Shown here: piece by piece, positions 1 to 64,000 of the stretch | Layout of the letters: each line of letters opens with the position of its first letter | How positions within the stretch are numbered: the first letter of the stretch is position 1 | Assembly: GCA_041651095.1 (NCBI GenBank) | Contig: JBAZJV010000001.1 | Location: 83,835-147,834, forward strand | DNA: 64,000 nt | Reading direction: 5' to 3' | DNA from: Patescibacteria group bacterium | GTDB lineage: Bacteria; Patescibacteriota; Patescibacteriia; Patescibacteriales; UBA12465 | Notes under the pieces: generated by a model | Seen by the model: only the letters and a program-made list of their open reading frames with translations | Told to the model about the DNA's origin: nothing | Databases searched by the model: none | Program-made: the position numbers and the translations under genes

Positions 1-3000
1 TTAAAAAAGAAAAAGACGGGGCGCCCGGCCAACCGATTAGCGGCCTTCCTGCTCGCGCTCAGCTTCATATCCGTTTTAATTTTGCCGCTCAGGCCGGCGC
101 AAGCCCAGTTCGGCGGTTTCGTGACCGATATCGGCAATACCATGGTCAATACGGCGGCCTGGATCTGGGACAAGACCTCGACCGTTATTTGGGAGGCCAT
201 TCAAAAGGCCGGCTCTATCGCTTTCCAGCGAACCCTTTCCTCGGCTTTGAATAAGATCGCTTACGACGCCGCCAACTACATCGGTTCCGGCGGCAAAGGA
301 CAAAAACCGCTGTTTGTGACGCAAAGCTTGGGCGACTATCTGTTGCAGGCCGGCGATGAAGCGGCTGGCACTTTTATTGAGAGCTTCGTCAATAATCTGA
401 ACGCGCCGGATCAGAACATGACTTGCCAGAGGCAATATGATTCTGATGTCGAGACCTGTTCCGACGTATTTTTTGACGACGCGACCAGCTACCGTTATTG
501 CATTACCCAGGCCGATATAGCGGCGACAGAGTGCGCGTCCAAGAACGCCAATTCCAGCAATGTCGGCAACGTCACGCCGTCTTTTAACGTCTGCAGCCCG
601 TCCTCGATAGAAGCGAAGATCAGGATCGGCTTGGGTCTGGTCGACCAGACCCGGCCGCAAGGGCCGAACTGCACGGCTTCCCAGATGATCAAGAGCTGGG
701 GCGATGATATCAACAAGAAGATCAGCGATCTCCGCGACCCTAATTATCTCAATCTCTTCACCAGTATTTTTGATCCGCGTTCCAATGACGTCGGCATCTA
801 TGTGACGGCGCGATCCGATCTTTCCAGCCAGGCTAATTTTAAGAAAGAGGTCACGCAGAGCGACTTCATCACTAATAAAGGTTTTCTGGATGTCCGCGAC
901 ATTTCTGGCGCTATCCAGGGCGTGCCCGGCGAGGCGCAGCGGGAAGCGGACGCCGCCGCCAAGGCTCGCCAAGACGCCTTAGGCAAGACGACCGGCGACA
1001 TTCTGGTCGATTCCGCCAATATTTTCTTGAATCAATTATATATCGCCGCTTTCAATAATTTATTGCAGAACCTGGCCAAGAAATCCGGCGGCAGCAGCAA
1101 CGCCATTTTAACCAATCCGGAAAGCGACCCGGGCGCCAGCCAGGGAACGACCGCCGTGAAACAGCTGACCACTTCGTTATTACAGCCGAAATTCGGTGTT
1201 CGCGCCGATTATGATATTTTGTCCTCCTTGGCGATTTGTCCGGACCCGAAGAATCCCGGACCGGACAACTGCGTAATGGACGACAAGTTCATGCAAGCGA
1301 TTACCGAAAAGAAGACGGTAGCGGAAGCGATCCGCGAAGGATATCTGCACGGCGACTGGCAGATTACGGCCGATAGCACCGGCGACAGCTATAATCGCAG
1401 CTATGCTTTGCGCAATCTCTTAATTTTGCGCAAATACCGGATCTTGCCGGCCGGCTGGGAAGCGGCCGCCCAGCAGCTTATTGCCGACCCGGAACATCCG
1501 AAGAAAGCGACGCTTAACGATCTGGTCTCCTGTTTCGACCGCAATGACCAATATAATTCTTTCAGCGCCGATTTCTTGCCGGATCGCGCCTGGTGCGAAG
1601 GCTTGGTCGACCCGAACTGGGTTCTGAAGGCGCCTTTGAATTATTGCAAGAAAGAAGGAGTCGGCGCCCAGATCATCGATCTGAACGTCATCGGCGGATA
1701 CGGCATGTCTTCCAGCACCTTGAGCATCACCCGGGCGGACGGTTACTGTGCCGACAACCAGACCTGCATCAAGGAGAAGAGCGACGGCAGCTGCGAAGCT
1801 TATGGCTACTGCACAGGCGAAAAACGGACCTGGGCCTTTGATTCCGAGGCCTGCGAGCCGATCAATAATACTTGTCAGTCTTTTTCCGACGCGTCCGGTC
1901 GCCGCTTTTCTTATCTGAAGAATACGCTTGATTATGCCGGCTGCAATTCCAATAACGCCGGTTGTCGGCAATATGCTTTGGTTGGCGCTTTTGCCACTTC
2001 CACTCAGACCGTGGCTTGGAGCGGCGGCGCCGTCCGTTACTTCAATAAGACTCTCGGTGTTTGCTCTAATGCTGAAGAAGGTTGTACGGCCTTACTTCGC
2101 CTCAAGCCGACCTGGGGCGCCAACCTGGTCATGAATTCGAATTTTGGCAACGATCAGATTGGCGACAGCGCCGTCAGCGGCCGACTTAATGATTGGCCGG
2201 TGTACGGCCAGGGGCTGATTGTTGACGGCAGCCAGGAGCCGGGCGGCACGAGCGGCAAAGTCTTGCAACTTTCCGCTTCATCCGGCGTGGCCGGCCTCTA
2301 TTCCGATGCCGGACACTCGCTGCTACCGGCCAATTTCCAGATTATCGCCGGCCAGTCCTATACGGTGAGCGCCGATGTTTATTTGGCGGCTCATGACGCG
2401 TCTGGCGCCGGGGTCAAATTGAATATTGGGAGCGGCGAGAATATGATTTCCGCCGGCACGACGGCGTTAAACCGCTGGCAGCACCTGACCGTGACCATGC
2501 CGGCGGGCAATTCCTATAATGAGCCGGCTTTTAGCCTGACGGCCGGCGCCGGAGCGATTTTCTATGTCCAGAACCTAAAATTCGAGATGAGCGATTGGGA
2601 GACCGCTTATACCACTTACGGCGCGGCTAAATTCTACGAGCGATTATTGCCGCCATATCTGGAGAAAGCCTGTTATGTTAATGCGACGGGTGGGACCAAG
2701 GACTATAATCTGCGTGCGGACGCGCCGGCGATTTGCGGCAACTATGCCCGCAAGTGCAATCGGGAAGAAGTCGGTTGCGAATTATATACCTCGGTCTCCG
2801 ATCGGTTCTCGGTCGGAGCCAAGACTACGAGCGCCGATTATTGTCAGGCCGAATGTCTGGGTTACGATGTTTATGTTGCCAAAGCCAGCTATTTCAATAT
2901 TGCGACAGCGGACAAGCTGATTCCGGCCAAAGCTACGGACTGTCGGGCGTCGGCGGCCGGCTGCAATGAATTCACTAATTTGGACGCCCTGAACCAGGGC

Positions 3001-6000
3001 GGGGAACAGAAGGAGTACTATACGCAGTTGAAGCAATGCATTAAGCCGGACACCAACAGTTGCGCCAATTTTTATTCCTGGGAAGGGACGGCTAGCGGTT
3101 ATCAGCTCAAGGCCTATAGCCTGAAAAAGAGCGGCAATGAGCCGGCCGTCACCGCCCCGGAAGTAACCGGCGATGGAGACGCTTTATGCGACGCCGCCAT
3201 TTACCATCTGCCGGCCAGCGATCCGCGCTATAATCCGGATTGCCGGGAATTCTATAACGCCGCCGGCCAGGTCTCCTATCATCTCAATTCCCGGACCTAT
3301 ACTTGTTCCGACGATTGCCATACTTACCGGATGACGGCGAAGAACGCTGGCAATGTCTGCCTGAATGGCGGCACCTGGGACGCGGTGTCCGGCGCTTGTA
3401 TCTATAAAGCTATTCCGGGAGAAGGGCAGATCTGTCGAGCCGAAGAAAACGGCTGCCGCGAATATAATGGCAATAATGGCAGCAATGTCCGACTTTTAGC
3501 TTCTTATGACTTTGAAAACGGCGCTGGCGGCTGGTTTTCACCGGTCGGCGGCGCCCTGCAGATTACCAATATCGCTAACAATAAGGACGGGCATTCATTA
3601 CTGATACCTGCTCATGTTCCGATCGAGCTGCCGGTCAGCCGCCTGGTGCGTTCCGGTTCGGCCTATACCATTAAATTCCTGGCCCGCTCGGGAGTCGATA
3701 CTGATCTGCGCGTCTATTTCCAGAACCCCAATACCAGTGCCAGCACTGATTTCTCCACCATTACGGTCAAGGGCGGCAACGAATGGCGCATCTATCAGGC
3801 TAATCTGCCCGCCTTGGATCACGCGGTCGGCCAGCCGAACGCCAGCTATCCGAACGGCGAAGTAATGTTCGTGGGCAGCGACAACGGCGATCTTTATCTT
3901 GATAATTTCATTCTATCGGAGATCGTTGACCGCTATTATCTGATCCAGGGCTCCAGCCAAGTGCCCGATGCCTGTTATTATGATAATCAGAACCGGTATC
4001 AAGGCGCTGACTTTAATCTCGGTTGCGCCCAATATACCGATCGCAACAACCTGAAGCATAATCTGCACCGTTTTACCCAACTCTGTTCCGATTCGGCGGT
4101 CGGATGCGAGCAGATGATCGATACCAAGAATTATTCTCCCTATGGTGCCGGTTTCTGGGAGAAGGGAGTCGCCACGTCCAGCTGCGATACCGCCAACAAT
4201 CCGGATTGCGTCAAAGTAGAGGGCGATAGCGCGATCTATGCCGTTTATGACCAGACCAAGCTCTGTACGGCCGCCAACCAGGGCTGCAGCCGTTTAGGCG
4301 AAGGGCAGGGCGGTGCTAATTTTACCGGCTGGTCAGATGTTTTCAAGAACAATAACCCTGATAATTATGATACAGCCCTTTGCAGCCAGGCTAATGTCGG
4401 TTGCGAAGCCTGGCAGAGCGAGGACGACAACACAACCAGCTATTTCAAGAACCCCGGTTCGGCGGTCTGCGCTTATCGGACCAGCACCAATCCCGGCGTT
4501 ATCGGCAAGCGCTGGTTCAAGGTGCCGGTCAAGCGTTGCGATGTTAACGGCAACGGCGCGATAGATATCGCCACGGAAGGGAAAGGGATAATTTGCTCCA
4601 GCGACAGCAATTGCGGCAGCCGCAAATGCCTGATCGATAATAACGACTATGAATGCCCGGTCACCTATACTAAGACCATCGGGTTCGGCGGTGCCGGCGG
4701 TCAGATCCCGACGCCGCTGGGCAATGCCGGCCAATGCACCGCGGCCGCTTCCGGCTGCACGGAATATATCGACCCGGTAACCAAGTTTGCCCAGAATCTG
4801 GTAGAAAATCCCGGCTATGAAACCGTTTTCGGCAATCTGGACGGCTGGGGGGCGGCGGCGAAACAGAAATGGAACGGCGCCGTACCGGGCATCGGCCAGC
4901 AGGCCGTCAAATTAGAACCCTATAAATTATATAGCGCGGTGGCTATTAATGCTTCGGAGGCCAGTCCGGTGAGCCTGAACTTCCTGCATGTCGCTAGTCG
5001 TTTGGGGGATGATAACCTCTTAGCCGCGGCGACCAGCACCTTCGTGCTCGCTAATAGCCAGCCGGTGATTTTCGATGCCTTGAATAATTCGGCCGTTCTC
5101 ATCACCGGCGGCGCCCTCGGCAAGACTATCAGCCTTAAAGAACTGGCGGTTGATTATCAATTAAAGAAGAATATTGACAAGAGCGGCTGCCAGGGACAGA
5201 CCAAATTCGATAACGGCTGCATCCTGTTCAATGAGCGGGCAGTCAACGGCGCCGCTCCGGTCAGCTTGAACAGCGACGCTTATGCCACGCCGGACGGATC
5301 TACGCCGGTGCTCTGCAGCCAGACCGGCTCCTGCACGGCTAACCAGCTTATAAAGGTGCGGCCGGATCGGGTCTGCGCTCGTTGGTTGGACTGCGTCAGC
5401 TATACCAAGGATCCGGACACCCAGAAGAAGACCTGTTATGCTTTCGGCGAATGCGACCGCCTGGACGATAAGGGCGAATGTGCCGATTTCCTCAACCCCA
5501 ACCCCTCTCCTTTCGCCTTGAATCCAAAAACGGACCAGAACGCAAGCGGCTATTCTCTGGCCGGCCATTACGATCTCAGCGACATGGTTCTGGCCGGGCG
5601 CAGCTTGGATCAGGATTTCCGTTATGATTTTGAAAGCGGCCAGACTCGTCCCGACCAATGTTCCGGCGCCCTGACTACCAATTGTGTCATTGATAATCCT
5701 GATTTGGCCGGCAGTTTTGGTACGGATTATCCGGCCCATGGGTTGTCCTATCTGAAAGTCGGCTCCACCGATTATCCTTTAGCGCAGAATATCGTTGCCA
5801 AACCGGCTTCCAGCACGGACGAATACTTCATCAGCTATCTGGTCAATACCAAGGATTCCGGTGGCTCTTTCGCGACTATTACCTTTACCGATCAGAACGG
5901 TTCGGTTATCAAGGCTACTTCCAGCGCGCCGACCGGCTGGCAAAGAAAGGTGCAAAAATTAAATTTCGGTTTGGGCAAGAAGATCATGACAGTCGCTTTA

Positions 6001-7887
6001 TCGTCAACCTCCAATACCGCCCCCGGTCCGGTCTATTTTGACGATATCAGCATCGCGCCGGTCTTGAAAATGTCGGGCGGAGACGATATTGCCGCGCCGG
6101 AATGCCGGTTGTATCCGTCGACGACTAGTCTGACTTGCGAGAACCGGAACCAGAACGTAGTGTCCGACGGCCTGGAAGGCTACTGCTTGCAATATGATCC
6201 GGCTAATCCCAAAGTCTGCTTGCTCTGGTATCCGATGGATAATATCCCCTTGCCGTCCCGTTCGGTCCTGGGCTATGACGGCAATTTCCCCTTGAATTTC
6301 TGTACGGCGGTAAGCGGCAACTTCGCGCTGGTGGAGAAGCGGGTAGGGTATCATTTGAAAGGGTTTCCCTCTAATGAATGGCGTTTATGCGGCGAGAACG
6401 GAGAGACCCATCCATATGATGATGGCACCAATGATGAATGTACTAATTTTGGCCGTGCTTATACTGGTAGTTGCGGTAGTGGCGGCGAATATTATTGTCC
6501 GGCCGATTATGACCTTTTGGTCTCCGTTAAGAAAGGGGACGGCGGCGCTTCCCAGGGCCATTTCAACCTGATGTGCGTGCCTAAGAAGGATAAATTATTG
6601 ATAGTGACAAATTCCCAGGCTACTTCCGAACAATCAGCCAATGGCGGCAACTGGGAAACTTGCCAGATGAATAAGCAAGGCTCTTATCATGTTGAAGGCT
6701 ACGGCGTCCATAACGGCTTCCAGGGCTGCGAAGGCGCGGGCGGCGGTGTTTCCGGCTGTAATTATCCGCAGCCGAGTTTGCGGATATATGATTATAGTAA
6801 AGATTATAGTCAATTTGCCTCTTCAGAGGCGGAAGCTAAATTGGGCGTTATCCCCGGCTTAAACTCAGGCGCGGCCGCCGATGCTAGTTATTTTCATTTC
6901 AATTGTACGAACCTAATCCAGGCCGTGGAGGCTACCGGTGCTAATAATGCCTGGGTGCAGCGCAATAAGGCTGATTCCGGATTTGTCTTAAAGTCGTCGC
7001 TTTTTGTTTCCGATTACGGTCAGGCTCTCGCTAGCCCGCCTTTCGGCGCCGCTAGCATCGGCCGCAATGTCGGTGATGGTGTGCTTCCTTTGCGTGACCG
7101 GGCGCTTCCTTCGGCCGATCCTTATGCCGGGCGACCCTATGGTTGCGTAAACGGCAGCGGTACTGATTCCGCTCAGAATTGCAAGCTGATCGGCGTCTGT
7201 TCGAACGATGCCAATACTTATTGTCTGGCCACTTCCACTGCCAGTCTTTCAACGGCAACCTGTAAAGGCGGCACTTGCCAGGCGCTTTGGAAGCCGGGTA
7301 GCGGTTATTTCAATGACATCGGCTTGGTCAAAAATACGGCCAAGAATATCCTGAAATACATTTTTCTCAGCGCCAAGAACTCCTTGGTCCTAGATAGCGC
7401 CAGCAATCAGGATAAGCCGACATATACTCTGGATCCGGACGCCAACTTTGATTTTAGCAGGACCGGCAGTACGCCCATAACGAAATTATGTAACGACACC
7501 GGCTTGGGGCCGCGAAAAGAGCCCACTTATCAGGATAATGATCCCAGTTTCTGCGCCATTTTACCGAAGTTGACTAATGTCAGGCTATATTTCAACGACA
7601 GTCAGATTGGCTCCGACACTAATCCTTACATCATCGAACAGAAAGGGATTTACCGCTTGGAATTGAACAGCGAAATAGATGATGAGCAGCAGCCGCTCAA
7701 GAGAATCACTATCGACTGGGGCGACGGCTATAGCCAGACCGTGACCAACCAGGACCATCATCCGACCGTGGGCGACCCGCATACTTTCTACCACTATTAC
7801 TATCAGACTGGTCCGAAGGAAATCCGCGTCCGGATCGTCGATAATTGGAGTTTTTACAAATGTAATTATAATTGTCAGCCTGATTAA
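1..7887 (+). CDS. Giant (>2,600 aa) secreted cysteine-rich surface protein; 5' end runs off the window
   Basis: Frame 1 is open from nt 1. Nt 1-105 encode LKKKKTGRPANRLAAFLLALSFISVLILPLRPAQA: a basic n-region, a hydrophobic core and an AQA cleavage-type site. The TTG at 82 used by the ORF track is therefore probably internal. The body holds nine C-x5-G-C-x2-[YFLMW] motifs, four jelly-roll/CBM-like modules and a C-terminal PKD-like segment (ITIDWGDGYSQT...HTFYHYY..GPKEIRVRIVDNW). Confidence 0.85.
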   Translation, partial: LKKKKTGRPANRLAAFLLALSFISVLILPLRPAQAQFGGFVTDIGNTMVNTAAWIWDKTSTVIWEAIQKAGSIAFQRTLSSALNKIAYDAANYIGSGGKGQKPLFVTQSLGDYLLQAGDEAAGTFIESFVNNLNAPDQNMTCQRQYDSDVETCSDVFFDDATSYRYCITQADIAATECASKNANSSNVGNVTPSFNVCSPSSIEAKIRIGLGLVDQTRPQGPNCTASQMIKSWGDDINKKISDLRDPNYLNLFTSIFDPRSNDVGIYVTARSDLSSQANFKKEVTQSDFITNKGFLDVRDISGAIQGVPGEAQREADAAAKARQDALGKTTGDILVDSANIFLNQLYIAAFNNLLQNLAKKSGGSSNAILTNPESDPGASQGTTAVKQLTTSLLQPKFGVRADYDILSSLAICPDPKNPGPDNCVMDDKFMQAITEKKTVAEAIREGYLHGDWQITADSTGDSYNRSYALRNLLILRKYRILPAGWEAAAQQLIADPEHPKKATLNDLVSCFDRNDQYNSFSADFLPDRAWCEGLVDPNWVLKAPLNYCKKEGVGAQIIDLNVIGGYGMSSSTLSITRADGYCADNQTCIKEKSDGSCEAYGYCTGEKRTWAFDSEACEPINNTCQSFSDASGRRFSYLKNTLDYAGCNSNNAGCRQYALVGAFATSTQTVAWSGGAVRYFNKTLGVCSNAEEGCTALLRLKPTWGANLVMNSNFGNDQIGDSAVSGRLNDWPVYGQGLIVDGSQEPGGTSGKVLQLSASSGVAGLYSDAGHSLLPANFQIIAGQSYTVSADVYLAAHDASGAGVKLNIGSGENMISAGTTALNRWQHLTVTMPAGNSYNEPAFSLTAGAGAIFYVQNLKFEMSDWETAYTTYGAAKFYERLLPPYLEKACYVNATGGTKDYNLRADAPAICGNYARKCNREEVGCELYTSVSDRFSVGAKTTSADYCQAECLGYDVYVAKASYFNIATADKLIPAKATDCRASAAGCNEFTNLDALNQGGEQKEYYTQLKQCIKPDTNSCANFYSWEGTASGYQLKAYSLKKSGNEPAVTAPEVTGDGDALCDAAIYHLPASDPRYNPDCREFYNAAGQVSYHLNSRTYTCSDDCHTYRMTAKNAGNVCLNGGTWDAVSGACIYKAIPGEGQICRAEENGCREYNGNNGSNVRLLASYDFENGAGGWFSPVGGALQITNIANNKDGHSLLIPAHVPIELPVSRLVRSGSAYTIKFLARSGVDTDLRVYFQNPNTSASTDFSTITVKGGNEWRIYQANLPALDHAVGQPNASYPNGEVMFVGSDNGDLYLDNFILSEIVDRYYLIQGSSQVPDACYYDNQNRYQGADFNLGCAQYTDRNNLKHNLHRFTQLCSDSAVGCEQMIDTKNYSPYGAGFWEKGVATSSCDTANNPDCVKVEGDSAIYAVYDQTKLCTAANQGCSRLGEGQGGANFTGWSDVFKNNNPDNYDTALCSQANVGCEAWQSEDDNTTSYFKNPGSAVCAYRTSTNPGVIGKRWFKVPVKRCDVNGNGAIDIATEGKGIICSSDSNCGSRKCLIDNNDYECPVTYTKTIGFGGAGGQIPTPLGNAGQCTAAASGCTEYIDPVTKFAQNLVENPGYETVFGNLDGWGAAAKQKWNGAVPGIGQQAVKLEPYKLYSAVAINASEASPVSLNFLHVASRLGDDNLLAAATSTFVLANSQPVIFDALNNSAVLITGGALGKTISLKELAVDYQLKKNIDKSGCQGQTKFDNGCILFNERAVNGAAPVSLNSDAYATPDGSTPVLCSQTGSCTANQLIKVRPDRVCARWLDCVSYTKDPDTQKKTCYAFGECDRLDDKGECADFLNPNPSPFALNPKTDQNASGYSLAGHYDLSDMVLAGRSLDQDFRYDFESGQTRPDQCSGALTTNCVIDNPDLAGSFGTDYPAHGLSYLKVGSTDYPLAQNIVAKPASSTDEYFISYLVNTKDSGGSFATITFTDQNGSVIKATSSAPTGWQRKVQKLNFGLGKKIMTVALSSTSNTAPGPVYFDDISIAPVLKMSGGDDIAAPECRLYPSTTSLTCENRNQNVVSDGLEGYCLQYDPANPKVCLLWYPMDNIPLPSRSVLGYDGNFPLNFCTAVSGNFALVEKRVGYHLKGFPSNEWRLCGENGETHPYDDGTNDECTNFGRAYTGSCGSGGEYYCPADYDLLVSVKKGDGGASQGHFNLMCVPKKDKLLIVTNSQATSEQSANGGNWETCQMNKQGSYHVEGYGVHNGFQGCEGAGGGVSGCNYPQPSLRIYDYSKDYSQFASSEAEAKLGVIPGLNSGAAADASYFHFNCTNLIQAVEATGANNAWVQRNKADSGFVLKSSLFVSDYGQALASPPFGAASIGRNVGDGVLPLRDRALPSADPYAGRPYGCVNGSGTDSAQNCKLIGVCSNDANTYCLATSTASLSTATCKGGTCQALWKPGSGYFNDIGLVKNTAKNILKYIFLSAKNSLVLDSASNQDKPTYTLDPDANFDFSRTGSTPITKLCNDTGLGPRKEPTYQDNDPSFCAILPKLTNVRLYFNDSQIGSDTNPYIIEQKGIYRLELNSEIDDEQQPLKRITIDWGDGYSQTVTNQDHHPTVGDPHTFYHYYYQTGPKEIRVRIVDNWSFYKCNYNCQPD

Positions 7888-7917
7888 CGGTTGATTAGCG
7901 CGGGGACACCTTAAAAT

Positions 7918-8544
7918 ATGAGCGTAGACTACCGGCTCCTCAATCAGAATAACAATGCCGAACGGGCCGCGGATCGGGCCGGTAATTTGCGAGCGGCGCA
8001 GCGCGGCTCAGATTCTGACGCTAGCGGTGATATGGGAGCTAGCGGCGAGGCGGAACAGCCGCGCAGCCTGAGAGAAATGGTTTTGGCCCGGAAACGGGAG
8101 TTGGCGTTGGCAGAGGCTAAAGGAGAGGCAGCCGGCGGTTTAGCCGGCGCCGCTACCGCGCCGGTGCGGCGAGGAACCTCGAAATTGTTGCAGCAGTCTT
8201 GGCTGAACCTGATCGATAGTTTCGGTTTGACCCTGATTTGGATAAACATCCATGTTTTTCTGAAAATGGTCGTTGGTGAAAAATTCTTTTGCAAGCTGGG
8301 TGAGGAATGGGCCTCGCTGGTGCCCGGTGGCGAAGCAGATCCGTTGGCGAAGGAGGCCGCTGCTAAATTTGGTAAGCCTATCGGCACAGTTGAGGCGATA
8401 GCACTGGCTCTTTGCGACCTAATCCTGCTCTTATTGATTCTCGCCATCATCAGTCTAGTTGCCATGATTGTCGGAGTAATGGAGAATCCCCTAAAAGCCA
8501 TAATGGCTTTATTGAAAACTATTACTGGCTCTATGTGGGAGTAA
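7918..8544 (+). CDS. Small membrane protein with a disordered N-terminus and two C-terminal TM helices; possibly a T4SS pilin-like component
   Basis: ORF of 208 aa. Hydrophobic segments are LTLIWINIHVFLKMVV and ALALCDLILLLLILAIISLVAMIVGV. It lies immediately upstream of a VirB6/TrbL-like gene. The functional call rests on context only. Confidence 0.45.
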   Translation: MSVDYRLLNQNNNAERAADRAGNLRAAQRGSDSDASGDMGASGEAEQPRSLREMVLARKRELALAEAKGEAAGGLAGAATAPVRRGTSKLLQQSWLNLIDSFGLTLIWINIHVFLKMVVGEKFFCKLGEEWASLVPGGEADPLAKEAAAKFGKPIGTVEAIALALCDLILLLLILAIISLVAMIVGVMENPLKAIMALLKTITGSMWE

Positions 8545-8568
8545 GGTTTATAATATTAAGACAAGGCC

Positions 8569-11487
8569 ATGTTTCTAGAATCTATGAAATCATCAAGCCG
8601 AAACAGAATATTAATGTGCACCTTTAGCTTCCTAGTGGCGATCGGCATCTTTTTGATTGGTCGGCCGGCGCTGGCTGACTGGCCGACTGAAATCATGTCC
8701 GGCCTGCTTAGTATTTTCATCTGGGCGCTGGGCGTTATTCTTGGGCTAGTCTTACAAGTCCTTATATTAATTGCCGGCTACCAGGATTTTATTAACTCCC
8801 AGGCAGTAGTTTTGGGCTGGGTGATAGTACGCGACATCTGCAACATGTTCTTTGTGATTGTTTTAATGATTATTGCTTTTGGCACGATTTTACACTTAGA
8901 GAACTATAGCTATAAGAAATGGTTGCCCAAACTGATTTTGATGGCCGTCCTGATTAACTTTTCCAAGACGATTTGCGGCATCTTGATTGATATCACCCAG
9001 GTGGCGATGCTCACTTTCGTTAATGCTTTTAAGGATATCGGTGGTGGCAACGCTACCGAGATGTTGGGTATCGCCAAAATTGTTACTTTATCACAAACCA
9101 GTAATGATACCGGTTTTTTCACGGTTGTCGGCGCCTATATTTTGGGCATGATTTATCTGATTGTGTCGATCATCGTCATTGTGGCAATGATGATGATGCT
9201 GGTGATGCGTCTGGTTATGATCTGGATTTACGTTGTTTTGTCGCCTGCCGCTTATTTGTTATCCGCCTTTCCGGGCGGTCAAAAATATGCTTCGCAGTGG
9301 TGGTCGGAATTCATTAAAAATTTAATTGTCGGACCGGTATTAGCTTTTTTCATCTGGCTATCGCTAGCTTCTCTCGGAGCGACCAGCCCTAGTTTTGATA
9401 CTACGGCGGCAGATAAAAATCTTGCCGATTATAATACGCAGATTACTACTAGTGCGCAAAGCGCTAAATTAACCACGGGCGGAGAGCAGTCTGATGCCGC
9501 AACAGCCGGGACGGAAGCCTCTAAACCTAGTGTGCTTATTAAGTTCATTATCGCCATCGGCATGCTCTTAGGCGGTATGATGGTGACCCAGCAGATCGGC
9601 GGCGCGGCCGGCAGCATGGCCGGCAAAGTCTTTGAGAAGGGGAAGGGCCTGAGCCTTAAGGGGGCTAAAGGCCTGGGTAAATGGGCTGGCCGGCGTTTAG
9701 CGGACGTGCGCGATATCGCCAGCGAGAAAGCCGGCGTAGATTTGAATTTAGCTGCGGTCTGGCGGAGGCGTAACGAGCAATCAGAGGCTAACCGTCAGCT
9801 GCGCTTGATGCATATCCGGAAGAATACTTTGGCCACGGCCGCTGGCGATAAGAATGCTGAAGGCCAGCGCCCCGGTTGGCTGCATCGCAAGCTGGCCTTG
9901 GCCAGCACGGGAGACGTCGCCTGGCAGAACATCGTGGATAAGAAATTTGGGGTGCTGACGGCAGGTGATGTAAATGTGGCTGAACAAGCCATGACAGATA
10001 TCAAGAAAGTGGAGGACGATAAGAATAAAGCTGGTGAAAATATTGAAAGTATCCGCGGCGAATCCGAGCGGACCATTACCCAAGCGGAGCACGTCGACAA
10101 TGTCCAGAAAGCCAAAAATCTTCGGACGGCCAATCAAGAATTGGCAGATAGAAAGAAAGAAATTACCGACTCCGCTGATTATAAGACGTTGAAAGAAAAA
10201 GAAGACAAATATCAGATTACCGATTCAGAGCAGAAGTCGCTGGATAAATATAAAGAACAGATCAAGAAGATAGATGAAAAAACGGCAACTAATGAAGAAG
10301 ATATCGAGCGCTTAGATCCGGGCGCCATTACTTTCGATCAGGTTCAGGCTAATCGGGCCAATATTAATAGTCTCGAGCTGGATAATGCCGCGCTGGAAGA
10401 TAAGAAACAGAAGTTTATCGAGAAGGAATCATATCAGAATTTGCTGCGCGAAGAAAGTAGCGGCCAGATTAGCCCGGCCAATCAAGCATTGCTAGATACG
10501 CAGAGGAACTATGTTAAAAGTTTAGATGACCGGATTAAGGTTAATAACGAGAAAAAAGACAAACTGAGCAAGACGACGGTAGTCGTAAAGGATGAGGCGG
10601 CTAAGAAAGAAGCCCAAAATTCGTTCAAACGGGAAATTATCAGCCAAGAGAATAACATTAAGCAATATGATAAGCAATTGGACGGACTCAATAAGGCTCT
10701 GCGCCATAATCAATTGTCGGAACTGTCTACGGCCCGCGGCCATGTTGACGCGCAGGCGGAAGGAGAAGCAGCTAAAAAAATCGCCACTTTCGTTAATCCG
10801 GACCAATTAGTCGGTATCTTTAAGGAAGCAGTAGAGTCTAAAGATCAGGCTTTGATGGCCGCGGTGTACAAAAAATTAGCTAAGACCGCAAATTATAACG
10901 AATTGCACAAAGCCTTAAATATCGGCACCGGTTATGATGGCATGATCGAGATGTCTAAGCGGCTACAGACCAAAGAGGGGGGCGGTATGAATGAACAAGA
11001 TGCTAGGGGTCTAGTGGCGGAAGTCGGCGAAATCTGCAAAGGCATCGGTCATATGGAAGCTTTTGCTTCCATGAGTATGAATAAAGCTGGCCAGTGGGAG
11101 GAGACCGGCAAAGATCAACAGGAGGCAGCCATTCTTAGTGAGAAATCCAAGATTCAGGTTCAGCAATTTGTTCGTAACATCAATCGCCTAGGTGCGGGTT
11201 CTTATGAAAACGACAAGCCGCATACGGCGGATAATTGGACTTTAAGCCGATCGACCCTGGCCTTATTTGCGGCTAAGGACGCTAAATACGCTGATGAAAT
11301 GAGCAAAACCGGTAATATCAATACTATCCAGTTTATTGGCAGCAATCCCAAGAACCTTCAAGCCTTGAAAGACGCTGGCGCCAAGGAAGTGGCTAAAGTC
11401 ATTGAAGATGTCATGAGGAAGGCTAGGGTTACCAGCGCTAACGTAGCGAAGCCTCTGGACTCTATCCGGGCTGTCAGCCGGTCTTAA
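8569..11487 (+). CDS. Polytopic membrane protein, putative VirB6/TrbL-like T4SS component with a long Lys/Glu-rich coiled-coil tail
   Basis: The N-terminal ~340 aa contain at least 6 predicted TM helices (e.g. GILIDITQVAMLTFVNAF, MIYLIVSIIVIVAMMMMLVMRLVMIWIYVVL), typical of VirB6/TrbL topology. The C-terminal ~550 aa are charged and coiled-coil-like. Confidence 0.55.
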   Translation: MFLESMKSSSRNRILMCTFSFLVAIGIFLIGRPALADWPTEIMSGLLSIFIWALGVILGLVLQVLILIAGYQDFINSQAVVLGWVIVRDICNMFFVIVLMIIAFGTILHLENYSYKKWLPKLILMAVLINFSKTICGILIDITQVAMLTFVNAFKDIGGGNATEMLGIAKIVTLSQTSNDTGFFTVVGAYILGMIYLIVSIIVIVAMMMMLVMRLVMIWIYVVLSPAAYLLSAFPGGQKYASQWWSEFIKNLIVGPVLAFFIWLSLASLGATSPSFDTTAADKNLADYNTQITTSAQSAKLTTGGEQSDAATAGTEASKPSVLIKFIIAIGMLLGGMMVTQQIGGAAGSMAGKVFEKGKGLSLKGAKGLGKWAGRRLADVRDIASEKAGVDLNLAAVWRRRNEQSEANRQLRLMHIRKNTLATAAGDKNAEGQRPGWLHRKLALASTGDVAWQNIVDKKFGVLTAGDVNVAEQAMTDIKKVEDDKNKAGENIESIRGESERTITQAEHVDNVQKAKNLRTANQELADRKKEITDSADYKTLKEKEDKYQITDSEQKSLDKYKEQIKKIDEKTATNEEDIERLDPGAITFDQVQANRANINSLELDNAALEDKKQKFIEKESYQNLLREESSGQISPANQALLDTQRNYVKSLDDRIKVNNEKKDKLSKTTVVVKDEAAKKEAQNSFKREIISQENNIKQYDKQLDGLNKALRHNQLSELSTARGHVDAQAEGEAAKKIATFVNPDQLVGIFKEAVESKDQALMAAVYKKLAKTANYNELHKALNIGTGYDGMIEMSKRLQTKEGGGMNEQDARGLVAEVGEICKGIGHMEAFASMSMNKAGQWEETGKDQQEAAILSEKSKIQVQQFVRNINRLGAGSYENDKPHTADNWTLSRSTLALFAAKDAKYADEMSKTGNINTIQFIGSNPKNLQALKDAGAKEVAKVIEDVMRKARVTSANVAKPLDSIRAVSRS

Positions 11488-11496
11488 ATATAAACT

Positions 11497-12459
11497 ATGC
11501 CTACTCTTACAACCGAATTACTACAACAGGAAATAGACTATGTGCTGGCTAACGACGATTGGCAGGGCGCTTTTGAGGCGTATTCGATTACTCGCGACTG
11601 GCTGGCGGCTAATAAGACCTTGAAAAGTAATTCTCGGGAATATGCCCAGTACCAGAATCTGCTGATGAAATTGAAATTCCTTAGCCTGAATTATTTCGAC
11701 GACGTTCAGGATTATTATGATTTACTGAAGAATTATTTGCCGTTAGCTCTGGAAATGCCGGATTATGATCTGTGGGGCCGCTTATCAGCCCAATTGACCT
11801 ATCTGCCGTTAATCGAGTCGCGCGATACTTTCAAGGCCAAACTGCGCGAAGCCTTAGAACACTCCGACAGCCTCCTGCTCAACCGGCAGAAGTATCCGCA
11901 GGAAGGCATGCCGTATAAAGTCGGCGATTGGATTAAGGATTTTGTGGCTAACCTTGGTTTGGATAATTTTGATAAGTTGAAGAAAGTGGAATATCTGGAG
12001 CACGGCAAATATATCAAATTGCTAAAACCGGAGGATAAGGAAAAAATCAAAGTCCTGCTGAACGTTTATGAGAATCTTAAATTATCTTCCCGGACGCCAG
12101 TCGGCTATGACAACGCGGTGGCGATGAATATTGACGGCAAGCAGATCATTTTTGATCATGGGCAAGCGGAAGAAGTATTACCGACCCTTTTAGAGGATAT
12201 TAAGAAGCTCTCAGGCGAGGCACCCGCCGCCCTGGCGCCGGCTGCCGCCCCGGCCGCCCCGGCAGTTGCTGTCCGTCCGTCTAGCCAGTCCGCAGCGCCG
12301 GCCTCAGCGCCCGCCGATCCGATTGCTGAATTAGAAAAACTGTTGGCCGAATATCCGTCCAGCAGCCTGGAGCATAAAGCGATCAAGCAGGAAATCAACC
12401 GTTTGAAAGTCGCCGCGTTCAAAGCGGCTCAACAGTCCAAAACCAATGTCAAGAAATAA
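11497..12459 (+). CDS. Hypothetical protein with an Ala/Pro-rich linker
   Basis: Intact 320-aa ORF, 9 nt after the preceding gene. No motif recognised. Low-complexity stretch APAALAPAAAPAAPAVAVRP. Confidence 0.65.
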   Translation: MPTLTTELLQQEIDYVLANDDWQGAFEAYSITRDWLAANKTLKSNSREYAQYQNLLMKLKFLSLNYFDDVQDYYDLLKNYLPLALEMPDYDLWGRLSAQLTYLPLIESRDTFKAKLREALEHSDSLLLNRQKYPQEGMPYKVGDWIKDFVANLGLDNFDKLKKVEYLEHGKYIKLLKPEDKEKIKVLLNVYENLKLSSRTPVGYDNAVAMNIDGKQIIFDHGQAEEVLPTLLEDIKKLSGEAPAALAPAAAPAAPAVAVRPSSQSAAPASAPADPIAELEKLLAEYPSSSLEHKAIKQEINRLKVAAFKAAQQSKTNVKK

Positions 12460-13423
12460 GTCCGCCCGTCTTAAGCGGCGACTGGTCGTTTCCGGTTCTT
12501 TAGCCTATGACCAAATAATGGATTTTCCCGGGCGTTTCAGCGACCATATCCTGCCCGAGGCCATCCATCAGCTCAATCTTAGCTTCTTCTTAAGCAGCTG
12601 CCGCCAGAGTTTCGGCGGTACGGCCGGAAACATCGCTTATAATTTATATTTATTGCAGGAACGGCCGACTATCCTCGGGGTAGCCGGTCCGGATTTTTTA
12701 AATTACCGGAAACGCCTGAAACAACAGGGCGCCGAGGTCGGCCGGATTAGCCTGGTACCAGATAGCCGGACCGCCAGCGCTTATATCATCACTGACCAGG
12801 CCGACAATCAGATCGCCGCTTTTTACCCCGGTCCGTTGCCGAAAGATTACGCGCGCACCGCCGCCAGCGGCTTAGAAGGTATTGATTTGGCCATCATCGC
12901 GCCGGACGATAAGGATCGTATGTTGGCCTATGCCGCCGTTTATCAGAAAAGAAAGATCCCCTATATTTTTGATCCCGGCCAGGCCCTGATCGCTTTTTCG
13001 CCGGCGGAACTGCGCCGGGCGGTTAACGGCGCCAAGGTGCTTATCGGCAATGATTATGAAATCAAGCTGATCTTGGATAAATTGGGCGCCGCGCATCGCG
13101 AGCTCCACAAGCTGGTGGAAATATTAGTCGTGACTAAGGGCGGCCAAGGCTCGGAAATCTATCACCACAACGAAAAAATCAGCATCCGGCCGGCTAAGCC
13201 AAAGAATACCAGCGACCCGACCGGCGCCGGCGACGCCTATCGAGCCGGCTTGATAAAAGGCCTGTTAAAAGGGTATAATTTAAAGACTTGCGGCCAATTA
13301 GGCTCGCTCGCCGCCGTTTATACCGTAGAAAAATTCGGCACCCAGACGCATAAATTTACTTTGGCCGAATTCCAGCGGCGTTATCGGGAAAATTTTCAAG
13401 AAAAATTAGATTTATCATTATGA
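12446..13423 (+). CDS. PfkB-family carbohydrate/nucleoside kinase, adenosine-kinase-like by context
   Basis: PfkB signatures [11 protein letters not shown] near the N-terminus and [16 protein letters not shown] near the C-terminus. The stop overlaps the ahcY start (ATGA). Confidence 0.85.
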
Positions 13424-14673
13424 AGTATCACGTTAAGGATCTAGGCCTAGCGGCCCAGGGTGAAAAACGCTTGGAATGGGCCGGCCGCGATATGCCGGTG
13501 CTTTCCGGCATCAAGACGACTTTCCAGAAAAGCCGGCCGTTCAAAGGCCGGCGGATTTCCGCCTGCATGCACGTGACCGCCGAGACCGCCAACCTGATGC
13601 TGGCCTTGCAGGCCGGCGGCGCCGACATCACCCTGGTCGCTTCCAATCCGCTTTCTACGCAAGATGACATTGCGGCCACTCTGGTCAAGAACCATGGCCT
13701 GAAAGTACTGGCGGTACATGGCGAAAGTACCAAGGTCTACTATGAACACTTGAATCAAGCTTTGAAGAATAAGCCGCAGATTACCATGGATGACGGCGCG
13801 GACCTGATTTCTCTGTTGCATAATAAATATAAGGATCAGGCTAAAGATATCCTAGGCAGCATGGAAGAGACGACGACCGGCGTTATCCGCTTGCGAGCTT
13901 TGGCCGCGCATCATAAACTGCTGCTGCCGGTCATTGCCGTCAACGACGCTAAGACCAAGAATCTGTTTGATAACCGCTATGGCACGGGGCAGTCTACCTT
14001 GGACGGCATTATCCGGGCGACCGGCATCCTGGTTGCCGGCAAGACTATCGTCGTGGCGGGCTATGGCTGGTGCGGCCGCGGTTTTGCCATGCGGGCGCGC
14101 GGCTTGGGCGCCAAGGTGATAGTGACCGAAGTGGACGAAATTAAATCTTTGGAGGCGGCCATGGACGGATTTTCCGTTATGCCCATGGCGGAAGCTGCCA
14201 AGGTCGGTGATGTTTTCTGCACCCTGACCGGCGATATCAAGGTCATTGACCGGCCGCATTTCCAGTTGATGAAAGACGGAGCCATGGTCTGCAATTCCGG
14301 GCACTTCGACGTGGAAATAAACCTGCCGGCCCTGAAAAAAATGTCGCGGCGGGTCAGTCGGGTAGCCGATCAAGTGGAAGAATATCTGGTCGGCCGGAAA
14401 CGGATTTACGTGCTCGGCCAAGGGCGCCTGATCAACCTGGCGGCGGCCGAAGGCCATCCTTCCAGCGTGATGGACATGAGTTTTGCGACCCAGGCTCTGG
14501 CCGCGCAGTATGTCGCCAAGAATGCCGGCAAATTGAGCGCTAAGGTCTATAATGTGCCGGAGAGCATTGAAAAACAGGTAGCGACCCTCAAGCTTAAATC
14601 ATTAGGTATTAAAATAGATAAATTAACCAAGGAGCAGGCAGCCTATCTGGCTTCCTGGGAATTGGGCACTTAA
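13420..14673 (+). CDS. ahcY: Adenosylhomocysteinase (S-adenosyl-L-homocysteine hydrolase)
   Basis: The N-terminus [24 protein letters not shown], the NAD-binding [11 protein letters not shown] and the 417-aa length are typical of the short AhcY form. Confidence 0.95.
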
Positions 14674-14716
14674 TCGGTCATTTTTAATTTCCGTTACCAG
14701 AGCGGAGCAAACAAAT

Positions 14717-15868
14717 ATGGAAATAAAATTAATCACCTCTGAGTCGGTCACCGAAGGCCATCCGGATAAGGTTTGCGACCAGATCAGCGACGGCATCCTG
14801 GATGAGATCTTGAAGAAAGACCCGAACGGCCATGTGGCCGTGGAATCTTTCGCGACCAACGGCCTGGTCGTGGTCGGCGGCGAAGTCCGGACCGATCATT
14901 ACGTGCAGATAGACGACCTGGTCAGGAAGATCCTCAAGGGGATCGGCTATGATAACGCCGATTCCGGTTTCGATTGCGATAGCGTCGGCATCGTTTCCGC
15001 CCTGCATTCCCAGAGCGCGGAAATCGCTCAGGGCGTCGACGAAGGCCAGGGTGATTTCAAGGAGCAGGGAGCTGGCGACCAGGGCTTGATGTACGGCTAT
15101 GCGACCAATGAAACCAAAGAGCTGATGCCGTTGCCGATCATGCTAGCCCATAAATTAACGGCGCGTTTGGCTTATGTCCGCAGGCATAAGATCATGCCGT
15201 ATCTGAAACCGGACGGGAAGAGCCAGGTCACCGTGGAATATCATGACGGCAAGGCTAAACGGGTCGAGACCGTGGTCATTGCCGCCTGCCATAGCGACAA
15301 GGTTAGTTTAAAGAAAGTTAGAACTGATGTCTTGAATAAAGTTATCAAGCCGGTCTTGGGTAAATTGCTGGATAAGAAGACTAAGGTATATATCAATTCC
15401 ACCGGCGCTTTCACTTTCGGCGGCCCGGCCGCCGATACCGGCCTCACCGGCCGCAAGATCATCGTTGATACCTACGGCGGCGTAGCCCGGCATGGCGGCG
15501 GCTGTTTTTCCGGCAAAGACGCTTCCAAAGTCGACCGCAGCGGCGCTTATATGGCTCGCTATGTAGCCAAGAACGTGGTCGCCGCCGGCTTGGCGGATAA
15601 ATGCGAATTGCAGGTCGCTTACGCCATCGGCGTGGCCCAACCGGTCGGCATCTATATCAACACCGACGGAACGAATAAGGTATCGGAGGCTAAGATCCTG
15701 CAGGCGATCAGGAAAGTTTTTGATTTCCGCCCTAAAGCCATTATCGAGCAGTTGGGGTTAAAGAAGCCGGTTTTCCTGCAGACCGCCGCTTACGGCCATT
15801 TCGGCCGGCCGGGTTTTGCCTGGGAAAAAACGGATAAAGCCGCGGCCTTGAAAAAGGCGGCGAAATAA
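14717..15868 (+). CDS. metK: S-adenosylmethionine synthetase
   Basis: [50 protein letters not shown] and 383 aa. Confidence 0.97.
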
Positions 15869-15919
15869 ATTACGGACACTGCCTAATAGCGGGATAGCCG
15901 ATCTTTATAGTCTTATCAT

Positions 15920-16336
15920 ATGAGCCGAGCCATGGTATTCGGAACTTTCGACCGTTTGCATCCGGGCCATCTGGATTATTTCCGCCAGGCCCGGCGCTTT
16001 GGCGAGGAACTGGTCGTGGTCGTGGCGCGGGATGTCAATGTCCGGCGGTTCAAGGGGCATCTGCCCCAAGAAGGAGAAAAGACGCGGGCCCGCCAGATCA
16101 GGCGAGCCTTGCAGGAACTCGGCTATTCGGGCAAGGTCGTACTCGGCAGCCTGCGGAACCGTTGGCTGGTCATCAAGAAATACCGTCCGGATTTCATCTG
16201 CTTAGGCTACGATCAGCAGGTGGATTTGCCGGCTTTAAAGAGCGAAATTGCCAAATTTCGCCTTTTTTGTAAGATTAAGAGATTGAAACCGTATCACCCG
16301 GAAAAATATAAGTCGAGTTATTATCGGAAAATATGA
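15920..16336 (+). CDS. Small nucleotidyltransferase of the cytidylyltransferase/RibL-like family
   Basis: The GTFDRLHPGH motif is the (H/T)xGH nucleotidyltransferase signature. 138 aa. The stop overlaps the start of the first swivel-domain paralog (ATGA at 16333-16336). Confidence 0.7.
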   Translation: MSRAMVFGTFDRLHPGHLDYFRQARRFGEELVVVVARDVNVRRFKGHLPQEGEKTRARQIRRALQELGYSGKVVLGSLRNRWLVIKKYRPDFICLGYDQQVDLPALKSEIAKFRLFCKIKRLKPYHPEKYKSSYYRKI

Positions 16337-17760
16337 AGTGGGACACCTGGACCAGAGGAACTATTCATCCGCACCGCGCCGATATCATCATGCGCGGCCT
16401 GGCTTTTTGCGCTTTGCCGGATTTTATTACCCTGCGCGCTTTATACGTGAATAACCGCGGTAATCTATGGTGGTCTTGGCATCATCAAGATTTAGCTAAT
16501 CTTGGCAATAAATTAAAGAAAGAATTGTCTTCAGCCAAGACCGCGTCGCGGCATTTCCGCATTTTTGATAAATATACCAAGCGGGCCGCCGGGGAATCAG
16601 CGCGAATCATCGGTCGCGATTTAAAATCTTTAAACGATCAAAACTTGGCCGCGCTTTATGACCGGCTATTTGCCGCGGCATATCCGGCAAACATTATCTT
16701 GGCGGCCGATATTGATGCTTTCGATACCTTGCTGGAAGATTTTATCGGAGCGAAAATCCGGCAGGAACTGGTACGACATTTACCGGCCGGCGACGTAGAG
16801 CCGGCTTATCAAATATTATCCGCCACCATTCATCAGACCTATGTTAGTAAGCAAGAATTGGCGGTCATGGCTTTGGCCCTACGGAAAAATATTTCTTCGG
16901 CGGCCGTTAAAAAGTTATGGCGACAGTTCTGGTGGACTAATTTAGGCTGGGAAAATATGCGGCCGCATACCCTGGCTTATTTTAAAAGTCTAGTCAATCG
17001 TTATCATCGTCGCCCCGGCTTGGCGCTGGAGCGGCAGAAATTAGTTAAAGCCAGGTTGGATTTAAAAAGACGCCGTTCCAACTTATTGAAAAAAATAGGG
17101 CGGCCGCCAGTTTTGCTCCATTGGTTAGAAATCGTCGATCGCTATGCTTCCTACCATGATATCCGCAAAGAACTGGAATGCCGTAGTCTCTACGCCTTCC
17201 ATTTATTACTGTTAGAAACGGCGCGGCGGCGGCATTTGCGGCCGAATAATCTGGAATGGCTCTGGCATCATGAGGTCAAAGCCATTTTGGCCGGCCAACC
17301 GCTGGATCTGGCGGAAATAAGGCGGCGCCGGAACTGGGTGGCGGCAATAGCTCGACCGGGCCGGCTATCCTTTTATAGCGGCGAGCGAGCCAAGCAAATC
17401 AAAGAGCGGGAATTGCTGGTTAAGAAACAAAGGCTCGCGGAATTCAAGGGTTTAGGGGTGACCAGCGGCATCGTGCGCGGCCGGATCAAGATATGTATGG
17501 GGATAGTCGAGGCCAGGCGCAAAGTCAAGCCGTCCGACATCCTGGTCACTAATATGACCACGCCGGATTTCGTGCCAATCATGAAGCGCGTCAAAGCGAT
17601 AATCACTAATGAAGGCGGCGTGACTTGCCACGCGGCTGTTATCGCCCGAGAGTTTCATATCCCTTGCATCGTCGGCACTAAGGTGGCGATGCAAGTCCTG
17701 CATGACGGCGATAGAGTAGAGCTTGACGCCGCTCAAGGTACAGTTAAAATTATTAAATAA
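16333..17760 (+). CDS. Paralog 1 of 9: helical N-terminal domain plus C-terminal PEP-utilizer swivel phosphohistidine domain (no TIM barrel)
   Basis: The C-terminus reads SDILVTNMTTPDFVPIMKRVKAIITNEGGVTCHAAVIAREFHIPCIVGT. The putative catalytic His codon is at 17629-17631. Confidence 0.85.
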   Translation: MKWDTWTRGTIHPHRADIIMRGLAFCALPDFITLRALYVNNRGNLWWSWHHQDLANLGNKLKKELSSAKTASRHFRIFDKYTKRAAGESARIIGRDLKSLNDQNLAALYDRLFAAAYPANIILAADIDAFDTLLEDFIGAKIRQELVRHLPAGDVEPAYQILSATIHQTYVSKQELAVMALALRKNISSAAVKKLWRQFWWTNLGWENMRPHTLAYFKSLVNRYHRRPGLALERQKLVKARLDLKRRRSNLLKKIGRPPVLLHWLEIVDRYASYHDIRKELECRSLYAFHLLLLETARRRHLRPNNLEWLWHHEVKAILAGQPLDLAEIRRRRNWVAAIARPGRLSFYSGERAKQIKERELLVKKQRLAEFKGLGVTSGIVRGRIKICMGIVEARRKVKPSDILVTNMTTPDFVPIMKRVKAIITNEGGVTCHAAVIAREFHIPCIVGTKVAMQVLHDGDRVELDAAQGTVKIIK

Positions 17761-17768
17761 ACCAAGCT

Positions 17769-19304
17769 ATGTCTCTAAAAAAAGCCTTTGACCGGAATGG
17801 CATCCTGATTTATCCCTGGTATATTTCCGATCTGGTCGCCACCCGGGAGATTCGGCGGGTGACCAAAGGTCCGGTCATCAGTCGGATATTTTACGGCGTC
17901 AAAAACGATTTGGCGACTTTGTATTACGATCAGGATTCGACCGATGCCCTGGGGCGGCGGCTGTTGGACAAGATTATCAAAGACCGTAAATTCTATCGTT
18001 TGGTTATCCGGCAAATCTATCATTATAGCGACCAATTGATGTCATTTTGCCGCCATCTGGATGAAGTCGTTCCGGCCGAGTTGAGCGACCGGCAATTGTT
18101 GGAAATTTATGCGGAATATGAACGGCGTTTAAGCGAACTGCGAGCCTGGGGTTGGGTGCCGGTAATCTTGGACGGTATTTTCACGCCGTTTTTGTCCGAT
18201 CGGTTAATGGCTGATTTCCGGGATTTTTTAGCCAAACACGGCCAAGCCGCTAAATTGCCGGAGTATTATAGCCTGCTTAGCGCCAGCGATCAGATGAGCG
18301 AAGTGCAGACGGAAACTTTGGAGCGGCTGCGTTTATTAGAGAAAATCAGCCGAACTGGAGGGCAGAGCTCTCTACTAGCGATTAAGAATGGGACGGCCGC
18401 TGGTTTTAAAAAGCGCTTCCCGGCCGAGAGTGCCCTGATGGACGCCCATTTGCAGCGTTTCGGTTGGCTGACTTATGCTTACACCGGACCGGTGATGAGT
18501 TTTGCTTATTTGTTTTCAGTATTGCGCGCCGACTTATCGAAAGGGCAACCGGCTAAGCAGATTAATAACATCACCAGGCACTTTAGGACGATCAAGCCGC
18601 AAAAGCGCCGTTTGGTCCAGCGGATAAAACTATCACCTCGTCTATCTTATCTCTTCGCCGTTTCCTCGGAGTTCATGTTTATCAAGGATTACCGCAAAGG
18701 GATTTATCAGAAATCTTATGTCGCAATGGATAAAATCTTATCAGAATTAGCTAAACGTTTGGGTGTGAGTCGCCGCGATATCCGCAATCTGACCCGGGCG
18801 GAAGTTACCGAGGCCTTGCTGAAAGGACAGGCCGGGGTTTACCGGCGCCGGGCCAGCCAGCGCACCAAATTCGCTTGTTATGAAATCAAAGCCGGCCGGA
18901 TAAAGGTTTATGAAGGAAGCCGTGCCAAACACCGGTTAGCCGTCGCGGCGCGAGGCGATAAGCCGGTTGGCCAATTAGCCAAACAGTTATCCGGTTCCAT
19001 CGCTTACGCCGGCCGAGCGCGCGGTTTGGCTAAGATCATTCTAACCAAAGCTGATCTGCCAAAAATGCGTCCTGGCGACATCCTGGTTTCTTCGGCTACC
19101 AATCCGGACCTGATTGCGGCCATGGAGCAAGCGGCCGCTTTCGTGACCGATACCGGTGGCATTATCTGCCATGCCGCGATAGTGGCGCGGGAGCTTAAAA
19201 AACCTTGCGTCATCGGAACCAAGGTGGCGACTAAAGTCATTAAGGACGGCGATCTGATTGAAGTCGACGCCAATCAGGGAATAGTTAAGATCATAAAGAA
19301 ATAA
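17769..19304 (+). CDS. Paralog 2 of 9: helical domain plus swivel phosphohistidine domain
   Basis: GDILVSSATNPDLIAAMEQAAAFVTDTGGIICHAAIVARELKKPCVIGT. His codon at 19170-19172. Confidence 0.85.
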   Translation: MSLKKAFDRNGILIYPWYISDLVATREIRRVTKGPVISRIFYGVKNDLATLYYDQDSTDALGRRLLDKIIKDRKFYRLVIRQIYHYSDQLMSFCRHLDEVVPAELSDRQLLEIYAEYERRLSELRAWGWVPVILDGIFTPFLSDRLMADFRDFLAKHGQAAKLPEYYSLLSASDQMSEVQTETLERLRLLEKISRTGGQSSLLAIKNGTAAGFKKRFPAESALMDAHLQRFGWLTYAYTGPVMSFAYLFSVLRADLSKGQPAKQINNITRHFRTIKPQKRRLVQRIKLSPRLSYLFAVSSEFMFIKDYRKGIYQKSYVAMDKILSELAKRLGVSRRDIRNLTRAEVTEALLKGQAGVYRRRASQRTKFACYEIKAGRIKVYEGSRAKHRLAVAARGDKPVGQLAKQLSGSIAYAGRARGLAKIILTKADLPKMRPGDILVSSATNPDLIAAMEQAAAFVTDTGGIICHAAIVARELKKPCVIGTKVATKVIKDGDLIEVDANQGIVKIIKK

Positions 19305-19318
19305 GGATATTTAAATAT

Positions 19319-19930
19319 ATGTCATCATTACTAAAATCATCGTCTCCTTTCCGCGTACCGCCGCGCTATCAAGCGATTTGGCGCCGAGCTGAACCGCTGT
19401 TAAAGGTCGGCCGCGCCGGCGATTGGCAGCATGCCCGGGAAACGGTCCAGACGATTTTAAATTATCGCGGCCGTTTGAAATTCGATCCGACGGTCATGAT
19501 TCCGGTAGCGATGATGCATGACATCGGTCATTACGCTATCTTACCGGAACATTTTAAATTCATCACCGGTCCGGCCAAGGTCAAGAACAGCAAATTGGTC
19601 CATATGCTGGCCGGCGCCAAGATCGCCCGAGACATCCTCAGAGCAGTGCATTATCCGGCTAAAAAAACGGCGGAGATCGTTGAAATTATCAGTATCCATG
19701 ACGCTGATAATTTAGAGGGAGTTGATTTACGGAAAATATACAACACGGCTAATAAGAAATTTTTCCACGATATCGATTCCTTAGATCGTTACACCGAAGA
19801 TCGTCTGCGTAGCTTTCAATCAATGTACTCCCGGCCGCACTTCTTGCGCCTATTGGCCGAGCTGTCCGACAATTTCTTTTATGACGAATTCAAGCGTCTG
19901 GCCAAACAACGCCTGCAGGCCTTAGGATAA
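19319..19930 (+). CDS. HD-domain metal-dependent phosphohydrolase family protein
   Basis: H...HD...D pattern: VAMMHDIGHY and ISIHDADNLEG. 203 aa. It is inserted between paralogs 2 and 3. Confidence 0.65.
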   Translation: MSSLLKSSSPFRVPPRYQAIWRRAEPLLKVGRAGDWQHARETVQTILNYRGRLKFDPTVMIPVAMMHDIGHYAILPEHFKFITGPAKVKNSKLVHMLAGAKIARDILRAVHYPAKKTAEIVEIISIHDADNLEGVDLRKIYNTANKKFFHDIDSLDRYTEDRLRSFQSMYSRPHFLRLLAELSDNFFYDEFKRLAKQRLQALG

Positions 19931-19938
19931 GCGAAATT

Positions 19939-21411
19939 ATGAAGCGCGATCGCTCTCAGACAACCCGTTCCTCTAATCGCCTGTTGGTCAACCCTGACCA
20001 GGACCTTTTCCGTTGGAAGGTGGACGCTTATCCTTCCCTGGTTTACGCCGTCTGTCGCGACATGACCAAGTCGCCGTATGGCTGGCCGAAGTCGGAAGGC
20101 TTTTTCTTCGGGCATGATTTCTATTGGTATGATAATTGGTCGGTTATTTGGGCGCATGGTGACAAGTTTATCGCCAAGTATCTGAAACATTCCCGCGGTC
20201 GCTTGCCGGCTGAACGAATAAGACGGTATGGGGCCGCTTTTAAGAGTCTGCGCCGTTTGGTAGCGCGTAGCGCCAAGGCAAATTACGCTCAGCTGGAGTT
20301 ACCGGCTTTGCGTCGCCAGTGGTTCGCTTTTTTTAAAACTTATGCCCATTTTTGGCTGGTCATCACCGATATAGAGGTCCTGAATTACGCCGCCAGCCGC
20401 CGGTTGGAAAAGTTGATCGCTCAACGCCGGATCAAGCTCAGCCCGGATGAAATTTCCCAGCTGACTGCTTTCCCGCAGCGGTCTTATATTTTGGAAGAGG
20501 AATATGAATTATTGAAAATCGCTTTTGCGTTGTCAGCCTCCCGCCGCCCGGCCGCGCTCCGACGCCACGCCAGTAAATTTTCCTGGATTTTAAACGGCTA
20601 CCATGGCGTCCGGCCGGCAACGGCGAAATTCTTTGTCGATCGCCTGCGCCGCTTCTTAACTGACCGGCAGGCCAGGGAACATTACCAGCAACTGAAAGAT
20701 TATTATCGCCTGACGGAGAGAAAATTCAAACAGATAGTTAAACAGCATAACCTGGATTCCGAAATCGTTAAATACGCCCGACTAGCCCAGCAGGCTTCTT
20801 TTATCCAGGATCGGCGCAAAGCCTTGGCCTGGCGGGCCACGACTTATATCATTGCCCTATATCGGCGTCTGGCTCAGCAACTTGATTGCAACCTGGAACA
20901 GGCCCTGTATATTCTATGGGATGAATTCGATACCGCCGTTAAAAATCCCGGAACGATGCTCAAGGAAGTCGCCCGGCGTCAGAAATGTTCCCGTCTGCGT
21001 ATTTGGGGCGATCGGACCACGATTTCTACCAAGGATGTCGCCAGGATTTTCGCCGTCTTTGAAAAGCAATATGTTGCTGCTCTGGGTCAGGAGGTCAAGG
21101 GGACGATTGCCTATACCGGACGAGTGGTCGGCCGGGTACAAATAATTTCGGGCGGAAAGGATATCAGCCGTTTCCAACCGGGCCGGATCCTGGTAGCGCT
21201 CATGACCTCGCCGGACTATATCGCGGCGATCAAGAAAGCCAAGGCCATCGTGACGGATGACGGTGGCCTGACCTGCCATGCCGCTATCGTGGCGCGGGAA
21301 TTAAAAAAGCCCTGTATTGTCGGAACCAGGAACGCGACGAAGGTCTTGCATGATGGCGATCTGGTGGAAGTAGATGCCAACCACGGGATAGTTAAGGTTA
21401 TTAGTCAATAA
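19939..21411 (+). CDS. Paralog 3 of 9: helical domain plus swivel phosphohistidine domain
   Basis: GRILVALMTSPDYIAAIKKAKAIVTDDGGLTCHAAIVARELKKPCIVGT. His codon at 21277-21279. Confidence 0.85.
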   Translation: MKRDRSQTTRSSNRLLVNPDQDLFRWKVDAYPSLVYAVCRDMTKSPYGWPKSEGFFFGHDFYWYDNWSVIWAHGDKFIAKYLKHSRGRLPAERIRRYGAAFKSLRRLVARSAKANYAQLELPALRRQWFAFFKTYAHFWLVITDIEVLNYAASRRLEKLIAQRRIKLSPDEISQLTAFPQRSYILEEEYELLKIAFALSASRRPAALRRHASKFSWILNGYHGVRPATAKFFVDRLRRFLTDRQAREHYQQLKDYYRLTERKFKQIVKQHNLDSEIVKYARLAQQASFIQDRRKALAWRATTYIIALYRRLAQQLDCNLEQALYILWDEFDTAVKNPGTMLKEVARRQKCSRLRIWGDRTTISTKDVARIFAVFEKQYVAALGQEVKGTIAYTGRVVGRVQIISGGKDISRFQPGRILVALMTSPDYIAAIKKAKAIVTDDGGLTCHAAIVARELKKPCIVGTRNATKVLHDGDLVEVDANHGIVKVISQ

Positions 21412-21416
21412 AATAT

Positions 21417-22940
21417 ATGTCTTATCAACAGTATAATTGGGAAGCAGCCGGCAAGGATTACAATTCTCCTTATTTGCGCAATCATCTTTGGACCGTCGCT
21501 ATCACTAAATATCGTGATTTAATGGGTATCTCTTGTCCGATGCTCGGCATTGCTTCCCGCAATAACCAGATCGAGTATATCGGTGATCTGGCTACTTGGG
21601 GTAAAACGCATGAAGAACTAAAGGCGAAAATATTAGCCGATTATAACCTGCTCGATGAGTTGATCGATAAAACCCTGCAATGGGGAGAAGAATTCAACCG
21701 TTGGACCGAAATTAAAATTTACCAAGCGGATTTAAGCCGGGCTACCAATAAACAGCTCCTAAATCTACTGCTGGAATTCATTGATCGCCAAGCGACGGGT
21801 TATGCCTACGGGACCGCCTTGCCAACCCTAGATTTTCAGAATTTTTCTTTTGTCGAGAGCAATTTAAACCGTTTTCTTAAGGCTAAAGCCAATCCGGCGG
21901 ATTTTGCCGATTGTTACACCGTTTTTACGGAACCAATCCATAATTCTTTCGCCCAAGACCAGGAAGAGGCTTTGTTAAAACTGATGGCCGACCATTACCT
22001 GGATGCTGAGTGGCGGCACTCTGTCCAAGAACAGGAAATTGGCGTAATCCAAGAAAGGTACCCAGAATTCTGCCGCCGATTAGCCGAACATACCCAGACC
22101 TACGCTTGGGTATACTATGTTTATATGGGGCCCGCTTTTACGATTAATGATTTTTACGGTTTTATCCGTGATTATCTGAATAGGAATGTTAATCCGACTG
22201 AACGGCTGGCAGAAATTAAGGCTAAATCGATCCGGGTTGCTGAGGCGAAAGAGCGTTATTTAGCCAAATTCCGGCCCAGCGGTCTTGATGAGTTTATTCT
22301 TAAGATCGCTGGCAAGGTGGTGTGGGCGAAGCCGCGCCGGAAAGACTATCAGAGCAAGTCTTATTATCATGCTGAGAAATTATTACGGGAAATCGCTAAA
22401 CGTCTTTTTGTCTCCCTGGACCAGATCCGTTCATTACCGACCCCGCTAATTATTCAAGCCTTGCAGGGCGGGGAACCTGACCTGACCGTAGCTAACGACA
22501 TTAAAAAATTACACGTTTGCCTACCAGATAATGGGCAAGTTGTTGATTTATTTGGTAAAGCGGCGGAACACTTTTGCCGCAAAGTGTTAAAGGTTGAGTC
22601 AACGCCGATTGGCGCAGACGCCAAAGAGTTTGGCGGTGTCAGCGCTTGCGCCGGACGTGCCACTGGTTGCGCTAAAATCATTAATCTCCCGGAGGATATG
22701 GCCAAAATGGAATATGGCGACATTCTAGTATCATCTGGCACCACCCCGAGCATCGTACCGGCCATGAAAAAAGCCGCGGCTATTATTACTGACGAAGGTG
22801 GACTCACCTGTCATGCCGCCATCGTTTCCCGGGAATTGAATATTCCCTGCGTGGTTTCTCTGAAAATAATTAGTCGGGTCGTAAAAGACGGCGATCAGCT
22901 GGAAGTAGACGCGACACAAGGGAAGGTGAAGAAGCTGTAG
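21417..22940 (+). CDS. Paralog 4 of 9: helical domain plus swivel phosphohistidine domain
   Basis: GDILVSSGTTPSIVPAMKKAAAIITDEGGLTCHAAIVSRELNIPCVVS. His codon at 22812-22814. Confidence 0.85.
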   Translation: MSYQQYNWEAAGKDYNSPYLRNHLWTVAITKYRDLMGISCPMLGIASRNNQIEYIGDLATWGKTHEELKAKILADYNLLDELIDKTLQWGEEFNRWTEIKIYQADLSRATNKQLLNLLLEFIDRQATGYAYGTALPTLDFQNFSFVESNLNRFLKAKANPADFADCYTVFTEPIHNSFAQDQEEALLKLMADHYLDAEWRHSVQEQEIGVIQERYPEFCRRLAEHTQTYAWVYYVYMGPAFTINDFYGFIRDYLNRNVNPTERLAEIKAKSIRVAEAKERYLAKFRPSGLDEFILKIAGKVVWAKPRRKDYQSKSYYHAEKLLREIAKRLFVSLDQIRSLPTPLIIQALQGGEPDLTVANDIKKLHVCLPDNGQVVDLFGKAAEHFCRKVLKVESTPIGADAKEFGGVSACAGRATGCAKIINLPEDMAKMEYGDILVSSGTTPSIVPAMKKAAAIITDEGGLTCHAAIVSRELNIPCVVSLKIISRVVKDGDQLEVDATQGKVKKL

Positions 22941-22972
22941 GCAATGTTCAGAATATATCAAGCTGCTTAACT

Positions 22973-24409
22973 ATGTGGTCAAAATATATAACCAGAAGAT
23001 TAGCCGTCCAGGTCGCCCAATCCTGGAATTTCGCCTGGGGAGAGGCGATGCGCCAAGTTTATGGGGTTTCCGTACAGGACACCCTGGTATTCCGCGACCA
23101 GCGGAAGACCGAATATTATGTTGATGATAAGCAGTATCAACGTTATATCCGCGAGCTTTATCGATTGTTGTCCCGGCCGGATTTCGTTAAGAACTTTCAT
23201 CGCCAAGCCGAGAGTAAACTAGCTAGCATCTTAAAAAACGTCCAGCGCCGGTTTGACCTAGATTTCGGCGGCTTGTCCAACGCCGAATTGCTCTCTTTAT
23301 ATCGTGATTTCACTTTGCCGCAAGTAGAGCAGTTCTATATCCGGATGTGGACCGTTTTTAATATCGCCGAACCGCTTACGGCTGTCGTACGAGCTGAATT
23401 AGTGGATCGCTTGAAAGATGAGAGGTGCGTTGATGAATTTTTGCTCAAGCTCGCTTCGCCGCTCCGGCCTAACGACGTTTTGCATAAACAGATCGACATC
23501 CTTAGTCTGGCGGCGCGGCGACGAAGCTTGTCCGCCAGGCAATTGGCAGCGGGAATCATGAAATTGGTCGCCAAGTACCGCCACATCCCGATGTTCGATT
23601 TTGACCATGAGCCATATGGACGGGATCATTTCCGGCAAGAGTTACAATCAGTGAAGCGGCCGGCTCAGAAATTACTAGCCATTAAACGACTTCTGGCCTC
23701 TCACCGGCGCGAGGCGGCGGCGATAATCAAAATACTCAAGCCGGATCGAAAATTGCGGCAGCTATTAAAATTCTTGCAGGACAATGTTTTCCTGCGGGAC
23801 CATCGCGATATGCTCCGGCAGAAGCTTAATTTGGAGTTACAGAAGCTGTATCAGGAAATCGCCGATCGTCTAGGATTAAAGCTGGAACAAGTGGCGACCC
23901 TGACTAACCAGGAGATTATTTATCATTTAAAAACAGTTAAACATTTTCCTCGCGTCGAGGCGGTCCGGCGGGGTCGGGCCTATCTATTGGTCCAGAAAGG
24001 CCGCCGGGCGCAAATATATTCCGGTCGTCAGGCTTTGGCTAAATTCCGTCAAGAGTTAGCGCCGAATCGGCAAACGGCCAGTCGAGAATTGCGGGGCATT
24101 GCCGCTTCGCCCGGCCGGGCGACTGGTCCGGCCAGGGTTATCTATACTAATCGCGATCTGTCAAAGGTAAGGACCGGCGATATTCTGGTGGCGGCCATGA
24201 CTAGACAGGATTTTGTCCCGGCTATGGGACGAGCTAAAGCGATTATCATTGATGAGGGTGGCATCATTTGTCATGCGGCCATCATTGCCAGAGAATTGCA
24301 TAAACCTTGCGTGGTCGCCCTTAAAACAGCCACTCATTTCATTCAGGATGGCGACCGGGTTGAGGTCGACGCCGACAGAGGAATAGTGAAAATACTATCC
24401 CATATTTAA
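22973..24409 (+). CDS. Paralog 5 of 9: helical domain plus swivel phosphohistidine domain
   Basis: GDILVAAMTRQDFVPAMGRAKAIIIDEGGIICHAAIIARELHKPCVVA. His codon at 24272-24274. Confidence 0.85.
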   Translation: MWSKYITRRLAVQVAQSWNFAWGEAMRQVYGVSVQDTLVFRDQRKTEYYVDDKQYQRYIRELYRLLSRPDFVKNFHRQAESKLASILKNVQRRFDLDFGGLSNAELLSLYRDFTLPQVEQFYIRMWTVFNIAEPLTAVVRAELVDRLKDERCVDEFLLKLASPLRPNDVLHKQIDILSLAARRRSLSARQLAAGIMKLVAKYRHIPMFDFDHEPYGRDHFRQELQSVKRPAQKLLAIKRLLASHRREAAAIIKILKPDRKLRQLLKFLQDNVFLRDHRDMLRQKLNLELQKLYQEIADRLGLKLEQVATLTNQEIIYHLKTVKHFPRVEAVRRGRAYLLVQKGRRAQIYSGRQALAKFRQELAPNRQTASRELRGIAASPGRATGPARVIYTNRDLSKVRTGDILVAAMTRQDFVPAMGRAKAIIIDEGGIICHAAIIARELHKPCVVALKTATHFIQDGDRVEVDADRGIVKILSHI

Positions 24410-24412
24410 CTT

Positions 24413-25825
24413 ATGGAGCGATTAAATCCGCAAAATTATATTTGGGAATGGGAACGGAACATGTTTCCTTATTACACCTACTTAATGGCTAATGGCTGGT
24501 TAGTCTTTTCCCATTGGCCGGTTTATACAGTCAATATATGTGAACGGGGAGTTGCGAACGGCTATCTGGAGAAAAAATCATTGGAGCAAGCGGCGGCCAA
24601 GATTGTCGCCAAGGTTAAAAAAACCGATGCCTATCGGCGTAATTGGGAGATTGTAGTTGATCGTACCGGTCGTGAATTATTGAAATTTTGTAGCTATTTG
24701 GACCGGATCGATTGGCCAAAGTTAAGTGATCGTCAACTTAAGGAAATTTGCCGTTTATCTCTTAAAAAATTTTATGCCCACAATAAACAGGTCGTTATGA
24801 TTCGGGTGCCTAATCGTTTAATCCAGTCCATTCTTTTAAAGAATTTTGATCCAACTACCACGGCTTTACTGTTGTCGGCCACCAAAAAAAGCTTTTTCGT
24901 GAGCGAACACGAAAACCTATTGCGTTTAGCGGAAAAAATTAAACGACGCCGCTTGAAAAGAGCGGAACTTGATATGCTAATAAACGCCCATGTTCAAAAA
25001 TATCGCCATATTTTAGCCGGTTTTTATAAAGAACGGCCGTTGACAACTCTCTCCATCAGAAAGAGTCTGGCTCGTCTAATAAAAAGTCGGGAAACCCTGC
25101 CAGACTTTCAAGGACAGATCAGGCAGGCTGCCGCCAGAAGAAAACGCCTCTTGCGGGGCTTATCACTTTCTCCTGATTTACGGCGCATTATTGAATTTGG
25201 AGCGCTTTGCACCTATTTTAAGGATTTAATCCGAGTTAATTGTAACCGTTGGCTTTATTCACAACGTCAGATTTTTAAAGAAATCGGCCGTCGTACCGGC
25301 AAGAGCTGGGAGGTCGTTGCCAGCTTATCGCCCGAAGAAGTAGAGGGGCTGATCAATAAACCGAAAAGAATATTACCGTTCCGGTCCAGGATTTTCTACT
25401 CTAATGTCTCCGGCATTCAGGTCGTATCCGGCCGGCCGGCTCAAATAATTGCTCGACGTTTTCATAATTATTTTTTTACTGCTACAACGAAAGAAATAAC
25501 CGGTACCGCCGCCAATAATGGCCGAGTCAGCGGCAAAATTTTAGTTATTCATCATGCTCAAGAAGCCGCTGGTCGGCGAGATTATATTTTGGTAGCAACC
25601 ATGACTACGCCAGATCTGATGCCGGCGATTAGAAATGCGCGGGCGGTTATAACCGATGAAGGCGGCCTAACTTGCCATGCCACCATTATCGCTAGAGAAC
25701 TAAACTTGCCGTGCATCATCGGCACTAAGATTGCCACAAAAATTTTACATACCGGTGACTTAGTAGAGGTTAATGCCGATAAAGGGATTGTTAAATTAAT
25801 AAAACCAGCTAAACGGCAACATTAA
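24413..25825 (+). CDS. Paralog 6 of 9: helical domain plus swivel phosphohistidine domain
   Basis: YILVATMTTPDLMPAIRNARAVITDEGGLTCHATIIARELNLPCIIGT. His codon at 25676-25678. Confidence 0.85.
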   Translation: MERLNPQNYIWEWERNMFPYYTYLMANGWLVFSHWPVYTVNICERGVANGYLEKKSLEQAAAKIVAKVKKTDAYRRNWEIVVDRTGRELLKFCSYLDRIDWPKLSDRQLKEICRLSLKKFYAHNKQVVMIRVPNRLIQSILLKNFDPTTTALLLSATKKSFFVSEHENLLRLAEKIKRRRLKRAELDMLINAHVQKYRHILAGFYKERPLTTLSIRKSLARLIKSRETLPDFQGQIRQAAARRKRLLRGLSLSPDLRRIIEFGALCTYFKDLIRVNCNRWLYSQRQIFKEIGRRTGKSWEVVASLSPEEVEGLINKPKRILPFRSRIFYSNVSGIQVVSGRPAQIIARRFHNYFFTATTKEITGTAANNGRVSGKILVIHHAQEAAGRRDYILVATMTTPDLMPAIRNARAVITDEGGLTCHATIIARELNLPCIIGTKIATKILHTGDLVEVNADKGIVKLIKPAKRQH

Positions 25826-25852
25826 TAATATAGTATTTTTTACCATATTATA

Positions 25853-25905
25853 TTGACAAATATACTATATATTAGTAAGATTGATTAAAACTATTAATCA
25901 ATCTT
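25853..25905 (+). promoter_or_regulatory. Candidate sigma70-type promoter overlapped by a perfect 12-bp inverted repeat (candidate operator) upstream of paralog 7
   Basis: TTGACA (25853-25858), then N17, then TAAGAT (25876-25881). AAGATTGATTAA (25877-25888) and TTAATCAATCTT (25894-25905) are exact reverse complements with a 5-bp spacer. The repeat ends 6 nt before the ATG at 25912. Confidence 0.4.
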
Positions 25906-25911
25906 TTTAAT

Positions 25912-27726
25912 ATGTTAGACCGTCTCATCAATTCGCAGACCCGGCTAGCCATCTTAAATTTGTTCTTCCAAGACCCAGCCAAGAAATATTACAGCCGGGA
26001 AATCGTCAAGTTGCTCAAGCTGGATCCGGCCAATGTCCATAAAGAGTTGGCCAACTTAGTGGCCGGCAATTTTTTGCTGACGGAAATCGCGGCCGGAAAA
26101 AAATATTTTCTGATCAACCGGCAGAACCCCTTCTTCGGCGGTCTGCAAGAAATATTCTCTCGTTATCAGGCCAAATCAGCCATACCGCAGCTCATCTGCG
26201 TGGAAGAAATGCCGAACTATTATCCGATGATGGTGACTTTAGCCTGGAATACTTATTGGGCTAACGGCCTGTTCGCTCGCTTCGGGATAAAACGGCGCTT
26301 TTCCTGCCTGTTATCGATCTATCAGGATAATCTCTGCCAGTTGCTGGTGCCTAAGCAGGGATTTACCGCTATCGGCGAAGAAATACTAAGTCTGGTCGTC
26401 AATGATCCGGCTTGGGGCGACCGTTATATCCGGGAATTGAAAGAGCAGGAAGGGAAGTTGTACCGCGTTTCCGAGGAATTAAAGAAACTGAATCTAAAGA
26501 AATTCTCCGATCGGGATTTATTCAAGGTCTATGCTGATTATTATGAAATATACAGCCAGTTGCACGTTTTCCACTGGATCCAGACCGGCCTGGATTTTGA
26601 TGAGAACGTCTTTTCCAAGTACTTGATGGCCTATCTGAAAAAACAGATTGTCGGTACCGCCTATTCCTTGGGCGACGCCTTTTCCGTCTTAACGACTCCT
26701 TTGGCCGAGGCCAAGCCGGCGGAAGAGTATCGGGACTTATTGCTGATTTATCAGAGCATTTGCCAGGAAGCAAAATTGAAAAAATATTTTGCCGATACGG
26801 AAACTAGGCTGATCGTTTCCGAATTGCCGGAACGGCAGCTCAAATTATGGCATACGATCCAGCGGCATGCGGCCGATTTCGGATTTTTGGGCTATAATAC
26901 GGCCGGGCCGGCCTGGGACGCCGCTTATTTTATCGATATCTTAAGCAGCCTGGTCCGGCAGGCCGCCAAACCGGAGGTCCTGTTGGCTGAAATTGCCGCC
27001 AATAAGCAAAATACGCAGGCCAAACAGCGGCAACTGGAAAAAGATTTGCGCCTGGATGAAAACCATCTCCGTATTTTCCATTTTGCCCGCGACCTGATCT
27101 TTTCCAAAGGCACCCGCAAGGATTCTATGTTTTACAGTTATAGCATCATCGAGAATCTCTGGCGGGAAATCGGCCGGCGCCATTATTTATCCGTGCGGCA
27201 AGTCCGCTATCTCCATCCCCATGAAGTTAAGAAATTGCTGGTCGAGCATAAGTTCGATACCGCTATTTTGAACGAACGCTATAAGTTCAGCCTTAATTTT
27301 TCCGTTGGCCGTTATGAAGAAGATAAGAATCTGACCGGCCAGGCCGCCAAGGATTTCATCGCTACGTTGGATATCATCCAAGAAGATATCAGCAACGTCA
27401 AGATCCTTTACGGCGACTGCGCCTCGCCCGGGCGGGTGCGCGGGGAAGTCAAGATCATCAATGAACCCAAGGATATGGCCAAAATGAACAAAGGAGATAT
27501 TCTGGTTTCTTATGCCACGACGCCGGATCTGGTGCCGGCGATCAAGAAAGCGGCGGCGATTGTCACGGATGCCGGCGGCATCACCTGCCACGCCGCCATC
27601 ATTTCCCGAGAGCTCGGCGTGCCCTGCGTCGTCGGCACCAAGATCGCTACCAAAGTCCTGCATGATGGTGATATAATAGACGTGAACGCCACCCACGGCA
27701 AAGTGGATATCATTAAGAAAGGATAA
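25912..27726 (+). CDS. Paralog 7 of 9: N-terminal winged-HTH, helical domain and swivel phosphohistidine domain
   Basis: The N-terminus SQTRLAILNLFFQDPAKKYYSREIVKLLKLDPANVHKELANLVAGNFL is ArsR/MarR-like wHTH. The C-terminus reads GDILVSYATTPDLVPAIKKAAAIVTDAGGITCHAAIISRELGVPCVVGT. His codon at 27589-27591. Confidence 0.85.
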   Translation: MLDRLINSQTRLAILNLFFQDPAKKYYSREIVKLLKLDPANVHKELANLVAGNFLLTEIAAGKKYFLINRQNPFFGGLQEIFSRYQAKSAIPQLICVEEMPNYYPMMVTLAWNTYWANGLFARFGIKRRFSCLLSIYQDNLCQLLVPKQGFTAIGEEILSLVVNDPAWGDRYIRELKEQEGKLYRVSEELKKLNLKKFSDRDLFKVYADYYEIYSQLHVFHWIQTGLDFDENVFSKYLMAYLKKQIVGTAYSLGDAFSVLTTPLAEAKPAEEYRDLLLIYQSICQEAKLKKYFADTETRLIVSELPERQLKLWHTIQRHAADFGFLGYNTAGPAWDAAYFIDILSSLVRQAAKPEVLLAEIAANKQNTQAKQRQLEKDLRLDENHLRIFHFARDLIFSKGTRKDSMFYSYSIIENLWREIGRRHYLSVRQVRYLHPHEVKKLLVEHKFDTAILNERYKFSLNFSVGRYEEDKNLTGQAAKDFIATLDIIQEDISNVKILYGDCASPGRVRGEVKIINEPKDMAKMNKGDILVSYATTPDLVPAIKKAAAIVTDAGGITCHAAIISRELGVPCVVGTKIATKVLHDGDIIDVNATHGKVDIIKKG

Positions 27727-27737
27727 ACTTAGTTTTC

Positions 27738-28358
27738 ATGTCTAAAACTATCGCGCCAGCCAGGATCAAGCTGATCATTATTGATTTATACGGCATCATG
27801 ACCTTCGGCAGTTATAAGGACACCTGCCAGTGGCTGTGCCGGAAATACGGGTTCGATTATCAGCAGTGCTATCAATTGGTCTATCATAAATATTTCTGTC
27901 AGGCCGTAGAGCGGAAGATTTCCGAGCGGGAATCGTTTGCCTTAACCGCGAAGGCTCTGGGAATAGAAGAGTCAGGCGACCAGTTGCGCGATCTACATAT
28001 TTCCTACTTTATCCTTAACCGAGCAGTCTTACGTTGGGCTCTGGCCAGGAAGAAAGAAGGCTATAAAATCCTTTTATTATCTAAGAATACGCCGAGCCAA
28101 TTCCGGTATGTAGTTGAAAAATATAATTTAAAAAAATACTTCAGGGTCATCAATACTTATTATATTGGCATTGACAAAAAGTCGCCAAATATGGTAAAGT
28201 ATATTTTAAAGAAGTATGGGTTGGAGCCAGCAGAAATCCTGATGACCGACGATCAAGACTTCAATTTGGCTTATCCGGCTAAGATCGGCGCGCACACTAT
28301 CTTATATAAAGATTTCACTAGTTTTAAGAGAAAAGCCAAATTAATACTTAATAATTAA
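27738..28358 (+). CDS. HAD-like hydrolase-fold protein with a non-canonical motif I
   Basis: Motif I-like IIIDLYGIM, where the second Asp of DxD is Tyr. Motif II-like LLLSKNT. Motif IV-like MTDDQDFN. 206 aa. Confidence 0.45.
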   Translation: MSKTIAPARIKLIIIDLYGIMTFGSYKDTCQWLCRKYGFDYQQCYQLVYHKYFCQAVERKISERESFALTAKALGIEESGDQLRDLHISYFILNRAVLRWALARKKEGYKILLLSKNTPSQFRYVVEKYNLKKYFRVINTYYIGIDKKSPNMVKYILKKYGLEPAEILMTDDQDFNLAYPAKIGAHTILYKDFTSFKRKAKLILNN

Positions 28359-28412
28359 GACCTTGGCTTAAATTTTAGCTAAACTCTAATTTAAGTCTAA
28401 GCTAATAAATTT

Positions 28413-29306
28413 ATGGGTTTATTCAACTTTAACTTCGGAGAAAAGCCGGCGACATCCGAGAAAAAGGCCGAAGATTTCGGTCGTAATATTAAGGCGACTC
28501 TGGAGTTTAAGCGCCATCAAGATCCAGGCAAAGATCAGGCCACTGGTATGAGCGCCGATTGGTTAACTGAAAAAGGGAAAACAGCCTCTATTCAGGACGG
28601 GAAAGCGATAGAAGAAAATTCTGTCAAGGGATATGCTTCACCCAAGAAAAGAGCACAGGAGACTGTGGACTTGATGTTGGATAATGTTTATACTAGCCCA
28701 GCTTATTCCGTTGATGTAATTAATAAATCCACAGCTTCGCTGGAAGGGACTGGTGCCGAAAAGCTAAATAATAATCAGCGGGAAGAAAATAAATTTAATA
28801 TTAGGACCCGGCAGGAATTAGATGCAACCGCCAACTTCGTCAAGATAATGCCGATAGCCAGCGCTTGGGCGGAGGAGCAGCTTAAAGGTGGCGCAAAATT
28901 AGATAAATATTCTCTAATCGTCCAGTGGTATTTGGATAATCCGGAGAAGTGTAAAGAAAATGGAGTTTTAACTGGCCATGAAACAGCGGCGGAAATTGCC
29001 GAGCGGGTCGCGGTCGAACTTGGTATGACGGAGAGATTTTATAGAAATAGCGTAGTACGGTTAATTAATGTCACGCATGGTCCGAAAATTGAACCATTTC
29101 TTCAGGAATTAGTAGGCTTTAAAAATTTAGCCGAGATTGGCGGCGCTTTACAGCCGGGAGAAAGTATTAATTTTGCGGTCAGAATCGACGCCAATAAGCG
29201 AAAAACGGTAAAATTATTATTCCGCGATAAGGAATATCCGATCGACGAAGCGCAGATCAAAGCCCTAGCGCAGGAGTATCGGGATAGGATTGAAGGGAGA
29301 AAATAA
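28413..29306 (+). CDS. Histidine-phosphatase (phosphoglycerate-mutase-like) superfamily protein, divergent
   Basis: FKRHQD (RHG-like), ASPKKRAQETVDLM (SPxxRAxxT-like) and VTHGPKIEPF (late HG motif). 297 aa. Confidence 0.45.
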   Translation: MGLFNFNFGEKPATSEKKAEDFGRNIKATLEFKRHQDPGKDQATGMSADWLTEKGKTASIQDGKAIEENSVKGYASPKKRAQETVDLMLDNVYTSPAYSVDVINKSTASLEGTGAEKLNNNQREENKFNIRTRQELDATANFVKIMPIASAWAEEQLKGGAKLDKYSLIVQWYLDNPEKCKENGVLTGHETAAEIAERVAVELGMTERFYRNSVVRLINVTHGPKIEPFLQELVGFKNLAEIGGALQPGESINFAVRIDANKRKTVKLLFRDKEYPIDEAQIKALAQEYRDRIEGRK

Positions 29307-29322
29307 AAAATATTTAGCAATT

Positions 29323-29352
29323 AAAAAAGAGATACATTAGTATCTCTTTTTT
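29323..29352. terminator. Bidirectional intrinsic terminator between convergent genes
   Basis: A-run, AGAGATAC (29328-29335), loop ATTA, GTATCTCT (29340-29347), then T5. Confidence 0.65.
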
Positions 29353-29414
29353 GATCTGTCTCCCTCCAGATCGTTTAGAAATTTTTGAAAAAAATTTTTT
29401 TGCCGTCCGCAGTG

Positions 29415-30047
29415 TTATCCGATCAGGGCTACTGGCGTGATTTTGATATCGTTATTTCTGACGAAGTCAAAATCTTGGACGAATAATATGCCTTGTAATT
29501 CCTTTAAAGCTAAATCCGGTCGTAGGTTCAAGGCGATGCTTGGTTCAACATCTTCTGCTTTGCAGGAATGAGCCAAGAGTTCGATCATTGGGGTGTGCCC
29601 GATGATAATGAGGAATTCGTTCTCTTCTATTTCGGCGAACTTTCTTTCCAGAGCCTCTGCCTGGTCTTTTTGTATTTTCGTCAATAGATCAGGCGCCACC
29701 GTCTTCAGGGCATTATACCAGCCGGAGCGTTTTTGCTCGGCCATTAATTCGGCGTTGCCGGTCATTTGTTTGAATAAATCAGCATTACCGAATCGTGGAT
29801 CGGCAGGCAGAATTTGTGTCGCCACAATCCCTTTATCGTAAATATAATCTAGATATGCCTGTGCGGTTTGGGCGGTTCTTTCCAGACCGCTACCTTCGCA
29901 TACCGATACCGGCAGCCCGTTTTCAGATTGGTTAAACACTAGGCCGTTTAATCCGGTGATTCCATTTATTTTAATTTCAGTTAGTTGATCCGCGGCGATT
30001 AATTCGCCGCCTTTTCTTCCGTGGCGTACAAATGCGATTTTTTTCAC
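29415..30047 (-). CDS. Histidine-phosphatase (phosphoglycerate-mutase/SixA-like) superfamily protein
   Basis: MKKIAFVRHGRKGG (RHG motif at the extreme N-terminus), SGLERTAQTAQ and LIIIGHTPMIELL. 210 aa. Confidence 0.6.
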   Translation of the reverse strand: MKKIAFVRHGRKGGELIAADQLTEIKINGITGLNGLVFNQSENGLPVSVCEGSGLERTAQTAQAYLDYIYDKGIVATQILPADPRFGNADLFKQMTGNAELMAEQKRSGWYNALKTVAPDLLTKIQKDQAEALERKFAEIEENEFLIIIGHTPMIELLAHSCKAEDVEPSIALNLRPDLALKELQGILFVQDFDFVRNNDIKITPVALIG

Positions 30048-30136
30048 GATTAACTCCTATTGGTTGTTGGTTGTTGTTATTTATTGTTAAAAAAACGAAA
30101 ACTCTTTATAAATAGCCATTTTTTGACTATTAAAAT

Positions 30137-30165
30137 ACTATAGCACTTTTAAATAATTATGTCAA
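30137..30165 (-). promoter_or_regulatory. Candidate consensus promoter for the minus-strand histidine-phosphatase gene
   Basis: On the minus strand: TTGACA (30165-30160), N17, TATAGT (30142-30137). Confidence 0.45.
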
Positions 30166-30226
30166 TACTTTCAAATTTAATCCTAAAATATGTGCAATAG
30201 ATGGGGATACGTTAGCCAACATATCA

Positions 30227-30292
30227 TTGACAAACACGGGCTTTATGATATTATTGTTTTGTAAACAATATCGATTGTCTATTAAACAAATA
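30227..30292 (+). promoter_or_regulatory. Candidate promoter plus two TTGTN-N5-NACAA half-palindromic sites upstream of paralog 8
   Basis: TTGACA (30227-30232), N16, TATTAT (30249-30254). TTGTT-TTGTA-AACAA lies at 30254-30268 and TTGTC-TATTA-AACAA at 30275-30289, 21 bp apart. The second site ends 5 nt before the ATG. Confidence 0.35.
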
Positions 30293-30293
30293 T

Positions 30294-32171
30294 ATGAAAA
30301 ATCTTTTTAAATCCCAGACCGCCTATGAAATCTTGGAACTTTTAAGCACTAATCCGGACTATGGTTTTTCTTTGCCGGAAGTCAGAAAGCAAGTGAAAAA
30401 GGATGCCGCTAACGTAGTGCGCGAATTAGGCAAGCTGGTCAAAGAGGGGATAGTGGACCAGCAAACTAAAGACCGCAAGAAGACCTATCGTTTCAATAAA
30501 GACTATTCGCTCGGGCCGGAGCTGATCAGCTTATTGCAGAAAAACAAGGCGGCCGCTATTGAGCCGCGCTTTAAGCGTGAATGGCTGCTGGCGGAAGAGA
30601 TTATGAATGCTAATCCTTGGTTTATGGCCATTCCATTCTATTGCTTTACCAATCAATTCGCGGCGCCGGGCGGTCGTGCCTATCAGCACCAGGCCTGCGT
30701 CTATAAGGATTATCATCTCTGGTTCTATTTTGATAAGCAGGATGCCTACGAAGTCGGCGAGCATCTAGTTAATAAGTTCGAGGGCGATATCGACTTCATG
30801 GAGGAAGTGAATACCCAGATCAGGTCCTTCGCTGATAAATTAGTGGCGACGGTCGATAAGATCCCGGAGTCTAATTTGCACAAGTTAAGCGCCGATAAGC
30901 TCTGGCAATATTATCAGGAACATGAAAGCGTGCACCATGAATATTACCAATGGGGCTGGATTCCGGTCGCCGCCGATATGTTCGGCGACAATCTGACCAA
31001 CCGCGGCAAGCAGATTTTAGCCGGTCTGCGGGTGTCGGCCGATAAGATCGAGGAATATCTAGCCTTATTGACTCAGCCGGATAAGGCCTCATTGCTTAAG
31101 GAAGAGCAGGATAATTTGGTAAATATTGGTATCCAAGTCCAGTTTAATGCCCAGCAGTTTGAATTGTTCAAAGAATTGTTCCGCAAGTTCAAAGAGGAAG
31201 ATGTAAAATTCTTTGGCTTATACACGCATAGCGAAGAGTATGAGATTAAATTCGAAGAAGCGGTACGGGCAATAAAAAAGAAGATTGACCCAAAGATTTT
31301 AGACGCTTTGCAAAAGCACTATGCCAAGTATTTTTATACCAAGTTCATCTATACGGAAGAGCAGGGGGTCTACAGCTTTGAGCATTATCTGAAAGAATTG
31401 GTCCGGTTGGTCAACGGTGATTACAATTTGGCCGCCACGCAGCAGAAACAGGAAGAAGGCATCGCCGATATGTTGAGACAGAAGCGGACGTTGGCTGAAC
31501 GGCTCAAACTGCCGGAAAAGATTAGCCGGTTTTTCAATGCCTGGGGCGATTTCATGGTGACTAAGATCTATCGCCGCTATGCCCAGCTATTCGCGCTCTA
31601 CAAGACGACCTATATCCTGGAAGAGATCGCCCGGCGCCTCGGATTAACCATCAAAGAAGTCCGCTTCATGACTTCGCGGGAAATCAAAGCGGCTTTATTC
31701 GACCATAAGCTGGATAAAGAAGAGGTTAAATCCCGGGTCAAGCTTAGTGTCTACTATACGGCAAAGGATACCGAGATTTATTATAGCGGTTCAATTGCCC
31801 AGGAAATCGTGGTAAAATATATCCAGAAAGAGACAGACCAGAATGTGGCTGAGCTGAAAGGCCAGTGTGGCTGCCGCGGCCAGGCCAAAGGCCGGGTGTG
31901 CATCGTCAATGTGATCAGCGACATGGCCAAGATGCAAAACGGGGATATCTTGGTGTCTATTTCCACTCAGCCGGACCTCTTGCCGGCCATGAAGAAGGCG
32001 GCCGCTTTCGTTACCGATCAAGGCGGCGTCACCTCGCATGCGGCCATCGTCGCCCGGGAAATGAATACGCCCTGCGTCATCGCTACCAAGATCGCCACTC
32101 AAGTCCTGCACGACGGCGACCTGGTCGAAGTCGATGCGGACAAGGGAATTGTCAAAATAATTAAAGCATAA
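30294..32171 (+). CDS. Paralog 8 of 9: N-terminal winged-HTH, helical domain and swivel phosphohistidine domain
   Basis: The N-terminus TAYEILELLSTNPDYGFSLPEVRKQVKKDAANVVRELGKLVKEGIV is wHTH-like. The C-terminus reads GDILVSISTQPDLLPAMKKAAAFVTDQGGVTSHAAIVAREMNTPCVIAT. His codon at 32037-32039. Confidence 0.85.
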   Translation: MKNLFKSQTAYEILELLSTNPDYGFSLPEVRKQVKKDAANVVRELGKLVKEGIVDQQTKDRKKTYRFNKDYSLGPELISLLQKNKAAAIEPRFKREWLLAEEIMNANPWFMAIPFYCFTNQFAAPGGRAYQHQACVYKDYHLWFYFDKQDAYEVGEHLVNKFEGDIDFMEEVNTQIRSFADKLVATVDKIPESNLHKLSADKLWQYYQEHESVHHEYYQWGWIPVAADMFGDNLTNRGKQILAGLRVSADKIEEYLALLTQPDKASLLKEEQDNLVNIGIQVQFNAQQFELFKELFRKFKEEDVKFFGLYTHSEEYEIKFEEAVRAIKKKIDPKILDALQKHYAKYFYTKFIYTEEQGVYSFEHYLKELVRLVNGDYNLAATQQKQEEGIADMLRQKRTLAERLKLPEKISRFFNAWGDFMVTKIYRRYAQLFALYKTTYILEEIARRLGLTIKEVRFMTSREIKAALFDHKLDKEEVKSRVKLSVYYTAKDTEIYYSGSIAQEIVVKYIQKETDQNVAELKGQCGCRGQAKGRVCIVNVISDMAKMQNGDILVSISTQPDLLPAMKKAAAFVTDQGGVTSHAAIVAREMNTPCVIATKIATQVLHDGDLVEVDADKGIVKIIKA

Positions 32172-32175
32172 ATTT

Positions 32176-33693
32176 ATGCCCTCTCCTATCAGCTTATCGC
32201 TGATCAAGGGTCACAAATGGTATCGCCAGCAGACCGAAGGCACGCCATACTTCATCTATTTGCCGTGCCGCGGCGTGGTTGATTATTTCCGGAGCCGGGC
32301 AGGCATCATTTGGTTTTGCAGCTTGGACGAAGCGCGCGGTTATCTGGAACAAGGCTATATTCGCCGTCTGGCGGAAAGACATTTAGCCTTGGAAAAACAG
32401 CATCCCGGCCGCTCGAAAAAAATGTATGCCAAGTGGCAGCGGGCTATTCCGGATAAGAACAGCCGTTTATTCCGGGCTATCGACAATTTGGATTTATCAT
32501 CAATTAGCAATCAGAAATTATTAAAATTGAATCACGCCCTCGGCCGGCAGGCTTATAATATGTGGCTGCAGTTTTTCATGGATATCTTTGACGCCGACGC
32601 CGAGAGCCTTATTGAACAGGAGTTGATTAGGGCCGGCCGGACTTTAACGGCCGATGAAAAAAATATCCTGACCATGCCGCCCTGCTTATTGGTCAATCAA
32701 GCCCAGGAATTAGCGCTTTTGAAAATAGCCAGGTTAGCCAAACAAGAACCAGATTGCGTCTATTTGCTTAGCCGCATTCAATCTCAGGATAATATCCATC
32801 GTTTGAAATTGCAGCCGCAACTGTTGCGGCACATTGAAACCTATTTGCGCGATTACCACTGGGCTAGGAACAGCTGGGCACATGTTAACACCATCAGCGC
32901 CTTCGACGTGGTCGATCAGGTCAAGCAGATTATCACCAGTTCGCGTGATATTGAGGCCGAAATCAGGCAGCTGGATAATTATCGGCGCGATCTGCCAAAG
33001 AAAAAAAAGATGATTCGCCGGAAACACCGCTTATCGCCTTGGCTAGGGCAGATGTTCGAGATGTTCGGACTCTTGGCGCTCTGGCGCGACGGTCGCAAGG
33101 AAAATATGCAGCAGCTGCATTATTATTTGCAGCTGGTCGGCACGGAAATCGCCCGACGCAGCCATATCAGTTGGGATAAGATCAAGTTTGCCGATCCGTT
33201 CTGTATCCAGTCGATTCCGGTTAAGCCCCGGGTGCTGGAGCGTTGTTACCGCTTGCATCGGGATAATAAGCTGCTGTATTGGGATGGCGCGGTCAAGCAT
33301 TTCTCTAAGGAGGCGAGCCGTAAGTTCGAGAAAGCGCTTGAAGACACTTTCTCCACCAGCGTGACCGAGGTGCGCGGTTTTATTGCTTGTCCGGGCAAGG
33401 TGAAGGGGGAAGTGGTAATTATTAATAAAAAAAGTGAATTTAATAAAATGTCGCCAGGCAAAGTTTTGGTCACGACTATGACCCGGCCGGATTTTCTGCC
33501 TTTGATGAAACAGGCGTCCGCTGTTATCACCGATGAAGGCGGTATCACCAGCCATGCGGCCATCGTTTCCCGGGAACTGAAGATTCCTTGCATCATCGGC
33601 ACCCAAGTGGCGACCAAAGTTTTGCAGGACGGCTATCAGGTGGAGGTGAACGCCAACCATGGCGTGGTGTTGGTTATTGGTAAAAATAAATAA
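32176..33693 (+). CDS. Paralog 9 of 9: helical domain plus swivel phosphohistidine domain
   Basis: GKVLVTTMTRPDFLPLMKQASAVITDEGGITSHAAIVSRELKIPCIIGT. His codon at 33553-33555. Confidence 0.85.
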   Translation: MPSPISLSLIKGHKWYRQQTEGTPYFIYLPCRGVVDYFRSRAGIIWFCSLDEARGYLEQGYIRRLAERHLALEKQHPGRSKKMYAKWQRAIPDKNSRLFRAIDNLDLSSISNQKLLKLNHALGRQAYNMWLQFFMDIFDADAESLIEQELIRAGRTLTADEKNILTMPPCLLVNQAQELALLKIARLAKQEPDCVYLLSRIQSQDNIHRLKLQPQLLRHIETYLRDYHWARNSWAHVNTISAFDVVDQVKQIITSSRDIEAEIRQLDNYRRDLPKKKKMIRRKHRLSPWLGQMFEMFGLLALWRDGRKENMQQLHYYLQLVGTEIARRSHISWDKIKFADPFCIQSIPVKPRVLERCYRLHRDNKLLYWDGAVKHFSKEASRKFEKALEDTFSTSVTEVRGFIACPGKVKGEVVIINKKSEFNKMSPGKVLVTTMTRPDFLPLMKQASAVITDEGGITSHAAIVSRELKIPCIIGTQVATKVLQDGYQVEVNANHGVVLVIGKNK

Positions 33694-33704
33694 AGCCAAA
33701 ATAT

Positions 33705-34643
33705 ATGTTCATCAAATTTTTCAAGGACATTACTAAAAAGAGCGTAGGAGAAGCTGGCGGCAAGGGCGCTTCGCTCGGAGAGATGACCAATGCCAAGATT
33801 CCGGTACCGCCTGGTTTCGTGATTTTAGCCGAGGCTTTCTATCAATTCTTGGCGGAAACGGATCTGACCCAGGCCATCCAGGCGGTGCTAGATAAGATCA
33901 ACTATAAGGATATCAACGCGGTAGACGGCGCTTCCGCGGAGATTCGCTCTTTGATCATGAAAGCGCCGATGCCCAAAGATTTGGAGAAGCTGATCAAGGC
34001 TGATTTTAAAAAACTAAAAGCCAAATTCGTCGCGGTCCGCTCCAGCGCCACAGCGGAAGATTCTTCCTCCGCTTCCTGGGCCGGGGAATTGGAAACCTAC
34101 TTGAATACGACGGATAAGACCTTGCTGTTAAACGTAAAGAAATGCTGGTCTTCGCTGTTTACGCCGCGGGCTATTTTCTACCGCCATGAGAAAAAATTAT
34201 TAAAGACCAAAGTCGGCGTGGCGGTCGTGGTGCAGCAAATGGTGGAGTCGGAAATCTCCGGCATTGCTTTTACTGTCCATCCGGTCACCCAGGACAAGAA
34301 CCAGATGATCATCGAAGCCGGCTACGGCCTGGGCGAAGCCATCGTCTCCGGTTCAATCACGCCAGACTCCTATGTCCTGGACAAAAGGGATTATTCTTTC
34401 ATCGATATCAATGTCGCCGGCCAGGAACGCCAAATCATCAAAGGGCCGTCCGGCGGCACGAAATGGGTGGCGGTTCCGGCGGCCCGCCGGGAAAAACAGA
34501 AGCTCAGCGGCCAACAGATCGTCGGATTGGCGAAGATCTGCGCCGGAATAGAGAAGCACTATAAGTTCCCCTGTGATATCGAATGGGCTCTGGCCAAGGG
34601 CAAATTCTATATCACTCAGAGCCGGCCGATAACTACGCTCTGA
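33705..34643 (+). CDS. Stand-alone PPDK_N-type ATP-grasp (nucleotide-binding) domain protein of the PEP synthase/PPDK/RPH family
   Basis: SVGEAGGKGASLGEMTNAKIPVPPGFVI, FVAVRSSATAEDSSSASWAGE and VAVVVQQMVESEISGIAFTVHP. It is 312 aa and ends where full-length enzymes continue into further domains. Confidence 0.9.
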   Translation: MFIKFFKDITKKSVGEAGGKGASLGEMTNAKIPVPPGFVILAEAFYQFLAETDLTQAIQAVLDKINYKDINAVDGASAEIRSLIMKAPMPKDLEKLIKADFKKLKAKFVAVRSSATAEDSSSASWAGELETYLNTTDKTLLLNVKKCWSSLFTPRAIFYRHEKKLLKTKVGVAVVVQQMVESEISGIAFTVHPVTQDKNQMIIEAGYGLGEAIVSGSITPDSYVLDKRDYSFIDINVAGQERQIIKGPSGGTKWVAVPAARREKQKLSGQQIVGLAKICAGIEKHYKFPCDIEWALAKGKFYITQSRPITTL

Positions 34644-34766
34644 CAGCCTGTTCCGCCGCTTCGGCCAGCCGGCAAATCTATTTCCTCTTCCCATAAAAAT
34701 GTGCTAAAATACAAAAAGAACAGCCCGCGTTGTTTTCCCCGATTTTTTTGATATTTTAGCGCCCCC

Positions 34767-36296
34767 ATGTTTGATTACTTACAAAAATTTAATAGTCTGC
34801 CCAAGGAACTGCGCGACCGGATTTCCGCGCCGGCCGTCATGGCGGCGGTGACGGAATTGGAGGATAAGTACCAGGTCGATCTGGCCATGACTGTCATGAA
34901 AGTGATGATCCGCAGCCTGACCGTTAAGGAATTGCCGGTTTTTTTTGTCAGTGAGGCGGGCTTGCCGCAGAATGCGGCGGAAAACCTGACCCGCGAACTG
35001 AAAGAGCGGGTTTTTGCTGTCGTGGCTGATTACCTGGGCCTGCAGTCGGAAATGCGCGCTCTGGATTTGGAACGGGATATCAGCGGCCTGATCAAAGAAG
35101 CCGGCTTATCTTTGGCCAGCGATAATCTGGTCAGCCGTTTGAAGAATATTCTGGCGACTTATCTGCGCGGCGTACGCAACAAGATCGATACCAGGAACGC
35201 TTTGGCTAAGGATGTGAAAATCGGCGGCCTTAACTTGAGCGCCGCGGAAATCGACCGTCTTTTAAAAATCTGCGATAGCGGCAAATTAAGCGCCGTTTCT
35301 CCGGTTTCTGCCGCGGCCTCGGCGTCCGCTCACCCCAAGCCGGCCGTTTTCGCTTTGCCGCCGGAAGAGTACGATCTTAAGCAGGCTTTAGCCAGTGGCC
35401 AGGTAAAACCTGTCGTGAAGCCCGCTCCGAGCCAGGCCCAACCGTCGCCGCTGCAACCTGCCGTCGGCTTAGATACCAGCCACGAGATCAGCGCGCCGGA
35501 TCGCCAGCTGGATCTGGCCGCGCCAACAAAACCCGTGGCGCCAGTTAACTTACCTATTCCGCCAACCGTCCCGTCGTTGTCCGACAAGCCGACCGTCGCG
35601 CCCTCTTCGCCGGTCGTCATCCAGCCGACCCAGACGGTTCAGACAGTCCAGCCGATCAAGCCGGAACCGGTCAAGAAGATCGAATTAGTCCATGCGCCTA
35701 AGAATATCCAGGCTATCACGAATATTCAGGTAAATACTCAGTCTAAGGTCCAAACTAAGGCCGGCTCTCCGGTTGCCAGCCGTTTGGCGCCTCTTTCGGC
35801 GACGCCGCCGGGGACGCCGGGCGTCCCGCCCCAGTCTTCGGCAGCAGCCTCGCCGACTATCGCCGCTGCCGCCCAGGCCGCGGCGCCAGCGCGGCCGACC
35901 CCGGCCCGTCGTCCGGTAGTGGCGCCTCCTTCCGCCCGGCCGCGGATGCATGATATCAGGCCGGTACCCAAGGTCATGGGGCCGATAGAAGAATTGCAAT
36001 TCTTGGATCCGGTCAATTTCCGCCGCTTGGGTCAGGCGCCGGCGGAAGCGACCGCCAAGATTTTTGCGAAGATAAAACTTTTGGAAAAAGACGGCTATGA
36101 TAAGATGATCGCCGGCGTCCGGGCCTGGCGCCAGAGTCCGGTCAACCGGCTGTACTTGCGCATCGGCCAGGAAGCGATCGCCGGCGGGCTGTTATTGAAA
36201 GACGCTGTTTCAGCCCGACAGCAGGCCGGCCAGGAAACTCTGAGCATGGAAGAGATTGAGGCCGTAGTCAAGCTGAACAGCAAGCTGGTATTCTAA
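34767..36296 (+). CDS. Hypothetical protein with a long Pro/Ala/Val-rich central region
   Basis: Intact 509-aa ORF. No catalytic motif recognised. Confidence 0.65.
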   Translation: MFDYLQKFNSLPKELRDRISAPAVMAAVTELEDKYQVDLAMTVMKVMIRSLTVKELPVFFVSEAGLPQNAAENLTRELKERVFAVVADYLGLQSEMRALDLERDISGLIKEAGLSLASDNLVSRLKNILATYLRGVRNKIDTRNALAKDVKIGGLNLSAAEIDRLLKICDSGKLSAVSPVSAAASASAHPKPAVFALPPEEYDLKQALASGQVKPVVKPAPSQAQPSPLQPAVGLDTSHEISAPDRQLDLAAPTKPVAPVNLPIPPTVPSLSDKPTVAPSSPVVIQPTQTVQTVQPIKPEPVKKIELVHAPKNIQAITNIQVNTQSKVQTKAGSPVASRLAPLSATPPGTPGVPPQSSAAASPTIAAAAQAAAPARPTPARRPVVAPPSARPRMHDIRPVPKVMGPIEELQFLDPVNFRRLGQAPAEATAKIFAKIKLLEKDGYDKMIAGVRAWRQSPVNRLYLRIGQEAIAGGLLLKDAVSARQQAGQETLSMEEIEAVVKLNSKLVF

Positions 36297-36298
36297 AT

Positions 36299-36718
36299 AT
36301 GCAACAATTTACCGTTCCCCAATTCATCGACGTGGAAAACCAGATCATCGGTCCGATCACGACCCGGCAGTTTATGATCCTCCTGGTCGCGGCGGTAGCT
36401 ATCGGCCTCAGTTACAAGCTGTTTGATTTCAGCTTGTTCGCGACGGTAGCTATTTTGATCCTCATCATCGCCGCCACCCTGGCTTTCGTCAAGATTAACG
36501 GCCGCCCCTTCCACCTGTTCATCCTGAATACTATCCAGACTTGGCGTCGGCCGGGTTTGCGGGTCTGGAACAATCAGGCGCTCATCAGCGAGCAGTCGGA
36601 CAAGGAACCGGTCGTGTTGCCGGTATATCGTCCGACGCCGCCGAAAATTTATAAAAAATCGCGTTTAGCCGAACTGGCCCTGATCGTCGATACCAAGGGC
36701 CGGTATAAAGGAGAATGA
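36299..36718 (+). CDS. PrgI-like (VirB3-like) small T4SS membrane protein
   Basis: The N-terminus VPQFIDVENQIIGPITTRQFMILLVAAVAIGLSY is followed by a second TM helix. 139 aa. It lies directly upstream of the VirB4-like ATPase genes. Confidence 0.55.
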   Translation: MQQFTVPQFIDVENQIIGPITTRQFMILLVAAVAIGLSYKLFDFSLFATVAILILIIAATLAFVKINGRPFHLFILNTIQTWRRPGLRVWNNQALISEQSDKEPVVLPVYRPTPPKIYKKSRLAELALIVDTKGRYKGE

Positions 36719-36719
36719 T

Positions 36720-37400
36720 ATGGCCGGAAGGAATTTAGCCAAAAACAAGATCGGGGCCTTTACCCAGCAATATCTGAATATTGCCGAGATTAAGGGCAAC
36801 ACGGTAGTCATGAAAGACGGCACCCTGCGCGCCGTGCTCTTGGTTTCCAGCATCAATTTTGCCTTGAAGAGCGAAGACGAGCAGAACGCGGTCATTGACT
36901 CCTATATCCGTTTCCTGAACAATATCAGCTTTACGGTCCAGATCGTTATCCAGTCGCGCGAGTTGAACATCGACAATTACCTGCAATACCTGAAAGGGAA
37001 GGAGAAGGAACAGACCAACAAGCTGCTTAAGGTCCAGACGGCCGACTATATCGAATATATCAAGGAGCTCACTTCGTTGGGTAAGATCATGAATAAGCGC
37101 TTTTACGTCGTCGTCCCCTACGATCCCTTGACTGACAAGCATAAAGGCTTCTTTTCTCTGCTGGGCGAAGCGATGCGGCCGGCGACCATCATCAAGCTGA
37201 AAGAGAAAACTTTCCAAAAATACCAGGAGATGCTGGAGCGCCGGGTGGAAAGCGTGATGGGCGGGCTGGAATCTATGGGTGTTGCGGTGGCGCGCCTGGA
37301 TACGCAGAGCCTCATTGAATTATATTACAAGACTTATAATCCGGAGACCTCCGTCAATCAGGAACTCGCGGATTTGGATAAGATCCGCGTAGAACAATAA
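36720..37400 (+). CDS. T4SS-associated protein resembling the N-terminal region of Gram-positive-type VirB4/TraE ATPases
   Basis: FTQQYLNIAEIKGNTVVMKDGTLRAVLLVSSINFALKSEDEQNAVIDSYIRFLNNISFTVQIVIQS matches the pattern I associate with VirB4 N-termini. It starts 1 nt after the PrgI-like stop and ends 7 nt before the VirB4-like ATG, in a different frame. Confidence 0.5.
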   Translation: MAGRNLAKNKIGAFTQQYLNIAEIKGNTVVMKDGTLRAVLLVSSINFALKSEDEQNAVIDSYIRFLNNISFTVQIVIQSRELNIDNYLQYLKGKEKEQTNKLLKVQTADYIEYIKELTSLGKIMNKRFYVVVPYDPLTDKHKGFFSLLGEAMRPATIIKLKEKTFQKYQEMLERRVESVMGGLESMGVAVARLDTQSLIELYYKTYNPETSVNQELADLDKIRVEQ

Positions 37401-37407
37401 AGCCTCT

Positions 37408-39321
37408 ATGATCGATTTCAATAAAGACGACCAACAGAATAAGCTGACGCTGAATACGCCCGTCACCTTGCGGACGCCCGGCGCGGCGCCGGCCGTGGAA
37501 AGCAATCCGACCCTGACGCGGGAGGTTATCGAAGAGGAGAAAGCGTTCCGCCGCGGCGTCCTGTCCGTCCGGGACATCATCGCGCCCGCCAGTTTGAAAG
37601 TAGAGGCGAATTTCCTGCACCTCGGCAATAAATTCGTCCGGACGGTCTTCGTCATCAGCTATCCGCGCTATATTTCCGTCGGCTGGTTCGCTCCGATCAT
37701 CAATCTAAATGTGACTTTCGACGTGTCCATGTTCTTTTATCCGGTCAAGAGCTTCATCATTTTAAAGCAGCTGAAAAACAAGGTCGGCGCTTTGGAGGCC
37801 CAGATCGTGGCTGACGCCGAGAAAGGCGCCGCTCGCGACCCGCTCCGGGAAACCGCTCTGCGCGATATTGAATACCTGCGCGACGCGCTTACCCAGGGGA
37901 CGGAAAAATTCTTCCAGTTTTCTCTCTATGTCACCTTATATGCCGATAATCTGCCCGAGCTCGACCGCTTATCCGACCAGCTAGAGGACATCTTCGGTTC
38001 GCGGCTGGTCTATTCCCGCCGCGTCTATTACCAGGCGGAGCAGGGCTTTAATTCTACGTTGCCCTTGGGTGACGACGAGCTCTTTATTACTTTTAACATG
38101 AATTCTTCGCCTATCGCCTCGTCTTTTCCGTTCATTTCCAGCGAACTGACCAGCGATCAAGGTATTTTGTACGGCATTAACCGCCATAATAACAGTCTCA
38201 TCCTCTTCGACCGTTTTACCCTGCAGAACGCCAATTCCGTCGTCTTTGCCACTTCCGGCGCGGGCAAGAGTTACGCCGTCAAGCTGGAGGTTTTGCGGTC
38301 TTTGATGTTAGGTTCCGACGTCATCGTCATCGATCCGGAATACGAATACAAGCATCTGGCGGAAGCGGTCGGCGGCACCTATATCAATATCTCCCTGGCT
38401 TCGGAAAACAAAATCAATCCTTTTGATCTGCCGCGCTCTATCGGCGGCGAAGCCAAACCCAAGGACATCATCCGCAGCGCCGTCATTACCCTGAAGGGCC
38501 TGGTCCGTCTGATGCTCGGCAATCTGAACTACGACGAGGACTCCATCGTCGACCGGGCGCTCCTGGAGACCTACGCCAAGAAAGATATTACTCCGGATTC
38601 CGATTTGTCCAAGATCGAATCGCCGATCATGTCCGATTTCGAGCAGATTCTTGACGGCATGGAAGGCGGCGCGGACCTGGCCTTGCGTCTGCGCAAGTTC
38701 ACCGCCGGCACTTTCGCCGGACTCCTTAATAATCAGACCAACGTGGAGATGAATAACCAGCTGGTCTGCTTCTCGGTCCGCGACCTGGAAGACGAATTGC
38801 GGCCGATCGCCATCTATACGATCGTCAACTATATCTGGAACGTCGTCCGGAGCGAGATGAAAAAGCGGATTTTGGTCATTGACGAAGCCTGGTGGATGAT
38901 GCAGCACGAAGACAGCGCCAAATTCATCTTTGCCCTAGTCAAGCGCTGCCGCAAGTATTATCTGGGCGTGACCACGATCACTCAGGACGTCAACGATTTC
39001 CTGACCTCGCCTTACGGCCAGGCTATCGTCACCAATTCTTCCATGCAGCTCCTGTTCAAGCAGTCGCCGGCCGCCATCGACCTGGTCCAGAAGACCTTCC
39101 TGCTGACTGAAGGCGAAAAATACCTGCTCCTGGAATGCGGCGTCGGCGAAGGTATTTTTTTCGCCGGCAATAAGCACGTCGCCATGAAAGCCGTCGCCTC
39201 CTATACCGAGGACCAGCTGATCACTTCCGACCCGCGGCAGCTCTTGGAGCTGGAAGAAGCCAAGAAGGAATTTGAGGAAAGCCAGGCGGAACAGGGCGCG
39301 GCCAGCGGCCTGGCGACCTGA
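37408..39321 (+). CDS. VirB4/TraC-like T4SS ATPase
   Basis: Walker A FATSGAGKSYAVK, Walker B RILVIDEAWWMM, and ITQDVNDF. 637 aa. Confidence 0.85.
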   Translation: MIDFNKDDQQNKLTLNTPVTLRTPGAAPAVESNPTLTREVIEEEKAFRRGVLSVRDIIAPASLKVEANFLHLGNKFVRTVFVISYPRYISVGWFAPIINLNVTFDVSMFFYPVKSFIILKQLKNKVGALEAQIVADAEKGAARDPLRETALRDIEYLRDALTQGTEKFFQFSLYVTLYADNLPELDRLSDQLEDIFGSRLVYSRRVYYQAEQGFNSTLPLGDDELFITFNMNSSPIASSFPFISSELTSDQGILYGINRHNNSLILFDRFTLQNANSVVFATSGAGKSYAVKLEVLRSLMLGSDVIVIDPEYEYKHLAEAVGGTYINISLASENKINPFDLPRSIGGEAKPKDIIRSAVITLKGLVRLMLGNLNYDEDSIVDRALLETYAKKDITPDSDLSKIESPIMSDFEQILDGMEGGADLALRLRKFTAGTFAGLLNNQTNVEMNNQLVCFSVRDLEDELRPIAIYTIVNYIWNVVRSEMKKRILVIDEAWWMMQHEDSAKFIFALVKRCRKYYLGVTTITQDVNDFLTSPYGQAIVTNSSMQLLFKQSPAAIDLVQKTFLLTEGEKYLLLECGVGEGIFFAGNKHVAMKAVASYTEDQLITSDPRQLLELEEAKKEFEESQAEQGAASGLAT

Positions 39322-39369
39322 TTAGCGTCGTAATAAGAATATCCTGCTTCAGGCAGGGATTATAAATAT

Positions 39370-39993
39370 ATGCAAAACAACCGGAGAAACTTAGGCATTT
39401 TAATCATCGTCATCGGCCTGATCATCCTGGCCCTGGTCATTTATTTCGGCTTCCTGCGGCCGGGCGCGACGCCCGAAACAGCGCCGACGACCTCGACGCC
39501 GGCCGCGATTTCGTCATTGCCGACCAGTCCGGCGGCCGGAACCACCACGCCGAGCGACAAGCCGACTAACCATCAGCTGTACGATATTTCCAAGGAAGCC
39601 CCTCACCAATTCAATCTGAACGACCTGGCCAAGCTGGCTGAATTCTTCGCCGCCCGTTTCGGTTCCTATTCCAGCCAGTCCGATTACAGTAATTTCACCG
39701 ATTTGCGCCTGTTCATGACCCAGAGCCTGCAAGACTGGGTGGACGGCTATGTCCAGAAATTGCGGCAATCCAAGCCCGGCACCTCTTATTACGGCATTAC
39801 CACGCGGGCACTTTTGACTAAGACCAAGAGTTTCGATGATCGGGCCGGCACGGCCGATATCGTCGTGACCACGGAGCGCAGCGAAAGCACGGAGCAGATC
39901 GGCGGCGGCACGCCTTATCAGCAGGACCTGGAATTGAAATTCAAGAAAGTGGGCGGCGACTGGCTGGTGGACGAAGTCTATTGGCAGAAATAA
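39370..39993 (+). CDS. Membrane-anchored hypothetical protein
   Basis: N-terminal TM helix LGILIIVIGLIILALVIYFGFL, a Thr/Pro-rich linker and a globular C-terminus. 207 aa. Confidence 0.6.
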   Translation: MQNNRRNLGILIIVIGLIILALVIYFGFLRPGATPETAPTTSTPAAISSLPTSPAAGTTTPSDKPTNHQLYDISKEAPHQFNLNDLAKLAEFFAARFGSYSSQSDYSNFTDLRLFMTQSLQDWVDGYVQKLRQSKPGTSYYGITTRALLTKTKSFDDRAGTADIVVTTERSESTEQIGGGTPYQQDLELKFKKVGGDWLVDEVYWQK

Positions 39994-40017
39994 TGATCGC
40001 GCTCTTATTATAGCCCT

Positions 40018-41361
40018 ATGGCCAATCCGTTAAAAAGCATTTTTGTCTGCACTAATTGCGACGCCCAATTCCCGAAATGGAGTGGGCGTTGTTCGGAGTG
40101 CGGCGCCTGGGGCTCTTTGGCCGAGCAGGTGACGGACAGCAAGCAAGCCGAGCGATCGGCCGCCAAAAAATTAGGCGGCGCCGCCATCATCGATTTGGCT
40201 CAGGTGGAAACCGCCGCCTTAAACCGTCTGAAGACCGGCATCTCCGAAATCGACCGGGTGCTCGGCGGCGGCCTGGTGCCGGGTTCGCTGGTCTTGCTGA
40301 GCGGTGAACCGGGCATAGGCAAGTCCACGCTGGTCGCTCAGTTGGCGACCGCCTTAGGTCGTGATGTTATTTATGTGAGCGGCGAAGAGTCCGCCGCCCA
40401 GATCAAAGACCGGCTGCAACGCCTACATTGCGATCTGAACCGTTTGAAATTCATTTCCGAAACCAATGTGGAAAAGATTTGCGCCGCCGGCGCCCAGGCC
40501 AAAGCCTCGCTGATGATCATTGATTCCATCCAAACGGTCTATTCGGCGCTGATTCCGTCGGAAGCCGGCAGCATCGCCCAGATCCGGGCGGCGACCGTTC
40601 ATTTCTTGGAACTGGCCAAGCAGCATAATCTGGCCGTCGTCCTAATCGGCCATATCACCAAGGACGGCCAGGTGGCCGGCCCCAAGTCGCTGGAGCATAT
40701 CGTCGACACGGTCCTGTATCTGGAAAATGAATCGACCAATAATTATTGCCTGCTCCGGACCACCAAGAACCGCTTCGGCTCGGTTAATGAGCTCGGTGTC
40801 CTGGAGATGACCGGCGCCGGTTTCCGGGAAGTGAAGAATCCCAGCCAGATTTTCGTAGAAACGGCGCAGGCCGACATTCCCGGTTCGGTCATCAGCTGCC
40901 TGATAGAAGGGACGCGTCCTTTCCTGACCGACTTGCAGGCTCTGGTAACCAAGACGGTCTTCGGCTACCCGCAGCGCAAAGCCAGCGGCTTCGATCTTAA
41001 CCGTTTGCAGGTTTTGTCCGCCGTCATTACCAAACGGACCAAGATCAATCTGACGGCCCAGGATATCATCCTTAACGTAGTCGGCGGCCTGAAGATCAGC
41101 GATCCGGCTCTTGACCTGGCGGCTTGCGCGGCAATCATCAGCTCGCAGCTGAATAAGAATTTCGATCGCCGGACCGTCGTGCTCGGGGAAGTGGGCCTGG
41201 GCGCCGAAGTGCGCAACGTTTTCAAGTTGGAGCAGCGCCTGCAGGAAGCCGAACGCTTGGGATTTACCACCGCGATCGTGCCGGCTACGCCGGTCAAGGC
41301 CGGCAAGCTGAAGCTCATTCCGGTTGAGCAATTAGGGGAGCTAGTGGAGATTATCAAGTAG
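40018..41361 (+). CDS. radA: DNA repair protein RadA/Sms
   Basis: Zn-finger CTNCDAQFPKWSGRCSECGAW, Walker A GEPGIGKST, KNRFG motif and a Lon-like C-terminus. Confidence 0.95.
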   Translation: MANPLKSIFVCTNCDAQFPKWSGRCSECGAWGSLAEQVTDSKQAERSAAKKLGGAAIIDLAQVETAALNRLKTGISEIDRVLGGGLVPGSLVLLSGEPGIGKSTLVAQLATALGRDVIYVSGEESAAQIKDRLQRLHCDLNRLKFISETNVEKICAAGAQAKASLMIIDSIQTVYSALIPSEAGSIAQIRAATVHFLELAKQHNLAVVLIGHITKDGQVAGPKSLEHIVDTVLYLENESTNNYCLLRTTKNRFGSVNELGVLEMTGAGFREVKNPSQIFVETAQADIPGSVISCLIEGTRPFLTDLQALVTKTVFGYPQRKASGFDLNRLQVLSAVITKRTKINLTAQDIILNVVGGLKISDPALDLAACAAIISSQLNKNFDRRTVVLGEVGLGAEVRNVFKLEQRLQEAERLGFTTAIVPATPVKAGKLKLIPVEQLGELVEIIK

Positions 41362-41410
41362 GGATTGATCGGCACGGAGCGAAAAATTGATAAAATTTGG
41401 GAAATAAAAA

Positions 41411-41437
41411 ATGGACAACCGATTGGCTGTCCATTTT
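41411..41437. terminator. Bidirectional intrinsic terminator after radA
   Basis: ATGGACAACC (41411-41420), loop GATT, GGCTGTCCAT (41425-41434) with one A/C mismatch. It is flanked by an A-run and TTTT. Confidence 0.5.
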
Positions 41438-41450
41438 AAGCGAGAATTTT

Positions 41451-41816
41451 TTATAGAACTAGAGCATAGGCCGGGATTGGTTCGTGTTTTTTGAATCCAA
41501 GTTCAATATTTAAGCTTTTTTGATCTGCAGATATTATTTCATCAAAATTTTTATTGAAAAATTTTTGGCAAACATCATTAGCAGATTTTTTGCTTGTGAA
41601 ACTATAATTGGAGACCAATGTTTCATAAGTTTTTTCTACTTTTTTTTCTTTGCTATCAGGATTAGTTTTAGAAGAGAATAAATGCCCTTCATTACTAACT
41701 CTACCAGCGGTGATGATTACGTCTTCACCGTTCAAAAAAGCTTCAAAATTTTTACTGACCATGTTTTCCTCGCTTTGCCTTGTTAGGCGGTTTTGCTGAC
41801 GAGATAATCTCGTCAA
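41451..41816 (-). CDS. Hypothetical protein in an AT-rich islet
   Basis: 121-aa ORF with AT-rich codon usage unlike its neighbours. Confidence 0.45.
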   Translation of the reverse strand: MTRLSRQQNRLTRQSEENMVSKNFEAFLNGEDVIITAGRVSNEGHLFSSKTNPDSKEKKVEKTYETLVSNYSFTSKKSANDVCQKFFNKNFDEIISADQKSLNIELGFKKHEPIPAYALVL

Positions 41817-41936
41817 GGTTTTAAAAGAAGGTTGATTATGAACTAATAATACTATTTATTATGGATTAAGTCAATGGTATTTGGTGGATAAAGTTAGCTT
41901 ATTTTAGCCTCTAGATATAAAGAATTATCAGTATAC

Positions 41937-41965
41937 TTGACAGTAATTATTAAAGGTGTTATAAT
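41937..41965 (+). promoter_or_regulatory. Consensus sigma70-type promoter
   Basis: TTGACA (41937-41942), N17, TATAAT (41960-41965). Confidence 0.45.
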
Positions 41966-42161
41966 TATTTTATGTTCATTTAAAAGATATTTGGGTTTTT
42001 TGACCTGTTTTGAGGCGATGAGCCTGAAAGCAGATCAAAGAAACTAAACTAAATAGAAACAATACAAAAGGATAACTGATGAAAACTTTAAAGAAGTTCT
42101 TCGCACCGGCAGTTGATTTATTAATAAATCTTTCCATCATCTTCAGGGGGGGGCACTCGTC

Positions 42162-42395
42162 ATGGGCGGGCTTTTCTCAATCTTCATATTAGGGATTGGG
42201 ATATTCTGCTTCGGCTTGTATCTTGGATCGCCTGATGACTATCCTGGAGATTTATTATTATGGATAAGACAACCGTCGGTAATCGTAACTTTGTTAATTT
42301 TATCCGTATTGTTCTTTGTTTTTAAAGGAACGAGGCGGAAACTTTTGACCAAGTTCGAAAATTCTAAATTGGTTAAACGGTTTGAGGCTTTATAG
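42162..42395 (+). CDS. Small membrane protein, possibly the 3' part of a gene interrupted at a G8 tract
   Basis: 77-aa ORF with two TM helices. An upstream 37-codon ORF (42079-42192) reads into the G8 run (42146-42153). One extra G would fuse the two frames. Confidence 0.35.
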   Translation: MGGLFSIFILGIGIFCFGLYLGSPDDYPGDLLLWIRQPSVIVTLLILSVLFFVFKGTRRKLLTKFENSKLVKRFEAL

Positions 42396-42405
42396 AAACA
42401 ATAAG

Positions 42406-42437
42406 GAGTCGTCGACGAATGTCAGCGACTCTTTTTT
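42406..42437. terminator. Intrinsic terminator between convergent genes
   Basis: GAGTCG (42406-42411) pairs with CGACTC (42426-42431), followed by T6. Confidence 0.5.
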
Positions 42438-42451
42438 AATTAATGATTTAT

Positions 42452-44488
42452 CTATTCCAAATGCACCCGGTTTTCCCATTCACCCAGCTTAGTTTTCAGG
42501 AGCGGGTGTTTTTTTAAATCCGGATCGGCCGTCACCAGAGCGGCGGCTTCAGTCTGAGCTTTCTTGATATTGTCATAATCGAACAGCGTGGCGATTTGGA
42601 ATTCCGGGAATCCGCTCTGGCCGGTGCCGTATAATTCGCCGGCGCCGCGCAACCTCAGGTCTATCTTGGCCAAGGCGAAACCGTCCTGGTATTTAGTCAT
42701 CGCCTCCAGGCGGGCCAAGGTCTTGGCGTTGCTGATTTCTTCGCTGGAAGGGAACAGGAAACAATATGATTGGTGTTCACTGCGTCCGACGCGTCCCCGG
42801 AATTGGTGCAGACTGGCCAGGCCGAAACGTTCCGCTCCTTCTATCAGCATCAACGTTGCGTTTGGTACATCCACGCCGACTTCCACTACCGAGGTCGACA
42901 CCATGATCTGCGTCTGGTTGGCCAGGAACTCGGCCATCACCCGTTCTTTTTCTTTGGCGCTCAGGCGGCCGTGCAGCAGGCCGACTTTCAACTCGGGGAA
43001 GATGTCTTGGTCCAGCTTGGCATGTTCGGCTTTAACTGATTTGACGCCCAGGCGGTCCGATTCGTCGATGAGCGGACAGATGACGAAGGCCTGCTGGCCG
43101 CTCTTGATTTGCTGCCGGATGAAATCATAAGCTACTTGGCGGTTAGCCTCGGTGACTACTCTGGTGATGATCGGCTTCCGGCCGGCGGGCCGCTGGTTAA
43201 TGACTGAGAGATCCAGATCACCGTAAATAGTCAGGGCCAGGGAACGGGGAATAGGCGTGGCCGTGAGCGACAGGAAATGCGGCGTTAAGTCATCAAGTCC
43301 GTGGGAATCCAGGACCTTTTGCCGTTGGCTGACGCCGAAACGGTGCTGTTCATCTACTACCGCGAGCGCTAGGTTATCGAATTTCAAGCCTTTCTGGATC
43401 AAAGCATGCGTGCCGATGATGATATCAGCCCGGGTCGCCTCGGCGTCCTTGCGGCCGCCGGTCATTAGCGCGATCCGGAAACCATAACCGGCTAGAAGAT
43501 TGGTAACATAGGCAAAATGCTGCCGGGCCAGGATCTCCGTCGGAGCCATTAATAGTGCCTGCTTCTTATTCAAGGCGACGTTCAATAAGGCCAGAATAAC
43601 GACCAGGGTCTTGCCGCTACCGACATCACCTTCCAAAAGCCGGCTCATCGGCGCCGTTTTTTCCAGATCGCGCAGGATTTCCCAGGCGGCTTGGCGCTGG
43701 GCATCGGTCAGCTTGAAAGGCAGGGTTTTGACGAATTTTTGCGTGGCCGTTTCCTGAAATTTTATGGGCCAGGCTTGGCGCGATTTCAATTCGCGCTTGA
43801 TCATCTGGGCTTTCACCTGGCGCAGGAATAATCCCGTAAAACCGAGCCGCTGCCGCGCGGCGAGCGCCGCCGCTTGGTTAGACGGGAAATGAATCTGGCG
43901 CAGAGCCGTGCCAAGATCCAACAAACCCAGCCGCTTCTTGATGTCCGCCGGCAGCCAATCCGGCTCCTGGTCGGCTAAGGCGATAATCTCTTTTACCAGA
44001 AAGCGGATCTGCTTCTGGGTGAGATTGGCGGTCAGGTGGTAATTGGGAATCAGGCCTTTGGTATGGATGAGATCGGCGGAATATATTTTTTCGATCACCG
44101 GCGAAACCATGGCTAGGCTGCCATAACTCTCGCTGACCCGGCCGGCCAGCGAGACCCGGTCGCCGACCTTATAAGTCCGGGTCAGGAAAGGCTGGTTGAA
44201 CCAGATCGCTTTCAAGGTATCGCTCTCGTCGCTGATGAGCGCTTCCGTCAGGTACATCCGTCGCCGCGGGCTTTTCTTGTTCTGAATAAGCTCAATAGTA
44301 CCGCTCACGTTGGCGGCTTGCCCCTCCCGCAAGTCGGCAATCGCCGCCTGCCTTGAAAAATCTTCGTAACGGAACGGGAAATAAAAAAGCAGGTCGTGGA
44401 CGGTTTCCAGACCCAGCTTTTTTAATAGTTTAGCGGTAGTTTTTCCGACCCGGTAGAGTTCGGTGATCGGCGAAGTGAGAGTAACCAT
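42452..44488 (-). CDS. recG: ATP-dependent DNA helicase RecG
   Basis: Wedge/OB N-terminus, helicase motifs GDVGSGKT, VVDEQHRFG and QFRGRVGR. The start is set at the third in-frame ATG of the tracked ORF (MVTLTSPITELY; start codon at 44486-44488) because the longer ORF overlaps tRNA-Arg. Confidence 0.93.
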   Translation of the reverse strand: MVTLTSPITELYRVGKTTAKLLKKLGLETVHDLLFYFPFRYEDFSRQAAIADLREGQAANVSGTIELIQNKKSPRRRMYLTEALISDESDTLKAIWFNQPFLTRTYKVGDRVSLAGRVSESYGSLAMVSPVIEKIYSADLIHTKGLIPNYHLTANLTQKQIRFLVKEIIALADQEPDWLPADIKKRLGLLDLGTALRQIHFPSNQAAALAARQRLGFTGLFLRQVKAQMIKRELKSRQAWPIKFQETATQKFVKTLPFKLTDAQRQAAWEILRDLEKTAPMSRLLEGDVGSGKTLVVILALLNVALNKKQALLMAPTEILARQHFAYVTNLLAGYGFRIALMTGGRKDAEATRADIIIGTHALIQKGLKFDNLALAVVDEQHRFGVSQRQKVLDSHGLDDLTPHFLSLTATPIPRSLALTIYGDLDLSVINQRPAGRKPIITRVVTEANRQVAYDFIRQQIKSGQQAFVICPLIDESDRLGVKSVKAEHAKLDQDIFPELKVGLLHGRLSAKEKERVMAEFLANQTQIMVSTSVVEVGVDVPNATLMLIEGAERFGLASLHQFRGRVGRSEHQSYCFLFPSSEEISNAKTLARLEAMTKYQDGFALAKIDLRLRGAGELYGTGQSGFPEFQIATLFDYDNIKKAQTEAAALVTADPDLKKHPLLKTKLGEWENRVHLE

Positions 44489-44498
44489 ATGGCAAAGG

Positions 44499-44570
44499 TG
44501 CATCCACCAGGAATCGAACCTGGATTTCAAGCTCCGCAAGCTTGCGTCCTATCCGTTGAACGATGGATGC
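44499..44570 (-). tRNA. tRNA-Arg (anticodon GCG)
   Basis: The minus strand reads GCATCCA-TC-GTTC-AACGGATA-GGAC-G-CAAGC-TTGCGGA-GCTTG-AAAT-CCAGG-TTCGATT-CCTGG-TGGATGC-A. This gives a full cloverleaf of 72 nt, followed by CC. Confidence 0.85.
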
Positions 44571-44607
44571 TTATCCGGCCTGTTTGCCGAAAACTGCTTC
44601 CATCTTA

Positions 44608-45126
44608 TTATAGTTTCAACAATTTAGTCAACTGTTCGGATAAGGGCGGGACCGTGCGATCCAGGTCCTCGTCCAGATAGCGGACCAGGAAGTTCCGGAC
44701 GGTGAGCGCGTCCATGCGCCGGAGCGGCACGGACAGGCGGGGGCGCATGCTATTCTTGTATTCCAGATAAAGATTCTTGATACTATCTTTGGGCTTGTAG
44801 AGGACGGAGAAGTTCTTGAATTCGTCATAGTCGTAGAAATTCCGGCCGATTTTTACTCCTTCCGGGCCCAATTCAAACCCGACCTGAGTCGGCTTCTGAC
44901 TATCGTTGATGATCATGACGATAGCCGATAAGACGATAATCAGGGCAAAAAGGAAATTGGAGTTGAGGCCGAGGAAGACCAGGCGCCAGCCGCTAAAACT
45001 GAAAAAGCTGAAAAATAGGAGCAGCACAGCCAGGACGGCGGTGATGATATACCAGTTGCGGCTGCGGTCGTGCTTTTTATATTCCGGCACGGGCCAGCGC
45101 AGGTAAATAGCTTGGTTTTCGGGCAT
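44608..45126 (-). CDS. Membrane protein (two TM helices plus a soluble C-terminal domain), hypothetical
   Basis: 172-aa ORF with TM segments WYIITAVLAVLLLFFSFFSF and FLFALIIVLSAIVMII. Confidence 0.65.
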   Translation of the reverse strand: MPENQAIYLRWPVPEYKKHDRSRNWYIITAVLAVLLLFFSFFSFSGWRLVFLGLNSNFLFALIIVLSAIVMIINDSQKPTQVGFELGPEGVKIGRNFYDYDEFKNFSVLYKPKDSIKNLYLEYKNSMRPRLSVPLRRMDALTVRNFLVRYLDEDLDRTVPPLSEQLTKLLKL

Positions 45127-45221
45127 ATTTTTATGGCTAACTGGCCAATTTCAGATTGACAAGGCCAAGTATATTTTATATATTGATTATAACATAAAAT
45201 CCGGAAAAAGAGGACATTTAT

Positions 45222-45315
45222 GGAGAGGTGGCTGAGTGGCTGAAAGCGGCAGGTTGCTAACCTGTTATAGGGTGTTAAAGCCCTATCGAGGGTTCGAATC
45301 CCTCCTTCTCCGCCA
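45222..45315 (+). tRNA. tRNA-Ser (anticodon GCU), CCA encoded
   Basis: Acceptor stem GGAGAGG/CTTCTCC, 3-bp D stem GCT/AGC, anticodon arm GCAGG-TTGCTAA-CCTGT, long variable arm TAGGG..CCCTA, T arm GAGGG-TTCGAAT-CCCTC, then G-CCA. Confidence 0.9.
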
Positions 45316-45390
45316 GGACAATTTAGTATCGGATAGACCCATTTAATATAGAGAAATGAGCGACCCGAGTGGTTCGAATCCCATTGTCCT
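45316..45390 (+). pseudogene. Degenerate tRNA-like element, either a pseudo-tRNA or an att remnant
   Basis: A perfect 7-bp acceptor-type pairing joins GGACAAT (45316-45322) and ATTGTCC (45383-45389). CGAGTGGTTCGAATCCC copies the tRNA-Ser T-arm (CGAGGGTTCGAATCCC) with a 1-nt insertion. The D and T stems do not pair, and the anticodon-like stem CATTT/AAATG closes a 9-nt loop. Confidence 0.35.
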
Positions 45391-45475
45391 TGTCAAAAAG
45401 GCGTTCTTTAAAAAGGACGTTTTTTTGTATAATTTTGGATAAGGTGTATAATATAATCAATATATTTTAGTAAAA

Positions 45476-45679
45476 ATGAATATGTCTACAATCAGTAAAA
45501 ATATCCGCAAGCTAAGGGAACGAAAAGGAATATCTCAAGATAGGCTTTCTAAACTTGCTGATATTTCTTTGAACACCATTGCCAAGTTGGAACTTGATGA
45601 CACTCAAAACCCCACTATTGAAACATTGCAGAAAATTGCGAAAGCTTTAGATGTTGGGGTTGAAGACTTAATTAAATAA
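45476..45679 (+). CDS. XRE-family HTH transcriptional regulator, possibly an R-M controller
   Basis: IRKLRERKGISQDRLSKLADISLNTIAKLE is a classic Cro/C1 HTH. 67 aa. It ends 6 nt upstream of hsdM. Confidence 0.8.
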   Translation: MNMSTISKNIRKLRERKGISQDRLSKLADISLNTIAKLELDDTQNPTIETLQKIAKALDVGVEDLIK

Positions 45680-45685
45680 AAACAT

Positions 45686-47272
45686 ATGACAACTAAAGAA
45701 ATGACATTAAATACAACCAAAGAACAAGAACGAGCAGAATTGCATCGTGCTATTTGGCAGATTGCGAATGATTTGCGTGGGAGTATTGATGGTTGGGATT
45801 TCAAGCAGTATGTTTTAGGAATGCTTTTTTATCGTTTTATTAGTGAAAACTTAACTAATTATATCAATGCCGATGAGAGACGATCTGGTAATAAAGATTT
45901 TGACTACTCAACTCTTTCTGACAAAGAAGCAGAATTTGGTCGAGCTGATACCGTGAGAGAAAAGGGATTTTATATTTTACCAAGTGAGTTATTTGTAAAT
46001 GTGTGTAAAAAGGCTCGCAATGACGCAAACCTCAACGAAACATTGGCAAGTGTATTTCGTAGTATTGAAAATTCGGCGAAAGGTTCTGATAGTGAGGATG
46101 ACTTGAGAGGTTTGTTTGATGATCTAGACGTTAACTCCAACAAGTTAGGTAATAGTGTTGAAAAGAGGAACCAAAAATTAGTTAAGCTTTTAGAAGCTAT
46201 TGGTGATCTTCGTTTGGGGAATTATGCTGATAACACTATTGATGCTTTTGGTGATGCCTACGAATTTTTGATGACCATGTATGCTTCAAATTCTGGAAAA
46301 TCTGGCGGTGAATTTTTTACACCACAAGAAGTCAGTCAACTGCTTGCCGAAATTACAACAGTTGGAAAAAAAGAAGTAAATAAAGTTTATGATCCAGCTT
46401 GTGGTTCAGGTTCATTGCTTCTCAAGTTTGCAAAAGTTTTAGGGAAAGAAAATGTTCGCATTGGTTTTTTTGGACAAGAAATCAATCTTACCACTTACAA
46501 CCTGTGCCGTATTAACATGTTTTTGCATGATATAAATTATAATCATTTTGATATTGCACACGGTGACACACTGACTGACCCAAAGCATTGGGATGATGAA
46601 CCATTTGATGCTATTGTCTCAAATCCTCCATATTCTACTAGGTGGGAGGGTGAGGATAATCCAATTTTAATTAACGATCCACGCTTTGCACCAGCAGGTG
46701 TGCTTGCCCCAAAAAGTAAAGCTGATTTAGCTTTCACTATGCATATGTTATCTTGGCTTTCTACGAGTGGCACAGCTGCCATCGTTGAATTTCCGGGTGT
46801 TCTTTACCGTGGCGGAGCAGAGCAAAAAATTCGTAAATATTTGGTAGACAATAATTATGTTGATACGGTTATTCAATTACCAGCGGATTTATTTTTTGGT
46901 GTGACTATAGCCACTTGTATTATTGTTTTGAAAAAGAGCAAAAAAGACAATAAAGTTCTATTTATTGATGCTTCTGCTGAATTTGTTCGTAATGGCAATA
47001 AAAATAAATTAAGTGACTTAAATCGTACAAAAATATTAGGAGCATTTACTGATCGTAAAGATGGTGATTACTTTTCCAAGCTGGTAGATAATAGAATAAT
47101 TGCTGAGAATGATTATAATATTGCCGTTTCAAGTTATGTTGTCGCGGAGGACACTAGAGAAATAATAGATATTAAAGAATTAAACAACAAAATTACTGAA
47201 ATAGTAAAAAGACAAAATGAACTTCGCCAAGCAATTGACGAAATCGTTGCTGATATTGAACAAAGTAAATAA
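45686..47272 (+). CDS. hsdM: Type I restriction-modification system, methyltransferase subunit
   Basis: HsdM_N-like LHRAIWQIANDLRGSIDGWDFKQYVLGMLFYRFISE, motif I YDPACGSGS and motif IV SNPPYS. Confidence 0.93.
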   Translation: MTTKEMTLNTTKEQERAELHRAIWQIANDLRGSIDGWDFKQYVLGMLFYRFISENLTNYINADERRSGNKDFDYSTLSDKEAEFGRADTVREKGFYILPSELFVNVCKKARNDANLNETLASVFRSIENSAKGSDSEDDLRGLFDDLDVNSNKLGNSVEKRNQKLVKLLEAIGDLRLGNYADNTIDAFGDAYEFLMTMYASNSGKSGGEFFTPQEVSQLLAEITTVGKKEVNKVYDPACGSGSLLLKFAKVLGKENVRIGFFGQEINLTTYNLCRINMFLHDINYNHFDIAHGDTLTDPKHWDDEPFDAIVSNPPYSTRWEGEDNPILINDPRFAPAGVLAPKSKADLAFTMHMLSWLSTSGTAAIVEFPGVLYRGGAEQKIRKYLVDNNYVDTVIQLPADLFFGVTIATCIIVLKKSKKDNKVLFIDASAEFVRNGNKNKLSDLNRTKILGAFTDRKDGDYFSKLVDNRIIAENDYNIAVSSYVVAEDTREIIDIKELNNKITEIVKRQNELRQAIDEIVADIEQSK

Positions 47273-47282
47273 AAAAGAAGGT

Positions 47283-48293
47283 ATGGAAAAAGATTTAATA
47301 AAAAATGAAATCAATATTGAATTACATTATAATTTCATTGATAGTAATAGCCATTCAATAAATTTTCATACCAGAAATATTTGTGCACTGGCTCAGGTTG
47401 AACTCATATCTTATATCATAAGAACATTGTATCCTGATGAAAATTTTGAAATATTATCACTGCCACCTCAGGAGGGATCTTTCAAGGATTTAACCGTTGT
47501 TAAATTTTTAAATAAAAATCAGGGTGTAATTTTAACAGTTGGTACTTTATTTACTGTTTTATTATTTAATAGTCAAGTAAGGGTTAATAATACAACTGCA
47601 GATTTTAACACTTTAGAAATTGTAGAGAAATGTAAAAATTTTGATGTAGATGATGAAAAAATTAAAAAAATTGAGGATATTTGTAAGTCGTACTATCCTA
47701 AAAAACAAAAAAATATCTTCTATGAATCAGTTATAGCGGATGCAAGTGTTACTAGTATAAAACCAACCATATCAGAGAATGAAAACATTTTTGAAAAAGA
47801 AATCAATAAGAGTGATTTTGAAAATTATCTTGAGGATATACCCAAAGAAAAAGAATTTTTAAAAACCGATTTGTCTGGGCATATACAGTTATCTCAACCA
47901 TTCATCGATAAACAACAGCAGTATGGTAGAGGTGTCGCTTGGAAAGGAACGTATTATGGTGATGATATCTTTGATGAAAATAATGAGCTTATTATAGAAG
48001 ACGGGGAATATATATTTTTTTACATGCAGGATGACGAGTATAAAGAGCAAATCCTAAAGCAAGAAATTTCTTTTACTAGTGGTGATAATATAGGTGTTAT
48101 TTTCGATGTTAGTCGTTATTATGATTATTTTAATGATAAATATGGTAAGCCAAGATTATATATAAAAAGAGTTGTATCTCATAATGATAATTTAGTACAA
48201 CATAAAAAAGACTTGGCATTAAAAAATGAAAAAAGAAAATTTGAGAAAAAAAATAAAAATCAAAGATCATTATTCGAAATTGCTCAAGAATAA
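47283..48293 (+). CDS. Hypothetical protein embedded between hsdM and hsdS
   Basis: 336 aa counted from the ATG at 47283. The tracked 47217 start overlaps hsdM. No motif recognised; the sequence is Asn/Lys/Asp-rich. Confidence 0.65.
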   Translation: MEKDLIKNEINIELHYNFIDSNSHSINFHTRNICALAQVELISYIIRTLYPDENFEILSLPPQEGSFKDLTVVKFLNKNQGVILTVGTLFTVLLFNSQVRVNNTTADFNTLEIVEKCKNFDVDDEKIKKIEDICKSYYPKKQKNIFYESVIADASVTSIKPTISENENIFEKEINKSDFENYLEDIPKEKEFLKTDLSGHIQLSQPFIDKQQQYGRGVAWKGTYYGDDIFDENNELIIEDGEYIFFYMQDDEYKEQILKQEISFTSGDNIGVIFDVSRYYDYFNDKYGKPRLYIKRVVSHNDNLVQHKKDLALKNEKRKFEKKNKNQRSLFEIAQE

Positions 48294-48294
48294 T

Positions 48295-49497
48295 ATGATT
48301 AAACATCAAAATAAAATTGAAAAGTTAATATTGGAATTATGCCCAAATGGCGTTAAGTATTTTACTGTTGGGGAAATCTGTGAGATAAATCGTGGCAGAG
48401 TTATGTCGAAAGACTACCTTCGAGAAAATGTTGGCGAATATCCTGTGTACTCTTCTCAGACGGCAAATGAGGGTGTTTTTGGTTATATTAAAACCTATGA
48501 TTACGATGGAGAATACGTGACCTGGACGACTGATGGTGCAAATGCAGGATCAGTGTTTTATCATAATGGAAAATTTAGTATTACAAATGTTTGTGGTTTA
48601 TTGAAACCAAAGACAAGTAATTTAAATGTTAAATATTTACTGTATAGTTTAAGCATCATAGCAAAATCTTATGTAAATGCTGGCATGGGTAATCCAAAGT
48701 TAATGAGTAATGTAATGGCAAGAATTAAAATTCCTGTTCCACCTCTTACAATCCAAGAAGAAATTGTAAAAATTCTTAATAGTTTTACAGAGCTGGAAGC
48801 AGAGCTGGAAGCAGAGCTGGAAGCAGAGCTGGAAGCAAGAAAGAAACAGTATAATCATTATAAAGACGAGTTACTGAATATTGAGGGTGCAGAAAATAAA
48901 GTTTTGGGAGATATAGGAACCATGATTAGAGGAAACGGATTACAAAAGAAAGATTTTATGGAAACAGGAGTCGGGTGTATTCACTATGGCCAAATATACA
49001 CCTATTACGGAACTTTTACAGATAAAACTAAATCATTCGTATCACCAGAATTAGCAAAAAAATTAAAGAAAGCCCAAAAAGGAGATGTAATAATTACCAA
49101 TACGAGTGAAAATCTCGAAGATGTGGGAAAAGCTGTCGTTTGGTGCGGTGAGAATGAAATTGTAACAGGTGGACATGCAACAATTTTCAAACCTCAAAAA
49201 GTTACTGGAAAATATTTTGCATATTATACACAAACAAAAATGTTTTTTGATCAAAAGAAAAAATATGCAAAAGGTACAAAAGTGATAGATGTTTCAGCTA
49301 CAGATATGAAAAAAATTAAAATACCCGTTCCACCACTCGCCGAACAAGAACGAATCGTCTCGATTTTGGATAAATTTGATGCACTTGTTAACAATATTTC
49401 AATTGGTTTGCCTGCCGAACTTAATGCACGCAGACAACAATATGAATATTACAGAAACAAACTTCTAACATTTAAGGAATATGCCAACGAAAAATAA
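48295..49497 (+). CDS. hsdS: Type I restriction-modification system, specificity subunit
   Basis: Two target-recognition halves (VGEICEINRGRVMSKDY and LGDIGTMIRGNGLQKKDF). Conserved IPVPPL..EQ..IV..L helices follow each half. There is a central (ELEA)x4 coiled-coil. The start is set at the ATG 1 nt after the upstream stop. Confidence 0.9.
   Translation: MIKHQNKIEKLILELCPNGVKYFTVGEICEINRGRVMSKDYLRENVGEYPVYSSQTANEGVFGYIKTYDYDGEYVTWTTDGANAGSVFYHNGKFSITNVCGLLKPKTSNLNVKYLLYSLSIIAKSYVNAGMGNPKLMSNVMARIKIPVPPLTIQEEIVKILNSFTELEAELEAELEAELEARKKQYNHYKDELLNIEGAENKVLGDIGTMIRGNGLQKKDFMETGVGCIHYGQIYTYYGTFTDKTKSFVSPELAKKLKKAQKGDVIITNTSENLEDVGKAVVWCGENEIVTGGHATIFKPQKVTGKYFAYYTQTKMFFDQKKKYAKGTKVIDVSATDMKKIKIPVPPLAEQERIVSILDKFDALVNNISIGLPAELNARRQQYEYYRNKLLTFKEYANEK
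48789..48836 (+). repeat. Four perfect tandem copies of the 12-bp unit AGAGCTGGAAGC inside hsdS
   Basis: Read directly from the sequence. It encodes ELEAELEAELEAELEA in the central conserved region between the two TRDs. Confidence 0.95.
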
Positions 49498-52400
49498 ATA
49501 TAATTTAGTAGCTGAGAATTCACAAAGCACAGTCGTGGCTGAATACACTCCAGATAAAAAACGGATTGCCCATTATCAAAGTGAAGCCGAACTGGAACGT
49601 GCTTTTATAAAACAGCTTGAGACGCAGGCTTACGAATATATAGAGATAACATCGGAAGATGATTTGGTTTTGAATTTGCGTAAGCAGATAGAAAAACTTA
49701 ATAATTTTGAATTTTCGGACAAGGAATGGGAACATTTTTTTGTAAGTGAGTTGGCGAACTCTAATCAAGGCATTGAAGAAAAAACAACAACAATACAAGA
49801 AGACTATATAAAAAATTTAGTTCGTGACGATGGTTCAATAAAAAATATTTATCTTATAAAAAAAGATAATATTCATGACAATAATTTGCAGGTTATTAAT
49901 CAATATGCGACAGAAGACGGTCAACGTTCTAATCGTTATGATGTAACAGTGCTTATTAATGGATTACCTTTGGTTCATATTGAACTTAAGCGTCGTGGCG
50001 TGGCTATTCAAGAGGCTTTTAATCAGATTAATCGCTATCAAAGAGAGAGTTTTTGGTCTGCTTCTGGTCTTTTTGAGTATATACAGCTGTTTGTTATTTC
50101 CAACGGGACACATACAAAATATTATAGTAATACAACACGATCACAACATATTAAGGAATCGAGCGAAGGTGCGGTCAAAAAAGGTAAAAGAACAAGTAAC
50201 AGTTTTGAGTTTACTAGTTGGTGGGCAGATGCTACAAATAAACCAATAATAGATTTGATGGATTTTGGTAAAACTTTTTTCGCTAAACATACTCTTTTGA
50301 ATATTTTAACTCGTTATTGTGTTTTTACAACCGAGCGACTCCTTCTCGTGATGCGTCCTTATCAGATTGTGGCAACCGAAAGAATATTAAATCGCATTGA
50401 AGTTAGTACAAATTATAAAAAGTTAGGTACTGTAGAAGCTGGCGGATATGTTTGGCATACGACAGGCTCTGGAAAAACCTTGACTAGTTTTAAAACTGCA
50501 CAACTGGCAAGCAAATTATCATACATTGATAAAGTTGTTTTTGTTGTCGATCGCAAAGATTTGGATTATCAAACAATGAAAGAATATGATAAATTTGAAA
50601 AAGGAGCGGCGAACAGCAATACCAGCACCACGGTATTAAAAAAACAATTGGAAGACTCAAACGCAAGAATCATTATTACGACAATTCAAAAATTAGACCG
50701 ATTTATTGATAAGAATAAGGGGCATAGTATATTTGATGGACATGTGGTAATTATATTTGACGAATGCCATCGTTCTCAATTTGGTGAGATGCATGGGGCC
50801 ATTACCAAAGCATTCAACAATTATCATATCTTTGGATTTACTGGCACGCCAATTTTTGCCGTGAATTCTTCTTCTGGTGGAAGAATTGATTTTAAAACAA
50901 CCGAACAAGCTTTTGGTGATAAATTGCATACCTATACCATTGTAGATGCGATTGCAGACAAAAATGTTTTACCATTTAAGGTGGACTATATTTCTACTGT
51001 TAAAGAAGCGGAAGATATTGAGGATAAAAAAGTTAGTGACATTGATCGTGAGGCAATATTATCAGCACCAGAACGCATAACAAATATTGTTAACTACATT
51101 CGTGAACATTTTGATCAAAAGACAAAGCGTAATAGTTTCTATAAATTAAAAGAGCGACGATTAGCTGGTTTTAATTCCATATTTGCTGTTTCCTCAATTG
51201 AAGTTGCAAAAAAATATTATGCCGAATTTAATAAACAGTTTGCTGATCTGCCAAGTGATAAGCGTCTTAAGGTAGCTCTAATTTATAGTTTTGGTGTAAA
51301 TGATGAAGATGCAGATGGGATGATAGATGAAAATCTTGATGATACAAGCGGTTTAGATGCCAGTTCCAGAGACTTCTTGGATAGAGCCATCGTTGATTAT
51401 AATAAGATGTTTGGTACTTCTTATGATATTTCATCAGACAAATTCCAAAATTATTATAAAGATGTTAGTCAACGAGTAAAAGATCGGGAGATTGATGTTC
51501 TGGTCGTAGTGAATATGTTTTTGACTGGATTTGATGCTACTACCCTTAATACTTTGTGGGTTGATAAAAATTTAAGACTACACGGCCTACTTCAGGCATA
51601 TTCTCGTACTAATCGTATTTTGAATAGTGTAAAAACCTTTGGTAATATCGTATGTTTTCGTAACCTAGAAAAAGCAACAAATGAATCTATTTCATTATTT
51701 GGTGATAAGGAAGCGAGCGGTATCGTTCTTTTGAAATCGTATTCTGAATATTATAATGGCTATAAAGATGGCAACAAGGAAGTTCGTGGTTATGCAAGCT
51801 TAGTGGCTGAATTATTAGAAAAGTTTCCAGTAGGTCAAAGAATAGATAGTGAACAAGCACAAAAAGATTTTATTAAACTTTATGGCGGAATATTGCGAGT
51901 AAGAAATATTTTAACTACTTTTGATGAATTTGTTGGAAATGAAATATTAACCGAGCGTGATATACAGGATTATCATAGTATGTACATTGACCTGTATAAC
52001 GAATTCCGCAAAGCCGAGGAAAATGAAAAAGAAAATGTTAATGATGACATTGTCTTTGAAATGGAACTTATTAAACAAGTTGATATCAATATTGATTATA
52101 TATTAGGTCTCATTAAAAAATACCACGAAGATCACACAAAGAATAAAGAGCTTTTACTTGATATCAACAAGGCCATTGATTCTAGTGTCGAACTTAGAAA
52201 TAAAAAAGACCTCATTAATCAATTTATTACTTCTCTTGATATAAAGTCTGTAGTTGATGAAGACTGGCAAAGGTTTATAAATGAAAAGAAGATCGAAGAG
52301 TTGGAACAAATTATTGAGAATGAAAATCTTGACCGAGATGCGACCTACACTTTTGTAAAAAATGCTTTTCGTGATGGAGGCGTTGCAACCACTGGCACCG

Positions 52401-52534
52401 CTATTACAAAAGTTCTGCCACCTGTATCACGTTTTTCTCCAACAGGCGAACGTTCACAGAAACGTGAAAGTGTTCTGGGTAAATTAACAAGTTTCTTTGA
52501 AAGATTTTTTGATATTTCTGGTGGCAATTTATAA
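49481..52534 (+). CDS. hsdR: Type I restriction enzyme, R (endonuclease/translocase) subunit
   Basis: HsdR_N-like N-terminus (YQSEAELERAFIKQLETQAYEYI). Nuclease-core-like segment YDVTVLINGLPLVHIELKR. Helicase motifs HTTGSGKTLT and FDECHRSQ. 1,017 aa. Confidence 0.93.
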   Translation: MPTKNKYNLVAENSQSTVVAEYTPDKKRIAHYQSEAELERAFIKQLETQAYEYIEITSEDDLVLNLRKQIEKLNNFEFSDKEWEHFFVSELANSNQGIEEKTTTIQEDYIKNLVRDDGSIKNIYLIKKDNIHDNNLQVINQYATEDGQRSNRYDVTVLINGLPLVHIELKRRGVAIQEAFNQINRYQRESFWSASGLFEYIQLFVISNGTHTKYYSNTTRSQHIKESSEGAVKKGKRTSNSFEFTSWWADATNKPIIDLMDFGKTFFAKHTLLNILTRYCVFTTERLLLVMRPYQIVATERILNRIEVSTNYKKLGTVEAGGYVWHTTGSGKTLTSFKTAQLASKLSYIDKVVFVVDRKDLDYQTMKEYDKFEKGAANSNTSTTVLKKQLEDSNARIIITTIQKLDRFIDKNKGHSIFDGHVVIIFDECHRSQFGEMHGAITKAFNNYHIFGFTGTPIFAVNSSSGGRIDFKTTEQAFGDKLHTYTIVDAIADKNVLPFKVDYISTVKEAEDIEDKKVSDIDREAILSAPERITNIVNYIREHFDQKTKRNSFYKLKERRLAGFNSIFAVSSIEVAKKYYAEFNKQFADLPSDKRLKVALIYSFGVNDEDADGMIDENLDDTSGLDASSRDFLDRAIVDYNKMFGTSYDISSDKFQNYYKDVSQRVKDREIDVLVVVNMFLTGFDATTLNTLWVDKNLRLHGLLQAYSRTNRILNSVKTFGNIVCFRNLEKATNESISLFGDKEASGIVLLKSYSEYYNGYKDGNKEVRGYASLVAELLEKFPVGQRIDSEQAQKDFIKLYGGILRVRNILTTFDEFVGNEILTERDIQDYHSMYIDLYNEFRKAEENEKENVNDDIVFEMELIKQVDINIDYILGLIKKYHEDHTKNKELLLDINKAIDSSVELRNKKDLINQFITSLDIKSVVDEDWQRFINEKKIEELEQIIENENLDRDATYTFVKNAFRDGGVATTGTAITKVLPPVSRFSPTGERSQKRESVLGKLTSFFERFFDISGGNL

Positions 52535-52544
52535 TTTTATTATA

Positions 52545-52577
52545 AAAGCGTCAACGATATTATGTTGGCGTTTTTTT
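52545..52577. terminator. Intrinsic terminator shared by hsdR (+) and the recombinase gene (-)
   Basis: AAAA, CGTCAAC (52549-52555), 8-nt loop, GTTGGCG (52564-52570, one G-U pair), then T7. Confidence 0.55.
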
Positions 52578-53922
52578 ATTCTTCCAACAATGTTAAGACT
52601 TTATCTTGATACTTTATTCTTGACCTTAAGTTTCCAAGCAACTCTCTCTTCTCACTTACTGATCCCTCTTTCAAGATATACTTCGCATAGTTTCTAATGT
52701 CAGTCTCTTTTGGGGCTTTCACCTTATCAGTGCTACCCAGTACTGATCTTTGGAATATATTAAATCTTGAAATTTCATCCTCTAATCTTTGTCGCATGCC
52801 AAGTTCGTTGATATTTACTTTATCTAATATTTTCAGCAGTTCAGTAATAAGTTCTTCTTCCCGAATGTATTTATTTTTACAATTTCTATCTCTGGCTCTT
52901 GAGCAAGAGTAGTAAATATACCTCGCATGCGTTCCATCTTTAAGTTGTTTGTATTTTTCTTCGGCAGATATACCACTTCCACAATATCCGCAGGTAAACA
53001 ATTTAGTGAAGGCGAATTCTTTATTTTCTCTCACTATTTGATCACGTTTCAACTGAGCTTTGGCTTTTTCAAATAACTCTTGCTTTATAATTGGTTCATG
53101 TTTACCGGTATACCAATTTCCACTATCCTTTGGGTGTTCGAATACTCCATAATAAAAAGGGTTATCTAGTATTCTATAAATTCCACTTAAAGTTAGTGGC
53201 TTATTGCCCCTCGTATAGAAGTTAATTTCATGTTTAAGCCAGTTGTATATTTTTCGTCCTGAATAATGTTCGTAGGCAACTTTTTCAAACATTTTCTTAA
53301 TTACTGGAGACCTAAGCGGATCAATAATTATCTGACATTTTTTATCCATCCTATTTTGATTCAAATATCCAAGTGGTGCCACGCCTGGCCACAAGCCCAT
53401 CTCGACTCTTGTGCGTAATCCTCGTTTTACATTGATGCCTCTGTTGTCATTTTCTAGTTTGGCTTGCGATCCTAAAATCATGAGTAAAAACTTTTCATTT
53501 GGATTGTTGCTGAATTTCTGTCCGTAAGTTCGTATTTCTTGAAGTTTGCCACTATCCATTAAATCCACAACTTTACCGAGATCGCCAGCATTTCTTGAAA
53601 TTCGGTCAGGTGCCCAAGTTAGAATTCCATCAAATTTACCTTGTCTTAAATCTTCGATTAATTCGTTAAAGATTGGTCGTTGGCCAGTCTCTTTGGCTGA
53701 GTGTGATTCTCTCTTAATATCTGTCACTAAGAGTCCTTCTTTTTCTGCCAGCTGAAGCATTTCTTTCACCTGCGAGTCTATTGAAAGCACTTGGCGTTCC
53801 TCGCTCTCGGTTGATTTGCGAGCGTAAAGACAGTATTTAACAGGAGAAGGAGCTAAAACCTCTCTGGACTTAGTGGCCGTCATTTGGCCCACAGCCAGGC
53901 CATAATTTGCGTTATACGTCAT
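52576..53922 (-). CDS. Large serine recombinase (resolvase catalytic domain, recombinase domain and zinc ribbon)
   Basis: CLYARKSTESEERQVLSIDSQ carries the catalytic Ser context. Also RISRN, the recombinase-domain pattern LGYL..., and the zinc-ribbon CGYCGS...YYSC. 448 aa. Confidence 0.9.
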   Translation of the reverse strand: MTYNANYGLAVGQMTATKSREVLAPSPVKYCLYARKSTESEERQVLSIDSQVKEMLQLAEKEGLLVTDIKRESHSAKETGQRPIFNELIEDLRQGKFDGILTWAPDRISRNAGDLGKVVDLMDSGKLQEIRTYGQKFSNNPNEKFLLMILGSQAKLENDNRGINVKRGLRTRVEMGLWPGVAPLGYLNQNRMDKKCQIIIDPLRSPVIKKMFEKVAYEHYSGRKIYNWLKHEINFYTRGNKPLTLSGIYRILDNPFYYGVFEHPKDSGNWYTGKHEPIIKQELFEKAKAQLKRDQIVRENKEFAFTKLFTCGYCGSGISAEEKYKQLKDGTHARYIYYSCSRARDRNCKNKYIREEELITELLKILDKVNINELGMRQRLEDEISRFNIFQRSVLGSTDKVKAPKETDIRNYAKYILKEGSVSEKRELLGNLRSRIKYQDKVLTLLEE

Positions 53923-54025
53923 ATATTTGTGTTATTTCTCTTAACACATTAATGACGCAATGGCTGTGGGGCGTCCAGAGTGGTTTTAGCCCTACCTGTT
54001 GGTAACTTTTACCTCTCTAAATTCT

Positions 54026-54253
54026 CTAATTTACTTTACGCCAATGACCATCTCGAGTTAATTCAAGAGCCGGTCTTTGCATATCTTCTATTTCCCAATC
54101 ATCCCACCCACGATTACCAGATCCACGATTCCACCCGCCATATAATCCACTGGTAAAATTTGGTCCTTGATCCCTACCGCCAAACAATCTACCACTTAGT
54201 AATTGTTTTAGGATTTTTGTGGGAATAAAGTTTTTATCTACGTTAAATAACAT
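54026..54253 (-). CDS. Small hypothetical protein
   Basis: 75-aa ORF between the recombinase and TerL genes on the same strand. Gly/Trp/Arg-rich. Confidence 0.4.
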   Translation of the reverse strand: MLFNVDKNFIPTKILKQLLSGRLFGGRDQGPNFTSGLYGGWNRGSGNRGWDDWEIEDMQRPALELTRDGHWRKVN

Positions 54254-54277
54254 ATGCGTAAAATTAATAATAAATAA

Positions 54278-55837
54278 TTAACGATGGTACGGGTAAAACC
54301 CACCCTTTCCTAGTTGATAGGAACGTCCCCATCGAGTACCGCCATGTAACATCTTGTACAAAGCTCGTTCGCCTGGATCTGCATCCCAAGAAAATTTCGC
54401 CTCAACTGCTCCTTCAAATAGTTCATCCTCTTTATCTCGTCTGATGACTTCCATTAGCCCCATTGAAAAAGCGTCAGCCAAATCATGATACTTCTCAGTA
54501 TCAAAGTTTACGATTTGATTAATCAGCTCTTCACAACCTTTGCTCGGAAAAAATACCACTCCAGATTGAACCAAATGACTGACAACTTTCAATCGGCTTC
54601 GCTTGTCCTGTCCGTAGACCGCAAAGCCAGTCACGGGATAATTAAAGCGTTCCAACTCCTGCACAAAACCTTTCTGCATACCAACATCCTCAACCACTAA
54701 ATCAGTGGCATGACCTTTGCCTAAGGCGTCAGATAAAGATTTGGCGTGTTCAATTGTTTCTTTCATACTCAATCGGTCGTTTACTGGATTGGGCAATACC
54801 AATATTTTCAACCTGGCACCAGAATTGTACACTCGGAATGAAACCATGGCGGTTTTACACGCATTTTCGTCTTTGGAAATAGCAGGATCAATTGAAGTTA
54901 GTGTTAAACTTCTACGGTCTGTATTTCCAATAACGTCATACATGTCATCATATTTTTTAATCCATTCTGGCAAGATAACTCGACCTTTATTAGATATTAT
55001 CTTGAGCATGTATTCACGATGCCAAGCATACTCATCAAAAATCTGTCTTTTCTTTTTTTCCACTGCTTCCATGTTTGGATACATTCCTGGCCAAGTAATT
55101 TTGCCTTTTTCATCAACCAGCGGAATTTCCATAAATACAGCATCCAATTCTTTATTTTGTATTTTTCTTTTCAATCTCATGAGCATTGAATCCTCGTGCA
55201 ATAAGTTACCAATGCAAATAACCTTAGTGTTAAGTTGCCCAGCTGGTAAAACTTCGCTGGCAATCCAGTTGAATATTTTATCTCTGCCTTCCATAGTTTT
55301 TACACTTTCCAAATCCTCAATATCGTCAAGCAGAATTAAATCTGGACGATATTTGCCGTGACGAATACCACGAATAGTTTGCTCCATTGAAACAGCGATG
55401 ATCTTGGCGTCGTACCAAGGTAGATACAAAGTATACGACCCTAAATCACTATCCTGTTCCTTAAATGGTCCCATATCTTTGCATAGAGGGACATTACCCT
55501 CTAATTCCTTTTTCAAGTTATCAATCATGAGTTTGGTTTGACGCTGTGTTCTACCAACAATCACCACTAATTTCTTTTGCAATTTGCCCATTATTGCCCA
55601 CAACGGAAAGGAGGTTGTCATAATCGTGGATTTTGACGATCCTCTAAAACTCACGATTACCGCCATACTAATATTTTCATCCTCTGTAATACCAAAGAAG
55701 CGTTTGTGAAACGGAGCGGCTGGACAGTCAATATAATGTGGAAAGTAAAGGTTAAAAAACCAATGATGTGATTCACGAGCTAAGGCGACCCTTAATTTTC
55801 TTTCATCAAGAATGTTTTGCAAGTATTCGTTAGTCAT
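54278..55837 (-). CDS. terL: Phage terminase large subunit-like protein
   Basis: Walker A-like FRGSSKST and Walker B-like DLILLDDIED. The C-terminal nuclease-like region contains acidic residues. 519 aa. It is preceded by an overlapping HTH small-subunit-like gene. Confidence 0.7.
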   Translation of the reverse strand: MTNEYLQNILDERKLRVALARESHHWFFNLYFPHYIDCPAAPFHKRFFGITEDENISMAVIVSFRGSSKSTIMTTSFPLWAIMGKLQKKLVVIVGRTQRQTKLMIDNLKKELEGNVPLCKDMGPFKEQDSDLGSYTLYLPWYDAKIIAVSMEQTIRGIRHGKYRPDLILLDDIEDLESVKTMEGRDKIFNWIASEVLPAGQLNTKVICIGNLLHEDSMLMRLKRKIQNKELDAVFMEIPLVDEKGKITWPGMYPNMEAVEKKKRQIFDEYAWHREYMLKIISNKGRVILPEWIKKYDDMYDVIGNTDRRSLTLTSIDPAISKDENACKTAMVSFRVYNSGARLKILVLPNPVNDRLSMKETIEHAKSLSDALGKGHATDLVVEDVGMQKGFVQELERFNYPVTGFAVYGQDKRSRLKVVSHLVQSGVVFFPSKGCEELINQIVNFDTEKYHDLADAFSMGLMEVIRRDKEDELFEGAVEAKFSWDADPGERALYKMLHGGTRWGRSYQLGKGGFYPYHR

Positions 55838-56253
55838 AAATTTTCTTTATTATCTTGATGAATTAAACCCGAGAGAGTTAATGCTTTTTCAATTAACGCT
55901 TTTTGATCATCTGTCAGTGGTTCATTTTCTACACGCAATTTTCCATTTAGTTCAATTTTGGTAGCATAACGAGTAGAATGCGAGCGTAGCCAAAATAGGA
56001 CGGCACGAAGATTGCGATCACGAATGGCCTCAACCAATCTACTCTCAGCTAAATCTGATACAAAATCCGTTCCTTCTGCCACAGATTCGTCAACGGCTTT
56101 GGAAAACTCCTTGTCTTGTTCTTTCCAGCGGTAAAAAGTACTCCTACCAATATTCATTTTTTCGCAAGCCACTTGGATTATTGGTGTTTTTTTAAGTTGT
56201 TCGATAAGAAGAGATTTTATCCTTTCTTGATTTTGTTGTTCTTGACTATCCAT
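55834..56253 (-). CDS. HTH protein, terminase small-subunit-like
   Basis: CEKMNIGRSTFYRWKEQDKEFSKAVDES is an HTH typical of TerS-like proteins. There is a 4-nt overlap with terL. Confidence 0.5.
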   Translation of the reverse strand: MDSQEQQNQERIKSLLIEQLKKTPIIQVACEKMNIGRSTFYRWKEQDKEFSKAVDESVAEGTDFVSDLAESRLVEAIRDRNLRAVLFWLRSHSTRYATKIELNGKLRVENEPLTDDQKALIEKALTLSGLIHQDNKENL

Positions 56254-56257
56254 AAAA

Positions 56258-57040
56258 TTAGTTGTTAATTATGTTAGCTTTTTTGCCTGTTAATTTTTCC
56301 CAACGGAAAATTGTGCTGGCACAGTGTATCGGTTCCAATTCCACACCAATGCACTTTCTTTTAGTTTGTTCGCAAGCAAGTAAGCATGTACCACCACCAA
56401 GGAATCCGTCAAAAACTGTGTCCCCAATATTCGTGCTGTTCAAAATTAAGTGACGAATAAGTGCAACTGGTTTTGATGTGGGGTGGAAGGGGCTACTTTG
56501 TGGTTTCGGGTAGAATAATAATGATTTATCTTTGCTTTTCATAAACTTGTGCGTGCCATACCAACCATAGGCAATAAGTTCATACATAGGAAGGTAATCT
56601 TTTCTGCCAATTACTGCTGAATTTTTGATCCAGATCAGCATTTGCGAAAAGTTAACTCCAGCCTGCTTCATACCTTCACGCAACGCAAATATCATTTTGT
56701 CGCAGTTAAACAGATAAAAACTATTTTTACTCGCCAAGTATGGTTTTATTACTTCAATCCAATCTTTCGTAAATTTGATGTATTCATCATCGGATTGAAT
56801 GTGGTCGTTTTGTATAACTGTTCCATTAGCAAGTTTTTGTTTGAATCCTTGTTTACTTTCAACAATTGCCACACCGTAAGGTGGGTCACTGTTTACACAA
56901 TCAATTTTGCGACCGTGTAAAAATTTGTTCATCATTTCTTTATTGCGACAATCGCCACAAAGGAGGAGGTGTTCTCCCAGCTCAATAACCGTGCCGAGCT
57001 TAATTAAGCTTGATAACTTTTTGATTTGCGTATTGTTCAT
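56258..57040 (-). CDS. Orphan DNA methyltransferase (N6-A/N4-C, beta-class order)
   Basis: Motif IV VNSDPPYG precedes motif I FDGFLGGGT. Confidence 0.85.
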   Translation of the reverse strand: MNNTQIKKLSSLIKLGTVIELGEHLLLCGDCRNKEMMNKFLHGRKIDCVNSDPPYGVAIVESKQGFKQKLANGTVIQNDHIQSDDEYIKFTKDWIEVIKPYLASKNSFYLFNCDKMIFALREGMKQAGVNFSQMLIWIKNSAVIGRKDYLPMYELIAYGWYGTHKFMKSKDKSLLFYPKPQSSPFHPTSKPVALIRHLILNSTNIGDTVFDGFLGGGTCLLACEQTKRKCIGVELEPIHCASTIFRWEKLTGKKANIINN

Positions 57041-58268
57041 ATCTGTTTATGATTAGTTGAGTAAAAATTGGATCAAGTTCGACAACAAATGCTTTTCTTC
57101 GCATTTGTTCGCAGGCCAGTAGAGTTGTTCCTGAGCCACCGAATAAATCTAAGACGTTTTGTCCTGGCCTAGAACAGCGTCGAAGTGGCTTTTCATAAAG
57201 GTCAACTGGTTTCTGTGTCGGATGTAAATACTCATTGCCTGGCAAACGCTTTACTAGCCACAAATCAATCATATCTAAGATGTCATCTGAAGCACGATTG
57301 CCATTACTAACTCCCTTATTGAGTATTTCGTTTAGATTGCGGTTATTGTCGTTTAAGTAAGGTCGCCCAACTGACCCGTAAACAACTGGCTCATAGCATT
57401 TGTTAAACGCATTTTTAGGAGTACTATTAAAACCATTTTTCACCCATATATTTACCCGTTCGTTTTTAATACCGAGTTCATGATAAGTAGTTTGTAGCAC
57501 CCAGATGTATCGCTGGTCACAGAAGTAGAAACAATGCAGGTCTGATTTAGATACAAACAATGCGTTCGCCACTGTTTTTTTAATGAACTGCTTGTATTCG
57601 TCATCACTTTTATTGTCGTTAGCTGAACCACCGTAGTTAGCTTTACCGCCGACACCTTTGTTATAACTCAATCCAATATTGTAAATTGGGTCAGAAATTA
57701 TTAAATCTATCTTTTCGTTACCAACCAGTTTTTTAACAACCTCAAGGTCAGTGCTGTCCCCACAAATTAATCTGGAGTTACCTAGTAAAAACATATCTCC
57801 AATTTTTATATCTGTGGTTTTAGCTACTTCAATTTCTTTTTCTACGTCAAAATTATCGTTTTCAATTTCCAATGCCGAATCCCACATATCTGAAATTGTC
57901 TGATCATCAAAGCCAGCACCGAGAAGAATATCCAAATTTATTTCTCTTAATAAGTCTAAGTCCCATTCGCCCAAACAAGCATTAAATTTTAGATTCAAAT
58001 CCTGTTCAGCTTCGAATGGTAAATCTAAATACACGACTGGTACTTCTTTGTATCCAAGCTTTTTTGCAATCTTATATCTCTGGTGTCCCCCGATGATAAT
58101 ATTTTCTCGACCTTGATGTTTATTGACGATGATGGGATCTACCAAAGAGTATTTTTTGATACTCTCTGTTAGATGTCGTTCCTGATCCTCTGTCATCCGA
58201 CGAGGATTATACTCACTTTCGTGAAGAAGTGAGATTGGCACCTGTACGATTTCAATTTGCTGTTGCAT
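57000..58268 (-). CDS. ParB-like nuclease domain fused to a DNA methyltransferase
   Basis: ParB N-terminal domain VPISLLHESEYNPRRM...IIGGHQRYKIAKKLG. Methyltransferase motif IV variant ISDPIYN and motif I LDLFGGSGTT. The start is set at MQQQIEIVQV; the tracked ORF extends 20 codons further. Confidence 0.85.
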   Translation of the reverse strand: MQQQIEIVQVPISLLHESEYNPRRMTEDQERHLTESIKKYSLVDPIIVNKHQGRENIIIGGHQRYKIAKKLGYKEVPVVYLDLPFEAEQDLNLKFNACLGEWDLDLLREINLDILLGAGFDDQTISDMWDSALEIENDNFDVEKEIEVAKTTDIKIGDMFLLGNSRLICGDSTDLEVVKKLVGNEKIDLIISDPIYNIGLSYNKGVGGKANYGGSANDNKSDDEYKQFIKKTVANALFVSKSDLHCFYFCDQRYIWVLQTTYHELGIKNERVNIWVKNGFNSTPKNAFNKCYEPVVYGSVGRPYLNDNNRNLNEILNKGVSNGNRASDDILDMIDLWLVKRLPGNEYLHPTQKPVDLYEKPLRRCSRPGQNVLDLFGGSGTTLLACEQMRRKAFVVELDPIFTQLIINRYEQYANQKVIKLN

Positions 58269-58371
58269 ATTGTTGTAAATTAAAAATGGATTATGTGTTC
58301 TACATAATCCATTATAAATTGAGTGCAACAGCTTGGCACGATTAAGGGGGCCGTTTATCGAGCTTTTTGGC

Positions 58372-59235
58372 TTATTTGAGATGTTTCAATAATTTTTTTC
58401 TTTTATTTTTATCTACTTTTTCAAACAAGCTATCGTATTGGCTCATCTTATATGGTTGTGATTTATCAATATTATTTTTATTAACGTATGTATTCTCTAC
58501 ATTTAAATTTTTTTGATAATCAGAATCCTTTAATGGTCTATTCTTAACTTGATAACCAGGTAATTCATGTAGTAAAGGTGTAACTTCTTTGGTCCAAATA
58601 TCTATAATATTTTGTCTCGAAGTATTGGAATATATGCTTATCTCTACATGATCATCTTTTTTGACAACTTTAATTCTTCCTTTACCAACTAAACTTTTAA
58701 AATGTTCAATTTGCTTTTTATTTCGACGCCAACAATCTTTAAATTTATTTAATCCAGAATTCTTATATACTTTAAAAAACAATTTTCTTCTTGATGCATC
58801 TCCTACATAATGCAAGGTGATGTCTAACAACTTTTTAACCTTGTCTTTAATTCCATCAAAAAGTATGCAGTCTATAATGGCACTGACTGTTTGTTCGTCA
58901 CTATTAAGTTTGTTACTAAATTTGTTAATTACTCTCGACGCTTCTTTTTTTAATTCAGCAAGTGATATTTTTACTTTTTGAGCAGAAACCAGATCAACGA
59001 TTCCGTTTTTATGTTCAAGGCTAATTACCATTTTATTATTTTTAAATACAAATGTTGCACCTGTTATCTTTTTTAATTCCGCAGGTGAATATATTATATT
59101 GTCCTTTATGAATTCTTGTTCGGTTTTATAAATTTTAAACAAACCCAGAGCTACTCTAGATTTATTAATCTCTTGCCAGAATTTATGATTCCTCGGGTGG
59201 GTTATGTATTTTAAATTTTGTATCATGGTTGCCAT
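58372..59235 (-). CDS. Hypothetical protein
   Basis: Intact 287-aa Lys-rich ORF in the same operon orientation. No motif recognised. Confidence 0.6.
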   Translation of the reverse strand: MATMIQNLKYITHPRNHKFWQEINKSRVALGLFKIYKTEQEFIKDNIIYSPAELKKITGATFVFKNNKMVISLEHKNGIVDLVSAQKVKISLAELKKEASRVINKFSNKLNSDEQTVSAIIDCILFDGIKDKVKKLLDITLHYVGDASRRKLFFKVYKNSGLNKFKDCWRRNKKQIEHFKSLVGKGRIKVVKKDDHVEISIYSNTSRQNIIDIWTKEVTPLLHELPGYQVKNRPLKDSDYQKNLNVENTYVNKNNIDKSQPYKMSQYDSLFEKVDKNKRKKLLKHLK

Positions 59236-59306
59236 ACATGGATATTATACCGCCAAAAGCAAAATCAAAAAAGACCAGTTATACCCTGATCTTTTTTGCC
59301 TTATCA

Positions 59307-59738
59307 TTATCCTCGTGGATGTGCCTGTCTGTATTTATCCATCAGCCACTGAAAGCTTTTATTACTAACGGATATTGGGTATCCAGTTTCATCAAAATAT
59401 ACCGAAATGGAAATCATTTTCTTGTTGGCCAACGAGAAAATTAAATAAATCAAACCTGGCAATATCCATAGCAACAACAGTATGACCAAAACGACCCCAT
59501 TCAATCCACGCCACTCTTTGTTTAAAATGATGTAGTTTTGTTTGTAGTTTTTAGAAACTACATTGTATGACGGGTATTCCTGTTTTACAAAGTCTATAAA
59601 GCTATCGAACCGGTCATCCCCAGTTTCATTACCAGAGGATGAAGTAGCTTTACCTGCCTGGTTCAGGAATTCGCCACAGTGTTTACACTTTTTGGCATCT
59701 TCTTGCACCTCTTCGGCGCAGAATGGACACTTCTTCAT
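59307..59738 (-). CDS. Zinc-ribbon membrane protein
   Basis: The N-terminal CPFCAEEVQEDAKKCKHCGEF is a C-x2-C...C-x2-C ribbon. TM helix VVLVILLLLWILPGLIYLIF. Confidence 0.65.
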   Translation of the reverse strand: MKKCPFCAEEVQEDAKKCKHCGEFLNQAGKATSSSGNETGDDRFDSFIDFVKQEYPSYNVVSKNYKQNYIILNKEWRGLNGVVLVILLLLWILPGLIYLIFSLANKKMISISVYFDETGYPISVSNKSFQWLMDKYRQAHPRG

Positions 59739-59777
59739 AATGTATGAAGTTAATAATTAGACGGGTAAAACAAAAAA

Positions 59778-59918
59778 GGGCAGTCTTACCCGACTAGCCA
59801 CTTTTCGCGAAACCCAAAGGCTCCGTTTGTGGAGGTAGACTGCCCATCCTTATCCGCAAACGGAAAAGACGGGCTGTCTTTGACCCTTGGATTTATCGCG
59901 ATTAAATTGTGGCTAGTC
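59778..59918. ncRNA. Candidate structured RNA or leader element (strand unresolved) in the divergent intergenic region
   Basis: Five complementary segment pairs. (1) 59792-59801 with 59909-59918, 10/10. (2) 59805-59810 with 59896-59901, 6/6. (3) 59814-59820 with 59884-59890, 6/7. (4) 59822-59833 with 59853-59864, 12 bp including one G-U. (5) 59778-59790 with 59834-59845, 12 bp plus a 1-nt bulge, which pairs the apical loop with the flank. Confidence 0.4.
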
Positions 59919-59995
59919 ATATACAATTATAGGTTATTTGACCCTTTTTTACAATAGGCCTACACCTTCGACCTTTACTAATACAGATGACACAC

Positions 59996-60054
59996 CTGGC
60001 AAATTAGTCCAGTTGGTAAACTGTAGGTAACTTATTACCAAAAGCCAGTTTTTT
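59996..60054 (+). terminator. Possible plus-strand intrinsic terminator
   Basis: CTGGC (59996-60000) pairs with GCCAG (60044-60048), and TTGGTAA (60013-60019) with TTACCAA (60035-60041). T6 follows at 60049-60054. There is no annotated plus-strand gene upstream. Confidence 0.3.
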
Positions 60055-60078
60055 AAGCTAAAATGAAGTCAAATCTGA

Positions 60079-60107
60079 TTGACTAAGCGGTCTGGAAGGG
60101 GTAAAAT
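60079..60107 (+). promoter_or_regulatory. Candidate promoter of the Gabija-like operon
   Basis: TTGACT (60079-60084), N17, TAAAAT (60102-60107), 35 nt upstream of the ATG at 60142. Confidence 0.45.
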
Positions 60108-60141
60108 TAAACTGTGTTGTTCAGATAACCTATTCAAATTT

Positions 60142-61956
60142 ATGAAAGTAATTTATTTAAAAATTGAAAATTTTCGCGGCATAAAAACTGCTGAATTATT
60201 TTTTAGTGGACATACTTTATTTGTAGGCAACAACAATGTTGGTAAATCGACTATTTGTGAAGCGCTGGATTTGTTGCTTGGGCCAGATCGGTTAAGTAAA
60301 CCAATTGACGAATATGATTTTTACAATGCTAAATATCTAGCTGAAGATGGTAGTGCAATTTCAATTTCAATTGAGGCTGTTTTAATTGATCTTTCCGAGG
60401 AATTTCAGAGTAAGTTTTCAAATCATCTTGAATTCTGGAATAAGGTTGAAGGTCGTCTACTTGGTCAGGAAGAAATTGAAGCCACAAACAACGAAAATGT
60501 TTGTCCGTGTTTAAGATTACATTTTAAAGCAAATTATGATTCAGAGGAAGATGAATTTGTAGCTAAAACGTATTATAGCCATAGTCCTGATGAAGATGAT
60601 GGGAAGTTTACGGAAGTTTACCGGTCTCAAAAGCGAGAATTTGGTTTTTTATATTTGAGGGCTTTGCGGACAGGTAGTAGAGCTTTAAGTCTTGAAAAAG
60701 GAACTCTATTAGATGTTTTACTTCGTCTAGGTGAAATCAGACCTCACTTATGGGAGGATACTAGAAACACTTTACTAAATTTAGACCCTGCAATTGATGC
60801 GTCTATTGACCCACTAAGATCTGTATTAAATAATATTGAAGAGAGAATAAGCCAATATATACCACTTGATACTCGTGAAAAAAGAACCAGATTGTTTGTG
60901 TCACAATTGACTCGTGAGCATTTGCGAAAAACTCTTTCATTCTTCATGTCTACAGCTCCAGATCAAGCACCTATTCCTTTTCAGGATTTAGGAACAGGCA
61001 CATTAAGCACCTTAGTTTTTGCACTTCTTTCAGCTATAGCAGAATTGAAAAAGGATAATGTTATTTTTGCTATGGAGGAACCAGAAATTTCAATTCCACC
61101 ACATACTCAGAGACGAATAATAAATTACTTACTTGGTAATACTTCACAATCTTTTGTTACATCACATTCACCATATATAATAGAAAAATTTGAACCAGAA
61201 CAAATCATAATACTTAGACGAGGTGATGATGCACAAATGACAGGAACTTCTGTGACCTTGGCTTCGGGGATGAAAGCGAAAAATTACCAACGTAAATTAA
61301 GACACTCAATAGCCGAATGTTTATTGGGAAGAGCAGTTATCATTGGAGAAGGATTGGTTGAGCAACAAGTATTGTCCGCAGCCAGTGAAATAATGGAGAA
61401 AAATATTGCGAATTACCCATTAGATCTATCGGGAGTTTCCATCTTCGATTCTGGTGGTGATGGAACCTTGCAAGAATATGGAGCCTTTTTCCGTTCTTTA
61501 GGTCTTAAGGCATACGCATTTTATGATAAGAAAAAAAGATCCAACGAGGAAATCCAAAAAATAACAGCAAATTTTGATTATGCTAAAGAAACAGATTATA
61601 AAGGCATTGAAACATTGTTGACGACTGAAATACCAGTTGATGTCCAGTGGCAGTATCTAGAAATTATGTCATCTTCCGGTCTTCTGACTAAAGGTCCAAC
61701 AATTCCAGCAAATAAACCGACGGATAAAGAAATTCGTAGTCTAACACAGCAGATATTGGTTGATCACAAAGGAGATTCCCGTGGTGCTGATTTAATCAAA
61801 TTATGTTCTGAAAATAACTTACCAAATAGTGTAAGTGAGTTTTTACAGAAAGTGTATCAAGATTTTCCTAAACCAACGGAAGTGCAACCCGTTGTATTTC
61901 AACCCGCTCTCGTTCAAGTTGACCTTGATCTTAAGGGGGAGGAAACAAATTTTTAA
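60142..61956 (+). CDS. gajA: OLD-family ATPase/Toprim nuclease, GajA-like
   Basis: The N-terminus MKVIYLKIENFRGIK...FVGNNNVGKST is the ABC/AAA_15 Walker A region. Walker B-like VIFAMEEPE and SHSPYII are present. The Toprim-like segment is AVIIGEGLVEQQVL. A UvrD-like helicase gene follows directly (class 2 OLD arrangement). Confidence 0.8.
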   Translation: MKVIYLKIENFRGIKTAELFFSGHTLFVGNNNVGKSTICEALDLLLGPDRLSKPIDEYDFYNAKYLAEDGSAISISIEAVLIDLSEEFQSKFSNHLEFWNKVEGRLLGQEEIEATNNENVCPCLRLHFKANYDSEEDEFVAKTYYSHSPDEDDGKFTEVYRSQKREFGFLYLRALRTGSRALSLEKGTLLDVLLRLGEIRPHLWEDTRNTLLNLDPAIDASIDPLRSVLNNIEERISQYIPLDTREKRTRLFVSQLTREHLRKTLSFFMSTAPDQAPIPFQDLGTGTLSTLVFALLSAIAELKKDNVIFAMEEPEISIPPHTQRRIINYLLGNTSQSFVTSHSPYIIEKFEPEQIIILRRGDDAQMTGTSVTLASGMKAKNYQRKLRHSIAECLLGRAVIIGEGLVEQQVLSAASEIMEKNIANYPLDLSGVSIFDSGGDGTLQEYGAFFRSLGLKAYAFYDKKKRSNEEIQKITANFDYAKETDYKGIETLLTTEIPVDVQWQYLEIMSSSGLLTKGPTIPANKPTDKEIRSLTQQILVDHKGDSRGADLIKLCSENNLPNSVSEFLQKVYQDFPKPTEVQPVVFQPALVQVDLDLKGEETNF

Positions 61957-61958
61957 AT

Positions 61959-63698
61959 ATGGAACTCTGTGAGGAAGATATTTATAGTCAAATTATTAAC
62001 GCAAAAGGACATGTATTAGTTACGGGTGGGCCTGGTAGTGGAAAAACAACAACTGCTTTAAAGAAAGCAATTAAATTTATTGATGATAAAAAACTAAGAG
62101 CTGGTCAAAATGTATTATTTTTAAGTTTTTCTAAGGCTGCAGTTGCTCGTATTAATCAAACCTCTCACTCACTAGATGAAGGCGGTATTCATAAAAAAGA
62201 ATTATGTATTCAAACATTTCATTCTTTTTTTTGGGAAATAATTAAAACACACGGCTACTTGTTAGGTTCATCAAAAAAAATAAAAGTTTTACCACCTTAT
62301 GAGGAAGATTCCTTAAAACTTGGTCGTAAGGATGATAGTGAGGAGTGGATAGCTGAAAGGAAAAACATGTTCATTAGACAAGGATTAGTATCATTTGATC
62401 TGTTTGCACCGTTAACTCTTGAAATAATGACGCATAGTCCTAAAATTTTAAATATTATAACTAGAAAATTTCCATTAATCATAGTGGATGAATCACAGGA
62501 TACCGATACAGAGCAATGGGAGTGTATTAAAAAGTTATCACAAGGATCAGAAATTACTTTGCTGGCTGATATAGATCAACAAATCTATGATTACAGAAAA
62601 AATGTCTCAAGCGAAAGACTTAATGAAATAGTAAATCAATTAAATCCAATTCAATTTAAACTTGGTACTAAAAATTTCAGAAGCTCAACCACAGAAATTC
62701 TTGCATTTGCTAGTGATTTAAAAAACAATTTACCACGGGCTGAAATATATAGCGGAATTTCCTGTTTAAATTATAGCCCCCAAGCAGCGTACAGAGATAA
62801 ACAGATACGACAAAGTATCGGTATTTTATGTTCAAAAATTGAAAATGCTAAAGGTGGAAAGGCATTAAATGTAGCAATTTTGGCAACATGGGGCCGAGGA
62901 GTAAAGATAATTTCCCAAGCACTTCGTGGGAACGAACAAAAAAAAGAAATAAAACACAAAGTACAATTTGATGAAACAACAGCACTGCTGTCGAGCAAAG
63001 TAATCGCATTTTTACTTGAGCCAAAATTTCCTGGTAAAGTAAACGAAGATTTGATTACCATTTTGTGCTACATGTCAGATATTTTGAAGGCTAAAGGAAA
63101 AAAGAAGGAAGATTGGGAAAAATATGATAATTGGTGTAAAAACATACATAATAATCAGATTCCTAGGAGAGGTAAAATTATTTCTGAACTTAAAGGAGTT
63201 TTAAATAAAATATACAACATAAAACACTCTGGAAATCCAGGAAAAGACTGGCTTAGAATCAAGGAATTTTTATTAGTGGCTGACTCTAAAGAAATTAACG
63301 AACTTGGTAAAAATGCTGAATACCTTATGGTGTTCAATCGTGGTAAAAAGATATCTGCTGGCTTAAATGGTGTTTGGAAAGAAAAAGGAATATATGAAAA
63401 CGCTAGGACCATATTAACAAATGCCATTGTTGAATCTCAGATCATGTCAGATGATAACGAGCTTAGGGGAGTTCATGTAATGACCATCCATAAAGCAAAG
63501 GGGAAAGAATTTGATGGTGTAATTATATTTTATGATCCAAATTCATCACCGTTAATCTTGTCCGGTGATAAAACACCATTTGCACGGAGCCGTAAATTAT
63601 TATTTGTAGGTATTACCCGCGCTCGTTTTCACACGTTGATTCTTAAAAACGCAACTGTAAGATGTCCTATTTTGGATGGTTTTAATATCTCAAACTAA
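61959..63698 (+). CDS. gajB: UvrD/PcrA-like superfamily 1 helicase, GajB-like
   Basis: Walker A VTGGPGSGKTTTA, motif II IIVDESQDT, and late motifs VMTIHKAKGKEFDGVII and LLFVGITRAR. It starts 2 nt after the gajA-like stop. Confidence 0.8.
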   Translation: MELCEEDIYSQIINAKGHVLVTGGPGSGKTTTALKKAIKFIDDKKLRAGQNVLFLSFSKAAVARINQTSHSLDEGGIHKKELCIQTFHSFFWEIIKTHGYLLGSSKKIKVLPPYEEDSLKLGRKDDSEEWIAERKNMFIRQGLVSFDLFAPLTLEIMTHSPKILNIITRKFPLIIVDESQDTDTEQWECIKKLSQGSEITLLADIDQQIYDYRKNVSSERLNEIVNQLNPIQFKLGTKNFRSSTTEILAFASDLKNNLPRAEIYSGISCLNYSPQAAYRDKQIRQSIGILCSKIENAKGGKALNVAILATWGRGVKIISQALRGNEQKKEIKHKVQFDETTALLSSKVIAFLLEPKFPGKVNEDLITILCYMSDILKAKGKKKEDWEKYDNWCKNIHNNQIPRRGKIISELKGVLNKIYNIKHSGNPGKDWLRIKEFLLVADSKEINELGKNAEYLMVFNRGKKISAGLNGVWKEKGIYENARTILTNAIVESQIMSDDNELRGVHVMTIHKAKGKEFDGVIIFYDPNSSPLILSGDKTPFARSRKLLFVGITRARFHTLILKNATVRCPILDGFNISN

Positions 63699-63699
63699 A

Positions 63700-64000
63700 A
63701 TGCAATATCTCCAGCCAAAACAATACTACATTGACCTCTACGACAAAATGACCATATCTGAATGCAGAGGTTTAATCGAACGAGGTAATAACCCCGTTTT
63801 TGATGACAAGGGCGAATCTCCAGAAATAAAAAAAATACGTCGTGAATTTATCGGTGGTCCTTTAACCGAGATGATTGTCTATTTTTGCAAGGGTGAAAGG
63901 TATCTAAAAAAGGAAGAAACTATTCTCAAATGGATGGACAGAGATACCAAAAAAGACAATCAACTAGAATCTGCCAAACCGCCTGTTGGAATAAATTGTT
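63700..64000 (+). CDS. Partial ORF (3' end beyond the window) tightly coupled to the gajB-like gene; hypothetical
   Basis: The ATG at 63700 is 1 nt after the gajB-like stop. The frame is open for 100 codons to the window edge (MQYLQPKQYYIDLYDKMTISECRGLIERG...). It is absent from the ORF track because no stop is in the window. Confidence 0.5.
   Translation, partial: MQYLQPKQYYIDLYDKMTISECRGLIERGNNPVFDDKGESPEIKKIRREFIGGPLTEMIVYFCKGERYLKKEETILKWMDRDTKKDNQLESAKPPVGINC

What the first reader, a model, noticed from the sequence alone, without database searches (positions are those of the whole stretch)
1..7887. Giant secreted protein built from a recurring C-x5-G-C-x2-aromatic motif, four jelly-roll-like modules and a PKD-like end
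**Seen in sequence.**
- The reading frame is open from nt 1. Nt 1-105 encode a signal-peptide-like segment ending in AQA, so the gene starts upstream of the window.
- Between nt 1942 and 4767 the motif C-x5-G-C-x2-[YFLMW] occurs nine times: CNSNNAGCRQY, CSNAEEGCTAL, CNREEVGCELY, CRASAAGCNEF, CRAEENGCREY, CSDSAVGCEQM, CTAANQGCSRL, CSQANVGCEAW and CTAAASGCTEY.
- Four ~150-aa stretches lie at about 2122-2598, 3492-3925, 4798-5155 and 5617-6060.
- Each of these four begins with N/F-x-F-E/G-N/x...W and ends with [LV]YhDNh-type strands. This pattern resembles carbohydrate-binding jelly-roll modules.
- The last ~100 aa (about 7560-7860) carry a PKD-like WGDG...H.Y core.

**Inference.**
- This looks like a disulfide-stabilised extracellular adhesin or host-interaction protein.
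- It is adjacent to T4SS-like genes.
- The Cys motif may define an undescribed repeat family.
Basis: partly seen in the sequence, partly recalled or inferred. Interest (0 to 1): 0.55.

Follow-up and report, generated by a model that had tools for sequence, protein, structure and literature searches.

The report
Giant secreted protein beside secretion genes
This is a real, highly conserved 2,634-residue exported protein of tiny uncultured Patescibacteria (Falkowbacteria type), built from sugar-binding-like modules on a cysteine-stapled scaffold and encoded next to type IV secretion genes, so it is a good candidate for how these cells grip a host.

Summary
All nine C-x5-G-C-x2-[YFLMW] motifs sit at the stated coordinates, against 0.06 expected by chance. 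In 120 homologues both Cys are invariant and no indels fall inside the motif.

The ORF lacks only 6 N-terminal codons. It has one hydrophobic segment, a signal peptide ending in AQA.

It belongs to an unnamed family of giant proteins ("hypothetical protein"):
- 1,374 clusters at 50% identity.
- 431 GTDB species genomes, where named mostly Candidatus Falkowbacteria.

Three of the four proposed jelly-roll modules fold confidently as CBM4/9/22-like β-sandwiches. Orthologues of modules 1, 2 and 4 pass Pfam CBM_4_9 thresholds. The "PKD-like" end is only weakly Ig/FnIII-like. The Cys-rich spacers are the best conserved part. A region near the C-terminus is hypervariable.

The context is the main new result. 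A membrane-anchored TSP3-repeat gene lies directly upstream in 78 of 79 loci. A VirB6/TrbL_3-like gene lies 0.6-3.9 kb downstream in 35 of 41. In more distant relatives the giant gene heads one compact VirB6-PrgI-TrsD-VirB4 locus. In this window a ~22 kb metabolic block splits that locus.

Best reading (inferred, confidence ~0.45): a disulfide-stapled, glycan-binding contact protein working with the patescibacterial T4SS.

The parts
1..105 (+). Signal peptide of the giant gene. The ATG lies 18 nt upstream of the window.
   Evidence: P0001 is MSSFLG plus the window translation. This is the only hydrophobic segment. The K-rich n-region and the AxA-Q site are conserved in the family consensus.
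106..1710 (+). N-terminal conserved domain (aa 36-570), mostly long helices. Fold unknown.
   Evidence: AF2 mean pLDDT is 58.7 and the model is helix-rich. It is confident only at model residues 110-140 and 390-510. No Foldseek PDB hit has E below 0.4. There is no Pfam, NCBIfam or PHROG hit. Mean pairwise identity is 0.50.
1711..2121 (+). Cys-rich spacer 1 (aa 571-707). It holds motif copies 1-2 (nt 1942-1974 and 2062-2094) plus three C-x5/6-C loops.
   Evidence: Mean pairwise identity is 0.58. AF2 pLDDT is below 50.
2122..2598 (+). β-sandwich module 1 (aa 708-866), CBM4/9/22-like.
   Evidence: AF2 gives a confident block at aa 710-865. Foldseek hits CBM22 entry 4xup/4xuo with TM-score (normalised to the target) of 0.70. 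The orthologue P0008 hits Pfam CBM_4_9 at 33.8 bits against a cut-off of 25.9, at residues 716-850.
2599..3489 (+). Cys-rich spacer 2 (aa 867-1163). It holds motif copies 3-5 (nt 2755-2787, 2941-2973 and 3433-3465).
   Evidence: Mean pairwise identity is 0.59, among the highest in the protein. AF2 confidence is mostly low, and moderate at aa 1020-1100.
3490..3927 (+). β-sandwich module 2 (aa 1164-1309), CBM4/9-like.
   Evidence: AF2 gives a confident block at aa 1160-1310. The orthologue P0003 hits CBM_4_9 at 29.6 bits, residues 1194-1293. A weak profile hit to CBM4 entry 1gui has E 0.12.
3928..4797 (+). Cys-rich spacer 3 (aa 1310-1599). It holds motif copies 6-9 (nt 4084-4116, 4264-4296, 4381-4413 and 4735-4767).
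   Evidence: Identity is 0.57. The Cys pair 1395/1403 is lost together in 4 of 4 cases.
4798..5157 (+). β-sandwich module 3 (aa 1600-1719). It is smaller, with no sequence relation to the others.
   Evidence: AF2 gives a confident β block at aa 1600-1716. hhalign finds no relation to modules 1, 2 or 4. Identity is 0.37.
5158..5616 (+). Cys-rich spacer 4 (aa 1720-1872), with C-x5-C loops and no GC motif.
   Evidence: One search gives the spacings 1772/1778, 1792/1798 and 1812/1818; the pair 1772/1778 is lost together in 8 of 8 cases. This region was not modelled.
5617..6060 (+). β-sandwich module 4 (aa 1873-2020), CBM_4_9-like by sequence only.
   Evidence: The orthologue P0119 hits Pfam CBM_4_9_1 at 27.5 bits against a cut-off of 27, at residues 2032-2113. 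hhalign relates it to modules 1 and 2 with E 0.004-0.006. A weak hit to CBM70 entry 4d0q has E 0.08. This region was not modelled.
6061..7560 (+). Short Cys-rich spacer 5 followed by the hypervariable region (aa 2101-2520).
   Evidence: Identity to the reference is 0.14-0.29 with 28-39% gaps. Mean pairwise identity is 0.37 and length ranges from 7 to 714 aa across homologues. There is no Pfam hit even in homologues with long inserts.
7561..7887 (+). C-terminal ~108-aa module with the IDWGDG...PHxFYHYY...DNW core, plus the stop codon. Probably an Ig/FnIII-like β-sandwich.
   Evidence: The core is nearly invariant. Weak hits: PKD_4 or PKD in 2-3 of 31 members (E 0.04-0.17), and NCBIfam CPR_pilus_PamR in 17 of 31 (best E 2e-5, cut-off 300 bits). 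There is no PDB sequence hit.
7918..8544 (+). 208-aa small membrane protein (two C-terminal hydrophobic helices), co-conserved downstream of the giant gene.
   Evidence: Hydrophobic segments. tblastn finds it in 50 loci. No family hit.
8569..11487 (+). 972-aa polytopic membrane protein. The N-terminal ~340 aa are VirB6/TrbL_3-like. The C-terminal part is long and hydrophilic.
   Evidence: It has 7-8 hydrophobic segments. It is 45% identical (E 6e-94) to the protein encoded at L087 19153-20802. That protein carries a precomputed PF19590 TrbL_3 hit and a PF04610 TrbL hit with E 0.004. 20 of 76 homologues carry PF19590. The window protein itself gives no Pfam hit at E up to 5. It lies within 0.6-3.9 kb of the giant stop codon in 35 of 41 loci.
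11497..12459 (+). 320-aa soluble protein, co-conserved after the VirB6-like gene.
   Evidence: Orthologues follow the VirB6-like gene in L003, L004, L086, L087 and L089. No family hit.
34767..39321 (+). The rest of the T4SS-like locus: a 509-aa protein, PrgI/VirB3-like (36299-36718), TraC/TrsD-like (36720-37400) and the VirB4 ATPase (37408-39321).
   Evidence: Pfam PrgI E 1.3e-8 and P-loop_TraG E 4.9e-27. The same genes directly follow the ~320-aa-gene orthologue in L086, L087 and L090. radA and recG follow, as described for class ABY1.

Best explanation
The gene encodes a Sec-exported, roughly 2,600-residue extracellular protein. It is a conserved core component of Falkowbacteria-type (class ABY1) Patescibacteria.

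**Proposed architecture**
- After signal-peptide cleavage, a conserved helical N-terminal domain of about 530 aa is followed by a rigid scaffold.
- The scaffold is made of five Cys-rich spacers held by about 40 local disulfides. Many of these are short C-x5-7-C hairpin loops, and nine of them carry the C-x5-G-C-x2-aromatic signature.
- The scaffold displays four CBM4/9/22-type β-sandwich modules.
- The chain ends in a hypervariable region and an Ig/FnIII-like module.

**Proposed function**
- The gene is encoded at the head of the chromosomal T4SS-like locus (TSP3-repeat membrane protein, giant, small membrane protein, VirB6-like, ..., PrgI, TrsD, VirB4).
- It most likely acts as the surface contact or adhesion element of that apparatus.
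- The conserved N-terminal end would stay associated with the cell envelope or membrane partners.
- The β-sandwich modules and the variable distal region would bind glycans on the host cell surface. This would hold the two envelopes together so that the T4SS can act.

**Shown:** the anatomy, the conservation, the export signal, the CBM-like folds and the gene linkage.
**Inferred:** the disulfide pairing, retention at the cell surface, glycan binding and cooperation with the T4SS.
For: **Real, constrained family**
- There are at least 279 full-length homologues at 39-69% identity.
- There are 1,374 clusters at 50% identity, nearly all 2.4-3.0 kaa among the top 150.
- 431 GTDB species genomes carry a relative.

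**Export**
- The only hydrophobic segment is the signal peptide, with a conserved AxA-Q site.

**Disulfides**
- 81 Cys columns are at least 90% conserved.
- The Cys count of the mature protein is even in 115 of 120 homologues.
- Adjacent Cys pairs are lost together: 1395/1403 in 4 of 4 cases, 1772/1778 in 8 of 8, and 511/532 in 2 of 2.
- A DsbA-like gene is conserved 5 genes upstream, or lies inside the locus in L090.

**Lectin-like modules**
- AF2 gives confident β-sandwiches.
- Foldseek hits CBM22, CBM4, CBM16, CBM29 and a porphyran-binding CBM with TM-score (normalised to the target) of 0.61-0.73.
- Pfam CBM_4_9 and CBM_4_9_1 are above threshold in orthologues.
- The viral library returns phage tail and host-specificity proteins with CBM-cenC domains. 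This shows a similar architecture only.

**Conservation gradient**
- The gradient fits a conserved base and a variable tip.
- Mean pairwise identity:
  - spacers 0.54-0.60
  - N-terminal domain 0.50
  - β-sandwich modules 0.37-0.45
  - variable region 0.37
- The variable region also ranges from 7 to 714 aa in length.

**Linkage**
- The TSP3 gene lies directly upstream in 78 of 79 loci.
- The VirB6-like gene lies downstream in 35 of 41 loci.
- Compact loci of giant, VirB6, PrgI, TrsD and VirB4 occur in L086, L087 and L090. The L090 giant is only 33% identical to the window protein.

**Literature**
- The patescibacterial T4SS is widespread, mostly lacks a relaxase, and 'no adhesins, such as PrgB, were detected' (PMC12102498).
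- The T4SS and several adhesins are essential for epibiotic growth in a cultured saccharibacterium (PMC10633639).
Against: - The whole neighbourhood, including LeuRS, RsmA and MetK, is collinear among these genomes. Part of the linkage may therefore be inherited gene order rather than function.
- One relative (L088) has no VirB6-like gene within 10 kb downstream.
- In the window itself ~22 kb of metabolic genes separate the two halves of the locus.
- No anchor (LPXTG, transmembrane segment, SLH or LysM) was found. Retention on the cell is therefore unexplained.
- The N-terminal domain and the Cys-rich spacers have low AF2 confidence and no structural match.
- No sugar-binding residues were examined.
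- The high full-length conservation is unusual for a host-specificity adhesin.
Confidence: 0.45

Rival explanations
1. It is a general cell-envelope or surface-layer structural protein of these ultra-small cells, or a glycan-scavenging lectin. Under this reading it has no functional tie to the T4SS, and its position beside VirB6-like genes only reflects the strong genome collinearity of the lineage.
For: - Full-length conservation, presence across the lineage, and a location among housekeeping genes (LeuRS, RsmA, MetK, AdoHcyase) all resemble a core structural gene.
- L088 lacks a nearby VirB6-like gene.
- The window locus is split by ~22 kb.
Against: - The block of TSP3, giant, small membrane protein, VirB6-like and ~320-aa gene persists while the surrounding genes change. 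This is seen in L086, L087, L089 and L090, the last at only 33% identity.
- There is no S-layer, SLH or cell-wall-binding domain.
- The hypervariable distal region fits target recognition better than a lattice role.
Confidence: 0.25
2. It is a secreted polysaccharide- or cell-wall-degrading enzyme. Its catalytic domain (the N-terminal helical domain or the variable region) would belong to an unrecognised family, and the CBM-like modules would target it to substrate, as in cellulases and xylanases.
For: - CBM_4_9 and CBM22 modules are typically appended to glycoside hydrolases (established knowledge of these families).
- About 950 aa (the N-terminal domain plus the variable region) have no assigned fold.
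- VirB1-type hydrolases are reported as scarce near patescibacterial virB4.
Against: - No hit to any catalytic family in Pfam, NCBIfam or PHROGs, nor among PDB sequences or folds.
- The variable region is too poorly conserved to be an active site.
- The N-terminal domain is predicted as long helices rather than a compact enzyme fold.
Confidence: 0.12
3. It is a contact-dependent toxin or effector delivered to the host.
For: Its giant size, Cys-rich scaffold and variable C-terminal region loosely recall polymorphic toxins. Foldseek also lists the Cry1A protoxins.
Against: - No toxin, immunity or pre-toxin domain was found.
- The extreme C-terminal module is conserved, not polymorphic.
- A Sec signal argues against it being a T4SS substrate.
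- The Cry1A matches have TM-scores of about 0.1 and rest on the jelly-roll modules.
Confidence: 0.05

Closest known systems
CBM_4_9 / CBM22-type carbohydrate-binding modules (Pfam PF02018, PF22637; e.g. PDB 4xup, 1gu3)
   Same: Modules 1-3 are predicted β-jelly-rolls that superpose on CBM22, CBM4 and CBM16 with TM-score (normalised to the target) of 0.6-0.7. Orthologues of modules 1, 2 and 4 pass the Pfam thresholds.
   Different: - The window protein itself scores below E = 1.
- The modules are not attached to a recognisable enzyme.
- They are embedded in a Cys-rich scaffold.
- Ligand binding is untested.
Surface adhesins of Gram-positive (MPF-FATA) conjugative T4SSs, e.g. PrgB of pCF10
   Same: It is a large Sec-exported surface protein encoded in a T4SS locus that lacks a classical pilus. 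The proposed role is to hold the partner cell (PMC12102498).
   Different: - No sequence homology was detected.
- There is no LPXTG anchor or C-terminal hydrophobic segment.
- The architecture is different (CBM-like modules plus Cys-rich spacers).
- The locus is chromosomal and lacks a relaxase.
Patescibacterial T4SS locus (Quinonero-Coronel et al. 2025, PMC12102498)
   Same: The window carries PrgI, TrsD/TraC-like, VirB4 and a VirB6-like gene, followed by radA and recG. This matches the description for class ABY1.
   Different: That survey reports no adhesin and does not mention a giant protein. Here the giant gene and a TSP3-repeat gene are consistent neighbours of the VirB6-like gene.
Large cysteine-rich extracellular proteins of CPR bacteria (Peribacteria; Anantharaman et al. 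2016, PMC4736985)
   Same: These are large, Cys-rich, signal-peptide-bearing proteins proposed to act in attachment, and a disulfide-forming protein is present in the genome.
   Different: - The Peribacteria proteins are multi-copy, strain-variable and richer in Cys (about 7%).
- This family is full-length conserved, has 3.5% Cys and is linked to a T4SS locus. Only one locus was recovered per contig record, and copy number per genome was not checked.
- Homology between the two was not tested.
PamR, the RbmA-like FnIII protein of the CPR Pam pilus (NCBIfam NF058578; bioRxiv 10.64898/2026.03.03.709456)
   Same: The C-terminal ~50 residues of the giant protein weakly match part of PamR in 17 of 31 family members (best E 2e-5).
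   Different: - The score is 15.8 bits against a cut-off of 300.
- There is no C-terminal transmembrane helix.
- There is no pam operon nearby.
- Only a shared Ig/FnIII-like element is suggested.
Phage tail fibres and host-specificity proteins with CBM-cenC domains
   Same: They are long multi-β-sandwich proteins used to recognise cell-surface glycans, and they are the top hits in the viral fold library.
   Different: - Global TM-scores are only about 0.1.
- There are no phage genes around the giant gene.
- The similarity is one of architecture, not of demonstrated ancestry.

Membership tests
CBM_4_9 (Pfam PF02018 / PF22637) | HMM score at or above the curated gathering threshold | tested here: inconclusive
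   The window protein gives no hit at E up to 1. Orthologous positions pass in P0008 (33.8 bits against 25.9), P0003 (29.6) and P0119 (29.4; CBM_4_9_1 27.5 against 27).
CBM_4_9 (Pfam PF02018 / PF22637) | β-jelly-roll fold of about 130-160 aa | tested here: met
   AF2 gives confident blocks at aa 710-865, 1160-1310 and 1600-1716. Foldseek TM-score (normalised to the target) is 0.61-0.73 to CBM22, CBM4, CBM16 and CBM29. Module 4 was not modelled.
CBM_4_9 (Pfam PF02018 / PF22637) | Binds a carbohydrate ligand | not testable with these tools
   This needs glycan arrays or binding assays.
PKD domain (PF00801 / PF18911) | HMM score at or above threshold, or a solved relative | tested here: not met
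   0 hits for the window sequence. Only 2-3 of 31 family members hit, at E 0.04-0.17. A profile search against PDB sequences gives nothing at E up to 5.
PKD domain (PF00801 / PF18911) | Ig-like β-sandwich fold | not tested
The weak PamR (FnIII) hits are compatible with an Ig-like fold.
PamR (NCBIfam NF058578, equivalog) | [quoted passage not shown] | tested here: not met
   15.8 bits over 47 residues. No C-terminal hydrophobic segment. No pam genes were seen.
Gram-positive T4SS adhesin (PrgB type) | Encoded within a T4SS gene cluster | tested here: met
   The giant gene is contiguous with VirB6-like, PrgI, TrsD and VirB4 genes in L086, L087 and L090. In the window the locus is split by ~22 kb.
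Gram-positive T4SS adhesin (PrgB type) | LPXTG or other cell-wall anchor, and sequence homology to PrgB | tested here: not met
   No Pfam or NCBIfam hit. No C-terminal hydrophobic segment.
VirB6 / TrbL (for the 972-aa neighbour) | Polytopic membrane protein matching the TrbL or TrbL_3 profiles | tested here: inconclusive
   It has 7-8 hydrophobic segments. The window protein gives no Pfam hit at E up to 5. A 45%-identical orthologue carries PF19590 (precomputed) and PF04610 at E 0.004. 20 of 76 homologues carry PF19590.
Known Cys-rich repeat families (any Pfam or NCBIfam model) | The C-x5-G-C-x2-aromatic regions match a curated repeat model | tested here: not met
   Pfam gives 0 families at E up to 1. 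NCBIfam gives only choice_anch_J at E 0.012, located in module 2. PHROGs gives 0.

The most novel reading that the evidence does not exclude
In class ABY1 Patescibacteria the giant protein would be the extracellular working part of the T4SS itself. It would be a single-polypeptide, disulfide-stapled stalk that replaces the pilus or adhesin. Its conserved helical N-terminal domain would dock on the VirB6-like channel, together with the TSP3-repeat and 208-aa membrane proteins. Its lectin modules and variable tip would reach the host envelope. That would be a new structural solution for T4SS-mediated cell contact in monoderm episymbionts.
Probability: 0.18. Interest if true: 0.8.

Novelty: new variant of a known kind. 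Interest (0 to 1): 0.55.

Why it matters
Patescibacteria make up a large share of bacterial diversity and are thought to live attached to other microbes. For most lineages the molecules that make that contact are unknown.

- Their T4SS is widespread and is essential in the one genetically tractable species.
- A recent survey found no associated adhesin (PMC12102498).
- A giant, exported, lectin-studded protein sits next to the VirB6-like gene in hundreds of species. It is a concrete, testable candidate for the missing contact element.
- It also supplies a conserved Cys-hairpin scaffold that current structure prediction does not resolve.

Tried and rejected
**Family and structure searches**
- Pfam, NCBIfam and PHROG scans of the window protein found no family.
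- A full-length profile search against PDB sequences gave only two sub-threshold CBM hits.
- The AF2 model of the N-terminal domain had low confidence. Its Foldseek matches were generic helical bundles with E above 0.4, so I rejected them as meaningless.
- Foldseek top hits to Elapor1 and the Cry1A protoxins have TM-scores of about 0.1 over low-confidence regions. I did not interpret them.

**Internal repeats**
- hhalign among the Cys-rich spacers shows similarity only over the 10-20-residue motif, and weakly over double-motif units (E about 0.002). The idea of a long repeat domain was dropped.
- Module 3 shows no sequence relation to the other modules.

**Neighbours and other regions**
- The 972-aa neighbour shows no similarity to the 509-aa protein upstream of PrgI and no PDB sequence hit.
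- Scanning the variable region of long-insert homologues against Pfam found nothing.

**Look-ups and literature**
- The exact-sequence look-up of P0001 found no contig. The sequence upstream of the window was therefore inferred from relatives.
- Two literature searches on giant or Cys-rich proteins in these bacteria found nothing relevant. A third turned up only the generic Peribacteria report, PMC4736985.

**Limits**
- Disulfide geometry could not be checked because model coordinates are not exposed.
- Remote relatives beyond the top 150 of the representative search could not be inspected.


Full report

Yes.
- Frame 1 is open from nt 1 to the stop at 7885-7887.
- An identical NCBI protein, P0001 ('hypothetical protein WC453_00400, Patescibacteria group bacterium'), is 2,634 aa. 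It adds only MSSFLG in front of the window translation, so the gene begins 18 nt upstream of the window.
- The first 35 window codons form a typical signal peptide: a Lys-rich n-region, a hydrophobic core and AQA before Q. A Kyte-Doolittle scan finds no other hydrophobic segment in the protein.
2,000 shuffles of the protein give a mean of 0.06 hits and never more than one.
- No other ORF in the window has the motif. In 89 related loci it appears outside the giant gene only in truncated copies of that gene, plus two chance hits.

**2. A large conserved family, not a one-off**

- A word-indexed search found at least 279 relatives. The best 120 are full-length (2.1-2.9 kaa), 39-69% identical, and all unnamed or 'hypothetical'. 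Where they are labelled, they come from Patescibacteria or Candidatus Falkowbacteria.
- An exhaustive profile search with aa 36-707 found 1,374 clusters at 50% identity with E up to 1e-3, and 1,085 with E up to 1e-30. Most of the top 150 are 2.4-3.0 kaa.
- One member is called 'CBM-cenC domain-containing protein' by UniRef.
- A scan of one genome per GTDB species found 431 loci.
- In an alignment of 120 members, 81 Cys columns are at least 90% conserved.
- All nine motif sites keep both Cys in 100% of sequences and Gly in 80-100%. They keep a hydrophobic or aromatic residue at +10 in at least 99%, with no indel inside the 11-mer.

**3. Anatomy**

*Models.* AlphaFold2 on aa 571-1730, with a 46-sequence alignment, gives confident β-sandwich blocks at aa 710-865, 1160-1310 and 1600-1716. 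The Cys-rich linkers stay below pLDDT 50.

*Fold comparison.* Foldseek against the PDB matches these blocks to CBM22 (4xup/4xuo, TM-score normalised to the target 0.70-0.71, rmsd 3.6 Å), CBM4 (1gu3, 0.63), CBM16, CBM29 and a porphyran-binding CBM (0.73).

*Pfam.* The window protein gives no Pfam hit even at E up to 1. Orthologous positions in relatives pass the curated thresholds:
- CBM_4_9 at module 1 (P0008).
- CBM_4_9 at module 2 (P0003, P0119).
- CBM_4_9_1 at module 4 (P0119).

*Relations among modules.* Module 4 is related to modules 1 and 2 by profile comparison (E 0.004-0.006). Module 3 is not related to the others by sequence.

*N-terminal domain.* The 535 residues are predicted as mostly long helices with low confidence (mean pLDDT 58.7). 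They have no structural or sequence match.

*C-terminal module.* The 108-aa module has a nearly invariant IDWGDG...PHxFYHYY...DNW core.
- Only 2-3 of 31 members give sub-threshold PKD hits.
- There is no PDB sequence relative.
- 17 of 31 give weak hits (best E 2e-5, far below the 300-bit cut-off) to NCBIfam CPR_pilus_PamR, an FnIII-type RbmA-like protein of a recently described CPR pilus.
- An Ig/FnIII-like β-sandwich is therefore plausible, but 'PKD' is not established.

*Conservation gradient* (mean pairwise identity):

| Region | Identity |
|---|---|
| Cys-rich spacers | 0.54-0.60 |
| N-terminal domain | 0.50 |
| β-sandwich modules | 0.37-0.45 |
| aa 2101-2520 | 0.37 |

The last region also varies in length from 7 to 714 residues. 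It contains no Pfam domain even in long-insert homologues.

**4. What the Cys motif is**

- Profile comparison of the five spacers with each other aligns only the 10-20 residues around the motif. It also weakly aligns a double-motif unit (copies 1+2, 3+4 and 6+7) at E about 0.002.
- The protein has about 20 pairs of Cys spaced 6-8 residues apart. The nine GC motifs are the C-x6-C class with Gly before the second Cys. Other pairs are C-x5-C.
- Where the family has lost cysteines, sequence neighbours are lost together: 1395/1403 in 4 of 4 cases, 1772/1778 in 8 of 8, 511/532 in 2 of 2 and 1532/1538 in 1 of 1.
- The mature protein has an even number of Cys in 115 of 120 members.
- This supports local disulfides, and by analogy a C(i)-C(i+7) bond closing each motif into a hairpin.
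- No curated family in Pfam, NCBIfam or PHROGs matches these regions.
- The motif is thus an undescribed, family-specific structural staple rather than an independent repeat domain.

**5. Genomic context, the most informative result**

*The immediate neighbourhood.* Relatives down to 40% identity share this order:
- DsbA-like
- exo/endonuclease-phosphatase
- LeuRS
- RsmA
- a ~206-aa protein
- the giant gene
- a ~200-aa gene
- a ~870-aa gene
- a ~320-aa gene

*Upstream gene.* It lies outside the window. It encodes an N-terminal transmembrane anchor followed by calcium-binding TSP3 repeats (PF18884, E 2.7e-9 to 1.4e-13). It ends 4-40 nt before the giant gene. It is present directly upstream in 78 of 79 loci.

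*The 972-aa downstream protein* (8569-11487).
- It has 7-8 hydrophobic segments and a long hydrophilic tail.
- It gives no Pfam hit itself.
- It is 45% identical (E 6e-94) to a protein that carries a TrbL_3 hit and a sub-threshold TrbL/VirB6 hit.
- 20 of 76 of its homologues, from several CPR lineages, carry PF19590.
- It lies 0.6-3.9 kb after the giant stop codon in 35 of 41 loci that have enough downstream sequence.

*The rest of the T4SS.* In this window the unambiguous T4SS genes are PrgI/VirB3-like (36299-36718), TraC/TrsD-like (36720-37400) and VirB4 (37408-39321). They lie ~27 kb beyond the giant gene's stop codon. A block of SAM-cycle genes and about ten PEP-utilizer paralogues separates them from it.

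*Compact loci in relatives.* In three more distant relatives that block is absent and everything is one locus: TSP3, giant, small ORF, VirB6-like, ~320 aa, ~500 aa, PrgI, TrsD, VirB4.
- These are L086 and L087 and L090.
- The L090 giant protein is only 33% identical to the window protein and keeps six motif copies. DsbA and RadA follow the locus there.
- radA and recG also follow VirB4 in the window. This matches the arrangement described for class ABY1 (PMC12102498).

*Exception.* One relative (L088) has no VirB6-like gene within 10 kb.

**6. Literature**

- The 2025 survey of patescibacterial T4SS found a distinct, MPF-FATA-related, mostly relaxase-less system. It states that no adhesins such as PrgB were detected.
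- In the cultured saccharibacterium Southlakia epibionticum, the T4SS and several adhesins are essential for epibiotic growth.
- Large Cys-rich exported proteins, proposed to act in attachment, were noted generically in Peribacteria.
- I found no description of this family or of its link to the T4SS locus. The searches were limited to the held library.

**7. Most likely mechanism**

*Shown:*
- An exported, very large protein with invariant cysteines.
- Three modelled CBM-like modules, plus one supported by sequence only.
- A conserved base and a variable distal region.
- Stable gene linkage to a TSP3 membrane protein and to VirB6-like and other T4SS genes.

*Inferred:*
- The cysteines form about 40 mostly local disulfides that make a stiff stalk.
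- The conserved N-terminal part stays associated with envelope partners. Candidates are the TSP3 protein, the 208-aa membrane protein and the VirB6-like protein.
- The β-sandwich modules and the variable region bind host surface glycans and hold the host close for T4SS action.

I put this at about 0.45.

*Rivals:*
- A T4SS-independent envelope or lectin protein whose position merely reflects genome collinearity (0.25).
- An enzyme with an unrecognised catalytic domain targeted by CBMs (0.12).
- A toxin or effector (0.05).

Phage tail and host-specificity proteins with CBM-cenC domains top the viral fold search. Their TM-scores are only about 0.1, so this is an analogy of architecture only.

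**8. Novelty and scores**

- The sequences are in public databases, but only as hypothetical proteins. The family has no curated model.
- Its scaffold motif is undescribed, and its association with the patescibacterial T4SS locus appears unreported.
- The kind of thing it is, a large Cys-rich CPR surface protein with CBM-like lectin modules acting as a T4SS-locus adhesin, is known in outline.
- I therefore rate it a new variant of a known kind, with interest 0.55.

Noticed in passing
window 16333-34643: About ten tandem paralogous genes (470-625 aa) each end in a PEP-utilizers mobile domain (PF00391, E 1e-22 to 1e-27). A stand-alone PPDK_N (ATP-grasp) gene follows at 33705-34643. HD, HAD and histidine-phosphatase genes are interspersed. 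The same array begins in relatives L001 and L003. Its function is unknown, and it looks like a split, diversified phosphotransfer system.
   Followed up: partly
window 45222-64000: GC content falls from about 0.50 to 0.33 directly after tRNA-Ser(gct) at 45222-45315. The island carries a type I restriction-modification system (HsdM, HsdS, HsdR), a large serine recombinase, a terminase-large-subunit-like gene and an OLD-type AAA_15/TOPRIM nuclease. It is probably an integrated mobile element or prophage remnant.
   Followed up: partly
outside the window, immediately upstream (L001 9376-9996; L006 about 9258-9869): A ~206-aa protein with an N-terminal transmembrane anchor and TSP3-type calcium-binding repeats is encoded directly before the giant gene in 78 of 79 loci. 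It is the most constant neighbour and a candidate partner or anchor.
   Followed up: partly
window 36720-39321: The VirB4-like function is split into a 226-aa TraC/TrsD-like gene and a 637-aa P-loop gene. The same split occurs in relatives (L086, L087, L090) and matches the TrsD component described for Patescibacteria.
   Followed up: partly
homologues P0091, P0119, P0115 and P0075, in the region aligned to window aa 2101-2520: Some family members carry an extra insert of about 150 aa, of the form '..QISVDD.Y.VY.NG..IG ... EKNVLAI.A.D.GG..GIAAAI.G.M.TN...GWKC'. By eye it looks like another lectin-type β-sandwich. It gave no Pfam hit.
   Followed up: partly
loci L008, L011, L013 and others; also L026 and L065 (record titles): Many MAG records that hold this Patescibacteria-type locus are titled 'uncultured Gammaproteobacteria bacterium', 'Bacillota bacterium' or 'Saccharimonadales'. 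These are probably placeholder or wrong taxonomic labels in the public records.
   Followed up: no
L003 1729-2580, L004 1322-2323, L005 1406-2443: Proteins of 283-345 aa lie between the PFOR subunit genes. Those in L004 and L005 carry weak T4SS_pilin (PF18895) hits; the L003 one carries none, and there the weak hit falls on the VanY-type peptidase at 1-834. VirB2-like pilin domains may therefore be scattered near this region.
   Followed up: no

Follow-up and report, generated by a model that had tools for sequence, protein, structure and literature searches.

The window analysed here, a 64-kb stretch of DNA from uncultured Patescibacteria, contained nine plus-strand ORFs with a C-terminal swivel domain (PF00391 in Pfam), accompanied by a single stand-alone ATP-grasp gene (33705-34643, + strand; PPDK_N, E 7e-99). 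Paralogs 7 and 8 were the long members among the nine. Paralog 7 (25912-27726, + strand, 604 aa) was composed of a predicted winged helix-turn-helix (wHTH) domain, a small alpha/beta unit, an all-alpha substrate-binding-like domain and a swivel-His domain, and paralog 8 (30294-32171, + strand, 625 aa) was likewise a putative wHTH-fused H-type dikinase component ending in PF00391. The rest of the paralog 7 sub-operon (27738-29306) consisted of a HAD hydrolase (27738-28358, + strand) and a weak His_Phos_1-like ORF (28413-29306, + strand), both recognized by Pfam. This unit probably ends at a terminator-like inverted repeat (29320-29355; 16-nt arms, 94% complementary) located between convergent genes. 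The paralog 8 unit continued through paralog 9 (32176-33693, + strand) and the ATP-grasp gene up to 34643. On the opposite strand, a 210-aa gene with an RHG motif (29415-30047, - strand), which was the divergent partner of paralog 8 in most loci, had its own promoter candidate at 30165-30137 (- strand; TTGACA-N17-TATAGT, 11/12). As had been originally predicted, both fused genes followed AT-rich gaps: 86 nt with a GC content of 0.14 before paralog 7 (25826-25911) and 246 nt with a GC content of 0.26 before paralog 8 (30048-30293), compared with 0.48 for the whole array, in which most other intergenic gaps measured 2-54 nt.

Orthologous comparison covered about 55 related loci. More than 50 full-length orthologs of paralog 7 and about 100 of paralog 8 were found; JGI labels some of the latter "swiveling domain/ArsR family regulator", so that the fusion is already machine-annotated, and no description of it was found in the literature searched. 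The order of fused paralog(s) followed by ATP-grasp was conserved, with the ATP-grasp gene directly after the last fused paralog in most loci examined, and the HAD gene followed the paralog 7 ortholog in loci L001, L025, and L033. The fused paralogs, two here and three in some relatives (a third fused lineage was present in L001, L025, L027, and L029), are thus a conserved core and not derived oddities.

With respect to the enzyme body, the best Foldseek matches of paralog 7 were the structures 5fbt, 5fbu, and 5hv1 of rifampin phosphotransferase (RPH), RPH-Lm (E ~2e-14, ~650 aligned columns), and in profile comparison its residues 266-601 aligned with RPH residues 532-878, that is, the substrate-binding and swivel region (E 5e-22). 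The phospho-carrier motif T/S-x-x-G-G-x-x-x-H, as defined in PMC12167813, was present as T-x-x-G-G-x-x-x-H, with T552, G555, G556, and H560 invariant in 52 paralog 7 orthologs, and G-G-x-x-x-H-A was kept by all nine paralogs of the window. The arrangement of a RIF-binding-like all-alpha domain followed by the swivel, together with this motif and a separate ATP-grasp nearby, is that of the H component of HpeHI, CreHI, and PpsAB, the two-component RPH homologues which act as small-molecule dikinases (PMC12167813) and among which HpeH exists partly as monomers and partly as dimers (PMC12167813). The "swivel-His kinase" of the original prediction is more precisely described as the H component of a two-component dikinase of the RPH/HpeHI type. 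We consider it fairly probable, as one part of the joint reading proposed below, that paralogs 7 and 8 are putative H-type components of a split RPH-like small-molecule dikinase, for which the ATP-grasp protein would be the only partner available to all nine H components.

The additional N-terminal wHTH domain that had been proposed for both proteins was borne out by BLASTP, AlphaFold, and Foldseek. BLASTP alignments with unfused paralogs started at residue 168 of paralog 7 (residue 89 of paralog 4) and at residue 144 of paralog 8 (residue 51 of paralog 2), and these offsets indicate an extra N-terminus of about 80-93 aa. In the full-length AlphaFold model of paralog 7 (mean pLDDT 86.7) the domain comprised residues 1-84 (25912-26163, + strand), followed by a low-confidence linker (residues 85-93), with the order H-H-H-strand-strand-H and elements at H9-20, H28-35, H39-51, E55-60, and E63-68. 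The paralog 8 domain (residues 1-86; 30294-30551, + strand) was modelled with a pLDDT of 84, above 90 for residues 11-70, and with helices at 8-19, 27-34, 38-50, and 74-86 and strands at 54-59 and 62-67. Both models thus display the canonical topology, in which helices 1 and 2 precede the recognition helix (helix 3) and a beta-hairpin forms the wing. Among the top 50 Foldseek matches of the isolated paralog 8 domain, 49 were winged-helix DNA-binding proteins (MarR, ArsR, TubR, AspA), the lone exception being a human methyltransferase at rank 38 which matched over 67 columns through a winged-helix-like stretch; E-values of 1e-4 to 1e-3 and TM scores of 0.55-0.75 were obtained with MepR, HpaR, AntR, CzrA, SqrR, HlyU, and TubR. 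PDB profile matches to the extensions included MarR, CzrA, CadC, HlyU, and Fur, and for paralog 7 nearly all of them were winged-helix regulators. Pfam winged-helix scores remained below gathering thresholds, both in paralog 7 (HTH_5, 18.0 bits vs. 22) and in paralog 8 (HVO_A0114, 19.8 vs. 27.6; MarR_2, 15.8-16.6 vs. 27), and precomputed PF01022 or PF25212 matches existed for some orthologs. A Cys/His metal site of the alpha3N or alpha5 type was not found, residues 1-90 containing neither Cys nor His in paralog 8 and only H43 in paralog 7. The two domains were homologous to each other (HH probability 99.7%, E 1.6e-25), with related and distinct recognition helices: ANVHKEL, nearly invariant, in paralog 7 and ANVSREL in paralog 8, in whose orthologs N40 and R43 of this helix were invariant and K62, K63, and Y65 of the wing nearly so. 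The models therefore lead us to regard the extensions of about 85-93 residues, with high confidence, as real ArsR/MarR-like winged helices on a flexible linker. It must be noted that this subfamily of winged helices is widely distributed, with 2603 cluster representatives, and that many of its members are stand-alone proteins or fusions with Pol-beta nucleotidyltransferases, so that the presence of a wHTH domain does not by itself prove autoregulation.

The promoter candidate of paralog 8 (30227-30254, + strand; 11/12) had the form TTGACA-N16-(TG)n-TATTAT, with an extended -10 (TATTAT at 30249-30254). It was followed by a perfect dyad, ATTGT-N7-ACAAT (30253-30269; ATTGTTTTGTAAACAAT), with 8-nt arms (TATTGTTT/AAACAATA), which overlaps both the predicted start site and the last nucleotides of the -10, and by a second one, ATTGT-N7-ACAAA (30274-30290; ATTGTCTATTAAACAAA), located 21 bp downstream and ending 3 nt before the ATG. 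The pair of TTGTN-N5-NACAA sites noticed earlier was right in position and in its 21-bp spacing and is better described as these 17-bp dyads. Conservation in related genomes, on which the original prediction had staked itself, was found: orthologs of paralog 8 kept TTGAC-N16/17-TGnTATTAT and, behind it, a pair of ATTGT-N7-ACAAT dyads whose positions were fixed and whose spacing was 21 bp. In 10 of 11 loci TTGAC lay between -67 and -70; the consensus over 31 orthologs was TGnTATTAT, and that of the operator alignment was TGnTATTATTGTTTTATAGACAATATnTATTGTCTATnAAACAAATATATG. A dyad was present in 36 of 39 orthologous regions and in 16 of 177 controls (Fisher p = 5e-25, a value which overstates independence because many loci are phylogenetically related), and two dyads in 23/39 and 1/177, respectively. 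Dyad starts peaked at -41 (dyad 1, 20/39 regions) and -20 (dyad 2, 21/39). In the alignment of the dyads 82% of the cells were complementary, compared with 37-47% when the partner was slid; covariation was low because the sequence itself is conserved, including the invariant TTG/CAA core of dyad 1, and the dyad symmetry is thus deduced from conservation alone. With a matrix derived from orthologous sites, among them both of those in the window, dyad 2 (24.1 bits) was the best site of the window, followed by dyad 1 (22.0), the next best in the 64 kb reaching 12.3 bits.

Upstream of paralog 7, the perfect 12-bp inverted repeat which had been predicted to overlap a TTGACA-N17-TAAGAT promoter was found as described: AAGATTGATTAA (25877-25888), a 5-nt spacer and TTAATCAATCTT (25894-25905), its left arm containing the -10 of the promoter candidate (25853-25881, + strand; TTGACA at 25853-25858, TAAGAT at 25876-25881, 10/12). 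Its sequence differs from that of the paralog 8 palindromes, as had also been said. At 90% its arms could be lengthened to 20 nt, every other inverted repeat of the window being shorter, and when the proximal 50 nt were shuffled 200 times, 12 perfect pairs never arose. TTGAC was present upstream in all 20 distinct ortholog regions, mostly with TATAAT as the -10. Two dyads that had earlier been missed lie further upstream: ATAGT-N7-ACCAT (25830-25846, + strand), which lies some 22 nt ahead of the -35, and ATTGA-N7-ACTAT (25852-25868, + strand), which overlaps the -35 hexamer. This class was found in 20/20 ortholog upstream regions vs. 3/163 controls, the pattern having been defined from the same sequences in which it was counted, and in 17 of the 20 its distance upstream of TTGAC was 18-25 nt; two such dyads were present in 12/20 regions and 0/163 controls, where conservation of the second is confounded since its left half is the -35 itself. 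The right half-sites of both varied in step across lineages. In the palindrome, symmetry was kept with compensatory changes in 13 of the 20 regions and the sequence drifted. Given that the recognition helix of paralog 7 is nearly invariant, the palindrome, contrary to what had been supposed, is probably not the site read by this protein, and it is equally compatible with a second factor or with a hairpin of RNA; the distal dyads are the better candidates for the winged helix of paralog 7.

It is possible, if rather less probable, that the repeat at 25877-25905 acts as RNA, forming a stem-loop by the AUG on transcripts reading through from upstream which would terminate transcription or block translation, while transcripts from paralog 7's own promoter would start inside the loop and stay open. 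Most arm positions show two to four types of Watson-Crick pair across lineages; pairing maintained in this way without sequence is typical of structure, and such different arms are unlikely to be read by the helix ANVHKEL. For the window a hairpin of -15.9 kcal/mol (z -6.8) was predicted, whose extended stem reaches as far as the AUG; the predictions for L001, L004, and L005 ranged from -7 to -9 kcal/mol. However, the left arm always holds the -10 of a conserved TTGACA-N17/18 promoter, so that the gene's own transcript cannot contain the hairpin; in addition, the stems are almost pure A-U, G-U is not in excess among mismatches, the Rfam search gave no family match and the palindrome is missing from 7 of the 20 regions. 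A U-run follows it only in the window, L001, and L033, most lineages (L004, L005, L009, L010) having none. An intrinsic terminator at these positions was considered and rejected, as the stem has one G-C pair in 12 and the terminator scan did not list it.

The breadth of the winged-helix subfamily also means that paralogous free regulators may exist in the genome, and a lineage-variable palindrome before paralog 7 already implies a second factor or structure. Since the pairing of the two proteins with the dyads is one that we infer, a different, separately encoded regulator could be the one that binds these operators, the winged helices of the two fused proteins serving instead for dimerisation, for binding elsewhere in the genome or for tethering the enzyme to DNA. 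We regard this as improbable, because in all neighbourhoods sampled the dyads are essentially confined to the front of fused genes, each fused lineage (paralog 7, paralog 8, and the third one) has its own dyad type, and the single-fusion genomes L007, L013, and L014 still have a dyad pair before the fused gene. Moreover, the related but distinct helices ANVHKEL and ANVSREL match related but distinct half-sites. That the palindromes are functionless chance products of AT-rich intergenic DNA hardly deserves credence: the gaps are certainly very AT-rich, and the raw count of ATTGT-N7-ACAAT in the window (5 vs. 2.4 expected) is not significant by itself, but the shuffles mentioned above and the position-specific conservation over dozens of diverged loci, set against matched AT-rich controls, refute this reading.

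Therefore, the reading that we favour, with moderate confidence, is that paralogs 7 and 8 are winged-helix-bearing H-type dikinase components acting as autoregulators of the trigger-enzyme type. With conserved dyads at their own promoters in nearly all p8 and all p7 regions, both would probably autoregulate their own genes, as far as can be judged from sequence. An ArsR/MarR-like winged helix would have been added to the N-terminus of each of these H components through a flexible linker, and the winged helices, as dimers, would bind the paired 17-bp dyads, which at a spacing of 21-22 bp lie on the same face of the DNA. At paralog 8 the dyads span the start site and the leader together with the end of the -10, so that binding should repress the unit of paralog 8, paralog 9, and ATP-grasp; this would limit the sole ATP-grasp on which all nine H components can draw. 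Related dyads flank and overlap the -35 of the unit of paralog 7, HAD, and phosphatase, and the palindrome over its -10 would stand apart from them, serving as a second operator or, in read-through RNA, as a hairpin. The notion of private operators is supported in that each fused paralog has its own strong candidate promoter of the sigma-70 type and conserved dyads, and has to be amended as regards the palindrome. Substrate or His-phosphorylation might modulate DNA binding by both proteins.

The all-alpha substrate-binding and swivel-His domains are shared with HpeHI, CreHI, PpsAB, and single-chain RPH (PMC12167813; PMC4844700), the last being the best structural and sequence match to the body of paralog 7, and in the two-component systems a separate ATP-grasp I component is encoded nearby, as it is here. 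In contrast to them, nine H-type paralogs accompany one ATP-grasp in a reduced Patescibacteria genome, and paralogs 7 and 8 bear an N-terminal winged helix which, in the literature found, is not reported for HpeH, CreH, PpsA, or RPH. An enzyme with an N-terminal winged helix is also the design of BirA and of archaeal RbkR (PMC5397151; PDB 5trd), the latter being the 40th-ranked structural match of the modelled paralog 7. Both have dyad-symmetric sites at their own or pathway promoters, the counterparts of which are predicted here, but their enzyme module is a ligase or a riboflavin kinase, whereas that of paralogs 7 and 8 is a putative phospho-His carrier dikinase component. The DNA-binding domain has the fold and length of that of the ArsR/SmtB and MarR repressors and, as with them, is predicted to bind as a dimer to dyads, here of 17 bp, that overlap a promoter. 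It differs from these repressors in lacking the metal-sensing Cys/His cluster of ArsR/SmtB and the dimerisation helices of MarR, in scoring below the Pfam gathering thresholds and in being attached to a 500-residue enzyme. A similar idea underlies the PTS-controlled PRD regulators (LicT, MtlR, LevR), in which the activity of a nucleic-acid-binding protein hinges on a phospho-His relay akin to the swivel chemistry of Enzyme I, and phosphorylation takes place on the PRD domains by HPr or EII. Paralogs 7 and 8 contain no PRD; instead, the phospho-His carrier would share one chain with the DNA-binding domain.

The PF00391 swivel-His domain formed the C-terminal end of nine ORFs on the + strand (16333-33693), and a stand-alone PPDK_N ATP-grasp gene (33705-34643) lay 3' of this array. 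The locus (16333-34643) looks like a split dikinase system of the rifampin phosphotransferase (RPH)/HpeHI type and, since its domain makeup matches the scheme of HpeHI, CreHI and PpsAB, it would encode nine components of H type and one of I type. The latter three, described in 2025, are two-component RPH homologues in which the ATP-grasp is a protein of its own (I) and its H partner combines a substrate-binding with a swivel domain; HpeH occurs as a mixture of monomers and dimers (PMC12167813). Paralogs 7 (25912-27726, + strand, 604 aa) and 8 (30294-32171, + strand, 625 aa), in which an N-terminal domain is fused to the enzyme body, are of the long type. The best structural match of the full paralog 7 model in a Foldseek search was Listeria rifampin phosphotransferase (E about 2e-14). 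In the profile of its orthologs, residues 266-601 aligned with RPH 532-878, and the match of PEP synthases was confined to the swivel domain. The phospho-carrier motif T-x-x-G-G-x-x-x-H was invariant among paralog 7 orthologs and present in 9/9 paralogs of the window; therefore, the fused proteins are probably active enzymes and not pseudoenzymes. Genes for HD (19319-19930), HAD (27738-28358) and His-phosphatase-like (28413-29306) proteins were interspersed in the locus.

In BLASTP comparisons with unfused paralogs of the window, the alignment started at residue 168 of paralog 7 (residue 89 of paralog 4) and at residue 144 of paralog 8 (residue 51 of paralog 2), from which an extra N-terminal piece of about 80-93 residues was deduced. 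Given that Pfam returned only sub-threshold winged-helix matches for both N-termini, these were classified by profile, structure and fold searches instead. The PDB profile matches of the orthologous N-termini were almost exclusively winged-helix regulators (MarR, CzrA/ArsR, CadC, HlyU, Fur, SarA), and homology between the domains of paralogs 7 and 8 was clear (HH probability 99.7%, E 1.6e-25). AlphaFold predicted for residues 1-96 of paralog 8 a canonical arrangement of three helices, a beta-hairpin wing and a C-terminal helix (pLDDT 84); the full-length model of paralog 7 had the same N-terminal fold, joined to the enzyme body by a low-confidence linker at about residues 85-93. Foldseek with the isolated domain gave winged-helix DNA-binding proteins as 49 of the top 50 matches, the sole exception being a human methyltransferase over 67 columns. 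The winged-helix extensions of the original prediction are thus borne out by profiles, models and fold searches alike. In the recognition helix of paralog 8 orthologs N40 and R43 were invariant, and K62, K63 and Y65 of the wing were nearly so. This winged-helix subfamily had 2603 cluster representatives at E <= 1e-3, was common in metagenomes, and was encountered as a separate protein as well as in fusion with Pol-beta nucleotidyltransferases; in proteins of about 190 aa (P0198, P0215 and others) it often formed the N-terminus, alongside a Pol-beta-type nucleotidyltransferase domain.

The comparative set comprised 56 related loci, about 55 of them with a fused gene. Both fusions were kept full-length in many Patescibacteria, and some orthologs bear the JGI label 'phosphohistidine swiveling domain-containing protein/DNA-binding transcriptional ArsR family regulator'. 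The ATP-grasp gene lay directly 3' of the last fused paralog in most loci examined, the orders found being 8-7-grasp, 8-grasp and 7-grasp. Since this order is kept while the number of unfused paralogs differs between loci, the fused genes are the conserved core of the dikinase system. Some relatives contained a third winged-helix-fused paralog of about 579 aa (L001 1026-2765, L025 950, L027 1529, L029 211, L031 778), which was not present in the window; a long palindrome of its own, ATGCTAATTT...AAATTAGCAT, stood immediately 5' of its ATG, and ATGCTAA...TTAGCAT, the palindrome of this lineage, differs again from the others. A tRNA-like sequence apparently lay between paralogs in L001, at about 830-900. 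Both in the window and in related loci, genes for AdoHcy hydrolase, SAM synthetase and a small cytidylyltransferase preceded the array, which was consistently followed (34767-41361 in the window) by PrgI, TraC-like and VirB4-like genes, of type IV secretion or competence type, and radA. Elsewhere in the window, a giant ORF of 2601 aa was found at 82-7887, and past roughly 45 kb (45000-64000) the GC content dropped from about 0.50-0.57 to 0.28-0.39, a change for which a genomic island, DNA of foreign origin or a join made in assembly might account.

The AT-rich gaps that had been predicted ahead of the two fused genes were the largest and most AT-rich of the array: 86 nt with a GC content of 0.14 for paralog 7 and 246 nt with 0.26 for paralog 8, versus 0.48 for the whole array. 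The second gap held a promoter-like sequence, TTGACA-N16-TATTAT with a TG extension, scoring 11/12, and downstream of it two symmetric 17-bp sites or dyads, ATTGTTTTGTAAACAAT (30253-30269) and ATTGTCTATTAAACAAA (30274-30290), 21 bp apart. This pair was found where it had been predicted, and its conservation, which had been put forward as a check, held in orthologous loci: ATTGT-N7-ACAAT with two or fewer mismatches occurred in 36/39 distinct upstream 60-mers of paralog 8 orthologs, 23 of them with two copies, against 16/177 and 1/177, respectively, in matched AT-rich control regions (Fisher p = 5e-25 for at least one and 1e-19 for two, values inflated by the kinship of the loci). The alignment of 31 such regions gave the consensus TGnTATTATTGTTTTATAGACAATATnTATTGTCTATnAAACAAATATATG. 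The dyad starts showed sharp peaks at -41 and -20, with TTGAC at -67 to -70. Half-site complementarity was 82%, and 37-47% when the partner was slid. There was little covariation between the half-sites because the TTG/CAA core is invariant; in some lineages ACAAT...ATTGT had become GCAAT...ATTGC, both halves having changed together. A matrix built from these sites scored those of the window at 24.1 and 22.0 bits, and the next best in the 64 kb at 12.3. It must be noted that counts of ATTGT-N7-ACAAT and ATAGT-N7-ACTAT within the window alone were not significant, so that the comparative data were needed. Dyad 1 covers the expected start site as well as the final two bases of the -10 box, and the leader contains dyad 2; from this placement, repression is predicted. 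In most related loci a conserved divergent neighbour adjoins paralog 8; in the window this was a 210-aa ORF (29415-30047, - strand) with its own 11/12 promoter (30165-30137), no Pfam match, and a beginning, MKKIAFVRHGRKGG, that contains RHG, a typical motif of the histidine-phosphatase superfamily.

Upstream of paralog 7, the predicted promoter TTGACA-N17-TAAGAT (25853-25881) and the perfect 12-bp inverted repeat AAGATTGATTAA-N5-TTAATCAATCTT (25877-25905) were both in place. Once extended, the repeat was the longest in the whole window; it was never attained when the local 50 nt were shuffled. Its conservation held for symmetry and failed for sequence: perfect arms of 9-19 nt occupied the equivalent place in 13/20 ortholog regions, always with the -10 hexamer inside the left arm, while the arms themselves differed by lineage (AAGATTGATTAA, AGAATTAATTA, GTATAATTA, TATAATTTAT, ATAATTTTCTT). 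Because MAFFT alignment of this proximal region was too gapped, pairs were counted from the centre; at distances 3-14, Watson-Crick pairs were formed in 13-16 of the 16 loci, and two to four types of pair were seen at each position. No paired copies of the half-site AAGATTGATTAA were found elsewhere in the window. The recognition helix of paralog 7 (ANVHKEL) is nearly invariant across lineages, which makes it unlikely to read arms that differ from one lineage to another; it is related to that of paralog 8 (ANVSREL). Two further dyads, at 25830-25846 and 25852-25868, had been overlooked in the original prediction and are of the same format as the paralog 8 operator. The pattern AT[T/A]GT-N7-AC[A/C/T]A[T/C] was present in 20/20 distinct ortholog regions, 18-25 nt 5' of TTGAC in 17 of them, and a second dyad overlapped the -35 box in 12/20; controls had one in 3/163 and two in 0/163, and shuffles in 3% and 0.02%, respectively. 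Being better conserved than the palindrome, these distal dyads appear the more plausible sites for paralog 7. Three genomes with a single fusion (L007, L013, L014) kept the dyad pair, two of them without the proximal palindrome. Protein-DNA covariation gave no signal for pairing sites with proteins, the recognition helices being too invariant.

Conserved pairing without conserved sequence suggests that the palindrome serves either a second factor that co-evolves with it or a structure formed by the nucleic acid itself. That it acts as a hairpin in RNA we consider possible but rather doubtful: the hairpin is predicted to be stable, at -15.9 kcal/mol for the window (z -6.8) and between -7 and -9 kcal/mol for other loci, and its extended stem extends to the AUG; however, the predicted start site falls inside the loop, so that it could form on read-through transcripts only, a U-run follows the palindrome in just three lineages, and an Rfam scan of 25700-30400 returned nothing relevant. 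Its function as a terminator was mostly rejected and is retained only as a form of this RNA hairpin. Separately, an inverted repeat with 16-nt arms (94%) flanked by A and T runs lies between convergent genes at 29320-29355, and looks like a bidirectional terminator ending the paralog 7 unit.

We infer that the fused proteins are regulators: these H components would dimerise and, bound to the dyad pairs, repress the units to which they themselves belong. Since the paralog 8 unit holds the sole ATP-grasp gene, its product would gate the entire nine-module system. DNA binding might, speculatively, respond to substrate occupancy or to swivel-His phosphorylation. A more far-reaching reading, which we regard as improbable, takes the fused proteins for one-component signal transducers of a new class, in which swivel-His phosphorylation moves or frees the tethered winged helix. 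The shared ATP-grasp would load the phosphate onto the His, a small-molecule substrate would take it over, operator occupancy would report the balance of ATP supply and substrate load, and the amount of the lone ATP-grasp, which serves nine substrate-specific modules, would be set by paralog 8. If true, transcription would here be controlled by a factor that answers to His phosphorylation yet belongs neither to the two-component systems nor to the PTS-PRD regulators. Coupling of DNA binding to the phospho-His or ligand state would represent a new wiring of enzyme state to transcription; without it, this is a tidy but ordinary enzyme-repressor fusion.

Patescibacteria hosts are uncultured and their genomes reduced, and with its conserved dyad of 17 bp, clear promoter of sigma-70 type and foldable domain of 90 residues the locus provides a defined regulator-operator candidate testable in vitro without culturing. 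Literature searches for a winged-helix-fused dikinase component found no description. The closest enzyme family to the H paralogs is that of the recently recognised two-component RPH-like dikinases, which this locus extends to one ATP-grasp with many substrate modules, the conserved core modules doubling here as putative transcription factors. The closest regulatory logic to that of paralogs 7 and 8 is found in the winged-helix trigger enzymes BirA and RbkR, the latter being among the structural matches of the paralog 7 model.

Follow-up and report, generated by a model that had tools for sequence, protein, structure and literature searches.

A divergent PDC-S42 gene embedded in a Type IC restriction–modification operon of a Patescibacteria bacterium has a predicted OB fold and a candidate sliding-clamp motif

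The window analysed here, a 64,000-nucleotide stretch of a Patescibacteria group genome, carries a Type I restriction–modification (R-M) operon in which a gene for a 336-residue protein is embedded (Table 1). The operon forms one tight unit on the + strand (45476-52534), and profile matches in Pfam and PADLOC bear out the gene order that a sequence-only reading of the same DNA had proposed, namely XRE-HTH, hsdM, the 336-residue ORF, hsdS and hsdR. The tight or overlapping junctions described in that reading hold as well: the XRE gene is separated from hsdM by 6 nt and hsdM from the embedded ORF by 10 nt, a single base lies between the stop codon of the latter (TAA, 48291-48293) and the hsdS ATG at 48295, and hsdS overlaps hsdR by 17 nt.

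Table 1. Features of the operon and its immediate surroundings (positions in the window)
Feature	Position	Strand	Supporting match or remark
tRNA-Ser(GCT)	45222..45315	+	ARAGORN and Rfam
Terminator-like hairpin, upstream operon boundary	45394-45427	+	
Two TGTATAAT extended -10-like boxes	45426-45433 and 45445-45452	+	
Small XRE-family HTH gene	45476..45679	+	Pfam HTH_3, E 5.7e-16
hsdM, Type I methyltransferase subunit	45686..47272	+	N6_Mtase, E 4.3e-114
Embedded 336-aa gene, PDC-S42 member	47283..48293	+	
Codons for Q327-R-S-L-F331, predicted β-clamp-binding motif	48261..48275	+	Near C-terminus
hsdS, specificity subunit	48295..49497	+	Methylase_S, E 1.3e-52
Perfect 12-bp tandem repeat, 4.2 copies	48788..48837	+	TRF
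hsdR, Type IC-like restriction/translocase subunit	49481..52534	+	HSDR_N, SWI2_SNF2, ResIII, T1R_D3-like, EcoR124_C
Terminator-like hairpin, closes operon	52544-52575	+	
Large serine recombinase of the operon-bearing island	52576..53922	-	Resolvase, Recombinase, Zn_ribbon_recom

The hsdM, hsdS and hsdR genes are intact and, judged by their profile matches, make up a complete Type IC (EcoR124I-like) R-M operon. HsdM is further recognised by HsdM_N (E 1.2e-19) and the PADLOC model MTase_I (E 6.5e-131), HsdR by EcoR124_C (E 2e-69) and PADLOC REase_I (1169 bits), and Methylase_S matches HsdS in two stretches that correspond to two target-recognition domains. As in EcoR124I-type systems, EcoR124_C is found in HsdR, and the centre of HsdS bears a short tandem repeat of variable copy number; the repeat encodes (LEAE)4 in the central conserved region and occurs in three or four copies among orthologous operons, whose HsdS proteins differ in their target-recognition domains and match in their central and C-terminal conserved regions. 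Unlike EcoR124I-type systems, the operon in the window adds an HTH gene and an embedded cargo gene. A weak extra terminator-like match of five pairs also lies within hsdS (48339-48353, + strand).

The HTH gene, small, of XRE type, just upstream of the R-M genes and co-oriented with them, is placed as a C-protein gene would be, and it matches the PADLOC models capH (E 9.5e-13) and Control_protein (E 6.6e-9). The candidate C-box region holds no more than an inverted repeat, short and rich in A and T (45447-45469), and two direct copies of TGTATAAT. The true start of the gene is more likely at 45482 than at 45476, because the ATG at 45476 is absent from a 91%-identical cassette at another locus (L010). 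Only the window and L010 have the XRE gene among the orthologous operons; in others a RadC or HTH_17 gene takes its position. The hairpin and TGTATAAT region (45394-45452), a putative promoter region of the operon, is also kept in L010.

The Type IC operon is carried by an island that adjoins a tRNA-Ser gene. The tRNA-Ser(GCT) gene marks the left edge of this low-GC island, where GC falls from ~55% to ~33%, and homology to the L010 cassette starts within the tRNA T-arm, at ~45284; L010 has tRNA-Ser(GGA) as the adjoining gene, and its upstream flanks bear no relation to those of the window. The serine recombinase of the island is syntenic in a further locus, at 90% nucleotide identity.

That the embedded ORF is a real coding gene, as the sequence-only reading took it to be, and a conserved one, is supported by dN/dS values of 0.08-0.11 against five homologues, by 49 close homologues at 52-95% identity and 183 cluster representatives of the wider family, and by a confident predicted fold. 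Judged by these substitution rates, the gene is under strong purifying selection. Its start lies at 47283, as given in the sequence-only reading, because all homologues begin at the equivalent ATG, and not at 47217 within hsdM, where a mechanical ORF list sets it. The idea that it is no separate gene, and instead a piece of hsdM or hsdS split off by a frameshift or a chance ORF, has the AT-rich composition in its favour and nothing more. It is refuted by the dN/dS values, the family size and the fold, by BLASTP against HsdM and HsdS (E at least 0.6) and by the full length of both neighbours, and we regard it as practically excluded. Library and motif searches likewise agree with the initial impression that the protein has no recognisable NTPase, nuclease or HTH motif: the protein stays below the cut-off of every Pfam, NCBIfam and PHROG family, no PDB sequence matches, Walker A, HEPN and HUH motifs are absent, and Pfam and motif searches recognise no catalytic motif.

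What the protein does match, nearly end to end, is the PADLOC model PDC-S42 (PDLC05016; E 3.8e-19, residues 8-331 against model positions 7-317 of 320), with no other convincing match in that library, and the same model recognises 96 of 96 diverse relatives (best E 1.1e-120). This match makes the embedded gene part of a known candidate family, in which it is a divergent member from a Patescibacteria clade. Its earlier designation as a factor of unknown type was thus an overstatement, because PDC-S42 had already been catalogued, by the same guilt-by-embedding logic, as a single-gene ‘phage defence candidate’ by Payne, Hughes, Fineran and Jackson in 2024, PDCs being candidates that lie within BREX, DISARM or Type I R-M loci (bioRxiv 10.1101/2024.01.29.577857). 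The window gene shares with PDC-S42 a full-length HMM match, a single gene of ~320 aa and embedding in a Type I R-M operon, the last being seen in the window, in nine further close loci and in one locus with a more distant relative (L035). It is a distant member, with 20-30% identity to most of the family (mean column identity in the family alignment, 27%), and belongs to a clade found only in Patescibacteria. PDC-S42 as catalogued has no described fold or motif, and we found no experimental test of any member in the literature searched; the OB fold and clamp reading set out below come from the present analysis and give what was formerly only a name a concrete hypothesis.

The AF2 model of the protein (pLDDT 89.6, pTM 0.81) depicts what is probably a soluble three-part protein, with a ferredoxin-like domain bearing a helical insertion (~9-171), an OB fold (~190-300) and a basic helix (305-323). 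These predicted modules, together with a family-wide C-terminal QxxLF motif, are new here. The N-terminal ferredoxin-like α/β domain carries a conserved polar cluster (E13, H15, Y16, H24, R31, N32 and C34). In the second part of the model, DSSP assigns strands at 190-205, 220-225 and 243-248, a helix at 251-258, and strands at 269-278 and 291-300, a predicted five-stranded barrel with a helix between strands 3 and 4 that has OB topology. The sole consistent Foldseek matches are the OB folds of the SSB proteins Rim1 and SsbB (probability 0.8-0.97, target TM 0.55-0.57), at E values of 0.015-0.05 that fall below significance, and the search gave no full-length structural relative.

One feature of the N-terminal domain could be read differently. 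In 94 of the 96 relatives the 19-residue window of highest hydrophobicity sits at one and the same alignment position, on a helix (residues 80-95) that varies in sequence and keeps its hydrophobicity (mean Kyte-Doolittle 1.76), as would suit an abortive-infection effector that inserts this helix into the membrane. As a transmembrane segment, however, the helix is marginal: only 14 of the 96 members have an insertion free energy below 0 on the Hessa scale, and the median apolar run is 13.5 residues. The confident single-body model moreover places it firmly (block pLDDT 92 and 87) as the expected second helix of the ferredoxin-like fold, in which it is presumably buried. We therefore consider a membrane-acting effector very improbable.

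The remaining part of the protein, its C-terminal tail, contains QRSLF (327-331), which fits the published, often C-terminal, clamp-binding consensus QL[S/D]LF or QxxLF (PMC12309361). In the 96-member alignment Q327 is conserved in 85%, L330 in 76% and F331 in 85%; across the family the tail consensus is Q-L-S/N/D-L-F-D-D, and every clade has the motif, set back from the C-terminus by 0-12 residues. Of the 136 non-Patescibacteria representatives, 57 carry strict QxxLF within their last 25 residues, where shuffled tails would yield 1.1, and outside the tails only four copies are found in 40,470 body residues. Residues 324-336 are coil in the AF2 model, with a block confidence of 73 that is below that of the adjoining blocks, and the motif is accordingly predicted to lie on an exposed, flexible segment. 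The protein in this respect resembles β-clamp binders such as PolC, other polymerases and Hda (PMC12309361, PMC5397184), with QxxLF at a flexible C-terminus and a family consensus of QLSLF, but unlike PolC- or Hda-type binders it has no polymerase, ATPase or other known catalytic domain. From this short motif we infer that the tail may bind the DnaN clamp.

The genomic contexts of relatives bear on what such a protein might do. The close clade comprises Patescibacteria relatives at 16 distinct loci, including the window. Ten of these have it in operons of the same Type IC lineage, after hsdM and before hsdS, from which at most one small ORF separates it, and in L035 a 36%-identical relative starts 2 nt after an hsdS as an independent hsdS–X pair; embedding in hsd operons, which the sequence-only reading had proposed to check, is thus recurrent. 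Among the embedded loci the cargo gene (71-81% nucleotide identity) has diverged in step with hsdM and hsdR (72-90%), and it has been kept inside the operon across ~25-30% nucleotide divergence. The other six loci have no hsd genes and present other defence or mobile contexts, or the gene alone; two of them are other defence islands (HpaII R-M, Mrr-nSTAND3, GmrSD, SocA/Panacea, Fic). One close relative sits amid housekeeping genes, and some adjoin serine recombinases, a reverse transcriptase or a Prim-Pol element. Because six of the 16 loci place it in other contexts or alone, the gene is autonomous cargo, neither an Hsd subunit nor a PrrC relative, and its GC content (26.7% versus 33.5-35.2% in the hsd genes) also counts for autonomy; it is a self-contained single-gene cargo module at the hsdM–hsdS junction. 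Among the more distant relatives examined, most have no hsd genes around them and many lie in non-defence surroundings: in two Vibrio chromids the gene sits amid transport and regulatory genes, in Parabacteroides distasonis the order KamA-DUF2148-X is fixed in 73 gut contigs, and these relatives, like that of Chryseobacterium, stand alone amid housekeeping genes. In Bacteroidota the gene downstream is no HsdS.

These contexts weigh on two readings in which the protein would work with the Hsd complex. Like PrrC in the EcoprrI (Type IC) cassette, the embedded gene sits within a Type IC hsd operon as an additional gene, regarded as back-up defence. The latency of PrrC depends on EcoprrI, and its gene lies between hsdS and hsdR; that of the window lies between hsdM and hsdS. 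A guard of this kind would be kept latent by the Hsd complex and switch on once an anti-restriction factor of a phage had put the Type I enzyme out of action, in keeping with the location of the gene 5' of hsdS, the 1-nt stop–start spacer that suggests translational coupling, the co-divergence with hsdM and hsdR and the second, independent hsdS–X pairing in L035. However, PrrC has ABC-type NTPase and anticodon-nuclease domains, and the embedded protein has neither: Walker A is absent from it and from all 96 relatives, no ATPase family is matched in Pfam or PADLOC, and PDC-S42 remains its sole convincing PADLOC match. Furthermore, PrrC is found almost exclusively inside Type I R-M loci (bioRxiv 10.1101/2024.01.29.577857), whereas the six hsd-free close loci, nearly all distant relatives examined and the downstream gene in Bacteroidota show no such obligate association. 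The analogy with PrrC therefore fails, and a PrrC-like guard is improbable.

Similarly, the protein could be an R-M accessory at the fork, tethering the M2S methyltransferase to newly replicated DNA or shielding such DNA from HsdR, which would make it a restriction-alleviation or establishment factor of a mobile R-M cassette. The clamp motif, the hsdM–hsdS position on a mobile island by a tRNA-Ser gene and an expression that may be coupled to HsdS translation would all suit this role, but the same hsd-free contexts speak against it, as do the unrelated cargo in the same slot of orthologous operons and the lack of similarity to known anti-restriction proteins in any library searched; we hold it to be quite improbable.

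We tentatively favour a clamp-docked, DNA-binding defence module that acts on replicating invader DNA, a reading whose chances we would put somewhat short of even and in which the defence role of the gene is itself something that we infer. The C-terminal tail would dock the protein on the DnaN sliding clamp, and the OB fold and basic helix would bind DNA at replication forks. The protein would then form a second line against phages or mobile elements, directed at invading DNA that depends on the host clamp for its replication: it would either keep the clamp from being used or act on exposed single-stranded DNA through its N-terminal domain, and would not need the Hsd proteins for this action. 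If borne out, this reading would make the replication clamp a further host hub that immunity genes use. A would-be precedent, by analogy, is the SocB toxin of SocAB, which blocks replication by binding DnaN, a small accessory protein stopping replication by occupying the clamp; unlike in SocAB, no antitoxin-like partner is conserved beside the embedded gene. Our literature search found no paper linking a clamp-binding motif to phage defence. More boldly, and as an unlikely proposition in this full form, PDC-S42 as a whole might be an unrecognised single-protein immunity in which an OB-fold binder docks on the β clamp via a QLSLF-type peptide and stops the replication of invaders that have escaped restriction. 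Such a clamp-docked block of restriction-escaped DNA would explain carriage inside R-M operons, and, if true, would reveal a defence family common to Patescibacteria, Bacteroidota and Proteobacteria.

Conversely, the protein may be a clamp-associated factor outside defence, an OB-fold binder recruited by DnaN for replication, repair or mobile-element maintenance and a mere passenger of the operon. QxxLF and an OB fold are typical of replication and repair proteins, the solitary Vibrio, P. distasonis and Chryseobacterium genes and the recombinase, reverse transcriptase and Prim-Pol neighbours of some close relatives are in line with such a function, and mobile-element proteins such as IS transposases are known to use the clamp (PMC4549789, PMC3971601). 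Against it stand the patchy distribution of the gene, the mostly defence-linked close clade (ten of 16 loci in hsd operons and two in other islands), a slot shared with Thoeris and ATPase defence genes, and retention in the operon under purifying selection despite the nucleotide divergence given above. We judge this alternative unlikely; should the clamp-defence reading prove false, the locus would be a useful warning that a place inside an R-M operon need not make a gene a defence gene.

In Patescibacteria genomes very few defence systems have been recognised, and functional selection in E. coli has recovered two single-gene defences, LdgA and DdgA, that are nearly confined to this group (PMC12366544). 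The embedded gene resembles these by description only, as a single gene of a Patescibacteria-restricted close clade with no recognisable domain. Its slot, moreover, is one that other known defence genes also occupy: ThsB/ThsA in one sister operon (L005), and AAA_15/21, AAA_13 and Fic genes in another (L007). The Type IC operon acts as a docking site for extra cargo, filled by a PDC-S42 gene in the window and by Thoeris and ATPase genes in its sister operons.

The 336-aa gene lodged between hsdM and hsdS is a real gene and a member of PDC-S42, a PADLOC family of phage defence candidates; it forms a tight, co-oriented unit with the hsd genes and is cargo of their operon lineage. The five-gene order XRE-HTH, hsdM, embedded ORF, hsdS, hsdR proposed by the sequence-only reading is borne out, all on the + strand, as are the tight or overlapping junctions: spacings of 6, 10 and 1 nt precede a 17-nt overlap between hsdS and hsdR, and the stop codon of the embedded gene (48291-48293) lies one base ahead of the hsdS ATG, a junction that may couple HsdS translation. 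A mechanical ORF list starts the embedded gene at 47217, within hsdM; an ATG equivalent to 47283 is the start in every homologue. The domain set of HsdR makes the system Type IC-like, and the surrounding R-M system as a whole qualifies, by sequence, as Type IC. Two TGTATAAT boxes lie upstream of the first gene. That XRE gene, which just 2 of the orthologous operons possess, resembles a C protein with a putative operator. Its ATG at 45476 is absent in L010 (L001-L108 are the compared loci carrying homologues of the embedded gene); the common start is ATG 45482 (MSTISK...), which gives a 65-aa protein. The central conserved region of HsdS includes an (LEAE)4 stretch, encoded by a perfect 12-bp tandem repeat that has three copies in L010, L008, L005 and L018 and four in the window, L007 and L013; this resembles EcoR124I and EcoR124II, whose spacers differ in length through a change in the TAEL repeat.

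Coordinates of features in the window and in loci carrying homologues of the embedded gene
Locus	Feature	Position	Strand	Remark
Window	ORF at left end	82-7887	+	2601 aa
Window	RadA-like gene	40018-41361
Window	Short low-GC stretch (~33%)	41400-42450		only small ORFs: 121 aa (-), hydrophobic 77 aa (+)
Window	Helicase-like ORF	42452-44539		695 aa; RecG by eye
Window	Start of low-GC island	45222-45400		within 3' part of tRNA-Ser(GCT)
Window	Second T-arm-like remnant	45366-45388		GAGTGGTTCGAATCCCATTGTCC
Window	Terminator-like hairpin	45394-45427
Window	XRE-type HTH	45476-45679	+	HTH_3, E 5.7e-16
Window	hsdM	45686-47272	+	N6_Mtase, E 4e-114
Window	Embedded ORF, 336 aa	47283-48293	+	no family in Pfam, NCBIfam, PHROGs
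Window	hsdS	48295-49497	+	Methylase_S, two stretches
Window	Weak terminator-like match	48339-48353		5 pairs; within hsdS
Window	Tandem repeat in hsdS	48788-48837
Window	hsdR	49481-52534	+	HSDR_N, SWI2_SNF2, T1R_D3-like, EcoR124_C
Window	Terminator-like hairpin	52544-52575
Window	Mobile/phage-like genes	52576-59738	-	large serine recombinase, Terminase_6C terminase-like protein, HTH_Tnp_1_2 protein, N6_N4 methylase, ParB-N6_N4 methylase fusion, unknown 287-aa ORF, zinc-ribbon protein
Window	Gabija-like pair	60079-63698	+	625 aa, AAA_15/AAA_21 + OLD-like TOPRIM domain; 579-aa UvrD-type helicase
L001	RadC-family gene	10122-11789
L005	RadC-family gene	3119-3790
L013	RadC-family gene	1416-2117
L023	RadC-family gene	10038-10748
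L005	Cargo	5600-6990 and 9234-10079		ThsB-TIR + ThsA-Macro, Bro-N gene
L007	Cargo	5149-6961 and 9208-11217		AAA_15/21, AAA_13, Fic genes
L007	tRNA-Ser(CGA)	2733-2820
L010	Cassette edge at tRNA-Ser(GGA)	5944-6130
L021	Bacteroidota triad	7001-10098
L024, L025	Bacteroidota triad	4600-10051
L028	P. distasonis KamA-DUF2148-homologue arrangement	6194-9897

The ORF is conserved as coding (dN/dS 0.08-0.11; Nei-Gojobori, five homologues), and it is not a piece of hsdS or hsdM split off by a frameshift, another doubt raised from the sequence, because the window's HsdS and HsdM match it in BLASTP at no better than E 0.6 and neither Hsd protein is truncated. Its 49 close homologues (52-95% identity, ~335 aa each) are all annotated hypothetical and, where a source is named, come from Patescibacteria in every case; a profile run against 1.84 billion cluster representatives yielded 183 family members, nearly all of 300-345 aa and matching end to end, and profile searches of a word-indexed protein database returned mostly the same close clade. 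Nothing lies above threshold in Pfam, NCBIfam, PHROGs or PDB sequence searches, and matches to IFRD, LAPAL_fam, phrog_30281 and Csx1, all under their cut-offs, were disregarded. The PADLOC-DB model PDC-S42, by contrast, matches residues 8-331 (E 3.8e-19; model positions 7-317 of 320) and 96 of 96 diverse aligned relatives (best E 1.1e-120), which makes the embedded gene, by HMM, a member of a candidate family already on record. The first description of it as of unknown type is too strong. [quoted passage not shown] The literature searched, including the supplements of the source preprint, contained no mention of PDC-S42. The original finding is real and its outline correct, and its defence inference re-derives a published prediction, since PDC-S42 was already among the PDCs.

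The recurrent embedding in hsd operons that was to be looked for is found in the close Patescibacteria clade, where, in a census of 16 distinct loci, window included, ten (window, L010, L008/9, L005/11, L007/16, L013, L018, L029, L030 and L032/33) have the gene separating hsdM from hsdS in operons of a single Type IC lineage, either immediately 5' of hsdS or with one ~180-aa ORF in between. Across these loci, divergence of the embedded gene keeps pace with that of hsdM and hsdR (in L005, for example, nucleotide identities are 73.8%, 76.5% and 75.4%, respectively), which suggests that the cassette is inherited as a unit. The GC content of the embedded gene (26.7% versus 33.5-35.2% in the hsd genes) fits separate acquisition. 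A phage or plasmid origin was set aside: tblastn of the window protein found nothing in 50,697 phage and 72,556 plasmid records, and the matches of a Bacteroidota relative were confined to Vibrio chromids and a single Parabacteroides replicon. Because the sister operons L005 and L007 carry other genes at the hsdM-hsdS and hsdS-hsdR junctions, both junctions are cargo slots of the lineage, and the Type IC operon acts as a docking site for defence genes. RadC-family genes lie within a few kb of the homologue in four otherwise differing loci, immediately upstream of hsdM in L005 and L013.

The remaining six close-clade loci lack hsd genes. Their homologues adjoin an HpaII R-M system and Mrr-nSTAND3 (L001), EcoRI-type methylase, GmrSD, SocA/Panacea, Fic and PD-(D/E)xK genes (L003) or serine recombinases (L031, L034), directly follow a reverse transcriptase on a Prim-Pol element (L006), or are surrounded by housekeeping genes (L002). 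These loci bear on the analogy first offered, with the anticodon nuclease PrrC. A PrrC-like guard of the Hsd complex, second by weight among the alternatives, would sit well in the ten embedded loci, but the protein differs from PrrC in having no P-loop and in not being obligately embedded in an R-M operon; it is no PrrC relative. We conclude instead that the gene is autonomous single-gene cargo. By description it may be likened to, and could even be identical with, LdgA or DdgA, two Patescibacteria-restricted single-gene defences validated in E. coli (PMC12366544).

Outside the clade, a relative in L035 (36% identity) lies 2 nt downstream of an hsdS, an independent Type I association. Bacteroidota homologues form a triad with a conserved ~400-aa unknown gene and then a GNAT/ASCH gene (~300 aa), inserted in glycosyltransferase-rich loci and, in L024/25, adjoining an AAA_15 + DUF4435 pair that we take to be PARIS-like; the triad may be a three-gene variant of the PDC-S42 system. 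An obligate pairing with HsdS was rejected, as the 399-404-aa gene after the Bacteroidota homologue lacks a Methylase_S domain, and no partner gene conserved family-wide was found across the PDC-S42 loci compared. Vibrio chromid homologues stand alone among ordinary genes, and a Chryseobacterium homologue among small unannotated ORFs and ordinary genes. The Parabacteroides distasonis homologue (L028, L037-L108) begins 6 nt past a DUF2148 gene, itself after a KamA-family gene, in an arrangement fixed across 73 human-gut metagenome contigs with no hsd genes nearby. This context looks unlike defence and is where the weightiest alternative, a non-defence replication, repair or element-maintenance factor, finds some of its support; against it stands the close clade. 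The worry that homologues might occur mainly outside defence contexts is accordingly answered in part: the close clade is largely defence-linked and many distant relatives are not, the R-M/defence link being strong within the clade and not universal in the family.

AF2 with 24 close sequences gave a poor model (pLDDT 66.6), and with the 96-member alignment a confident one (pLDDT 89.6, pTM 0.81). Residues 9-171 (β 9-18, α 28-49, β 55-60, β 67-75, α 80-95, three helices within 103-152 and β 156-171) can be read as a ferredoxin-like fold that carries a helical insertion, and the predicted order over residues 190-300 (β 190-205, β 220-225, β 243-248, α 251-258, β 269-278, β 291-300) is that of a classical OB fold; a basic helix (305-323) and a coil tail follow. 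Foldseek found no full-length relative. Consistent matches were confined to SSB OB folds, namely those of yeast Rim1 and Streptomyces SsbB (probability 0.8-0.97, target TM 0.55-0.57, E 0.015-0.05); no PDB structure matched at E < 0.008 with either model, neither the single protein nor the profile found a relative when run against PDB sequences, and a weak match to an uncharacterised viral protein was dismissed at TM of only ~0.2. Conserved family-wide are one cluster on β1-loop-α1 (E13, H15, Y16, H24, R31, N32, C34) and another on the OB strands (W220, invariant, G222, Y224, F246, D250, F264, V297). Helix 80-95 is hydrophobic and kept in position in 94/96 relatives, as a membrane effector anchored by it would require, but its Hessa insertion energy is below zero in only 14/96, marginal for a transmembrane segment, and AF2 confidently puts it where the second helix of a ferredoxin-like fold is expected. 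We therefore downgrade the membrane effector to a minor rival, fourth by weight, and read the helix as probably buried, judging from its place in the fold. Overall, the prediction is of a soluble protein in which a ferredoxin-like domain and an OB fold are followed by a basic helix and a clamp-binding tail.

That tail ends in KNKNQRSLFEIAQE (last 15 residues), with Q327 (85%), L330 (76%) and F331 (85%) as the last conserved positions against a family mean column identity of 27%. A strict QxxLF occurs in the final 25 residues of 100/183 full-length members, and of 57/136 members beyond the close clade versus 1.1 in shuffled tails; non-tail sequence holds only 4 copies in 40,470 residues. The consensus, Q-L-S/N/D-L-F followed by acidic residues, runs from NQRSLFEIAQE in the window and a C-terminal NQASLF in L035 to QQLSLFNDDDFK in Segatella, NQLSLFDDDDFK in Phocaeicola, AQLELFESA in Vibrio and KQLTLDLFG in P. 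distasonis. It corresponds in sequence to the published β-sliding-clamp-binding motif, QL[S/D]LF or generally QxxLF (PMC12309361), and suggests clamp binding; a literature search found no paper tying this motif to phage defence. We hypothesize that the clamp, DnaN, would recruit the protein to replicating DNA, where it would bind DNA and hinder replication of the invader or, in an abortive response, that of the cell itself, acting independently of the Hsd proteins as a second layer behind restriction. The same tail could serve an R-M accessory at the replication fork, third by weight among the alternatives, to be set beside both the hsd-embedded and the hsd-free loci. The clade-level context census, the confident predicted fold and the clamp-binding hypothesis are new here, and the last makes the PDC-S42 family directly testable.

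The low-GC island holding the operon begins inside a tRNA gene. In L010, a cassette of 91% identity adjoins a different tRNA-Ser with unrelated upstream DNA, the L007 cassette comes after a third, and the T-arm-like remnant is kept in L010; together these suggest an element integrating at tRNA-Ser 3' ends. No second copy of that 3' end, which would mark a right-hand boundary, was found downstream in the window. Mobile and phage-like genes adjoin the operon, and the low-GC region also includes, further on, a Gabija-like pair.
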